Source of the DNA: Patescibacteria group bacterium
Lineage (GTDB): Bacteria > Patescibacteriota > UBA1384 > XYA2-FULL-43-10
Assembly: GCA_041674405.1 (NCBI GenBank)
Contig: JBAYVT010000001.1
Span: 30,001-62,000, forward strand
Length of the DNA: 32,000 bases
Direction: 5' to 3'
Shown here one piece after another: positions 1 to 32,000 of this stretch. Each line of letters begins with the position of its first letter. Positions within the stretch are counted from its first letter, which is position 1. Made by a program: the position numbers and the translations under genes. The notes under the pieces are model-generated. The model had not been told where the DNA came from. It did not search any database and saw nothing but the letters and a program-made list of their open reading frames with translations.

Positions 1-25
1 AATCATAAAACGGGAGATGATTTAG

Positions 26-1591
26 TTGGAAAAGATTACTTCGAAAAAAGTTTGTTTGATAATACTGGACGGCTGGGGTTTCTCGCTAAATCGCGCTGGA
101 AATGCAATTTTTTTAGCTGGCCCAAGGAACTTCGATAATTTATGGCAATCATATGGCCATGCAGTTCTATCGACTCATAGCAATTTACAGAAAAATAACG
201 ATGATAGTATTAATTCTCAAATTTGTTATACACAAATCTCGGCTGGTCGATTTGTTAAAAGCGAATCTCAAATCATTGCTGATGAATTTACGAGCGGAAA
301 TTTTTTAGAAAATGAGGTTTTAAACAACACATTTTTAAATGCAATTTCCCATGACTCAAACGTTCATTTTGTTTGTCCAATAGATGAAAGTGAATATTCC
401 CTGGAATATATATATGGCCTTCTAAAAATGGCATCATCGTATCAGGAGGTTTCTGTATATATCCACTTGGTAATTTCAAAGGATAACTCATACCAGGAAC
501 TTTACCAAGTCCTGGACAAGATAAAAGATTCTACCTCAAAGACCAGTAATTGCATCATTGCATCAATATTCGGAAGTGATTATTCAGCGTATGACATAAC
601 GGAATATTCAAAAATTCTTTCGGCCTACAATGCAATCATTTGGGGCGAAGGAAAACAATATTTTGAGATATCGCAAGTCCTAAAGTCCAACGAGGAAAAA
701 AATGTCAGACCCCACCAAATTGAGCCATCCATTATCGTAAACGATGGTAAAGCCGTAGGAATTTCATCAGATTTCGATAACTTTATATTTAGTTCAGTAA
801 CAGGTGAACCAGTCAAAATGCTTTTTATATCTCTGGCTAATGGTATAAAAAGCGTAAAATCACGCCGAAAATTTAATCTTAAGCTTATTCCGTTTGCTGA
901 TTATTTACACACTAAAAGTGTAAGTTGTGATCATGTATTCAAAAGTGTGGCAATATCGCCAAACTTATCGGAGATTATTAGTAAGTCTGGGATTGGTCAA
1001 TTTCACGTTGGGGAAAGCATAAATGAAGATGAAGTAAGTTTTTATTTTAATGGCAGGATATCAAATAATTTTCCTGAAGAAAAAATTATGATTGTCACGT
1101 CTTCTGAAAACTCTGCAAAGAACCATGGTTTGTCTTCGTCTTATATTGCCAAAGTAACGATTGACCAAATGATGAAGAACAAAGAGTGTTTTATTGTCGC
1201 CGGCTTTGCAAATGTTGATTATTTTGCTCATACTAAAGATGTGAGATCTACCGCCTTGGCAGTAGCCGCGCTTGATGATTGTTTAAAATTAATTTATGAC
1301 GCATCGATAAGAACAAACACAACTCTGGTGATTACGGGAAGTCACGGAAACGCGGAAAATATGGCAAGAAGTGCCAATTTAGATACGTTCTCGAAAAGTC
1401 CTGTTCCTTTCATTGTCGTTTCACCGGAAACGAGAAAAAACACAACCTCTCAATTCAGACAGGTAAATTTTTCAAGCATGATTTCTTTGAAACATTCAAT
1501 TTGTGATATTGCCCCAACAATTTTAAACATCATGGATATTAAAATTCCATCAGAGTTTTCCGGGAGAAGTCTTATAAATTATTTAGAATAG
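26..1591 (+). CDS. cofactor-independent phosphoglycerate mutase (iPGM, alkaline-phosphatase superfamily) homolog, strongly divergent
   Basis: TTG start. Collinear iPGM motifs LIILDGWG, INSQ..ISAGR, FANVDYFAHT, ITGSHGNAE and CDIAPTIL. Most substrate-binding Arg/His positions are substituted (see findings). Confidence 0.75.
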   Translation: MEKITSKKVCLIILDGWGFSLNRAGNAIFLAGPRNFDNLWQSYGHAVLSTHSNLQKNNDDSINSQICYTQISAGRFVKSESQIIADEFTSGNFLENEVLNNTFLNAISHDSNVHFVCPIDESEYSLEYIYGLLKMASSYQEVSVYIHLVISKDNSYQELYQVLDKIKDSTSKTSNCIIASIFGSDYSAYDITEYSKILSAYNAIIWGEGKQYFEISQVLKSNEEKNVRPHQIEPSIIVNDGKAVGISSDFDNFIFSSVTGEPVKMLFISLANGIKSVKSRRKFNLKLIPFADYLHTKSVSCDHVFKSVAISPNLSEIISKSGIGQFHVGESINEDEVSFYFNGRISNNFPEEKIMIVTSSENSAKNHGLSSSYIAKVTIDQMMKNKECFIVAGFANVDYFAHTKDVRSTALAVAALDDCLKLIYDASIRTNTTLVITGSHGNAENMARSANLDTFSKSPVPFIVVSPETRKNTTSQFRQVNFSSMISLKHSICDIAPTILNIMDIKIPSEFSGRSLINYLE

Positions 1592-1598
1592 AGGCACA

Positions 1599-2156
1599 AT
1601 GCAAACCACAATCGAAGTATCGGCTCGCCACATTCATCTTACTGCGGAAGATTTTGAAAAATTATTTGGAAAATCTGAAATGTCGATACGAAATAATTTA
1701 AGCCAAAAGGGTGAATTTGCCTCAAATGAAACCCTTGAGGTTGTTGGTCCCAAAAGCAGAATTGTTAAGGTTCGGGTTCTTGGCCCGTTTAGGGAAAAAT
1801 CACAATTGGAAATATCCAGGACTGATAGCGTATCCTTGGGAATAGATGCTCCCTATTTAGAATCTGGCGATGGAAACGGAGCTAGAATTAGAATTATAGG
1901 ATCTAAAGGTGAAATTATCGATAATATAGCTATTGTTGCCATGCGCCATATTCACTTATCTCCCCTAAATGCACAAAAAGCCGGAGTATCCGACGGGGAC
2001 TTTGTTTCGGTGAAAATATCTGGCGAAAGACAGACAACATTGGGTAAAATTATTGTGCGAATTGAGGATAATTTTTTGAACCACGTCCATCTTGACACGG
2101 ATGATGCCAATGCTTGCGGAATTGTTTCTGGCTTTCAAACCGAGATTATTAAATAA
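1599..2156 (+). CDS. pduL: phosphate acetyl/propanoyl-transferase, PduL type
   Basis: Two internal PduL half-domains, each with the RHIHL motif (VSARHIHLTAEDFEKLFG and VAMRHIHLSPLNAQKAG). About 185 aa. Sits directly upstream of ackA. Confidence 0.85.
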   Translation: MQTTIEVSARHIHLTAEDFEKLFGKSEMSIRNNLSQKGEFASNETLEVVGPKSRIVKVRVLGPFREKSQLEISRTDSVSLGIDAPYLESGDGNGARIRIIGSKGEIIDNIAIVAMRHIHLSPLNAQKAGVSDGDFVSVKISGERQTTLGKIIVRIEDNFLNHVHLDTDDANACGIVSGFQTEIIK

Positions 2157-2170
2157 AAACTGGAGCATAA

Positions 2171-3250
2171 ATGATTGCTGTCTTTAATCCGGGATCATCA
2201 TCATTAAAATATAAGGTTTTTGACCCCGATTCTAATTTTAGTGAAACTTTGAGTGGGTCGGTCAATAATATCGGTGACGATGACTTTGCTGATCATGCTG
2301 TGGCAGCAAAGTATTTGGCAAAAGAAATAAAAAATCATAAGGTTCATTTAAATGTTATTGCATATCGAATTGTGCATGGAGGCGGTTTGCTAGAAAATGG
2401 CGTCCAAGCTACGGAAAAAAATATCAAAATCCTTGAGAGTTTTTCTTCGCTTGCACCACTTCATAATCCGCCGGCAATTCTGACAATTAAATCGTGCGAG
2501 CCACTATTTGGCCACGCAAAACATCTGATGTTTTTCGATACTGATTTCTTTGCTGAGTTGCCAGATGAAGAAGCTACCTATCCCCTACCTTTAAATATAT
2601 CTTCAGATCTTAAAATCAGGCGTTTTGGATTTCATGGCATATCACATAAATATGCAATGAAAAAATCTGACCCACAAACCAAATCGAATATCATTACAAT
2701 TCATCTTGGGGCGGGGTGCTCGATTGCTGCAATTAAAAGAGGAAAACCAATCGCAACTTCGCTAGGTTTTACTCCAGACGAAGGATTAATGATGCAAACA
2801 CGCTCTGGTGATATTGATCCGGGAATAATTTTCTTTCTTATCGAAAAATATGGCATGGATCGTACCCGTGAAATAATTGAAAAAGAATCCGGACTTAGGG
2901 GCGTTAGTGGGACCGATGGCAACATGTTGAATGTTTTATATGCTGCTGGTTTGAAAATTGAAGATCCGGCATTTAAGCCAAAAATGATTAGAACCGAGAA
3001 AGGCATTAAGAACGCAAAATTTGCACTTGAGCTATATGTGAGAAGAATCCAAAAGTATGTAACGTATTACACATTTTTGCTCGGGAGTGTTGATAAGCTT
3101 ATTTTCACCGGCATGATTGGCGCGGGATCATCTGTGATTAGAAATATGATTGTTGAAAACTTTGATCGCCTACCAATTCATGAATATGAAGTTATAAAAC
3201 CCAACGAAGAACTTGCTATTGCCCTGGAGGCTTGTAAGAAAGAGTATTAA
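2171..3250 (+). CDS. ackA: acetate kinase (short, divergent)
   Basis: Motifs NPGSSSLKYKVF, YRIVHGG, APLHNPP, FFDTDF, RRFGFHGISH, TRSGDIDPG and a C-terminal PNEELAIA. 359 aa versus about 400 typical. Confidence 0.85.
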   Translation: MIAVFNPGSSSLKYKVFDPDSNFSETLSGSVNNIGDDDFADHAVAAKYLAKEIKNHKVHLNVIAYRIVHGGGLLENGVQATEKNIKILESFSSLAPLHNPPAILTIKSCEPLFGHAKHLMFFDTDFFAELPDEEATYPLPLNISSDLKIRRFGFHGISHKYAMKKSDPQTKSNIITIHLGAGCSIAAIKRGKPIATSLGFTPDEGLMMQTRSGDIDPGIIFFLIEKYGMDRTREIIEKESGLRGVSGTDGNMLNVLYAAGLKIEDPAFKPKMIRTEKGIKNAKFALELYVRRIQKYVTYYTFLLGSVDKLIFTGMIGAGSSVIRNMIVENFDRLPIHEYEVIKPNEELAIALEACKKEY

Positions 3251-3269
3251 TCGAATAAAATAAGAGTAC

Positions 3270-4310
3270 ATGTCGGAAACAAACAAAAAATTAGTAACAG
3301 GCAATGAAGCAGCTGTTCTCGGGGCAATCGCGGGAGGTGCTGAAATAATGTTTGGCTACCCAATAACGCCGGCAACGGAAATTTTACAAAACTGGGCAGC
3401 TAAATCTCTTGATAATTCATCTTTATCATATTTGCAAACTGAGGATGAGACCGCGGCCGGATTTTGTGTCAATGGGGCACTTCTGGCTGGAGTAAAGGCT
3501 TTTACTGCATCTGCCGGGCCCGGGCATATTCTCTTACAGGATCCGATCTCAATGGCAGAAATGGAGCGATTGCCTTTTGTTGGGATTATGATGCAGCGCG
3601 GCGGCCCGTCGACAGGGACTGTTAATTTTTCACAGCAGGAAGTAAATTTGGCTTCGTTTGGCGGAAACGGCGATGGCTTGCGTGTGGTTTATTCGGCTTC
3701 GAGCGTACATGAAATGTACACTTTGACAACAAAAGCATTTTCAACCGCATGGAAATTTCGCTTTCCAACTTTTGTGCTCGGTGATGGATATCTCGGCAAA
3801 ACTGAAATGTTAATAGAGCTTCCCAAGCTTTTAAAGCCAGTGCCAGCTTATAAAATTTTAAAAGAAAATGCAGCTGCTCCCACTTATCTTCGAAACTGCT
3901 ACTCCGATGAGGAATCCTTCGGTTCTGTCCTGGACGAAAACATTAAGGATTGGAAGAAATCAAAACATGCAATTGCTGAATCCGAATCTTATAAACTTTC
4001 CGGAATAAACGAATTAATCATTGCCCACGGAATTGTAGCCGAAGCTTGCAAAGATGCGATCGATAAAATGCTCACTCGTAACAAAAAAATCGGTTTGTGG
4101 AGGCCAATAACGCTAAATCCGATCGATTCCGCCTCATTAATTGCAGCAGCTAAAAAAGTCAGAAAAATTCACATTTTTGAATCAGCACTTAATCAATTTG
4201 CCCGAATTATCAAATACGAATTGGCTGGCCTAAAATTGGATATTATTGAGCACGGCAAACCCGCACGTGGATTTACTCCTGAGGAAATTATCGAGGAGAT
4301 TATGCAATGA
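3270..4310 (+). CDS. 2-oxoacid:ferredoxin oxidoreductase, alpha subunit
   Basis: N-terminal GNEAAVLGAIAGGAEIMFGYPITPATEI is typical of Por/Kor alpha. 4-nt overlap with the beta subunit gene. Confidence 0.85.
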   Translation: MSETNKKLVTGNEAAVLGAIAGGAEIMFGYPITPATEILQNWAAKSLDNSSLSYLQTEDETAAGFCVNGALLAGVKAFTASAGPGHILLQDPISMAEMERLPFVGIMMQRGGPSTGTVNFSQQEVNLASFGGNGDGLRVVYSASSVHEMYTLTTKAFSTAWKFRFPTFVLGDGYLGKTEMLIELPKLLKPVPAYKILKENAAAPTYLRNCYSDEESFGSVLDENIKDWKKSKHAIAESESYKLSGINELIIAHGIVAEACKDAIDKMLTRNKKIGLWRPITLNPIDSASLIAAAKKVRKIHIFESALNQFARIIKYELAGLKLDIIEHGKPARGFTPEEIIEEIMQ

Positions 4311-5032
4311 ATGAAATTATGCCAAAATGCTGGAATTGCAATACTAAACCGCACTTATTTTGTCCTGGTTGTGGGCATGGCATTACGTTAAAACACCTCG
4401 GATACGCAATCGACGAGATGGAAATTGCCAATAATGTTACTTTGGGCATAGATATAGGATGCTCACTTCTCTCCTGGAATTTCTTCAATTTTGATACTAT
4501 TCAGACTCATCACGGCAGAACAAACCCGACAATGGTCGGATACAAAATGGCAAACCCAAAGCGAGTTGCCATTGCTTACATGGGTGATGGCGGTGGTTAT
4601 GCGATAGGTTTACAATCCTTACTGCATGCAGCTTTTCGAAACGATCCAATTACTGTTATTTTGGTTAATAACGAAAACTATGCTATGACCGGCGGCCAAG
4701 TTGCGCCAACTACTGAAACTGGAATAGTAACAGCGACCACGCCAAAGGGTAAACCTGTATCATTTGGTCCCGGCTTTCATGGTCCCGAACTAGTCCGCTG
4801 TATCGCGAATGATAAAGCATTTGTCGCCCGTGTTTCTGTTTCCCAGCCGGAAATTATTAAGTTGACACTTAAAAAAGCGATTGAAAATCAAATTAAAAAC
4901 AAATTATTTTCTTTTGTTGAGGTTCTTTCCATCTGTCCGACAAACTGGAAAACCAATGCAAAGGAATCGTTTAATCGACTTTTGGATATGGAAAAATACT
5001 ACCATGTCGAAGAAATCAAACCGAATGAATAA
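4307..5032 (+). CDS. 2-oxoacid:ferredoxin oxidoreductase, beta (TPP-binding) subunit
   Basis: CPGCGHG cluster motif, GDGG TPP motif, NNENYAMTGGQ. Confidence 0.85.
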   Translation: MNEIMPKCWNCNTKPHLFCPGCGHGITLKHLGYAIDEMEIANNVTLGIDIGCSLLSWNFFNFDTIQTHHGRTNPTMVGYKMANPKRVAIAYMGDGGGYAIGLQSLLHAAFRNDPITVILVNNENYAMTGGQVAPTTETGIVTATTPKGKPVSFGPGFHGPELVRCIANDKAFVARVSVSQPEIIKLTLKKAIENQIKNKLFSFVEVLSICPTNWKTNAKESFNRLLDMEKYYHVEEIKPNE

Positions 5033-5843
5033 TAATTCGATAAAAATTATCCTCGCAGGTGAAGGTGGCCAAGGGGTTCAAACAATTGCTAAGGCATTGT
5101 TTAATGCTGCAATTTCTGCTAAATACAATGTTTCATACATTCCCTCTTTTGGTGTCGAACAGCGCGGTACGCCATCTGTGGCTTATATTACGCTGTCTCA
5201 CGGCCAAATACGTTATCCCCGTTTCGAATTTGCTGATGTGGCGCTTGTCATGGGAGAACGAGCAATGGATCGTGTAGCAGGGGTTATCAATCCGAATACG
5301 AAGCTGATTTTCGATACCTCAAACATGGACACAAAAAATTTAAAAAAGCCTTGGGTTAAACGGCTTGGCGTTCCGGCTACCAGATATGCTTTAGAAAAAT
5401 TTTCACCGAAATCATATAACGTATTAATGTATGGTGCTTTGTGCAAAGAGCTTGGTTTTGACCCAAAGATATCGTGGGATTCCATACATAGCATTTTGAA
5501 AGATAAATTTAAAACCAAGGAAATTGCAGAAATGAATCACGATGCGTTTTCTTTCGGTTATGAAATTGTCTTTGAACACAAGAATTTTTCCAAGCCAATC
5601 TATGAGACCAAAAAGACAGATAATATTTTTAGAAATGCCGAAAAGATCGCCACGATCTCGCCCGAAAGATGCAAGGGTTGTGGAATCTGCATAGAAAAAT
5701 GTCCAGTTAAGGCATTATCTTTTGGTGAAGATTTGGGTGTGTTCTCCACTCCGGTTCCAGATATTAACCTTGAAAAATGTATCGCTTGTGGCAATTGTCG
5801 ACGCTACTGTCCCGACGGGGCGATTAAAGTTGATAAAAAATAA
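5025..5843 (+). CDS. 2-oxoacid:ferredoxin oxidoreductase, gamma subunit fused to a C-terminal 2x[4Fe-4S] delta/ferredoxin domain
   Basis: IKIILAGEGGQGVQTIAKAL is a gamma-subunit signature. The C-terminus has CKGCGICIEKCP and CIACGNCRRYCP. The ATG at 5025 overlaps the beta stop as ATGAATAA. The ORF-track start at 4881 would overlap beta by 150 nt. Confidence 0.75.
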   Translation: MNNNSIKIILAGEGGQGVQTIAKALFNAAISAKYNVSYIPSFGVEQRGTPSVAYITLSHGQIRYPRFEFADVALVMGERAMDRVAGVINPNTKLIFDTSNMDTKNLKKPWVKRLGVPATRYALEKFSPKSYNVLMYGALCKELGFDPKISWDSIHSILKDKFKTKEIAEMNHDAFSFGYEIVFEHKNFSKPIYETKKTDNIFRNAEKIATISPERCKGCGICIEKCPVKALSFGEDLGVFSTPVPDINLEKCIACGNCRRYCPDGAIKVDKK

Positions 5844-5852
5844 ATTTAAAAT

Positions 5853-5890
5853 AAAAAATCTGCCTGAATCAAGGGCGGTTTTTTATTTTG
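5853..5890. terminator. bidirectional intrinsic terminator after the oxidoreductase operon and the tRNA-Ala unit
   Basis: AAAAAAT-CTGCC-tgaatcaag-GGCGG-TTTTTTATTTT. 5-bp stem with one G.U pair, an A-run upstream and a T-run downstream. Confidence 0.5.
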
Positions 5891-5966
5891 GTGGACCCGA
5901 TCAGACATTAGAACCCGTTTCACTCTTTCGAAACCCTCGGTTCCGAATAACCTCCTATACGGGCAA
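5889..5966 (-). pseudogene. degenerate tRNA-Ala-like duplicate (tRNA-like remnant or att-type scar)
   Basis: Its 3' 16 nt (CTGATCGGGTCCACCA) are identical to the tRNA-Ala 3' end, and 8 more flanking nt match 7 of 8. A GCCCGTA 5' motif sits at the same offset as in the tRNA. D, anticodon and T arms do not fold canonically. Confidence 0.35.
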
Positions 5967-6052
5967 CTCTTGTTTCCCGACCCCTTCCGGAGCTCAAGCC
6001 TTCTCTTTGGGGAGAACAAATTAAAATAGAGTCGCAAGGACTCATTTTATTC

Positions 6053-6129
6053 TGGTGGACCCGATCAGGCTTGAACTGACGACCTCCTCGATGCCATCGA
6101 GGCGCTCTAGCCAACTGAGCTACGGGCCC
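6053..6129 (-). tRNA. tRNA-Ala (anticodon GGC), CCA encoded
   Basis: Manual cloverleaf: GGGCCCG-TA-GCTC-AGTTGGCTA-GAGC-G-CCTCG-ATGGCAT-CGAGG-AGGTC-GTCAG-TTCAAGC-CTGAT-CGGGTCC-ACCA. The G3:U70 alanine identity pair is present. Confidence 0.95.
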
Positions 6130-6177
6130 AAAATTAACTAATAACTTAAAACTCAAAAGTTAAAACTGAACTAATTT

Positions 6178-6206
6178 ACTATACCTAATTACCAATAATT
6201 AATCAA
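6178..6206 (-). promoter_or_regulatory. sigma70-like promoter candidate for the tRNA-Ala unit
   Basis: Minus strand reads TTGATT-N17-TATAGT, with the -10 hexamer ending about 48 nt upstream of the tRNA 5' end. AT-rich background, so chance matches are possible. Confidence 0.35.
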
Positions 6207-6255
6207 TCCAGAGAGTATATTTCTGTGTTGATCAGTGCGAAAAATCAGAGAAATT

Positions 6256-6780
6256 TTATTCAATACAGCACTCAATTGCACGCTTTACGACCGCACCTAT
6301 TTTACCAAGAAAACCTTTGCCTTTTTCTTCGTGTCGATTGATTTTGGCATCTTCAATTTTAGAAATATTTTTGGAATCGACAATTTTCATATTTAGCGCC
6401 CAAAATAATGAGTACAGATCAAAGGCTTTTTCATAAAATTCTTCTGCCTGTTTGCGGTTTTTTTTGAGATTGACCTTATTTCCCACTTCGATAAGCCGCA
6501 TGGATGCTGCCAAAAGATGCTTTGAAAGGCACCAGATCTCGCCTTCGGGCTCTTTAACCAATTTTTGCATGACTTCTTTGCGTATCTCGCGAACTTCTTT
6601 TAGCATATCGAAATACTTTGTTTTGTTCGTTTTTTCAGCGGTAAAATAAAAATGTTCTTCGATTGAAACCAGGTTCATTACAGCAATTGAAAGATCTTCA
6701 TCAAGAGAAAGGTCAAAACCTTTTTCTTTTGACTCTTCTACTTTTTTGATTAACTTTTGAATTTCTTTGTCATTTGCCAT
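6256..6780 (-). CDS. hypothetical all-helical soluble protein ending in CCIE
   Basis: 174-aa ORF, 4 nt downstream of the membrane-protein gene. No motif I can assign. Confidence 0.6.
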   Translation of the reverse strand: MANDKEIQKLIKKVEESKEKGFDLSLDEDLSIAVMNLVSIEEHFYFTAEKTNKTKYFDMLKEVREIRKEVMQKLVKEPEGEIWCLSKHLLAASMRLIEVGNKVNLKKNRKQAEEFYEKAFDLYSLFWALNMKIVDSKNISKIEDAKINRHEEKGKGFLGKIGAVVKRAIECCIE

Positions 6781-6784
6781 AAAT

Positions 6785-7354
6785 TTATTTTATTACTTTT
6801 ATTTGAATAAGACCGTGTATCAGCAAACTGCCGATGAGGATATATCCGACCGGCATAGCAATTTTCTGGAACGGAAAGTATGAATGATTGTGGTTTTTTC
6901 GTTTTAACGTATTGTAATTTACCAGTGCTAGGACAAATAAAACGGACCCCGCTATCATTCCATCCAGCAATCGATCAATTCCCAAAAAAGTATTTTTAGG
7001 GTGTCCTATAATACCGGTGTAATAAAGCGGTAAGATTGTAATAAAATATAGTGCCAAAGCGGCTAGAGGATAAATATATCTTGGCTCGACTTTTTTTGAT
7101 TTCATCCAATTGAACATCCAGAAAGTAAGAGAAACCATGAGGGCGCCGATCCACATTCCGGTGATAAGATCATCGATCTTAAAATATCGAGAAAGCCCAA
7201 GCCCTGCAGCTACAGCAACAGTACAAACTGGGCAAAAAGCGCTAACAGCAGTAGGAACTAGCGCAATTATCCCAGCAATTGCGATTGCATAAAATTTTGA
7301 TGATCTTAGCTTCATAGGCAAAATAATCATATACAAAAATAATCCTGATTTCAA
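6785..7354 (-). CDS. hypothetical polytopic membrane protein with an intramembrane CPVC motif
   Basis: About five hydrophobic segments. CPVC sits within the first one (AVSAFCPVCTVAVAAGLGL). The true start may be an internal Met (MKLRSSKF). Confidence 0.6.
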   Translation of the reverse strand: MKSGLFLYMIILPMKLRSSKFYAIAIAGIIALVPTAVSAFCPVCTVAVAAGLGLSRYFKIDDLITGMWIGALMVSLTFWMFNWMKSKKVEPRYIYPLAALALYFITILPLYYTGIIGHPKNTFLGIDRLLDGMIAGSVLFVLALVNYNTLKRKNHNHSYFPFQKIAMPVGYILIGSLLIHGLIQIKVIK

Positions 7355-7490
7355 TAGAAATATCAGATTAAATTATAAATAAGCCGTCGAAATTGGTGTG
7401 TGATCTCTTGTATATCATTCTAAAGAAATTTTTAGGTTAGCTTGTTATGATCAAAACACTAAAAATTGAATAAAGGGTCGAAATAACAAA

Positions 7491-7515
7491 AGCAGGCCAT
7501 TGGCCCGCTTTTGTT
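7491..7515. terminator. orphan terminator-like hairpin
   Basis: AGCAGGCC-att-GGCCCGCT (7 of 8 bp) followed by TTTTGTTG, with an A-rich tract upstream. No annotated gene ends here on either strand. Confidence 0.35.
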
Positions 7516-7562
7516 GTATTTAGGCTTAAATTAGGGTAAATTATACTGGTATTTGGGCATTT

Positions 7563-7612
7563 AGTCCCGATGCGTGCCGATCGGGATTCCGAAAGTGTTG
7601 CTCTTCGGGACT
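7563..7612 (+). other. GC-rich stem structure in the putative tRNA-Val leader
   Basis: AGTCCCGA (7563-7570) is the exact reverse complement of TCGGGACT (7605-7612). An alternative inner hairpin is TCCCGAT-gcgtgccg-ATCGGGA. Confidence 0.4.
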
Positions 7613-7634
7613 CAAAGCGTAATTCTAAATATTT

Positions 7635-7709
7635 GGTCGCTTAACTCAGCGGTAGAGTGCTTCGTTCACATCGAAGAAGTCACTGGTTCGAATCCAGTAG
7701 CGACCACCA
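7635..7709 (+). tRNA. tRNA-Val (anticodon CAC), CCA encoded
   Basis: Manual cloverleaf: GGTCGCT-TA-ACTC-AGCGGTA-GAGT-G-CTTCG-TTCACAT-CGAAG-AAGTC-ACTGG-TTCGAAT-CCAGT-AGCGACC-ACCA. Confidence 0.95.
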
Positions 7710-7810
7710 GAACACTCTGATGAGGCCACCCCGACCAGTCGGGGTAATGCCCACCATTCGACTTTCGGTCTTCGCCTGAATCATATGATAAACCAAACTA
7801 ATATTCAATC

Positions 7811-7840
7811 AAAAAATGCCCGCCAGGGCCTTTTGTTTTT
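7811..7840. terminator. bidirectional intrinsic terminator between the tRNA-Val unit and the convergent high-GC ORF
   Basis: AAAAAAT-GCCC-gcca-GGGC-C-TTTTGTTTTT. A-run and T-run flank a 4-bp GC stem. Confidence 0.5.
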
Positions 7841-7908
7841 ATAGACCATGAACGACCCCTTGTGGAGGTCGTCAGGCACTTCTTCTTGGAAGCCAAGAGA
7901 TTCGGCTT

Positions 7909-8274
7909 CTAGGCGATATAGGGACACGGTTTGCCATTCTCATGGATTCCGTGGCAAAGACCACAGACGTACTTGTCTGCGAATACCTCTTGTGGGTGGG
8001 CTTTGGGCGGCTGGTCTTTGAGTGTATAGTGCTCGCCGTTGAAGTCCCAACACATACTAGGACACCACTGCCTAGCCCTCTCGGGAGTATTTCTTACAGC
8101 GTCGTCGCTGTCCAATGCAAACATGGCGGCGACAGCTCGTAGAACCTCCTCTCGGTTGGTCGGATCCTCGACATCCACCTCTGTCTGCGTTGGGAAGGTC
8201 CTCTCTGGAAAGTAGACCCTGATGCGGTGTTTTTCTTCCATGGTGGCGGGTGTCTCACTCCTTTCGTGCGACAC
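7909..8274 (-). CDS. orphan Cys-rich hypothetical protein in a high-GC islet
   Basis: 121-aa ORF from the GTG at 8274, or 110 aa from the ATG at 8241, which is preceded by AAGGAG and GCCACC. About 55% GC versus about 37% nearby. WCPSMC and CGLCHG..KPCP motifs. No family recognised. Confidence 0.5.
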   Translation of the reverse strand: MSHERSETPATMEEKHRIRVYFPERTFPTQTEVDVEDPTNREEVLRAVAAMFALDSDDAVRNTPERARQWCPSMCWDFNGEHYTLKDQPPKAHPQEVFADKYVCGLCHGIHENGKPCPYIA

Positions 8275-8380
8275 CTAATTTATATAACATTTCTGTGTAT
8301 TCGTCAATGATACCTGGTCAAATAGATTTGAATTTAGATTAATGTTATGATTAATTTGGATCATAATTCAGGAGGGAAAT

Positions 8381-8674
8381 ATGCAAATAAAAGAACTTTT
8401 AGCCAAAGGTAAAGAAATCTGGGGCGAACCGGCGGAGCCAATCACGCTCTCATATATTATCGTTCGGATGGGAAAGGTTTTTGGCGACATTTGTCGATGG
8501 GAGCGCAATGCGCCCAAAGACGCCTCTGTCCACTCAGATGACGACTTAAAAAAGGAGCTAGGTAATATAATATTTAGCACGATAAGATGGTGTGATGACC
8601 TCGGATATGATCCTGAAGAGTGCATCAATCTTGCTATTAAGTGTCAAGAAGACGGTCATGCTAAGCTTGCATAA
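8381..8674 (+). CDS. small MazG-fold (NTP pyrophosphohydrolase-like) protein, acidic motifs degenerate
   Basis: Strong RBS (CAGGAGGgaaatATG). KKELGNIIFSTIRWCDDLGYDPEECI resembles the MazG helix pair (EExGDvl..la..lgid.eea). Confidence 0.55.
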   Translation: MQIKELLAKGKEIWGEPAEPITLSYIIVRMGKVFGDICRWERNAPKDASVHSDDDLKKELGNIIFSTIRWCDDLGYDPEECINLAIKCQEDGHAKLA

Positions 8675-8680
8675 TTATTC

Positions 8681-8709
8681 TTGAAAAAACCTCAATTTTA
8701 TGCGATAAT
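8681..8709 (+). promoter_or_regulatory. sigma70-like promoter candidate for rpmF-nusB-rnc
   Basis: TTGAAA-N17-GATAAT, about 34 nt upstream of the rpmF ATG. Confidence 0.4.
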
Positions 8710-8742
8710 GCTGAAGTATAAGAATTAAACATGTGAGAGAAA

Positions 8743-8949
8743 ATGGCAGAACCAAAGAAAAGGACAAACAATTCAAAGCAAGGCATGCGTAGAATGCATG
8801 ACAAGAAATCTGTTTCCGGGCTAAATTATTGTCCAAATTGCAAAGAGCCGAAGAGAATGCACTCAGTTTGTGATAGCTGCGGTTTTTATAATGGGAAATT
8901 GGTTATCGAACAGAAAAAAGAAAAAACTGATTCATCCGTAAAAGAATAG
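8743..8949 (+). CDS. rpmF: 50S ribosomal protein L32 (Zn-ribbon form)
   Basis: MAEPKKRTNNSKQGMRRMHD..CPNCKEPKRMHSVCDSCGFYNGK matches the L32 pattern. Confidence 0.9.
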   Translation: MAEPKKRTNNSKQGMRRMHDKKSVSGLNYCPNCKEPKRMHSVCDSCGFYNGKLVIEQKKEKTDSSVKE

Positions 8950-8969
8950 AAATTAATTTTTTTTGATAA

Positions 8970-9401
8970 ATGAATCGACATCTTGGTAGAATGATCGCAA
9001 TGCAGACACTTTTCGAATATGATTTTCGAGATGGTGCTGATGTTGAGGAAATAAAATCTCGCAATATTAACGAGTATAATGATGCAACCGACTCAGAATT
9101 TGTAGTGAAGCTTGTTGATGGTACACTTAAATCTACTGAGTCTATTGACGAAGAAATCAAAGCAGCAGCTCCGGAATGGCCCCTGGATCAAATATCGCTT
9201 ATTGATAAATCAATTCTTCGCCTTGCTATTTATGAACTTAAATACGAGAATGACGTGCCTGCTAAAGTTGTTATAAATGAAGCAGTTGAGTTGGGAAAAC
9301 AATTTGGTGGAGAAAATTCATCGAAATTTATCAACGGCGTTCTCGGAACTGTTTATGAGAAAATAACTTCTGGAGACAATAAAAAAAGTGACGACAATTG
9401 A
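8970..9401 (+). CDS. nusB: transcription antitermination factor NusB
   Basis: RMIAMQTLFEYDF, INEAVELGKQFGGENSSKFINGVLG. Confidence 0.9.
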   Translation: MNRHLGRMIAMQTLFEYDFRDGADVEEIKSRNINEYNDATDSEFVVKLVDGTLKSTESIDEEIKAAAPEWPLDQISLIDKSILRLAIYELKYENDVPAKVVINEAVELGKQFGGENSSKFINGVLGTVYEKITSGDNKKSDDN

Positions 9402-10086
9402 TTTTGAAAAAGTTATCGGTATTGAATTTAAAAACAAAGATCTTTTAAATAACGTATTTATTCATCGATCGTATTTAAATGAGCACAGAAGCTTGCAGCT
9501 CGAACATAATGAAAGATTAGAATTTTTAGGAGATGCTGTTCTGGAGCTTTGCGTGACACAATACTTATTTAACAAATTTTCCGATAAGCCTGAAGGTGTC
9601 ATGACCAACTGGAGATCCGCGCTTGTAAAAGGTGAATCTCTCTCTGCCGAGGCTAAGCGCCTTGGTTTAAATGATCTTATAAAGACATCTCGCGGAGAAG
9701 CTAAAAATGTCGGAAAAGCGCGAGACTTGATACTGGCTAATGCGTTTGAGGCTTTGATAGGTGCAATATATCTTGACCAAGGGTATGAAATTGCATACAA
9801 ATTTATTGAAAAAAATATTATTTATAAACTTGCCGAAATTATCAACCAAGGTTTATATTACGATTCAAAAAGTAAATTTCAAGAACTCGCACAAGATGTT
9901 TTAAGTATTACGCCGTCATACACTACTGTTTCCGAGAATGGGCCCGATCATGCCAAGGTTTTTGTTGTCGGCGCATTTCTGGGAGACAAAAAAGTCGCTG
10001 AGGGATCAGGCAACTCTAAACAAAAAGCACAAAGTGAAGCAGCTAAAGCCGCCCTTCAAAAATGGGACGATATTTGTAAACAATAG
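9388..10086 (+). CDS. rnc: ribonuclease III
   Basis: GTG start overlapping the nusB end. NERLEFLGDAVLEL catalytic signature. C-terminal dsRBD (GPDHAKVF..GSGNSKQKAQSEAAKAAL). Confidence 0.9.
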   Translation: MTTIDFEKVIGIEFKNKDLLNNVFIHRSYLNEHRSLQLEHNERLEFLGDAVLELCVTQYLFNKFSDKPEGVMTNWRSALVKGESLSAEAKRLGLNDLIKTSRGEAKNVGKARDLILANAFEALIGAIYLDQGYEIAYKFIEKNIIYKLAEIINQGLYYDSKSKFQELAQDVLSITPSYTTVSENGPDHAKVFVVGAFLGDKKVAEGSGNSKQKAQSEAAKAALQKWDDICKQ

Positions 10087-10091
10087 CTCTA

Positions 10092-11048
10092 TTAGTTGAA
10101 CCACTTGATATTGGTAAATCCCCAATCAAGCAATTTTCGCGATTCATCAGCTGAGGCTGGCGCTGTGTCAGCGTAAGTGTGTAAAACAATGCCTATTAGC
10201 GTGTGTCCATCTCTTTTTGCGGCTGAGACAAGGCAATGTCCAGCTTCGGGCATATAACCGGTTTTAACGCCAATTGCCCCGGGATATTGGTATTCCCCGA
10301 CCAACCTGTTTGAATTTTTTAATTCGTGGTAAATACTATTGTCAATGTTGGTAGCGGTATATTCTTGCGTGTTTACAATTTCCCTAAACTTTTCAAATCG
10401 CATGGCGTATTTCGTCGCAAGAAACAAGTCATATGCACTTGAATAGCCGGCTACATCAAGACCCGCCGGGTCTAAATAATTGGTATTTTTCATTCCTAGG
10501 CGTGCTGCTGTTTCATTCATTTTGGAAACAAAGTCCGCTGTGCTAGAGTTGTCTTTTGACATGTGCTGAGCTAATGCATAAGCGGAATCATTACCTGATT
10601 TAATTAATAAGCAATGCAGCAAATCATCTACGCTGATTTTTTCTCCGACTTGTAAATATGCATCGGCACCGATCTGGTAGGCAGCCTCTGGAGTTATTGT
10701 AACTATATCGTCCAATTTGTAATTTTCGAGTACAACTATAGCAGTCATGATTTTTGTTGTTGATGCAATTGGTACTCTTGTATTAGAATCATATGAAGTA
10801 AAAATTGTGCCGCTGTCCATATCGGCTAAAAGATAGTGATTTGCGTTAATATTTGGGTTTGGGGCATTTTTTGAAACCTGCGGGCGAATTACAACTTCTG
10901 GCAAAGATAGATCAATCATTGATGCTGCCGCAGTATTTTTTGAACCATTTTCGTCCTTATATATCGCATTATCCAATTTGAAAACGATCGGAGAAAACCC
11001 AATCAAATTAAAAAAAATTGACATCGCGATTATAGATTTTAGAATCAT
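10092..11048 (-). CDS. serine-type D-Ala-D-Ala carboxypeptidase (peptidase S11, PBP5/6-like)
   Basis: N-terminal signal/anchor. SxxK (ASTTKIMTA), SxN (SGND) and KTG motifs in the correct order. Confidence 0.85.
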   Translation of the reverse strand: MILKSIIAMSIFFNLIGFSPIVFKLDNAIYKDENGSKNTAAASMIDLSLPEVVIRPQVSKNAPNPNINANHYLLADMDSGTIFTSYDSNTRVPIASTTKIMTAIVVLENYKLDDIVTITPEAAYQIGADAYLQVGEKISVDDLLHCLLIKSGNDSAYALAQHMSKDNSSTADFVSKMNETAARLGMKNTNYLDPAGLDVAGYSSAYDLFLATKYAMRFEKFREIVNTQEYTATNIDNSIYHELKNSNRLVGEYQYPGAIGVKTGYMPEAGHCLVSAAKRDGHTLIGIVLHTYADTAPASADESRKLLDWGFTNIKWFN

Positions 11049-11758
11049 ATCATTTGGTCTCGATCGATAGACTTAAGTTGTCCGGCTCTCAAACCTATCT
11101 CATTAAGTACCAGCTTTCCTATTCGAACTCGTAGGATTGTGCAAACAGACAAACCAATTTTATCACACATACGGCGAATTTGTCGATTATAGCCAGTGGT
11201 AAGCACTAAATTAAATTTGATCATATTTTTGCGTTTTTCGATCTTAATTTTATCAATTGATTTCGCCTGCATTCTTGTTCCTTTGATGTTGATCCCCTTG
11301 GTCAAGCGATTAAGGTCAGAAATTTTGAATGATTCAGACATATTAGCTTCGACGTAGTATTCTTTTTCATGTTTGAAACTCGGGTGCGTTAGTTGTTGTA
11401 TTAGCTCACCATCATTTGTAAGAATAATTAAGCCTTCCGAATCCATGTCTAGGCGACCGACGGGATTTAGTTTTTTTTCATCGGGAATATAATCAGCAAT
11501 GGATTTTCTGCCAAGCTCATCGGACTTTGTTGCTACCACCCCCCTTGGCTTATAAAAAGCATAATATTCAAGCTTGGATGTGGCAATAATTATTTTGTCA
11601 TTTACAACAACTTTGTCGATCTTTGGATCGATAGAATCACCAAGTTTGGCAATTATCCCATTGACTTTGACTTTACCGGCACGAATATGCTCGTCAGCAG
11701 AGCGCCGCGAGCATATTCCATTACTTGATAAAAATTTGTTTATGCGAACTCTAGTCAT
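11045..11758 (-). CDS. pseudouridine synthase, RsuA/RluB family
   Basis: S4 domain (RINKFLSSNGICSRRSADEHIRAGKVKVNG) and catalytic VGRLDMDSEGLIILTNDG. The start was trimmed to the ATG at 11758, which overlaps the aspS stop as ATGACTAG. Confidence 0.8.
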   Translation of the reverse strand: MTRVRINKFLSSNGICSRRSADEHIRAGKVKVNGIIAKLGDSIDPKIDKVVVNDKIIIATSKLEYYAFYKPRGVVATKSDELGRKSIADYIPDEKKLNPVGRLDMDSEGLIILTNDGELIQQLTHPSFKHEKEYYVEANMSESFKISDLNRLTKGINIKGTRMQAKSIDKIKIEKRKNMIKFNLVLTTGYNRQIRRMCDKIGLSVCTILRVRIGKLVLNEIGLRAGQLKSIDRDQMI

Positions 11759-13184
11759 CGATTTTTGTATCGGAATTCTTAATTTCCTTACCCTTCGCCT
11801 CTTTGGCAAGCTCGACGTGTACATCTTTGAGTTGCTGCTCGGATACAGCCGATGGGGCACCCATCATTACGTCTCTGGCGTCTCCGGTCTTCGGAAATGC
11901 TATCACCTCACGAATTACATCTTCGCCAGCTAAAATAGCGGCTAATCGGTCAATTCCCGGCGCCACACCTCCATGTGGCGGAGCCCCATATTCAAAAGCT
12001 TCGAGCATATGCCCAAACCTGCGCAGCTTTTCTTCTTCCGAAACGCCCAAAAGATTAAAAATTTTATCCTGAATTTCACGAGTGTGAATCCTGATAGATC
12101 CGCTGGCGATCTCAAAACCGTTCAATACCAAGTCATAGCAGTATGATCGGACCTCTTCTGGTTTACTATCGAGTTTATCGATATCTTCTTTGTTCGGCAT
12201 GGTAAACGGATGATGAGACGACACAAGCTTCTTGTCTGCCTTTGAATATTTAAATAGCGGGGTATCAACAACCCAGCAAAAGCCGAACTCCTTCTTGTCT
12301 TCCTTATTCTTTCTAATATCCGGTTTGTCGTTGCCATATTCCTCCATCGAATCGGCAAACTTGATCCTTGGAAAAGGCTTTTCTGTAATTTTTCCGCCAG
12401 GGACTAGCTTTTTAACGATTTCTATCATCATCGGTTCGATAAGAGAGTAAATGTCTTCTTCTTCAATAAAACTCATCTCAATATCAAGCTGGGTAAACTC
12501 TGGCTGTCTATCGCCTCTCTGGTCCTCGTCGCGAAAACAACGGGCGACCTGAAAATATCTTTCAATTCCACCAACCATAAGAAGCTGTTTGAATTGTTGA
12601 GGGCTTTGCGGCAATACATAGAATTCCCCCGGGTAAATCCTGGATGGCACGATATATTCCCTTGCGCCTTCAGGAGTCGATTTTGTAAGATACGGCGTTT
12701 CAATTTCCCGAAATCCTCTCTCCCATAAATACTCCCGAACCGTTTTTACAATATCGTGACGAAGTGTGATGTTTTTAGCCATTCGTTCGGATCGCAAATC
12801 AAGATAGCGATATTTAAGTCGTAGTTCCTCATCAACCCCAAGAGTATTTTTGTCAATTTCAAAAGGTGGGGTTTTAGCTTTATTTAGAACCTTGAGATCT
12901 ACAGCTTCCATTTCAACTGTGCCGGTGATCAAATCTTTGTTAATCATTTTTTCTGGTCGTGCATTGATTTTGCCTTCTATCGAAATAACCCACTCCGGCC
13001 GGATCTCAGAAACCTTTTCATAAGCTTTTGATCCAGGTACGAAAACGACTTGCAAAAGGCCCGACATATCTCGAAGATCGATAAAAACAATCTTACCATG
13101 ATCTCGGCGAACATTTACCCAGCCAGATACTTTGACACTTTCGCCAATTTTTTTCACCGTTTCTGAAACTAGTATTCTTTTCAT
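11751..13184 (-). CDS. aspS: aspartyl-tRNA synthetase, bacterial-type core without the GAD insertion
   Basis: GWVNVRRDHGKIVFIDLRD, LRLKYRYLDLR, QSPQQFKQLLM, FRDEDQRGDRQPEFTQLD, GGVAPGIDRL. Start at the ATG at 13184, 2 nt after the pheT stop, with GAGGA upstream. Confidence 0.9.
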   Translation of the reverse strand: MKRILVSETVKKIGESVKVSGWVNVRRDHGKIVFIDLRDMSGLLQVVFVPGSKAYEKVSEIRPEWVISIEGKINARPEKMINKDLITGTVEMEAVDLKVLNKAKTPPFEIDKNTLGVDEELRLKYRYLDLRSERMAKNITLRHDIVKTVREYLWERGFREIETPYLTKSTPEGAREYIVPSRIYPGEFYVLPQSPQQFKQLLMVGGIERYFQVARCFRDEDQRGDRQPEFTQLDIEMSFIEEEDIYSLIEPMMIEIVKKLVPGGKITEKPFPRIKFADSMEEYGNDKPDIRKNKEDKKEFGFCWVVDTPLFKYSKADKKLVSSHHPFTMPNKEDIDKLDSKPEEVRSYCYDLVLNGFEIASGSIRIHTREIQDKIFNLLGVSEEEKLRRFGHMLEAFEYGAPPHGGVAPGIDRLAAILAGEDVIREVIAFPKTGDARDVMMGAPSAVSEQQLKDVHVELAKEAKGKEIKNSDTKIDD

Positions 13185-13185
13185 T

Positions 13186-15444
13186 TTATCCTCGCAATTT
13201 AGCGTTATATTTATCTTCAACCTCGCTGATAATATTTTGGATGATTTGGTCGGCCTCGTGATCATTGAGGGTTTTATCCGGCGCCTGTAAATAAATGTGG
13301 AAAGCAACATTTTTCTTATTCAAGCCAAACATATCTGAAGCAAATTCGTCGAAAAGCTCAACACGATTAATCAAGTTTGAAAGTTTGTAAATTTCGCTAA
13401 TAATATTATCTGACTTGACATCGATATCCAAAATAAATGCCAAATCGCGTGTGACAGACGGAAATTTGGAAACCGGGCGAAAATGAATTTCTCGATCGCT
13501 GACTTTTAGATCAAGATCATCGTTGCTTGCGCTCATTCCGGCGATAATATCGGCGGTCTTTATTTCGAATACAAATGTATTCTGCTTCTTGATCTTGTAT
13601 TTATTGGCGTCATCGCCGATTAATTCTTTAATTTCTATTGTGTTTTTAATATTTCCAAGCCTGGAAAGAGCGGCTTTTGCCGATTCAATTAGTTTTTTGG
13701 GATCTTTGCCTGAGGCTACAACACCGACCATGCTTGTCTCGTCGGTTTTGGTAAACACGTTTCCAATCTCAAACATCAGAACCGGATCGAAAGTAGGGTT
13801 TTTTGCAACTGATTTCAAAAGGCCGGGAATCAACGAATTTCTCATGTATTTATTTTCGGGCTGAACGGGATTTTTAACGACAAGTAAATTTTTATCGGAA
13901 ATATCTAGATCACGAAGGTCATGTTCAGACATGAATGAATAATTGTAAACCTCTGAAAAACCAAGGTTTGCAAGAATATCCTTGATGTATTCCCTTTTGA
14001 AATAGTCTCCCCTTTTTGGTTTTAGATTGGTCTCTGGAAGATTGTGCATTGGAAGTTTATTATAACCATATATTCTGCCAACTTCTTCAGCGAGACAGCG
14101 AAAATCAACTATGTCGTGGCGAAATGTCGGGATAGCACATTTACTGCCCGATATCTCAAAACCAAGATTCTCCAAAACCTTATTAACCTCGTAATCCTTA
14201 AATTCGTGACCCAATAGATCATTAATGCCAGAGAAATTAATTTCAATTTCGTCTCTCTCCGGCTCGTTGCCCACAATCACGCATTCCCCTACTTCAGCAT
14301 CCGGACAATATTCAAGGATCATTTGGGTTGCCTTGTTGAGTGCGCGCTCAATACCAGCGCTATCAATTCCACGCTCAAACCTGTAACTAGCATCTGTCAT
14401 TATCTCAAGTTTTTTTGCAGTCTTGCGAATTGTTTTTGGATTAAACTGCGCAGCTTCAAGAATAATGTCGATGGTATCGCTTTCAATTTCTGAATTCTTA
14501 CCGCCGATAATTCCGGCTATTGCGATCGGTTTTTCAAAGTCAGCGATAACAAGATCATCATCGGACAGAATACGAATTTTATCATCCAGTGAAATCATTT
14601 CTTCATTATCGCTAGCTGAACGAACGGCAATTTGATAATCTTTAATTTTTTTGGCATCAAAAGCATGCATCGGTTGCCCTAGATCGAGCATAATATAATT
14701 TGTAATATCGACAATATTATTGATCGGCTTAAATCCGCAGGCCAAGAGTCGATTGGCTATCTTGTTGTTTGATGGGCCTACCTTAATATTTTTAATGATT
14801 CTAGCGCCATATCGTGGACATTTATTCTTATCAAAAATCTCTATGTTTAGTTGGTCTTTTGTCTTATTTTTGGCATCAAATTTTATATTGGGATAATTAA
14901 TTGTCTCCGATAACGTGGCGGCGACTTCGCGTGCCATACCGATATGGCTAAAGCAATCACCGCGATTTGGGGTTGGTTTGATGTCAAGGACAATGTCTTG
15001 TGATAAGATTTCCGAAATCTTTGTTCCCAATGGTGTATCGGGCGGCAAAATCTTGATGCCGGAATGATCATCCCCCACACCAAGTTCGCGCTCGGAGCAA
15101 AGCATGCCGGATGAAGCAACACCACGAATTACGGCTTCTGAAATTTCCATATCCCCTATCTTAGTACCGGGTTTGGCCAAGGGGACGCGTTGCCCAACTT
15201 CAATATTTGGAGCACCGCAAACAATCTGTATGTCATTTTTGCCATCATTAACCACAACTTGATGAAGCCGGTCTGCATTGGGATGTTTGTCAATTTGTTT
15301 AATTTCAACTACGATAACATTTCCGTCGATCTCACCGATAACATCCTCGACTTCCGTACCAGAAAATATAATCTTGTTAACTAGATCCTCGTCAGAAACA
15401 TTACTATTTAGATAATCAACAAGCCAGCTTTTTAAGATTCTCAT
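13186..15444 (-). CDS. pheT: phenylalanyl-tRNA synthetase beta subunit
   Basis: MRILKSWLVDYL N-terminus, tRNA-binding OB, B3/4 and B5 order, 752 aa, directly downstream of pheS. Confidence 0.9.
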   Translation of the reverse strand: MRILKSWLVDYLNSNVSDEDLVNKIIFSGTEVEDVIGEIDGNVIVVEIKQIDKHPNADRLHQVVVNDGKNDIQIVCGAPNIEVGQRVPLAKPGTKIGDMEISEAVIRGVASSGMLCSERELGVGDDHSGIKILPPDTPLGTKISEILSQDIVLDIKPTPNRGDCFSHIGMAREVAATLSETINYPNIKFDAKNKTKDQLNIEIFDKNKCPRYGARIIKNIKVGPSNNKIANRLLACGFKPINNIVDITNYIMLDLGQPMHAFDAKKIKDYQIAVRSASDNEEMISLDDKIRILSDDDLVIADFEKPIAIAGIIGGKNSEIESDTIDIILEAAQFNPKTIRKTAKKLEIMTDASYRFERGIDSAGIERALNKATQMILEYCPDAEVGECVIVGNEPERDEIEINFSGINDLLGHEFKDYEVNKVLENLGFEISGSKCAIPTFRHDIVDFRCLAEEVGRIYGYNKLPMHNLPETNLKPKRGDYFKREYIKDILANLGFSEVYNYSFMSEHDLRDLDISDKNLLVVKNPVQPENKYMRNSLIPGLLKSVAKNPTFDPVLMFEIGNVFTKTDETSMVGVVASGKDPKKLIESAKAALSRLGNIKNTIEIKELIGDDANKYKIKKQNTFVFEIKTADIIAGMSASNDDLDLKVSDREIHFRPVSKFPSVTRDLAFILDIDVKSDNIISEIYKLSNLINRVELFDEFASDMFGLNKKNVAFHIYLQAPDKTLNDHEADQIIQNIISEVEDKYNAKLRG

Positions 15445-15451
15445 ATAGCCT

Positions 15452-16132
15452 CTAAAATTGCTTTAAAAATCGAAGATCACTTGATCTAAACGTCCGAACG
15501 TCGGAAATACCATAACGAACCATGATTGGCCGCTCGACGCCAGGACCAAAGGCAAAACCAGTATATTTGTCAGGATCAAGCCCCATATTTTTAATTACAA
15601 CTGGATTTACCATTCCTGCGCCGCCCAGCTCAAGCCATTTACCACGAAAGTTTGTATCAAACTCAATCGAAGGTTCGGTAAACGGAAAATGATGGGGGCG
15701 AAAACGCAAATCTATTGTTTCACCAAAAATTTCTTTGTAATATTCCTTCAGGATGTTGAAAAGTTGGCCGATATTTACCTTCTCGTCGATATAAAGGCCT
15801 TCAATCTGAACAAATGTTGTCTCATGGCCGGAATCAGTTGCTTCGTTGCGAAAACAAACTCCAGGAACAACTACGCGAAATGGCGGTTTGTGTGTTTCTC
15901 CATACCGAACTTGCGAATTCGAGGTTTGGGTCCGTAAAACTCGTCCATCTTCTAGCCAAAAGGTATCTTGTACATCGCGAGAGGGATGATCAGAAGGCGT
16001 ATTTAAGGCATCAAAATTGTACCACTCAGTATCAACCTCGGGGCCTTCATAAACATCAAAACCGTGTGACTCAAAAAATTTGACCGACTTGCGAATTATT
16101 TGAGTAACAGGGTGTAAATTACCTCGTGTCAT
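15452..16132 (-). CDS. pheS: phenylalanyl-tRNA synthetase alpha subunit, catalytic core only
   Basis: GNLHPVTQ, DTFW, LRTQTS, FRNE, FTEPS and GAGMV class II motifs. Only 226 aa versus about 330-350 typical. Confidence 0.85.
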   Translation of the reverse strand: MTRGNLHPVTQIIRKSVKFFESHGFDVYEGPEVDTEWYNFDALNTPSDHPSRDVQDTFWLEDGRVLRTQTSNSQVRYGETHKPPFRVVVPGVCFRNEATDSGHETTFVQIEGLYIDEKVNIGQLFNILKEYYKEIFGETIDLRFRPHHFPFTEPSIEFDTNFRGKWLELGGAGMVNPVVIKNMGLDPDKYTGFAFGPGVERPIMVRYGISDVRTFRSSDLRFLKQF

Positions 16133-16518
16133 ACTATTTTTACTTTCTTAGTTTGGAAAAATAATTCTAAAAGACCGATCACTAAAACAATTGGAATACC
16201 GATCCAAAAATCCAAAATTTTTACGCCGCGTAAAATGAATAACGAAGTGATAGCAGATGAAAACAACACTGCCTGACGGACTGATGGCCAAAATAGTGAA
16301 AAAATAATTTCAGATTTCTTCAGATAAATTTTTAGATAAAAAAGTATAATTGAAAACATTCCTGCCAAGCCCAAAAATAGAGACAAATAAAAGTATACAA
16401 AGTTAGCTACCGAGGCATCGAAAGGATTATAATTAAAAACACACAAAATGAATGAAGCGATAGCCACAACCGTGATTGAATATACAAAAAATAAATTTGC
16501 CTTCAGCATCAAGAACAT
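16129..16518 (-). CDS. hypothetical small membrane protein (about 4 TM)
   Basis: Hydrophobic 129-aa ORF. Its TGA overlaps the pheS ATG as ATGA. Confidence 0.55.
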   Translation of the reverse strand: MFLMLKANLFFVYSITVVAIASFILCVFNYNPFDASVANFVYFYLSLFLGLAGMFSIILFYLKIYLKKSEIIFSLFWPSVRQAVLFSSAITSLFILRGVKILDFWIGIPIVLVIGLLELFFQTKKVKIV

Positions 16519-16551
16519 AATATCAGATTTTAGCCGAAAAATTAAGAGTGA

Positions 16552-16869
16552 TTATAGCTTTTTAAAAAGGTTATCAACCTTTTCTGCGTAGCTTTCATTA
16601 AGATCAAGAATAAATCTAAAATTTGGAATAATACGAAGCTTTATTTTCCCTGCCAGGTCTTTGCGGATTTCTTTTGCGTGAAAGTTTAGCTGATCGACAA
16701 TTTTCTGATCATCATTTAATACACTGATATATATTTTTGAAGATGAAAGATCGGATGACGTATCAACCCTGACAATTGAGGCAATATTTCCCCCAATGTA
16801 GTCCAAAATACTAAACGAGAGCTTAGAAAGAATGAGTGCGTTGACTTGTTTAATGCGTGAGGAATCCAT
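16552..16869 (-). CDS. rbfA: ribosome-binding factor A
   Basis: Size and pattern fit: RIKQVNALILSKLS.., SSSKIYISV, LRIIPNFRFILD (RbfA: lRytPeLeFvyD). Confidence 0.75.
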   Translation of the reverse strand: MDSSRIKQVNALILSKLSFSILDYIGGNIASIVRVDTSSDLSSSKIYISVLNDDQKIVDQLNFHAKEIRKDLAGKIKLRIIPNFRFILDLNESYAEKVDNLFKKL

Positions 16870-16885
16870 GGTTAGTCCTTAGTTT

Positions 16886-16929
16886 GTAGTCCTTAGTCTG
16901 TAGAAAATTCACTACGAGCTACGGACTAC
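16886..16929. promoter_or_regulatory. imperfect 18-bp hairpin in the rpsI-rbfA spacer, overlapping a duplicated SD-containing decamer
   Basis: GTAGTCCTTAGTCTGTAG-aaaattca-CTACGAGCTACGGACTAC (14 Watson-Crick, 2 G.U, 2 mismatches). On the minus strand CTAAGGACTA occurs twice just before the rbfA ATG. Confidence 0.4.
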
Positions 16930-16945
16930 TTACTACTGACTGACT

Positions 16946-17332
16946 TTATCGCTTAGACCATTGTGGAGCACGGCGGGCACCTTTAAGCCCTGGCTTCTTT
17001 CGTTCTTTTTCTCGAGGATCACGCGAGAGCAGCCCGGCTTTTTTCAAAGATGTACGAAATTCTGAATTATATTCAACCAAAGCGCGGGAAATGCCGTGGC
17101 GGATAGCCTCTTTTTGGCTTTGAAATCCACCGCCGACTACCTTAGCAGATACAGCGAAAGAACCCTTCTTGCCAACTATTTCAAAAGGTAAAATAATTTC
17201 TTCTGAAAGATCAGTGGTTTTGTCGTTTATTGAACTCTCTTTTTTGCCCTCAAAAATACGAACGCGTGCAACTGCGCTCTTGCGCCTTCCGGTACCGAAA
17301 TAATATTTTTCTTTTTTTGCGGTTTCTGCCAT
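16946..17332 (-). CDS. rpsI: 30S ribosomal protein S9
   Basis: GTGRRKSAVARV and C-terminal GARRAPQWSKR. Confidence 0.95.
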   Translation of the reverse strand: MAETAKKEKYYFGTGRRKSAVARVRIFEGKKESSINDKTTDLSEEIILPFEIVGKKGSFAVSAKVVGGGFQSQKEAIRHGISRALVEYNSEFRTSLKKAGLLSRDPREKERKKPGLKGARRAPQWSKR

Positions 17333-17340
17333 GTTCTACC

Positions 17341-17751
17341 TTACTTGTTTACAAATTTAACATTAACGTGCGGATGCTGGTCTCCGGCATAAACTTTAAG
17401 CCGATTAAGTTTTAAAGCTTGAAGCTTGTTTTTGGGTAACATTCCGGAAACAGCGTGCTTAATGATAAATTCAGGATTTTCCTCTTTAATATCTTTGTAT
17501 TCTTTGGTTTTAAGATTGCCAATATAACTCGTGTGCTTATAATACCTTTTGTCGAGCTCTTTGTTTCCGCTAAGCTTAACATCTTTTGCATTGATAACAA
17601 CAACATAACCACCAAGGTCAAGATTTGGTAAGTAATCCGGGCGGTTTTTGCCGTTTAGTATATCAGCAATTCGGGTGCATGAACGACCGAGAATTTGATC
17701 CTTCAGGTCGAAGATATACCAGTTTCGATTTTGTTCAGTTTTATTAGCCAT
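17341..17751 (-). CDS. rplM: 50S ribosomal protein L13
   Basis: NRNWYIFDLKDQILGR..IADILNGK, YYKHTSYIGNLK. Confidence 0.95.
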   Translation of the reverse strand: MANKTEQNRNWYIFDLKDQILGRSCTRIADILNGKNRPDYLPNLDLGGYVVVINAKDVKLSGNKELDKRYYKHTSYIGNLKTKEYKDIKEENPEFIIKHAVSGMLPKNKLQALKLNRLKVYAGDQHPHVNVKFVNK

Positions 17752-17752
17752 A

Positions 17753-18190
17753 TTATTTCTTTGTTATCTCTTTTTCACTAGTTTTCTTTGCAAGTTTCTT
17801 TTGGGAATCCTTTTTATCATCCGTGGCTTTCTCGGGTTCCTTGACGAAAACTTTTTTATCCACTAGCATAAGGCGCACGACCTGAGCATTGTCTCCAAGT
17901 CTTTTATGGAGCCGGTAGCTTTTGATAAATCCGGATTTTCTTTCAGAATATCGTTGTTTGAGGTCGGTAAGGACTTTGTCGGCGGCATTTTTATCAAAAA
18001 GTATGGAATAAATCTGTCTTTTTGCATGAAGGTCATCAAGTTTAGCTTTTACAATAATCTTTTCCACAAAAGCCTTAACTTCTTTGGCTCTCGGGGCTGT
18101 GGTGTCGATTTGTTCGTACAACAAAAGAGACGCCGCAGCGTTGCGAATTACATGCTCTCTATGCGCTTTTTTCATCCCAAGTTGTCTCAT
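17753..18190 (-). CDS. rplQ: 50S ribosomal protein L17 with a Lys-rich C-terminal tail
   Basis: LGMKKAHREHVIRNAAASLLLYEQIDTTAPRAKEV. Follows rpoA. Confidence 0.9.
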   Translation of the reverse strand: MRQLGMKKAHREHVIRNAAASLLLYEQIDTTAPRAKEVKAFVEKIIVKAKLDDLHAKRQIYSILFDKNAADKVLTDLKQRYSERKSGFIKSYRLHKRLGDNAQVVRLMLVDKKVFVKEPEKATDDKKDSQKKLAKKTSEKEITKK

Positions 18191-18191
18191 A

Positions 18192-19142
18192 TTAACTCAG
18201 CTTCTCTTTTACCTCGTCAATTCCCTTTTGCCCAAGTCCCTTGATTTCGGATAATTTAAGATCGGACAATCTTTTAAGGCCAGCTATAGTTTTAATTCCG
18301 GCATTAACCAAAGCATTCGTGGTTCGTTGCGAAAAATTAGCGTCTTCAATTTTTGTTTTTGGGTCAAGTCCGATTTCGTCAGCTTCTTCTTCGCCACCCA
18401 ACAATTCTTCTTCTTCTATTTCAACTTCGTTTTTTGGCATCTCGGTAAGCTCAAACGGAACCTCTTCATTGAAGGCAAAAGCCTTGTAATGATCAATCAA
18501 AATGTTTGACGCGGATATTAATGCATCATATGGAGCAATACTTCCGTCACTATCGATCTCAATGACCAATTTGTCATAGTTTGTCATCTGGCCAACACGG
18601 GTATTTTCAATATCCATTTTAACTCGGGTAATTGGGGAAAATGCAGCATCGATGTCAATTCGACCAATTTCTTTTCCTTTGTCGGTAAAGTCTTCGGTAG
18701 ATCTAAATCCTCTGTCTTTTTCAATTGTAACTTCAAGTTCGAATTGAGCACCTTTATCCAGTGTGGCAATGTGAACTTCTGGATTAATTATTTCAATGCT
18801 AGAATTCTTAGAAAAATCAGCACCAGTGACTTCGCCGGGACCTTTTTTGGAAATCATCAATGCGGTCGGTTCATCACTATCTGATTTAACATTAATCTCC
18901 TTAAGGTTGAGCATAATTTCAAGGAGATCCTCCTTAACATGCGAGATCGCTGTAAACTCATGAGGAGCACCCTCAAGCTTAAAAGATGTGATCGCTGATC
19001 CAGGAATAGATGACAGTAAAACACGTCTTAACGCATTGCCAAGAGTAGCACCATAGCCAGGATAAAGCGGATCAATAACAAACCTGGATTTGTTATCCTC
19101 AAGCTTTTCCTCTCTAATTTTTGGCAGAGATATTTTCTCCAT
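18192..19142 (-). CDS. rpoA: DNA-directed RNA polymerase alpha subunit
   Basis: FVIDPLYPGYGATLGNALRRVLLSSIPG N-terminal domain. C-terminal HhH domain (FSQRTTNALVNAGIKTIAGL). Confidence 0.95.
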   Translation of the reverse strand: MEKISLPKIREEKLEDNKSRFVIDPLYPGYGATLGNALRRVLLSSIPGSAITSFKLEGAPHEFTAISHVKEDLLEIMLNLKEINVKSDSDEPTALMISKKGPGEVTGADFSKNSSIEIINPEVHIATLDKGAQFELEVTIEKDRGFRSTEDFTDKGKEIGRIDIDAAFSPITRVKMDIENTRVGQMTNYDKLVIEIDSDGSIAPYDALISASNILIDHYKAFAFNEEVPFELTEMPKNEVEIEEEELLGGEEEADEIGLDPKTKIEDANFSQRTTNALVNAGIKTIAGLKRLSDLKLSEIKGLGQKGIDEVKEKLS

Positions 19143-19155
19143 ATTTATCTCCTTT

Positions 19156-19749
19156 TTATCTAGAGTAAAATTCTACGATTAAATTCTCATTAATATTTAG
19201 TTCGATTTCCACTCTCTCAGGTATGTGTTTTACTAATATTTCTTTTTTTGCATCATCTAAGGAAATCCAGTTTGGTGCAGCATTTTTTGTATTTTTAACA
19301 ATCTCCAACGTTTTGGGATATTTCACAACATCGTTGGGTTTGACAATAATTGAAGGTGAAGTTGCTCGTTTGTTGTTTACATAAACACGACCGTGAGATG
19401 CTAGCTGGCGAGCCGTGGCATGCGAATTTACAATTCCACTTCGGAACAAAACATTATCAAGCCGTGATTCCAACAACGAAACCAGATTTTCAGCGGTATT
19501 TCCTGTTTTCCTGTCAGCGTTTTCGTAATATATTTTGAGTTGGGATTCTGATATACCATAAACTTTTCTGATTTTTTGTTTTTCGCGAAGCTGTTTGCCG
19601 TATTCAGATAGTTTGATTCGTGATGTCGGGCCATGCTGCCCTGGCACATAAGGTCTTTTTACAACTGCACACTTTGGAGAAAGACAACGCTCTCCTTTGA
19701 GCATCAATTTCTCTCCTTCGCGTCTACATTTTCTGCATCCATGATTCAT
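19156..19749 (-). CDS. rpsD: 30S ribosomal protein S4 (Cys-cluster form)
   Basis: CRKCRREGEKLMLKGERCLSPKCAVVKRPYVPGQHG. Start trimmed to the ATG at 19749, just after the rpsK stop. Confidence 0.9.
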   Translation of the reverse strand: MNHGCRKCRREGEKLMLKGERCLSPKCAVVKRPYVPGQHGPTSRIKLSEYGKQLREKQKIRKVYGISESQLKIYYENADRKTGNTAENLVSLLESRLDNVLFRSGIVNSHATARQLASHGRVYVNNKRATSPSIIVKPNDVVKYPKTLEIVKNTKNAAPNWISLDDAKKEILVKHIPERVEIELNINENLIVEFYSR

Positions 19750-19751
19750 AA

Positions 19752-20156
19752 CTATACTCTTCTTTCTTTCTTCGCACGGCATCCGTTATGTGCAATTGGG
19801 GTGATATCTTTGATTGTCTCCACGGTAAGGTTGGAATTAATCAAAGCTCGAACGGCTGATTCTCTTCCTGCACCTACACCGGAAACAAACACTTTTACTT
19901 TGGAAAGGCCGTATGCTTTTGCTTTTTCAACAGCATCAGTTGCAGCAAGCTGCGCAGCATAGGGAGTAGATTTCTTCGTCCCCTTAAAACCAATCGAACC
20001 GGCAGATGCCCAAGTTACTACATTTCCATCTTCATCTGTCACGGAAATAATTGTATTGTTAAAGGATGACTGAATATAAATACTTCCAGAATAAACTGAT
20101 TTTTTGACCTTTTTTCTTACCACTTTTGTGGCTTTTTTATCAACAGCTTTTGCCAT
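19752..20156 (-). CDS. rpsK: 30S ribosomal protein S11
   Basis: GSIYIQSSFNNTIISVTDEDGN..SAGSIGFKGTKKSTPYAAQ. Confidence 0.95.
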   Translation of the reverse strand: MAKAVDKKATKVVRKKVKKSVYSGSIYIQSSFNNTIISVTDEDGNVVTWASAGSIGFKGTKKSTPYAAQLAATDAVEKAKAYGLSKVKVFVSGVGAGRESAVRALINSNLTVETIKDITPIAHNGCRAKKERRV

Positions 20157-20166
20157 TTATTTCCTC

Positions 20167-20550
20167 TTATGTCTTTTGAGCGGCAGGTTTACGCCCGGAG
20201 CCAACAGTAATTTTCTTACCACGTTTGGTTCGAGCATTTGTTTTGGTGCGTTGTCCTCTGGCTGGCAAACCTTTAATATGCCGAACCCCCCGATAAGCAC
20301 CAACCTCTTTGAGCCGTTTAATATTTTGGCTAATCATCATCCTAAGATCACCCTCAACCTTGAATGCAGCAATAGCTTTTCTGATTTTCTCAACATCAGT
20401 CTCACTCAAATCTTTAACGCGAATATCGCCGCTTACGCCGGATTTTTCAATAATTTTTCGGCTGGTTGTACTGCCTATGCCAAAAATATATGTGAGGGCA
20501 ATATTTAATTTTTTTTCGTTAGGAATATTTACGCCAGCTATTCTTGCCAT
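20167..20550 (-). CDS. rpsM: 30S ribosomal protein S13
   Basis: [49 protein letters not shown]. Confidence 0.95.
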
Positions 20551-20551
20551 G

Positions 20552-20698
20552 TTATCCTTGCCTCTGCTTGTGTTTAGGGTTTTCGCAAATCACAAAAATT
20601 CGTTCCTTCGCGCTTGTTCGTTTGGACTTGCCTTTCTTGCTGCGAGAAACGATTTTGCATTTGTCGCACATTTTTTTTACAGATGGTCTAACTTTCAT
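20552..20698 (-). CDS. rpmJ: 50S ribosomal protein L36 with an internal basic insertion; absent from the ORF track (48 aa)
   Basis: My translation: [48 protein letters not shown]. It sits in the canonical infA-rpmJ-rpsM position, with its stop 1 nt before the rpsM ATG. Confidence 0.85.
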
Positions 20699-20712
20699 TG
20701 TTTATATTCGGC

Positions 20713-20934
20713 TTACGCAATATCGCGAAATACAATTCTGCCTTTGGTTAAATCATAAGGCGACATTTCTATAGAAACCTTATCTCCAGGAAGAACGCTA
20801 ATTCGATGCATTCGCATTTTTCCACCAAGCGATGCAGTAATTTCGTATCCTGAATCAAGTTTAACTAAAAAACTAGCATTGGGGAGGGTTTGGATTACCG
20901 CTCCCTTCGCTGTTATGACATTTTCTTTTTTCAT
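20713..20934 (-). CDS. infA: translation initiation factor IF-1
   Basis: [60 protein letters not shown]. The ATG at 20934 is preferred over the TTG at 20943. Confidence 0.9.
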
Positions 20935-20946
20935 ACTACACAAGGG

Positions 20947-20975
20947 ATAATATCATATTAAACGAGTAGAGTCAA
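20947..20975 (-). promoter_or_regulatory. sigma70-like internal promoter candidate upstream of infA
   Basis: Minus strand TTGACT-N17-TATTAT. The -10 hexamer ends 12 nt before the infA ATG, implying a very short leader. Confidence 0.4.
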
Positions 20976-21069
20976 CACTGCTTATACGAATCCATACACT
21001 GATCAATACAATCGCTAATATTTGGCAAAATTACGTGTAATTTGGGTTGATTTAGGTATCCGATTTAAA

Positions 21070-21831
21070 CTATACAGTTATAATTTCGCTTCTTTTACTG
21101 CCAATCAAAATTGTGTGTTCGAAATGCGCCGCTTTACTCCCGTCTAGTGTTGATACGCTCCATCCATCAGAGGATGTCTTAACATCGTGCGAACCCACAA
21201 CAACCATAGGCTCAATTGCTACGGCGATTCCGGAAACAAGTTTTTCTCCTTCGTTTTTCCTTCCAAAATTGGGTATTTGTGGATCTTCATGCACATTACG
21301 CCCTACCCCGTGCCCAACAAGCGCACGAACAACACTAAAACCCTCTTTTTTAATATACATTTCAACAGCGTTTCCAATATCACCAGTGGTGTGGCCGGCT
21401 ATTGCATTGGCAATTGCAATTTTAAGGGCCTGCTCTGTGACCTTAATAAGTTTCTCGTCGATTTTATTTTTTGGAGAGCCGGCAATTACACTCTTTGCCA
21501 TATCCGTATTCATTCCGTGATAGTTAACGCCTAGGTCGACTGAAACAATGTCGCCTTCGCGAATAATTTTATTTGGATAAGGAATTCCGTGGACGATTTC
21601 ATCATTTAGAGAGACGCACAAAGCAGCAGGAAATGGATTATCATCTCCGGGAGGATAGTTTTTAAAGGATGGAGTGCCACCTTGCTGCCTGATTGACGAT
21701 TCGGCTATTTGATCCAATGAAGCCGCGGAAATCCCGGGTTTAATCGCGAGAATCACCTCAGAAAGGGCATTTTTGAGTATTTTGCCCGATTTGCGGAGTA
21801 ATTTAATTTCGTTGCTACTTAATTTCTGCAT
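21070..21831 (-). CDS. map: methionine aminopeptidase, type I
   Basis: EIKLLRKSGKIL, HGIP, VSVDLG, GHGVG, AIEPM, FEHTI metal-ligand pattern. Confidence 0.9.
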   Translation of the reverse strand: MQKLSSNEIKLLRKSGKILKNALSEVILAIKPGISAASLDQIAESSIRQQGGTPSFKNYPPGDDNPFPAALCVSLNDEIVHGIPYPNKIIREGDIVSVDLGVNYHGMNTDMAKSVIAGSPKNKIDEKLIKVTEQALKIAIANAIAGHTTGDIGNAVEMYIKKEGFSVVRALVGHGVGRNVHEDPQIPNFGRKNEGEKLVSGIAVAIEPMVVVGSHDVKTSSDGWSVSTLDGSKAAHFEHTILIGSKRSEIITV

Positions 21832-22471
21832 TAATTACTTTTTCTTCAATTTCTTTTTCTACCTCGGGAATGGTTTGTTCGCCATTTATTTCAATCAAGA
21901 TTGCCTGATTCTTAAACTCCTCAACAACATCGTCAATCCTTGGCTTGTAAATAGAAATTCTGTTCTCAACTACTTCGGCCTTATCATCAGCCCTTGAAAT
22001 CAAAGAACCACCGCATGCATCACAGATTGTAGCTGTTCCGCCGATAAAGTTTTTGCCACATTTTGAACATACTTTTCGGTTTAAAATTCTATTGAGCGCA
22101 GATTCTGGTTCAATTTTAATCCAGACGCATACCGGTTTATCAATACCAAGATCCTTGCACATCTCAAAAAATAAGTCGGATTGGTTTTTTGTAAAAGGAA
22201 AATTATCTAAAACAATATCGCCCTCTATGCCATCAATATTTTTTTTAATGATATCAACGGCAATTTCATCCGGCTGTGGAATTCCCTTATCATAACGCTC
22301 TTTCATTTCTTTGTAGAATGGATCAGAAAAATCAGCATTTTCCAGCTCTTTTCGAATTAGATTACCCATACCAAAAACGGTAACTTTCATTTTTTTCGCC
22401 ATTATTTCAGCTTGCGTTCCTTTACCTGATCCCGGTAACCCGAGAAAGCTGTAGACTGTTCTTTCTGACAT
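21815..22471 (-). CDS. adk: adenylate kinase (Zn-lid form)
   Basis: P-loop GLPGSGKGTQAE. Lid CSKCGKNF..CDACGGSL. Confidence 0.9.
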   Translation of the reverse strand: MSERTVYSFLGLPGSGKGTQAEIMAKKMKVTVFGMGNLIRKELENADFSDPFYKEMKERYDKGIPQPDEIAVDIIKKNIDGIEGDIVLDNFPFTKNQSDLFFEMCKDLGIDKPVCVWIKIEPESALNRILNRKVCSKCGKNFIGGTATICDACGGSLISRADDKAEVVENRISIYKPRIDDVVEEFKNQAILIEINGEQTIPEVEKEIEEKVINAEIK

Positions 22472-22524
22472 TTGTTTTCCTTAAATTAACAATAATTATT
22501 CCTAAATTATCTTTTATTTTTAAA

Positions 22525-23799
22525 TTAGTAATGATCGTATGTATGCATTAAAAGCTGGGCGGTAAGCTGTCTCATAGTGTCAATAATGACGGCAACGAGA
22601 ATTAGTATGCCTGTTCCACCGATTGCAAGGGTAGAAATATTTGTTACCGATTGAACAATATATGGCAACACACCGATAAGGCCAAGGAATACTGCCCCCA
22701 GAAATGTAATTCTGCTAATAATTTTTCCTAAATATATTTTAGTTTCCGTTCCGGGCCTTAGTCCAGGTAAATAACCGCCCTGTTTTTGTAAATTTTCAGA
22801 AATCTGGTCCGGTTTAAACACTACCGATGTATAGAAGAAAGTGAACAAGAAAATCAGTATGAAATATATGATAGCGTAATACAAATTGTTGTTCACAAGT
22901 GTAACTATCCAAGTTGCAGCATGTTTTATCCAATCAGTTTTTGCGTTTTCAAGATATTTGCCGAGGACGCCTGGAATAACCATAATACTCATGGCAAAGA
23001 TTATCGGAATTACCCCCGCTGTATTTACGCGAATCGGAAGATGAGAATCAACCGCGCCATATTGCGTAGCTCCTCTTGCCCGACGAGCATAAGAAACGGA
23101 AATATTTCTTTGGCCCTCGGTTATATAGATAATTGCTGCGACAATAAGGACAAGCAGAATGCCAATGCCAACAACGCTCAAGATTTTGGTAACATCGCCG
23201 GCAGTTAAAAGAGCGGCTGTATTTCGAAATTGGGTCGGAAATCCGGATAAAATACCCAATGAAATTATCAGTGAAATTCCATTGCCAATCCCTTTTTCGG
23301 AGATTAATTCACCAAGCCACATAAGAAGCATAGTACCAGCCGAAGCAGAAATCAGCATCATAATAAGATCAAACATAGTCCAAGATGGGACAATGCCTTG
23401 GCTGCGTAAGACTGCAAGCATAGCATAGGCCTGCAATATTGCGATGGGAACGGTGGCATATCTTGTCCATTGATTTATTTTTTGTTGGCCGGATTGGCCT
23501 TCTTTCTGAAGCTCCTCAATGCTTGGCACAACCATTGCTAAGAGCTGAAATATAATAGATGAGGTTATATACGGGCCAACCCCCATCAAAATGACAGAAA
23601 AATTGCTCATCGTGCCACCAGAGAACATATCAAGTAGTCCAAATATCTGGTTATTTTGGAAAAACAATTTTAGTTGGTTAAAATCTACGCCAGGCAACGG
23701 AACATGAGCAATTAGCCGCGTTAACAATAGCAGTGAAACGGCAATAATTACCTTGTTTCGTAAATCCTTATACTGCCAGATTTTAGTCAAAAAGTTCAT
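22525..23799 (-). CDS. secY: preprotein translocase subunit SecY
   Basis: 10-TM profile. ALGIGPYITSSII-like segment (GVGPYITSSIIFQLL). ISEKGIGNGISLII. Confidence 0.95.
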   Translation of the reverse strand: MNFLTKIWQYKDLRNKVIIAVSLLLLTRLIAHVPLPGVDFNQLKLFFQNNQIFGLLDMFSGGTMSNFSVILMGVGPYITSSIIFQLLAMVVPSIEELQKEGQSGQQKINQWTRYATVPIAILQAYAMLAVLRSQGIVPSWTMFDLIMMLISASAGTMLLMWLGELISEKGIGNGISLIISLGILSGFPTQFRNTAALLTAGDVTKILSVVGIGILLVLIVAAIIYITEGQRNISVSYARRARGATQYGAVDSHLPIRVNTAGVIPIIFAMSIMVIPGVLGKYLENAKTDWIKHAATWIVTLVNNNLYYAIIYFILIFLFTFFYTSVVFKPDQISENLQKQGGYLPGLRPGTETKIYLGKIISRITFLGAVFLGLIGVLPYIVQSVTNISTLAIGGTGILILVAVIIDTMRQLTAQLLMHTYDHY

Positions 23800-23829
23800 A
23801 CAAAAAAATTCCGCTTATTTAGCTCTTCG

Positions 23830-23858
23830 ATTTTAACTTAATATTATGCGTAAGTCAA
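23830..23858 (-). promoter_or_regulatory. sigma70-like promoter candidate for secY-adk-map
   Basis: Minus strand TTGACT-N17-TAAAAT in the 111-nt spacer between the giant gene and secY. Confidence 0.45.
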
Positions 23859-23910
23859 CGATAAATTAGTTTGAAAGATTGAGACATGAGATGAAAACAA
23901 CGATCGTAAT

Positions 23911-26900
23911 CTAATATCTTGAAAATATCTTTATCCAAGAAAACGCCCGCTGAAAAGCTTCCAGTATGAGATTTAAGGCGGATTGCTGGGCTTTCTGGGT
24001 GATTACAGCATTGTCTTCCGATGTGCCAGGATTGCCGGCTTTGTCTTTGGATACGGCTCTTAAATGGTAGGTCTTGGTCGGATCAAGATTGGAGATAATG
24101 ACAACATGGGCATTGGAATAGGATCCGTCTTCCTGGGTTTTGGAAGAATAATTGGAAGATGATACTCCTTCGCCGTATTCAACCTGAGAGGTAGAGGTTT
24201 CATCTGTGCGCCAGGAAACAACCACTTGGGCTTTACCACCATCGGATGATGTGCCGGTTTTGGATTCAATGGTAAGTTCTGTTACTTTTGGCGGACGGGA
24301 ATCAAGAGCGGTTTTAAAAGTGTTGGTATCACTTGTGGCCTTGTTACCATATTGGTCTGTGCCTGAAGCAGTAAGAGTGTAGGAGGCGTTGTCAGAAAGA
24401 TTTGCAATGCTGATTTCATGATCTTTCTTCATGTCGGAAGTAGCTACTTCTCTCTGTTCTCCACCAGATGGACCATAAAGGACAGATGAGGTGGTCTCGA
24501 CATTGGTTGCCCAAGTTACCTTCATGCCAGCATAGGCCTGATCGTCAACGGGCTCAAAGCGAAGATTGGAGATGATGGGGATGGGGGGAGTGGAAAAATC
24601 CTTAAGGCCATAAAATCTTGTTCCGTCTTGAGCTGTCGCATCAACTCTTAATTGATAGCTGGTACCACCAGAAAGACCAGCTAGTTCTTTAGAAAATTCA
24701 GTGCTATAGGTATCACTGACAACAATTGATTGGCCAAGATCGCCAACACCAAATTCCAAATTAGTTTTTGCTGGATAAGTGGTAGTCCATGAAACGCTTG
24801 CAAGTGTTGGAGTCAAGACTTTGACTTCTAAATTTTTAATGCCTGGTGCCACCGCCGTGGTGGTCTCATGCCAGGCAGATTCTCCAGTGTTGGCAGAAGT
24901 ATCCATCCATGTGACTTTGTAACGATAAGTGCGTTCCGGTTCGAGGCCAACCACCCTTACATTGTGGTTGATGTCAAAACCACCGAAGGCTTGTTCGGTG
25001 AGATATTCATTGCCCTCATAGACGATAACTGATCCTTTGGTGTTTTTGTTAGTCGTCCAGCTCACCGTGATCGATGACGGACCGGCAGTAACGTTCGGCC
25101 CATCGATGATGTTTACTACTCCAGTAGAGCAGTAAACTCCGGTCTGATAAGCAGAGACATTACCTGCATTGTCTTTCGATCTAATGTATATTACATTATC
25201 TCCTTCTTGATAAGGATGAAGGGAAAGCGTGGTATCGGCAGTAGATTGGACTTGGCCTTGAGAACCATTTTTGTAGTCATAACCAGCAATACCGGCACCG
25301 CCGGAATCTCCGGGAGCATCCCAGGTGGCGGTGAAGTCTTGGGTGGTGGAACAGCCAACAGGAGATAGATTGATATACTCCGGAGCAGGTGGCGGACCGC
25401 CATCATAGGAATACGTGAATAACTTGGTGGCGGGAGTTTGAATATTCAGGTCGTTATCTTCGGATTTAATAAGCAGATAATATGTGACTCCGGATGTCAA
25501 AGCGCCTGCTGGCACTTGGATATGTTGTTCTGTATCTGCTGCACCGGAATGGGCTTGATAGTGATATGCGCCACTTGATTCCAAAACACCAGATGTAGAG
25601 ACGGGATCAGCTGAATCAGAGGTACCAAAGTAGATAAGGTAGCCGCGGATACCGGAACCCCCTTCTTCATCAGCCGCTCCGGCGAAGGTGATGTAGGGAC
25701 TAGCACTATTTCCCCAGCCGGAGTCGGTAAACTCGGTGGTCTTTCCGGAGTCACTGTAGAAATGGGCAGAGGAGGGATTGGTGGGGGCAGTAGTATCTGA
25801 TCCGGTATGAGTAATGGTGATATTATCCATCATCCCATCCCAGCGGTCGGTTATAGAGTTCACTCGGCTACCGATGTAAAAGTAATAACCACACGAAAGG
25901 TTCCCCCAAGGAGTATCATCAAGAAGAGACGCCACCTCTGTACTATTAACATTAAGTGATATTATTCCACTAGTCCCATCGTAAAGGACCTGAACATTAT
26001 TCCAGCTCCCGTCCGCCAAACTAAGAGCTTGGGATTCCAAAACCAGCTTACGGCTTGCAGTTGTAAGATACATTCTAAGCCTGTAATCAAAGATGTCGTA
26101 GACCAATCGCAGTTCGTCTGTGCTCCCCTGGGCGTCAAAAAGTATCTTTTCTTTTGTAAAAGTCGACAAAAAGCCCGATCCGTCAATTTTTGTTTGGACA
26201 ACTCGATTGTTTTGATAGTCAACAATATAGATATTTTCAGAAGTCACATCATAAGCAATTCCTCGGGGATAATTGAAATTACCGACTCCACTTCCGTTTG
26301 TACCGTAAGTTGTCCACCCGGTGCCATCCATCTTGGTTTTTACAATGCGATGATTGTTATAATCAGTCACAAAAATATTGCCACTTTCTGAATCGACCGT
26401 AATACCGCGAGGTCCATTGAAATTACCTGTCCCATTGCCAGCAGTACCGTAAGCTGTCCATCCTGTGCCGTCCATTTTAGTTTTGACAATGCGGTTGTTG
26501 CTATAGTCAGCGACATAAACATAATCATTGACTTGATCATAATCAATGTAGCAAGGATTGCTGAAGTTTCCTTCACCGCTGCCATTTGTGCCGTAAGCCG
26601 TCCACCCGGTGCCATCCATCTTGGTTTTTACAATACGGTTATTGCCATAATCAACGACGTAAACGTAATCACCAACTGAATCATAAGCAATACCATATGG
26701 ATGATTAAAATTGCCAATGCCACTGCCCACCGTTCCGTAAGCCGTCCACCCGGTGCCATCCATCTTGGTTTTCACGATACGGTTGTTGCTATAGTCAGCG
26801 ACATAAACATAATCACTTGCCGGATCATAGGCGATACCATATGGACCATTAAAATTACCTACTCCACTTCCAGTTGTGCCATATGCAGTCCACCCCGTAC

Positions 26901-28215
26901 CATCCATTTTGGTTTTCACAATGCGGTTGTTGCTATAGTCAGTGACATAGATGTAACCACTGGATCGGTCATGAGCAATGCCTAGTGGTTGATTAAATCC
27001 AGCCGTACCCCTGCCATTTGTACCATATGCAGTCCACCCCGTACCATCCATTTTGGTTTTCACAATATTACGATTTCCAGAATCAACCACATAAATATTA
27101 CCGCTCCCGGGGTCAAAAACAATACCAGCTGGTTCGGAAAATTTCCCTACTCCACTTCCGTTCGTGCCATATGCAGTCCATTCTGTTCCATCCATCTTGG
27201 TTTTGACAATACGCTTATTGCCAGTATCAGCAACGTAGGCATAATCACCAGTGGCGTCATAAGAAATACCCGATGGGTTTGAGAAATTGCCTACTCCACT
27301 TCCAGTTGTGCCATATGCAGTCCATTCTGTTCCATCCATCTTGGTTTTGACAATACGCTTATTGCCATAATCAGCGACATAGGCGTAATCACCAACCGGA
27401 TCATAGGTAATACCGTATGGGCTACTGAAATTTCCTACTCCACTTCCGTTCGTGCCATAAGTTGTCCATCCCGTACCATCCATCTTGGTTTTGACAATGC
27501 GGTGATTGCCAGTATCAGCAACATAGAGATAGCTATTTGTCGAATCATAAACAATGCTATATGAAAGTCCAAAATTTCCTACTCCACTTCCGTTCGTGCC
27601 GTAAGTTGTCCACCCGGTGCCATCCATCTTGGTTTTGACGATGCGTTTATTGCTGGTATCCATCACATATATATACCCACTAGATGAGTCGTATGCAATT
27701 CCACGTGGATTATTAAAATTTCCTATTCCACTTCCGTTCGTGCCATAAGTTGTCCATCCCGTACCATCCATCTTGGTTTTGACAATGCGGTTGTTACCAT
27801 AGTCTGCAACATAGACGTAACCATTGGCAGCATCATAGGCAATATTATATGGCAAATAAAGCTGTCCACTGGTGTCAATTGAATTTTTTCCATAATCATC
27901 TTTTTGAAAGTCCAAGGAAATAGAGCCTTTGGACGCAGATAGATTATCATTGGTAGCATATTTTAGAGTCTCGGCGCCATCGTAAGTATATTTAAGAGAA
28001 CTTCCCGATCCACCCTCAGCATTCGTAGTTGAGAGGGTGGGAAAGGTACTATCCGTAGAAGCAGTCCCTAACCCAACAGAGTAATCTGCATTATAGCTTC
28101 CATTATCATATGAGGTTCTGAAAGAATCTCCTGCTTTGGTTCCTTTTGTAAATATTGGGAAAATATTGTAGGCTACCAAAAATATGATCGTGAGAGAAAC
28201 GACCAAAATTCCCAA
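23911..28215 (-). CDS. giant secreted or surface-anchored NHL-repeat, LamG-like and Fn3 multi-domain protein (1434 aa)
   Basis: N-terminal hydrophobic anchor. 12 x 48-aa NHL-type blades (YVADxxNxRIVKTKMDGTGWTxYGTxGSGxGNFxxPxGIxYD). ConA/LamG-like segment (DGSWNNVQVLYDG..FYIGS..WDGMMDNITI). Two DTTAP/GSGIxGY Ig-like modules. Four Fn3-like modules (VSWTT..YG..Y.Y). Start uncertain: TTG at 28215, or in-frame ATT/ATA up to 28245. Confidence 0.85.
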   Translation of the reverse strand: MGILVVSLTIIFLVAYNIFPIFTKGTKAGDSFRTSYDNGSYNADYSVGLGTASTDSTFPTLSTTNAEGGSGSSLKYTYDGAETLKYATNDNLSASKGSISLDFQKDDYGKNSIDTSGQLYLPYNIAYDAANGYVYVADYGNNRIVKTKMDGTGWTTYGTNGSGIGNFNNPRGIAYDSSSGYIYVMDTSNKRIVKTKMDGTGWTTYGTNGSGVGNFGLSYSIVYDSTNSYLYVADTGNHRIVKTKMDGTGWTTYGTNGSGVGNFSSPYGITYDPVGDYAYVADYGNKRIVKTKMDGTEWTAYGTTGSGVGNFSNPSGISYDATGDYAYVADTGNKRIVKTKMDGTEWTAYGTNGSGVGKFSEPAGIVFDPGSGNIYVVDSGNRNIVKTKMDGTGWTAYGTNGRGTAGFNQPLGIAHDRSSGYIYVTDYSNNRIVKTKMDGTGWTAYGTTGSGVGNFNGPYGIAYDPASDYVYVADYSNNRIVKTKMDGTGWTAYGTVGSGIGNFNHPYGIAYDSVGDYVYVVDYGNNRIVKTKMDGTGWTAYGTNGSGEGNFSNPCYIDYDQVNDYVYVADYSNNRIVKTKMDGTGWTAYGTAGNGTGNFNGPRGITVDSESGNIFVTDYNNHRIVKTKMDGTGWTTYGTNGSGVGNFNYPRGIAYDVTSENIYIVDYQNNRVVQTKIDGSGFLSTFTKEKILFDAQGSTDELRLVYDIFDYRLRMYLTTASRKLVLESQALSLADGSWNNVQVLYDGTSGIISLNVNSTEVASLLDDTPWGNLSCGYYFYIGSRVNSITDRWDGMMDNITITHTGSDTTAPTNPSSAHFYSDSGKTTEFTDSGWGNSASPYITFAGAADEEGGSGIRGYLIYFGTSDSADPVSTSGVLESSGAYHYQAHSGAADTEQHIQVPAGALTSGVTYYLLIKSEDNDLNIQTPATKLFTYSYDGGPPPAPEYINLSPVGCSTTQDFTATWDAPGDSGGAGIAGYDYKNGSQGQVQSTADTTLSLHPYQEGDNVIYIRSKDNAGNVSAYQTGVYCSTGVVNIIDGPNVTAGPSSITVSWTTNKNTKGSVIVYEGNEYLTEQAFGGFDINHNVRVVGLEPERTYRYKVTWMDTSANTGESAWHETTTAVAPGIKNLEVKVLTPTLASVSWTTTYPAKTNLEFGVGDLGQSIVVSDTYSTEFSKELAGLSGGTSYQLRVDATAQDGTRFYGLKDFSTPPIPIISNLRFEPVDDQAYAGMKVTWATNVETTSSVLYGPSGGEQREVATSDMKKDHEISIANLSDNASYTLTASGTDQYGNKATSDTNTFKTALDSRPPKVTELTIESKTGTSSDGGKAQVVVSWRTDETSTSQVEYGEGVSSSNYSSKTQEDGSYSNAHVVIISNLDPTKTYHLRAVSKDKAGNPGTSEDNAVITQKAQQSALNLILEAFQRAFSWIKIFSRY
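26158..27867 (-). repeat. 144-bp tandem coding repeat, about 12 copies (the NHL blades)
   Basis: Period verified. 27441-27503 and 27729-27791 are 63 nt identical at an offset of 288 nt (2 x 144). The motif ccatccatcttggtttt recurs throughout. Confidence 0.85.
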
Positions 28216-28277
28216 AATGCTCTTTTTGTGAATAATTTTTTTTATTTATTCCCCTCACATTTTTTAGTGACAAATAC

Positions 28278-28307
28278 ATTTTAACAAAATGTGGCATATC
28301 TCATCAA
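28278..28307 (-). promoter_or_regulatory. sigma70-like promoter candidate for the giant gene
   Basis: Minus strand TTGATG-N18-TAAAAT, downstream of the rplO terminator and about 20 nt upstream of the GAGGGG Shine-Dalgarno. Confidence 0.35.
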
Positions 28308-28391
28308 TATTTGAAAGGAAAATGTAACTCATTGCCGTGTACACATGTAAAAATATGCTTACAGAGCGTCTAATTCTTTATTTTTGAATTT

Positions 28392-28418
28392 TGTAAAACA
28401 AAAACCGGCTTTTGCCGG
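28392..28418 (-). terminator. intrinsic terminator immediately after rplO
   Basis: Minus strand CCGGC-AAAA-GCCGG-TTTTTGTTTT, starting 27 nt after the rplO stop. Confidence 0.55.
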
Positions 28419-28444
28419 AATTTGTTTAGACAAATCGATTGAAA

Positions 28445-28927
28445 TTATTTAGAGCTTTTCTTCGCAGCAGATTTTTTGTCGGATTTAGCGGCTTCCTTTT
28501 TTTCAACCTTTGTTTCAGGCTTTACAAATAAAGAGGCTATGCTTTTGGAAGCTTTGATATCTAGAAGGGAAACCTTGACTGTAAGTTTGCCGTTGTTAAG
28601 TATCTTTGCTTTGCTGCCAGTTTCAATCAGCTTTTTCTCAACAAGTGATTTTAAGCTGACAACCTCGCCATCTTTGTAATTCTTGGAAATGTCGTCGAGG
28701 GAAATAACTCTGGCTTTATCATTAACTGATTTAAAGCCTCGAAGTTTCGGCAGGCGCATTGAAAGCGGTGTTTGGCCACCTTCAAAACGTTTGGGAATAT
28801 TAAAACCAGAACGTGATTTTTGGCCCTTGGTTCCGCGCCCTGCTGTTTTACCTTGTCCCGCAGAAATTCCGCGCCCAATTCGCTTAATGCTTTTTTTGCT
28901 ATATGATTTTAGTGATATTTTTTCCAT
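28445..28927 (-). CDS. rplO: 50S ribosomal protein L15 with a Lys-rich tail
   Basis: RIGRGISAGQGKTAGRGTKGQKSRSG..FEGGQTPL. Confidence 0.9.
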   Translation of the reverse strand: MEKISLKSYSKKSIKRIGRGISAGQGKTAGRGTKGQKSRSGFNIPKRFEGGQTPLSMRLPKLRGFKSVNDKARVISLDDISKNYKDGEVVSLKSLVEKKLIETGSKAKILNNGKLTVKVSLLDIKASKSIASLFVKPETKVEKKEAAKSDKKSAAKKSSK

Positions 28928-28935
28928 GAGTTTGC

Positions 28936-29604
28936 CTATTTTTTAGCTTTAATTTTCGCTTTCGTGTCCTTCTTTGCCGGTTTGCTATTTGGTTTTATTG
29001 GCTCTGCTTTTTTTTCTCCAGTCTTTTCTTCAGCTAATTCAACTTTTACCTCTTTAACCTCAACGCGTTCGCTCTTTTTATCAAAATCTGAGATCTTGTC
29101 AACAACACGTGCACTAAAAGATTGTAAAGCTTTTATCGTGGCAGTAACGTTATTAACTTTGTTTTGGCTCCCCATTGATTTTGCCAAGATATCTGAAATG
29201 CCGGCAAGCTCAACCACGGCACGTACCGAACCACCAGCAACGATGGAAGTACCACTAGAAGCCGGCTTTAGAAGAACGATGGCTGCACCATATTTAGATC
29301 TGACTTCATGCGGAATTGTGCCTTTTATGATAGGAACATTGACTAGGCGTTTCTTTGCTTTGGTAGAAGCCTTTCGAACAGCGTCTGCAACTTCATTTGC
29401 CTTGGCAACACCCATTCCGACGCGGCCTTTTCTGTCACCCAAAACGATCAAAGCTCTAAAACGGATTCTTCGTCCGCCTTTTACAACTCTGGAGATTCTA
29501 GAAACCTCAATCACGCGCTCCTCAAATTCCTTTTCTTCTCGAGGTTTTCTGTCCCTGTGAGCAGATCTTGGCCTCATAATATTTTTTTCAAGTTCTTTGG
29601 GCAT
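28936..29604 (-). CDS. rpsE: 30S ribosomal protein S5 with a C-terminal Lys/Glu-rich extension of about 55 aa
   Basis: VSRISRVVKGGRRIRFRALIVLGDRKGRVGMGVAKANEV..AGGSVRAVVELAGI. Confidence 0.9.
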   Translation of the reverse strand: MPKELEKNIMRPRSAHRDRKPREEKEFEERVIEVSRISRVVKGGRRIRFRALIVLGDRKGRVGMGVAKANEVADAVRKASTKAKKRLVNVPIIKGTIPHEVRSKYGAAIVLLKPASSGTSIVAGGSVRAVVELAGISDILAKSMGSQNKVNNVTATIKALQSFSARVVDKISDFDKKSERVEVKEVKVELAEEKTGEKKAEPIKPNSKPAKKDTKAKIKAKK

Positions 29605-29612
29605 GTTTCCTC

Positions 29613-29933
29613 TTAGATGTTTAAGCCTGATTTTTTTGCTGCTTCTACTAATTCTTTTACCGCACCATGATAGCGATATTCCGATCGGTCCAAAACAACA
29701 CTTTTGACTTTCTTTTCTGCAGCTTTTTTGGCGATCTCTTCGCCGACTTTTCTAGCCATATCGGTAAGCTTGCCATCTCCTGCCTTAAGCGTTGATACAG
29801 CGACCAAGACATTTCCTGTTTCCGAATCGACTATTTGGGCGTACATATTCTTATTTGAGCGTACTACAATAAGCCTTGGCAAATTTTGATTGGCACTGTT
29901 AATTTTCTTGATTTTATTTCGAACGTTTGCCAT
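29613..29933 (-). CDS. rplR: 50S ribosomal protein L18
   Basis: PRLIVVRSNKNMYAQIVD.., DRSEYRYHGAVKELVEAAKKSGLNI. Confidence 0.9.
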   Translation of the reverse strand: MANVRNKIKKINSANQNLPRLIVVRSNKNMYAQIVDSETGNVLVAVSTLKAGDGKLTDMARKVGEEIAKKAAEKKVKSVVLDRSEYRYHGAVKELVEAAKKSGLNI

Positions 29934-30485
29934 TTATGCTGCCTTTCCTGCAGACTGAGCAGTTTTACCGGCTTTTCTGCGAATGACTTCTTCACTATAT
30001 TTAATGCCTTTGCCCTTATACACCTCTGGTGGCCTGACTTTTCGGACTTTGGCTGCAAATTCACCAACTTTTTGCCTGTCAATTCCTTCGATAACAATGG
30101 AATTTTTAACCACATTGACCGCAATTTCCTCTGGGATGTCGAGCTTTATCTCGTGTGAATAACCCATGTTGAGAATCAATTCTGTTCCTTCAACCCGAAC
30201 ACGATAACCGGTACCTTTGAATTCGAGTGTCTTTTTGGCACCCTTAGACAAATCAGCAATAATTCCAGAAATAAGGCGGGTTATAAGCCCATGCTGTGAT
30301 TTTTCAAATTTTGAATTTCCATTTCGGCTTGTCGTGATAATACCATTTTCTATCTTTACTTTAATTTCATCCGGCAAATCTAAAATTCTTTCACCTTTTG
30401 TTGATTTTGCAATAAACTTGTTATTTTCAACAGATATTGTGATATTGTCATCAGTTTTAATTGGTCGTTTTCCTAGTCTTGACAT
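29934..30485 (-). CDS. rplF: 50S ribosomal protein L6
   Basis: MSRLGKRPI.., GTGYRV, GYSHEI, KVRKVRPPEVYKGKGIKY. The ATG at 30485 avoids overlap with rpsH. Confidence 0.9.
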   Translation of the reverse strand: MSRLGKRPIKTDDNITISVENNKFIAKSTKGERILDLPDEIKVKIENGIITTSRNGNSKFEKSQHGLITRLISGIIADLSKGAKKTLEFKGTGYRVRVEGTELILNMGYSHEIKLDIPEEIAVNVVKNSIVIEGIDRQKVGEFAAKVRKVRPPEVYKGKGIKYSEEVIRRKAGKTAQSAGKAA

Positions 30486-30490
30486 ATTTC

Positions 30491-30868
30491 CTACCAAATT
30501 TCACAAATTAATTCACCACCGATATTCGTTTTCTTGGCTTCGCGTCCAGAAATCACACCGACTGGCGTTGACATTACGATGAGTCCCAGGCCACGCAAAG
30601 GTTTAGGAATATCGTTGGCTTTGACATAAATGCGCTGTCCCGGCTTACTCAATCTCTTTAAATGCATCATTTTACCAGCGCCAAACGTAACAAGAAGCAT
30701 CTTTTGGTTCTTAACAATTTTTTCAGAAACCGCAGAAATAAACCCTTCCTTTAGGATCACGTCCAAAACCGCTTTCTTGTGTTTCGAGTAAGGCAAAACT
30801 GCTTCGGTTTTTCCGGCGCTTAATGCGTTTTTCAATCTGATTAATAAATCTGCAATTGGATCTGACAT
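30491..30868 (-). CDS. rpsH: 30S ribosomal protein S8
   Basis: MSDPIADLLIRLKNA.., GLGLIVMSTPVGVISGREAKKTNIGGELICEIW. Confidence 0.95.
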   Translation of the reverse strand: MSDPIADLLIRLKNALSAGKTEAVLPYSKHKKAVLDVILKEGFISAVSEKIVKNQKMLLVTFGAGKMMHLKRLSKPGQRIYVKANDIPKPLRGLGLIVMSTPVGVISGREAKKTNIGGELICEIW

Positions 30869-30922
30869 ATTGTCTCTTAAAGTTTAATTGATATATTTTC
30901 TGTGTTTAAAATTCTGTACAAT

Positions 30923-31108
30923 TTACCAGCTGGACTTGGTTACGCCAGGTATTTCTCCACGGCTAGCTCGCTCTCTAAAGCAGATGCGGCACATATCATA
31001 CTTTCTTATGTAAGCACGCGGCCGTCCGCAAAGCTTACATCTTCGTATTTTACGTGTGGAAAATTTTGGCTTTCTATTCGCCTTTACAATCATCGATTCT
31101 TTAGCCAT
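30923..31108 (-). CDS. rpsN: 30S ribosomal protein S14, type Z (Zn-binding, 61 aa)
   Basis: [30 protein letters not shown]. Confidence 0.95.
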
Positions 31109-31662
31109 TATTTGCTCCCTTCTTGTTTTTCAAACGGGAATCCTAGCGCAGAAAGCAATGCCTCACATTCGGCATTATTCTTGGCAGTTGTATTAACATT
31201 TATCTGAAAACCGAAATTCTCGGTTACATTTTCAAATTTAATTTCGGGCATGATTGTATGCTCAGAAATTCCAAGCGAATAATTGCCCCTGCCATCGAAT
31301 CCATTTCGGGACAATCCCTTGAAATCTCTAACGCGTGGAAGAGCGACATTGGCTAGGCGGAAAATAAAATCATACATTTTCTCGCCGCGTAGTGTTACTG
31401 TAAGGCCGACTGGCTGGCCAATTCGCAGCTTAAATGCAGAAACTGCTTTTCTGGATTTGTTGATTTTAGGTTTCTGGCCAGTAATTATTGCCAGGTCATT
31501 CTGAATTTTTTCAATTGCTTTTTCTTCTTCTTTGAATTTGCCAACACCCGAGGATACAACTACTTTTGTAACTTTCGGTGTTCTTTCGATATTGGTAAAA
31601 GAGAGAGTTTTTTTGAGCTCTGGCCTGATCGTGTCATAAAATTTTTCTTTCAAAGCGGTCAT
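31108..31662 (-). CDS. rplE: 50S ribosomal protein L5
   Basis: [18 protein letters not shown].., [22 protein letters not shown]. Confidence 0.95.
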
Positions 31663-31982
31663 TACTTGGCTCCTCCCTCAATTGACTGATTGCATTTTTT
31701 GCAAATTCGAATTTTAGCATCATTCTTTATGCTGTATCCGACTCTTCCTGATTTGCCGCAATTCGGGCAAATGACAGCAACATTGGATGCGTCAAGCTTT
31801 TTGTTGATGTCGATTATTCCACCCTGCGGGTTCTTGCGGCTCGGCTTAACATGTTTTTTCATGATATGAACGCCTTTTACAGTAAGTTTATTTTCGGTGG
31901 CAAAAACACTATCAACTATGCCGCTTTTTCCGCGGTCTTTGCCAACTTTTACCAATACATTGTCATTTTTCTTAATTTTCAT
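31662..31982 (-). CDS. rplX: 50S ribosomal protein L24 (C-terminal CxxC..CxxC form)
   Basis: KIKKNDNVLVKVGKDRGKSG KOW motif. HVKPSRKNPQGGI. CPNCGKSGRVGY..ICKKC. Confidence 0.9.
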   Translation of the reverse strand: MKIKKNDNVLVKVGKDRGKSGIVDSVFATENKLTVKGVHIMKKHVKPSRKNPQGGIIDINKKLDASNVAVICPNCGKSGRVGYSIKNDAKIRICKKCNQSIEGGAK

Positions 31983-32000
31983 CGTATTTACTTTATGAAC

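Follow-up and report, generated by a model that had tools for sequence, protein, structure and literature searches.

The studied window is a stretch of 32,000 nucleotides (G000:C1:30001-62000) from a 929 kb (0.93-Mb) genome, which consists of 7 contigs, is 98.7% complete and has a GC content of 42%. Its relatives have genomes of 0.5-1.5 Mb each, of the CPR/Patescibacteria type. The locus described here is a GC-rich islet with one orphan reading frame, P0001, which lies on the minus strand between a tRNA-Val gene and a mazG-like gene. The neighbours of the islet are the tRNA gene, the mazG-like gene, rpmF, nusB and rnc. The features of the locus are as follows.

7549..7618, plus strand: hairpin-rich leader motif upstream of tRNA-Val, part of the tRNA-Val unit and outside the islet
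7635..7709, plus strand: functional tRNA-Val(CAC), found by ARAGORN, by Rfam (69 bits) and in the genome tRNA list
7713..8369, no strand: extra block of ~657 nt relative to the "empty site" of genome G011
7722..7756, plus strand: relic 3' half of a second-type tRNA-Val(CAC), matching the 3' half of the G037 tRNA-Val(CAC)
7757..7817, no strand: AT-rich spacer (31% GC) between the tRNA relic and the GC-rich cassette
7818..7840, no strand: GCCC/GGGC hairpin (stem of 4 bp) between an A-run and a T-run
7852..7909, minus strand: two GC hairpins at the 3' end of the ORF transcript, present in both the MFE and the centroid fold
7909..8241, minus strand: orphan ORF P0001, 110 aa from the ATG; an alternative GTG at 8274 gives 121 aa
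8242..8275, minus strand: 5' leader of P0001 with AAGGAG (8258-8263) 16 nt from the ATG and the start context GCCACCATGG
8276..8369, no strand: AT-rich divergent spacer (~27% GC) with promoter-like hexamers and a palindrome
8381..8674, plus strand: mazG-like gene of 97 aa, which forms the conserved right border of the insertion site

Boundaries and composition of the islet

A first-pass annotation of this DNA described a single high-GC islet that starts right after the tRNA CCA and ends at the start of the ORF. Its hand counts of GC content are exact (66/120 or 55% at 8041-8160, 22/60 or 36.7% at 9001-9060 and 16/60 or 26.7% at 8281-8340) and the GC-rich tract itself is present, but the proposed boundaries did not stand. 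A 50-nt GC profile revealed that the islet is composite. It is GC-rich at 7700-7749, drops to 31% GC at 7757-7817 and rises again in the GC-rich block proper at 7845-8275, which has 54.5% GC compared to 42% for the genome. The stretch next to the tRNA gene (7722-7756) belongs to a tRNA relic and not to the block. Furthermore, 4.3% of the genome windows of the same size are at least as GC-rich as the islet, placing it in the top 4%, and many windows reach 60-70% GC. The GC content of the islet is not exceptional within its host genome, since approximately 90 of the 895 ORFs have a GC content of at least 52%.

The spacer between the ORF and the mazG-like gene contains the palindrome TTATGAT-n8-ATCATAA at 8345-8366. 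Promoter-like hexamers occur at 8387-8360, and a TATAAAT lies near 8285; these are consensus matches.

The tRNA-Val unit and a tRNA relic

The tRNA-Val beside the islet was correctly identified in the first-pass annotation. It is the sole gene in the genome that carries the anticodon CAC, and it is 95-97% identical to the tRNA-Val(CAC) of G011, G016, G014 and G032. The leader upstream of it opens with a 10-nt tRNA-like 5' end (GGGCATTTAG). A paralogue of this leader (82% identical) is located at G000:C1:240349-240421, where it precedes a GIY-YIG gene and tRNA-Val(GAC).

The relic at 7722-7756 comprises a variable loop, a hairpin that replaces the T arm, the 3' strand of the acceptor stem and ACCA. 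Compared to the 3' half of the tRNA-Val(CAC) of G037, GAGGCCAC is identical at 8/8 positions and GTAATGCCCACCA at 13/13. In G037, two mazG-like copies are found between tRNA-Val(GAC) and this different type of tRNA-Val(CAC). Since 7722-7756 matches the 3' half of a second-type tRNA, the first 47 nt of the islet as originally claimed are a tRNA relic. This relic is apparently the scar of an earlier rearrangement at the tRNA-Val locus.

Authenticity of the DNA

A chimeric or contaminating segment had been named as the alternative to acquisition. The deviating composition of the islet is the one observation in favour of such an artefact. The exact P0001 protein, however, was found with the same neighbours in four assemblies, each from its own sample: a 395-kb ENA contig, a 5.2-kb JGI contig and two assemblies of Logan runs. 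These assemblies are independent and were made by three different pipelines. The islet DNA and its surroundings are 100% identical over 1.9-12 kb among the four assemblies. The JGI contig shows eight differences, all located at its end (10356-10416), and the islet is free of polymorphism. Single Logan contigs join the 3' part of tRNA-Val, the islet, the mazG-like gene, rpmF and nusB with zero mismatches; such spanning contigs were present in three runs (two from landfill and one from groundwater). In these three samples the depth of the spanning contigs (11.2, 5.6 and 6.5) equals that of the flanks (12.9, 5.7-8.3 and 3.5-4.5). The islet is single-copy in the genome, and ~90 similar islets sit within long contigs. 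Because the junctions are identical in four assemblies and the depth is equal to that of the flanks, misassembly and contamination are rejected, and the probability left to them is negligible.

Insertion site and comparison with relatives

G011, a member of the same order and of another family, has a tRNA-Val(CAC) that is 95% identical to that of the studied genome and a mazG-like protein that is 57% identical. In G011 these two genes are only 18 nt apart, reading tRNA-Val CCA-gaa...aggagggaa-ATG of the mazG-like gene, compared to 671 nt here. The ribosome-binding stretch AGGAGGGAA(A)T before the mazG-like gene is common to both genomes. The difference in spacing identifies 7713-8369 as extra DNA, in agreement with the earlier view that additional DNA lies at the 3' flank of tRNA-Val. 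G011 thus represents the empty state of the site, with the limitation that this comparator is at order-level distance.

The MazG matches of the mazG-like gene in Pfam, PHROG and NCBIfam are weak but agree with each other. Homologues with 57-69% identity occur in five genomes of family f2, in two of which they are located next to tRNA-Val genes. The gene order in the corresponding interval of the family relatives is tRNA-Ala(GGC), a small ORF, leuS and rpmF. In the studied genome leuS lies 118 kb away, and the interval is occupied by two unknown genes, tRNA-Val, the islet and the 97-aa mazG-like gene. Small GC-rich, Cys-containing ORFs are present in the syntenic interval from tRNA-Ala to rpmF in 4 of the 5 family relatives. 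These ORFs beside tRNA-Ala display no similarity to P0001, at the protein or the DNA level, nor to each other.

The comparison with sibling genomes that the first-pass annotation had proposed gave a negative result throughout. P0001 and the islet DNA were not detected in 40 close relatives. A search at the DNA level of 400 genomes across the phylum did not return the islet, merely chance matches of 22-34 nt. A hunt for sister species in metagenomes, using NusB, yielded family-level relatives only (58-67% identity), and 18 metagenome loci syntenic for rpmF-nusB-rnc likewise lacked a match to P0001 and to the islet DNA.

The first-pass annotation stated that tRNA 3' flanks are preferred integration sites for foreign DNA. 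Classical tRNA-targeted integration was not supported at this locus. P0001 is the only ORF within 7713-8369; it does not belong to a recombinase family, and the block contains no integrase. Neither tRNA-Val 3' end recurs on the far side of the ORF, even with up to 3 mismatches tolerated, and a search for att-like repeats at the locus found none. Lacking both an integrase and a distal copy of the tRNA end, the cassette is not bracketed as an integrase-borne island would be. Moreover, the relic lies proximal to the cassette. A tRNA-targeting, integrase-borne island is not supported by these findings.

The orphan reading frame P0001 and its flanking signals

The minus-strand ORF reported in the first-pass annotation is indeed present, with a length of 110 aa from the ATG or 121 aa from the GTG. 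The predicted protein has a pI of 5.3, contains 5 Cys residues and lacks a hydrophobic leader. Both cysteine motifs noted earlier (WCPSMC and CGLCHG) occur in it, but the last Cys follows after 7 residues and not 6. The CPSMC and CGLCH knuckles are 28 residues apart. The repeated use of AGG was borne out as well: 4 of the 8 Arg codons are AGG, compared to 15% in the high-GC gene class and likewise in the native class.

Several features suggest that P0001 is a coding sequence. It was called by the gene callers of three sources, and both its codon score and its amino-acid score are the highest among the six frames. Using a codon model of the high-GC genes of the genome, the P0001 frame scores +6.7 bits and the other five frames -1.5 to -56 bits. 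The codon positions show the signature G1 36% and A2 38%, and GC3 is 62%. The amino-acid composition deviates from that of random ORFs of equal base composition (z = +1.9, p = 0.02), being low in Leu and Ser and high in Glu and Asp, unlike random GC-rich frames. The coding scores are only marginally significant. The length of the ORF has a probability of P = 0.025-0.05 under a Markov null (121 codons, 54% GC DNA), and other frames of the islet hold ORFs of 54-66 codons. Taken together, the evidence that P0001 codes for a protein is moderate.

The signals at the start of the ORF were only partly as described. The Shine-Dalgarno-like AAGGAG is present, but it lies 16 nt from the ATG, while the distance from GGAG to the start peaks at 4-5 nt in this genome; this poor signal counts against translation of the ORF. 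The context GCCACCATGG, which had been compared to a Kozak sequence, is likewise present. This reading was rejected as chance, as the genome contains 2 copies compared to ~0.8 expected from its composition.

The three hairpins at or beyond the stop codon could all be retrieved from the sequence. ACGACC/GGTCGT is located at 7852-7872 and GAAGCC/GGCTTC at 7889-7909, touching the TAG stop codon. The hairpin at 7818-7840, with its stem of 4 pairs, was not scored by a simple terminator scan. It is a probable bidirectional terminator, shared by the convergent tRNA-Val unit and the ORF.

Homology searches and possible function of P0001

No homologue of P0001 was found among ~15 billion proteins. A word-based search of 5.8 billion proteins returned no homologue, and a HMMER search of 1.84 billion representatives only retrieved P0001 itself and P0002, a repetitive junk ORF. 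PDB sequences did not contain a homologue. The statement in the first-pass annotation that P0001 belongs to no recognisable family agrees with the absence of any match in Pfam, NCBIfam and PADLOC. Phage and plasmid collections, searched with tblastn or blastn, and the IMG/VR collection gave no match either. A search of 5500-9500 against Rfam 15, at E values up to 1, returned two tRNAs only and left the islet unmatched. The earlier suggestion of a phage cargo gene did not gain direct support, as searches of PHROG, phage genomes and IMG/VR gave no real match.

P0001 is probably a small zinc-ribbon-like protein. A zinc ribbon has two CxxC-type knuckles, which form a four-Cys site on a pair of beta-hairpins; P0001 contains the CPSMC and CGLC motifs, though no Pfam zinc-ribbon model matches. 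The nearest neighbours of P0001 in a language-model search are zinc-ribbon clusters with scores at or below 0.82, which serve as leads only, and an AlphaFold2 single-sequence model has a pLDDT of 46.

A different function, that of a miniature HNH-like (beta-beta-alpha-metal) nuclease, appears very unlikely. HNH nucleases are recognised by a catalytic His...Asn...His motif with flanking Cys pairs. Residues 53-98 of P0001 weakly match the PHROG family phrog_11604 "HNH endonuclease" (E = 0.017, 15.7 bits), and this family matches nothing else in the whole genome. The order of residues (Cx3C, x6, EH, x17, D, x3, CxxCH) resembles an HNH finger. By eye, C60/C64, E70-H71, D89 at the position expected for Asn and C93-x2-C96-H97 can be assigned in the low-confidence model, in which residues 64-90 are predicted to form an HNH-finger-like strand-strand-helix (pLDDT 46). 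However, the Asn itself is absent, and the Pfam HNH models remain silent even at E values up to 1. P0001 covers only positions 42-83 of the PHROG profile, compared to 58-130 in true Patescibacteria members. The language-model leads are zinc-ribbons only. As such a nuclease, P0001 would be a free-standing homing-type gene tied to remodelling of the tRNA-Val locus. The GIY-YIG gene in the paralogous unit of leader and tRNA-Val(GAC) is in line with it, but a mobile nuclease family should have relatives and none were found; the HNH reading is retained as a weak lead only.

A class of high-GC genes in the genome

The GC content of the ORFs in this genome is bimodal. The ~90 high-GC ORFs have GC3 values up to 0.82 and are scattered over all contigs. 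The large ones encode a PurL of 1298 aa, a PurC-PurE fusion, an aminotransferase, an M48 peptidase and a methyltransferase. Purine-biosynthesis enzymes are usually missing in CPR bacteria. Among the small high-GC ORFs, all 10 that were tested lack a Pfam family, and the high-GC genes show no paralogy among themselves. Their enrichment beside tRNA genes is not significant (11% compared to 6%, p = 0.07), which is a further point against tRNA-targeted integration. The PurC-PurE fusion has a patchy distribution, occurring in 2 of 40 relatives, and its GC content is elevated over the flanks in both; a donor search for it in species genomes returned nothing.

The GC content and codon usage of the islet fit the high-GC class of this genome and not the native class. 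For P0001, the codon log-odds between the high-GC and the native low-GC gene model are ~32 bits in favour of the former. The islet is one of ~90 GC-rich genes and an ordinary example of a recurring pattern.

mRNA folding of the high-GC class

Folding z-scores were obtained for the central 330 nt of each ORF relative to codon-permuted versions, a procedure that keeps codon usage, protein composition and 3-periodicity. The mean values are as follows.

High-GC ORFs of this genome: -1.89 (n = 70)
High-GC ORFs of at least 200 aa of this genome: -1.93 (n = 35)
Low-GC ORFs of this genome: -0.14 (n = 40)
E. coli K-12 genes (52% GC): -0.49 (n = 42)
Mycobacteriophage L5 genes (62% GC): -0.80 (n = 49)

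The high-GC class differs significantly from E. coli (p = 1.5e-6) and from phage L5 (p = 2e-4). P0001 itself has a z of -2.0 by codon permutation. Dinucleotide shuffles of P0001 gave z values of -2.6 for the sense strand and 0.0 for the antisense strand. For the whole unit 7710-8275, z is -4.55 on the minus strand and -3.1 on the plus strand. The islet shares the folding excess of its class, which goes beyond what GC content explains. This excess, not shared by ordinary GC-rich genes, hints at a maintained property rather than at simple import. Whether selection actively keeps the GC content and the strong mRNA base-pairing of this class, which would then not be the decaying signature of an import, is a tentative suggestion and on the whole doubtful. 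If true, an undescribed constraint at the RNA level (stability, processing or regulation) would act on a subset of genes in ultra-small bacteria.

Origin of the islet

The islet is real chromosomal DNA, is lineage-specific and has a comparator with an empty site. The preferred explanation, which is considered somewhat probable, is that it was acquired horizontally, without an integrase. Since no donor or homologue was found, the evidence for a horizontal origin consists of the composition and the empty site. The first-pass annotation had proposed a recently acquired fragment, and of this proposal the extra DNA, the deviating composition and the absence from relatives stand, but not the tRNA-targeted integration or the phage origin. 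From these data we infer a horizontal origin, translation of P0001, zinc binding and the function of the protein. Horizontal gene transfer into Patescibacteria has been documented, and up to 13% of the length of a genome has been ascribed to it (PMC12455944).

According to this explanation, ~657 nt (7713-8369) would have been added between tRNA-Val(CAC) and the mazG-like gene, which adjoin in G011. The GC-rich core (7845-8275) may be a self-contained, moron-like unit on the minus strand, comprising an AT-rich promoter-like upstream region, the ORF of 110 codons, a pair of GC hairpins and a terminator that would also serve the tRNA unit. Foreign GC-rich DNA would have been taken up by illegitimate or homology-independent recombination at the tRNA flank, which appears to bear other rearrangement scars (the relic 3' half of a tRNA-Val). 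The product of P0001 is predicted to be small, acidic and cytoplasmic, with a putative four-Cys zinc-ribbon-like site (C60, C64, C93 and C96) in its C-terminal half; binding to a nucleic acid or to a protein partner is probable.

The shared folding excess keeps another explanation alive, in which P0001 is a native gene whose GC-richness is maintained. It would then be a fast-evolving, lineage-specific gene and not a recent import, and would belong to a class that is kept GC-rich, with strongly base-paired mRNA, in Patescibacteria. The folding values of the class compared to the low-GC ORFs, E. coli and phage L5 agree with this, as do those of P0001, with its difference between sense and antisense strand, and of the minus strand of the whole unit. 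The elevated GC content of the PurC-PurE homologues in two relatives, and the small GC-rich ORFs in the syntenic interval of most family relatives, point in the same direction. However, a maintained native gene is difficult to reconcile with the lack of a P0001 homologue at any distance. The islet ORFs of the relatives are unlike P0001 and unlike each other, G011 demonstrates that the site can be unoccupied, and the folding excess could also come from an unknown type of donor. A native origin is regarded as unlikely.

It is also improbable that the segment is non-coding, either because P0001 is a chance ORF in a captured GC-rich fragment or because the segment makes a structured non-coding RNA. 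The modest length statistics of the ORF, the presence of 54-66-codon ORFs in other frames, the badly spaced Shine-Dalgarno sequence and the lack of homologues or a confident fold are compatible with a chance ORF. The Cys content of 4.5% is near the value for random GC-rich ORFs, and strong folding is seen on the plus strand as well as the minus strand. These observations are opposed by the rank of P0001 as the best of six frames, by its G1/A2 signature, which is universal, by its low Leu/Ser and high Glu/Asp content and by the agreement of gene callers from three sources; a structured RNA is not supported by any Rfam match.

Taken alone, this is a compositional islet with an ordinary orphan accessory gene, which teaches little before its protein has been characterised. 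It does provide a clean empty-site example of how CPR genomes may acquire GC-rich units of one gene beside tRNAs with no integrase involved. Of broader interest is the finding that ~10% of the genes of this genome form a distinct high-GC class, including purine-biosynthesis enzymes. The folding of this class is tighter than can be accounted for by composition, by codon usage or by two control sets matched for GC. If this folding excess is selected, it would suggest that accessory genes of ultra-small bacteria have a particular property at the RNA level.

Comparison with known systems

Integrative islands that target tRNA genes encode a tyrosine or serine integrase and duplicate the 3' end of the tRNA as attL/attR. 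The islet resembles them in that it lies on the 3' side of a tRNA gene, with a relic 3' half of a tRNA-Val nearby. In contrast to such islands, the relic precedes the cassette on the tRNA side, not at the distal end, and stems from another type of tRNA-Val, and neither an integrase nor a distal repeat is present.

With zinc-ribbon and rubredoxin-knuckle proteins, P0001 shares its small size and two Cys knuckles at a distance of ~28 residues. It differs from them in its first knuckle, which is Cx3C and not CxxC, in the absence of a Pfam match and in the low confidence of its predicted fold.

Like the horizontally transferred islets and ORFans described earlier (PMC12455944), the islet has a deviating GC content and codon usage, is absent from relatives and is located between conserved neighbours. 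Unlike these, it is only ~0.43 kb in size with one gene, lacks a mobility gene and flanking repeats, and is without a donor or homologue in ~15 billion proteins.

Phage morons are autonomous units of promoter, gene and terminator with a deviating composition. The islet is unlike them in being located outside a prophage, and its promoter and terminator are deduced from sequence only. It shares with them the one-gene organisation, an AT-rich promoter-like region, putative terminator hairpins and unrelated neighbours, as well as an atypical composition, with 54.5% GC in a genome of 42% and the preference of P0001 for the high-GC codon model.

tRNA-Val genes and their neighbourhood

A hairpin-rich leader of ~65 nt is present in two copies in the genome (82% identity), both of which open with a 10-nt tRNA-like 5' end. 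A tRNA relic was also found in the window. The features are:

Window 7549-7618: leader copy 1, upstream of tRNA-Val(CAC)
Within G000:C1:240349-240769 (locus L101): leader copy 2, upstream of an 86-aa GIY-YIG gene
Window 7722-7756: relic of a tRNA-Val(CAC), 3' half only, belonging to a second type that occurs in the relative G037

The GIY-YIG gene matches PF01541 at 3.8e-11 and is followed after 4 nt by tRNA-Val(GAC). Leader, GIY-YIG gene and tRNA-Val look like a nuclease-associated tRNA-Val cassette; the copy of leader and tRNA-Val(CAC) in the window is without the nuclease gene. The relic begins 12 nt past the functional tRNA-Val and has a CCCCG/CGGGG hairpin in place of its T arm.

Linkage of tRNA-Val genes to a 97-aa mazG-like gene (window 8381-8674; loci L095 and L093) was observed in three genomes from two families, and in G037 the latter gene is present as a tandem pair between tRNA-Val(GAC) and tRNA-Val(CAC). 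The mazG-like gene was not found among 7 genomes of the window's own family. The divergent spacer contains a palindrome, TTATGAT-n8-ATCATAA (8345-8366), just 5' of the mazG-like ribosome-binding site, which could be an operator.

GC-rich genes elsewhere

In four of five family relatives, a small GC-rich, Cys-containing ORF (99-164 aa, 52-57% GC) adjoins tRNA-Ala(GGC) in the syntenic interval from tRNA-Ala to rpmF:

L020:2389-2844
L021:1781-2080
L023:2162-2656
L024:5348-5722

One of these ORFs encodes a clear CPEC...CPVC zinc ribbon. The four showed no similarity to P0001, the GC-rich orphan ORF of the window, or to one another, except that L020 and L024 share a matching stretch of 35 nt. The same interval is occupied by leuS in relatives. 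In G000, the genome of the window, leuS has been relocated 118 kb away (C1:156113-159541), and its tblastn match is interrupted by ~400 nt, possibly an inserted segment.

Across the whole genome, ~10% of the G000 ORFs form a separate high-GC class (52-63% GC, GC3 up to 0.82), with the following examples:

C1:90132-94031
C3:109215-110591

Purine-synthesis genes such as PurL and PurC-PurE are unusual in CPR bacteria. Members of the high-GC class are, among others, a PurL that is one large single chain and a fusion of PurC with PurE; these purine-synthesis genes are patchily distributed (2 of 40 relatives). Measured against codon-permuted controls, the high-GC ORFs of G000 show far greater folding stability (mean z -1.9); the corresponding values are -0.1 for its low-GC ORFs, -0.5 for E. 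coli genes and -0.8 for genes of mycobacteriophage L5. Among solved structures, the best matches of the PurC-PurE fusion are insect and human PAICS.

Follow-up and report, generated by a model that had tools for sequence, protein, structure and literature searches.

Why should a gene for a giant exported protein stand between rplO and secY, inside an otherwise canonical spc operon? The window analysed here is a 32,000-nt stretch of DNA whose source is a Berkelbacteria-like bacterium of the candidate phyla radiation (Patescibacteria). On one strand it carries the canonical order rplX-rplE-rpsN-rpsH-rplF-rplR-rpsE-rplO-secY-adk-map, as read from Pfam matches, which also identify rpsE and rplR, and from the gene tables of identical contigs; rpmD is absent between rpsE and rplO, where the gap is 8 nt. 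The final gene of the ribosomal-protein array, rplO, does not directly adjoin secY as expected of an spc operon but lies 4645 nt away from it (23800-28444). One large ORF fills this interval, separated from rplO by 229 nt and from secY by 111 nt (Table 1), and the ORF list holds no other credible ORF there. An earlier note on this DNA had read the arrangement as an autonomous cassette, placed directly upstream of the translocon gene that its product needs for export and without described precedent. Our results favor a different model, which we regard as probable, in which a native paralogue came to occupy a boundary of the operon that was loose beforehand. On this view the placement is an ordinary move to a site that tolerates insertions, and not a cassette tied to the translocon.

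Table 1. Features of the rplO-secY locus and of the large gene within it, in window coordinates.
Feature	Position	Strand	Basis
rplO (ribosomal protein L15)	28445-28927	-	Pfam Ribosomal_L27A
Intrinsic-terminator-like hairpin	28390-28434	-	Scan and folding; predicted
Promoter-like site TTGATG-N18-TAAAAT with TG extension, 5' of the large gene	28278-28307	-	Consensus scan, 9/12; predicted
GAGGGG (28256-28251), then in-frame ATA (28245-28243) right after a TAA stop	28243-28256	-	Candidate non-canonical start
Large ORF, 1434 aa from TTG start; giant exported protein with NHL, LamG-like and Fn3 modules	23911-28215	-	ORF list; Pfam
N-terminal hydrophobic segment, residues 1-24	28144-28215	-	Kyte-Doolittle
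Twelve NHL repeats, residues 107-682	26170-27897	-	Regex register, Pfam, AF2
LamG-like beta-sandwich segment, residues 689-803	25807-26151	-	Weak Pfam, AF2
Fn3/Ig-like domain array, residues about 830-1405	24001-25728	-	Pfam, AF2, Foldseek
Conserved C-terminal tail QQSALNLILEAFQRAFSWIKIFSRY	23914-23994	-	Homologue alignment, AF2
Promoter-like site TTGACT-N17-TAAAAT, in the 111-nt spacer 5' of secY	23830-23858	-	Consensus scan, 10/12; predicted
secY	22525-23799	-	Pfam SecY, E 1e-99
adk	21815-22471	-	Pfam ADK
map	21070-21831	-	Pfam Peptidase_M24

The large gene at the rplO-secY junction is real and intact. The earlier note had raised the prospect of a chimera, which it is not, because both junctions are reproduced in other assemblies, from three other samples, at 99.95-100% identity; the rplO side is seen in three of them and the secY side in one or two. 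A single contig from JGI 3300037067 (L089) covers window positions 29700-23918, from rplO to just short of the end of the large gene, at 99.95% identity. Contigs from Logan SRR6484325 (L088) and ENA ERZ27247363 (L090) run from rplO into the N-terminal part of the gene at 100% identity, and in all three the rplO protein is identical and its context unchanged. A second contig from Logan SRR6484325 (L001; 26332-22401, 100% identity) carries the C-terminal part of the large gene (about 60%), secY and the beginning of adk. An assembly artefact could arise if sequences had been joined wrongly at the spacers or inside repeats, and the NHL region is a 144-nt tandem array at 72% identity. The short-read contigs stop within it (at about 27762 in L088 and L090, whereas L001 begins at 26332), and at 26698-26717 L089 differs at three clustered positions, one of them a 1-nt deletion that shifts the reading frame. 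Nonetheless, we consider such an artefact highly improbable, given the reproduced junctions, the single contig that crosses the region and an intact ORF that is collinear with 1400-aa homologues over its full length.

The junction itself is far from fixed in related genomes. Among 79 relatives gathered through SecY, all of them metagenome-assembled genomes, it is interrupted or severed in 11, including 5 of the 10 closest, and the view that this insertion is unique gives way to one in which insertions at the site are routine. A literature search for rplO/secY interruptions in Patescibacteria returned nothing. In the 74 loci with rplO and secY both present, the spacer between them has a median length of 82 nt, compared with 27 nt between rpsE and rplO, and six rplO-secY spacers exceed 400 nt (L005, 3589; L008, 4929; L058, 1511; L025, 642; L023, 501; L068, 435). 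At five further loci (L007, L010, L011, L047 and L081) the 5-8 kb upstream of secY contain no rplO, and in three cases it is missing from the entire 8 kb. The adjacent secY-adk junction is likewise interrupted, by 2.4-3.5 kb, in L007-L010. Some of the broken junctions could be misassemblies, as these are metagenome-assembled genomes, yet L010 and L011 independently show an identical arrangement.

What has entered the junction differs each time. The relatives (L005, L007, L008, L010, L011, L025, L058 and others) share both breakpoint and lineage with the window, and their inserts, which at loci with rplO and secY both in view measure about 0.4 to about 5 kb, often encode envelope proteins. However, the inserts are unrelated to one another, many lie on the opposite strand and none is homologous to the large gene; the closest relatives have no large gene at rplO-secY. 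The L005 insert encodes an acyltransferase and a 5'-nucleotidase, and that of L007 a PD-(D/E)XK nuclease and a pilin-like gene. L008 carries TspO, DUF456 and predicted membrane or secreted proteins without assigned function, and L010 and L011 carry DUF2207, in all three genomes on the opposite strand. In this lineage, the spacer between rplO and secY would accordingly be described as a loose boundary and not a tightly coupled junction, because its median length is about 82 nt, secY often has a promoter-like site of its own, and the junction has repeatedly received unrelated inserts or been severed. A more distant parallel is Mycobacterium tuberculosis H37Rv, in which, by gene numbering, eight genes lie between rplO (Rv0723) and secY (Rv0732). 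That genome resembles the window in having non-ribosomal genes between rplO and secY, with secY-adk-map together downstream. In the window, by contrast, the insert is one giant surface-protein gene in the same orientation, with a strong hairpin before it and no terminator after it, and its lineage has the reduced genome of the candidate phyla radiation.

Could the gene instead be a recently acquired foreign or mobile cassette that integrated into the spc operon? Its base composition is at first sight suggestive, with GC of 0.43-0.48 in 24000-27000 against 0.37-0.41 in the flanks, and it has a promoter-like site of its own, a terminator-like hairpin upstream and no counterpart at this site in the closest relatives. 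However, its GC3 (0.40) falls within the range of its neighbors (0.31-0.42), its two-fold codon choices (Lys, Asn, Asp and Tyr) are within 0.02 of theirs, and the GC excess lies at codon position 2, where it stems from an abundance of Gly, Thr, Ser and Ala in the protein. The two spacers have no direct or inverted repeat of at least 10 nt in common, target-site duplications included (a single shared 9-mer is at chance level), no integrase or transposase ORF is present, and the close homologues all come from the same lineage. We therefore judge a foreign origin quite unlikely. The autonomy proposed in the earlier note is not supported, on the same grounds and from the sequence 3' of the gene, described below. 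The model of a native copy in a permissive spot would instead have one family member relocated or duplicated into the rplO-secY spacer; relocation and an extra paralogue both fit the 32 kb.

The sequence features listed in the earlier note were all found where it had placed them or a few bases away, and its statistics on the spacing of the other junctions were approximately right by ORF coordinates. The hairpin after rplO has the core CCGGC-AAAA-GCCGG (28418-28405), flanked by complementary A and T tracts, with the T-run TTTTTGTTTT directly after the core (28404-28395). It is the sole terminator-like match in 15000-32000 in which all five stem pairs are G-C, and with its flanking tracts it folds at -19.6 kcal/mol (z = -5.5 vs shuffles). 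On the other side, the promoter-like site before secY is one of just two minus-strand matches at 10/12 in 17 kb, the second lying directly upstream of infA, and motifs resembling it can be picked out by eye in the uninterrupted spacers of L006 and L009. No terminator-like structure was found in 23790-23990, which takes in the spacer between the large gene and secY (z +1.3). As predicted from sequence, then, two features of an independent unit are present, the upstream hairpin and the promoter-like site, and the 3' terminator-like structure is absent. The earlier note was correct about a strong terminator-like hairpin and a plausible promoter upstream of the gene and about a plausible promoter for secY; without a terminator-like structure before secY, its autonomous cassette is not supported.

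These signals suggest how the locus may be transcribed. Ribosomal-protein transcripts probably end at the strong hairpin after rplO, and transcription of the large gene would begin at a promoter of its own. As there is no terminator behind the large gene, its transcripts probably read through into secY-adk-map, which would also have an internal promoter. We considered and dropped a variant in which the gene was inserted between a pre-existing terminator and a pre-existing promoter: although some relatives have promoter-like motifs before secY, terminator-like hairpins are rare in their uninterrupted rplO-secY spacers (2 of 60). Before the insertion, then, this boundary did not amount to a complete end of the operon, and the hairpin seems to have come in together with the insertion or to have evolved alongside it.

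Translation of the large gene may begin upstream of the TTG from which the ORF is counted. The earlier note had assigned GAGGGG as the Shine-Dalgarno sequence of the TTG start at 28215, but the motif lies 35 nt 5' of that codon, which is too far, and no GAGG-type motif stands at the right spacing before it. The motif fits the in-frame ATA at 28245 instead: the GAGG begins at -11 from this codon, within the range of -8 to -14 seen for most such motifs before other genes of the window. A start there would add (M)KKIIHKKSI to the protein, and a basic N-terminal stretch is found in most homologues. The ATA is thus a possible start of the large gene.

The earlier note read the product as an exported protein of very large size that combines 12 NHL blades with LamG-like and Fn3-like modules, a reading supported by Pfam, the repeat register, AF2 and Foldseek. 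Pfam finds NHL, fn3, Pur_ac_phosph_N and a weak Laminin_G_1 match. Only the N-terminal segment has Kyte-Doolittle windows above 1.6, and AF2 places a helix at residues 2-22. This segment could equally be a cleavable signal peptide or a signal anchor, since a small-residue, AxA-like motif follows the hydrophobic segment in family members. The NHL repeats number exactly 12, with a perfect 48-residue period; Pfam NHL (PF01436) matches with E 2.1e-61 and 201 bits against a cut-off of 20, and Tandem Repeats Finder reports a 144-nt period with 11.1 copies. The AF2 model has a mean pLDDT of 83.5, and values exceed 90 over most of residues 120-680. In Foldseek, the propellers match Thin (6xg7; target-normalised TM-score 0.86, rmsd 2.3 Å, 33% identity) and TRIM71 (target-normalised TM-score 0.88), and the double-propeller arrangement matches LRP6 and LRP4. 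The region is accordingly predicted to form two six-bladed beta-propellers in tandem. In sequence repeats and predicted fold it resembles the six-bladed NHL propellers of Drosophila Thin and TRIM71/Lin41 and the tandem propellers of LRP6, whereas its twelve perfectly periodic repeats, joined by the family-specific inter-blade motif RIVKTKMDGTGWT, and the LamG-like segment and Fn3 stalk that follow them set it apart from these proteins.

The LamG-like segment is all-beta in the AF2 model. Its Laminin_G_1 match falls below the curated cut-off (18.6 bits against 24, E 0.0023), and homologues likewise give weak or faint matches to Laminin_G_1/2. The segment may pair with an N-terminal beta segment (residues 30-106), which would make a split domain around the propellers. 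In the array beyond it, fn3 scores 32.3 bits (cut-off 25) and Pur_ac_phosph_N 56 bits (cut-off 30); AF2 models residues 875-1434 as all-beta with a pLDDT of 79, and Foldseek returns the Fn3 arrays of fibronectin, gp130 and receptor tyrosine-phosphatase with E values of 1e-12 to 1e-16. The protein ends in a tail with the family motif QSxLNIIxxxLxxxFGWL, predicted to be a short amphipathic helix at its extreme end (AF2 model residues 540-550) and kept in all full-length homologues inspected. The last 63 residues gave no significant match to the NCBIfam sorting-signal models (LPXTG, PEP-CTERM, MYXO-CTERM, GlyGly-CTERM and others); the best match, MXAN_2561_fam (E 0.031), covers Fn3-like residues and not the tail. 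Taken together, this architecture suggests a Sec-exported cell-surface binding protein, for example an adhesin or receptor, carried on a long Fn3 stalk.

Where do genes of this kind usually lie? An exact database look-up of the 1434-aa protein returned no record. About 30 homologues (P0002-P0030) have the NHL and Fn3-type architecture at 26-47% identity; 15 of them align over at least 96% of the query, and two carry Candidatus Berkelbacteria names. They belong to an unnamed giant NHL/Fn3 family defined here, whose members share a signal-like N-terminus, a variable head, a conserved Fn3-type stalk of about 550 residues and a C-terminal amphipathic helix, and on which a literature search also returned nothing. 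The window protein has the signal-like N-terminus, the motif SFxxxY(D/N)xGSxNA, the Fn3 module (about 550 residues) at its C-terminal end and the motif of the terminal helix, and in alignments A1 and A2 it is 34-57% identical to family members. Its match to the C-terminal-module profile (E 4e-258) is partly by construction, as it is among the nine sequences of the profile. At E <= 1e-30, the module is found in 2351 representative proteins, and it forms the C-terminus in many of the top 150 representative matches, including nearly all that match the full module in a single stretch. A metagenome scan with the window's own C-terminal peptides found no relatives; these were recovered with alignment A1 as the query. 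The large gene is best read as a native gene that belongs to this large family of giant envelope proteins.

The usual home of this family is directly upstream of a MacB/LolCDE-type ATPase and permease pair. In 19 of 25 informative loci, the family gene is followed, about 10-250 nt downstream, by an ABC_tran (LolD-like) ATPase and a MacB_PCD/FtsX permease, and at none of the 25 does it adjoin rplO or secY, which does not support the tie to the translocon proposed in the earlier note. The 32-kb window contains no ABC/FtsX pair; secY lies downstream of its copy instead. MacB/LolCDE/FtsEX-type (type VII) ABC systems act on extracytoplasmic protein partners, LolCDE with lipoproteins and FtsEX with EnvC/PcsB. 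Most family loci place the gene next to components of such a system, whereas the window copy has no such pair nearby and its C-terminal helix matches no known sorting signal in NCBIfam.

This distribution also bears on a functional account of the position, in which co-expression with the translocon was selected, the supply of SecY being coordinated by read-through with the secretion of a 1434-aa protein. Read-through is plausible, as no terminator-like structure separates the large gene from secY, and among the products of the relatives' inserts are several membrane or secreted proteins (TspO, DUF456 and DUF2207, as well as proteins with a signal but no assigned function). However, none of the 25 informative family loci adjoins secY, many of the relatives' inserts run antiparallel to secY, which excludes co-transcription, the L005 insert includes cytoplasmic-type enzymes, and secY retains a promoter-like site of its own. 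We consider selected co-expression unlikely, although a weaker selective link between the inserts and secY expression, hinted at by the membrane or secreted proteins that several of them encode, is conceivable. Given the repeated tolerance of insertions, the placement is therefore best explained by the tolerance of the site and not by a functional tie to the translocon, in keeping with relocation of a native paralogue into a loose operon boundary.

For these organisms, one implication is that rplO-secY adjacency is not safe to assume in Berkelbacteria-like Patescibacteria, which is relevant to annotation and phylogenomics, above all where a pipeline uses the ribosomal-protein block for concatenation or scaffolding. 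A second is that secY expression is probably uncoupled from spc-operon autoregulation. The position of the gene is otherwise a curiosity that calls for no new mechanism, and more interest attaches to the linkage of its family to an ABC transporter: giant envelope proteins in their thousands have one common C-terminal module and a genetic link to a MacB-type system. With low confidence, we propose that the stalk and terminal helix may be the hallmark of a family of giant surface proteins, very large and so far undescribed, within the candidate phyla radiation; that its members would serve dedicated MacB/LolCDE-type ABC machines as clients or partners, to be extracted, tethered or mechanically actuated by them; and that the window copy may have been uncoupled from its ABC operon and wired into the secY transcription unit. 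If true, it would be a natural uncoupling experiment, in which a family member has left the ABC operon and joined that of secY. The family as a whole provides candidates for the cell-surface contact machinery of ultra-small, probably host-dependent bacteria.

The large gene, a 1434-aa ORF coding for a giant NHL/LamG-like/Fn3 surface protein, is real and cleanly delimited within a rplO–secY interval of 4,645 nt. The hairpin, the spacers and both promoter-like sites described in the earlier note are, like the ORF itself, all present in the sequence. An assembly artefact was considered and rejected, since other assemblies of the same population, found by exact-protein look-up, cover both junctions. 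One contig (L089; JGI 3300037067) spans window positions 29700-23918 at 99.95% identity, and two more (L088, Logan SRR6484325; L090, ENA ERZ27247363) extend, at 100%, from rplO into the N-terminal end of the large gene. On the other side, L001 (Logan SRR6484325; 26332-22401, 100%) carries the C-terminal part of the gene (about 60%) and secY and continues into adk, and L002 spans 23874-22401. Short-read contigs end within the NHL array (144-nt period), the usual outcome at a tandem repeat. L089 differs from the window at three closely spaced positions in a 20-nt part of one NHL repeat (26698-26717), where a 1-nt deletion splits the gene into two ORFs of 528 and 943 aa; these differences could reflect strain variation, cross-talk between repeats during assembly or a frameshifted allele.

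Features of the window and of the compared loci
Feature	Position	Strand	Remark
Cofactor-independent phosphoglycerate mutase, PTAC-type phosphotransacylase, acetate kinase	window 26-5843	+	fermentative cluster
Three pyruvate:ferredoxin oxidoreductase subunits	window 26-5843	+	fermentative cluster
tRNA-Val	window 7635-7709
GC-rich stretch	window 7710-8380
121-aa ORF	window 7909-8274	-	GTG start; about 113 aa from first ATG
TTGACT-N17-TATTAT with TG extension	window 20947-20975	-	map-infA spacer
secY, then adk, map	secY 22525-23799	-
TTGACT-N17-TAAAAT	window 23858-23830	-	111-nt spacer 5' of secY
Large gene	window 23911-28215	-	TTG start
GAGGGG	window 28256-28251	-
TTGATG-N18-TAAAAT with TG extension	window 28307-28278	-	229-nt spacer 5' of large gene
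Hairpin after rplO	window 28418-28395	-	27 nt past rplO stop
rplO	window 28445-28927	-
rpsE	window 28936-29604	-
rplR	window 29613-29933	-
rplX, rplE, rpsN, rpsH, rplF	window	-	ribosomal-protein array 5' of rplR
L005 insert			same strand; acyltransferase, 5'-nucleotidase, two genes without known function
L007 insert			PD-(D/E)XK nuclease, pilin-like gene
L008 insert			opposite strand; TspO, DUF456, predicted membrane/secreted proteins without known function
L010, L011 insert			opposite strand; DUF2207 membrane protein
L025 rpsE-rplO	6289-6837		extra DJ-1/PfpI family gene
L025 rplO-secY insert			223-aa gene without known function
Family loci with ABC pair (L083, L084, L093-L118)	e.g. L084 9592-11536

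The hairpin after rplO reads CCGGC-AAAA-GCCGG followed by TTTTTGTTTT and is the sole terminator-like match in 15000-32000 in which all five stem pairs are G-C; when the complementary A/T tracts on its flanks are included, its folding energy is -19.6 kcal/mol (z = -5.5 relative to shuffled sequences). The site in front of secY is one of only two minus-strand promoter-like sites with 10/12 matches in 17 kb. The other lies upstream of infA and suggests another possible internal promoter in the array. No stable structure was found between the stop codon of the large gene and secY (z +1.3). The simplest prediction from the sequence alone is a three-part scheme in which ribosomal-protein transcripts would end at the hairpin, the large gene would be driven by its own promoter with transcription reading through into secY-adk-map, and secY would be served by an additional internal promoter. 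The proposal that the gene forms its own transcription unit is thus supported by the sequence at its 5' boundary, where there are a terminator-like hairpin and a promoter-like site, but not at its 3' boundary.

The Shine-Dalgarno assignment also needs revision. The GAGGGG motif proposed as the Shine-Dalgarno sequence lies 35 nt away from the TTG at 28215 and is unable to serve it; two gene callers picked different TTG starts (28215 and 28206). Its spacing fits an in-frame ATA at 28245 (motif and codon together 28243-28256), directly after a TAA stop, with GAGG starting at -11, and most such motifs upstream of other window genes lie at -8 to -14. Starting at this ATA would add (M)KKIIHKKSI, a basic N-terminal stretch like that of most homologues.

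Codon usage and the lack of repeats and other ORFs around the large gene suggest a native gene that was moved or copied within the genome. GC is raised across the interval (0.43-0.48), but the source is codon position 2 (0.47 vs 0.31-0.40), reflecting the abundance of Gly, Thr, Ser and Ala in the protein. GC3 (0.40) lies within the neighbours' 0.31-0.42, and for Lys, Asn, Asp and Tyr the codon preferences are within 0.02 of those in neighbouring genes. Delivery by a mobile element seems unlikely: the 229-nt and 111-nt spacers share no direct or inverted repeats above chance, the rplO–secY interval contains no other credible ORF, and the codons are native-like.

The L15–SecY adjacency is widely conserved, though not inviolate. 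In M. tuberculosis H37Rv, rplO (Rv0723) and secY (Rv0732) are likewise parted, by eight genes (Rv0724-Rv0731c). A SecY-based scan with one genome per species gave 80 loci, all from Patescibacteria or mislabelled bins. The median rplO–secY spacer was 82 nt in the 74 loci with both genes, compared with medians of 27 nt for rpsE–rplO and 92 nt for secY–adk. Spacers exceeded 400 nt in six loci (L005, 3589; L008, 4929; L058, 1511; L025, 642; L023, 501; L068, 435), and rplO was not found within 5-8 kb upstream of secY in five more (L007, L010, L011, L047, L081). The junction is interrupted or severed in 5 of the 10 closest relatives (SecY 61-70% identical), with different cargo each time and no homologue of the large gene among the inserts. 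secY and adk are also parted by 2.4-3.5 kb in L007, L008, L009 and L010 (SecY 61-64% identical), a clade in which secY stands apart from its customary neighbours on either side. In L010, a metagenome-assembled genome, secY appears as two ORFs of 281 and 109 aa (7977-9251), probably through a frameshift or assembly error. Among relatives that keep the junction intact, the four closest (L003, L004, L006, L012) show hairpin-free spacers of 30-76 nt, and terminator-like hairpins are rare, occurring in 2 of 60 uninterrupted spacers. By eye, TTGAYN-N17-TAGAAT-like motifs precede secY in L006 and in L009, a slightly more distant relative. Because interruption is common within the sampled lineage, the insertion loses the unusual status that the earlier note gave it, such events being routine in related genomes, a result that the earlier note itself named as grounds for refutation. 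It is an event of an ordinary kind, a lineage-specific gene lodged where the spc cluster tolerates a break. Within the same array, rpmD (L30) is absent from the 8-nt gap between rpsE and rplO (28927-28936); loss of L30 is a reported, typical trait of the candidate phyla radiation.

Elsewhere in the window, the stretch beside tRNA-Val has a GC content of 0.47 vs about 0.38 in its flanks and an unusually stable fold (z -4.45). Rfam gave no match for the stretch and Pfam none for its 121-aa ORF; a small foreign island and an unrecognised RNA are both possible readings. The window also carries a fermentative cluster; at L083, a POR/ferredoxin gene lies ~5.6 kb from P0021, a homologue of the large-gene protein.

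The only transmembrane-like stretch in the large-gene protein is an N-terminal hydrophobic segment (residues 1-24). After this segment, family members carry an AxA-like motif of small residues and a conserved SFxANY(D/N)xGSxNA. Residues 107-682 comprise twelve NHL repeats with an exact 48-residue period (Pfam NHL, E 2e-61). Modelled with AlphaFold2 from a family alignment of 18 sequences (mean pLDDT 83.5), residues 1-830 best match the tandem six-bladed propellers of LRP6, LRP4 and LRP2 and single NHL propellers, including Thin (target-normalised TM-score 0.86, rmsd 2.3 A, 33% identity) and TRIM71 (0.88); the NHL region is therefore modelled as two six-bladed propellers. A LamG-like beta segment follows (689-803; Laminin_G_1 below the Pfam threshold). 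Residues 875-1434 are modelled as an all-beta array with a short helix at the end (pLDDT 79), matching the Fn3 arrays of fibronectin, gp130 and receptor tyrosine phosphatases. The last ~25 residues, QQSALNLILEAFQRAFSWIKIFSRY, fit a family-wide motif, QSxLNIIxxxLxxxFGWL, a predicted amphipathic helix unlike known sorting signals; no NCBIfam sorting-signal model matches this tail.

The large gene adds a member to an extensive, unnamed family of giant NHL/Fn3 surface proteins. About 30 homologues (P0002-P0030) share the NHL and Fn3-type architecture at 26-47% identity; 15 align across at least 96% of the query, and two bear Candidatus Berkelbacteria names. With a cut-off of E <= 1e-30, a profile of the C-terminal module matched 2351 representative proteins. 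Many of the matches listed, including nearly all with the full module in a single stretch, carry it at the extreme C-terminal end of a protein of about 400 to 6,900 residues, so that the module looks like a shared stalk bearing variable heads.

Exact look-ups and a metagenome scan gave 25 distinct, informative family loci, none of them beside rplO or secY, so that the idea that the gene was placed to serve export through SecY finds no support from the family's other loci. In 19 of the 25, the last family gene is followed, after about 10-250 nt, by the start of a gene pair for an ABC ATPase and a permease of the MacB_PCD/FtsX type (NCBIfam best matches LolD, LolCE and MacB). Family genes commonly stand as tandem paralogues (L084, L086, L096), often two or three ahead of the ABC pair. 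The window contains no ABC/FtsX pair, and the linkage is lost in this copy. The strong link between a family with a conserved C-terminal helix and MacB/LolCDE-type ABC transporters, which falls outside the earlier note's claim, is a more interesting finding than the junction itself.
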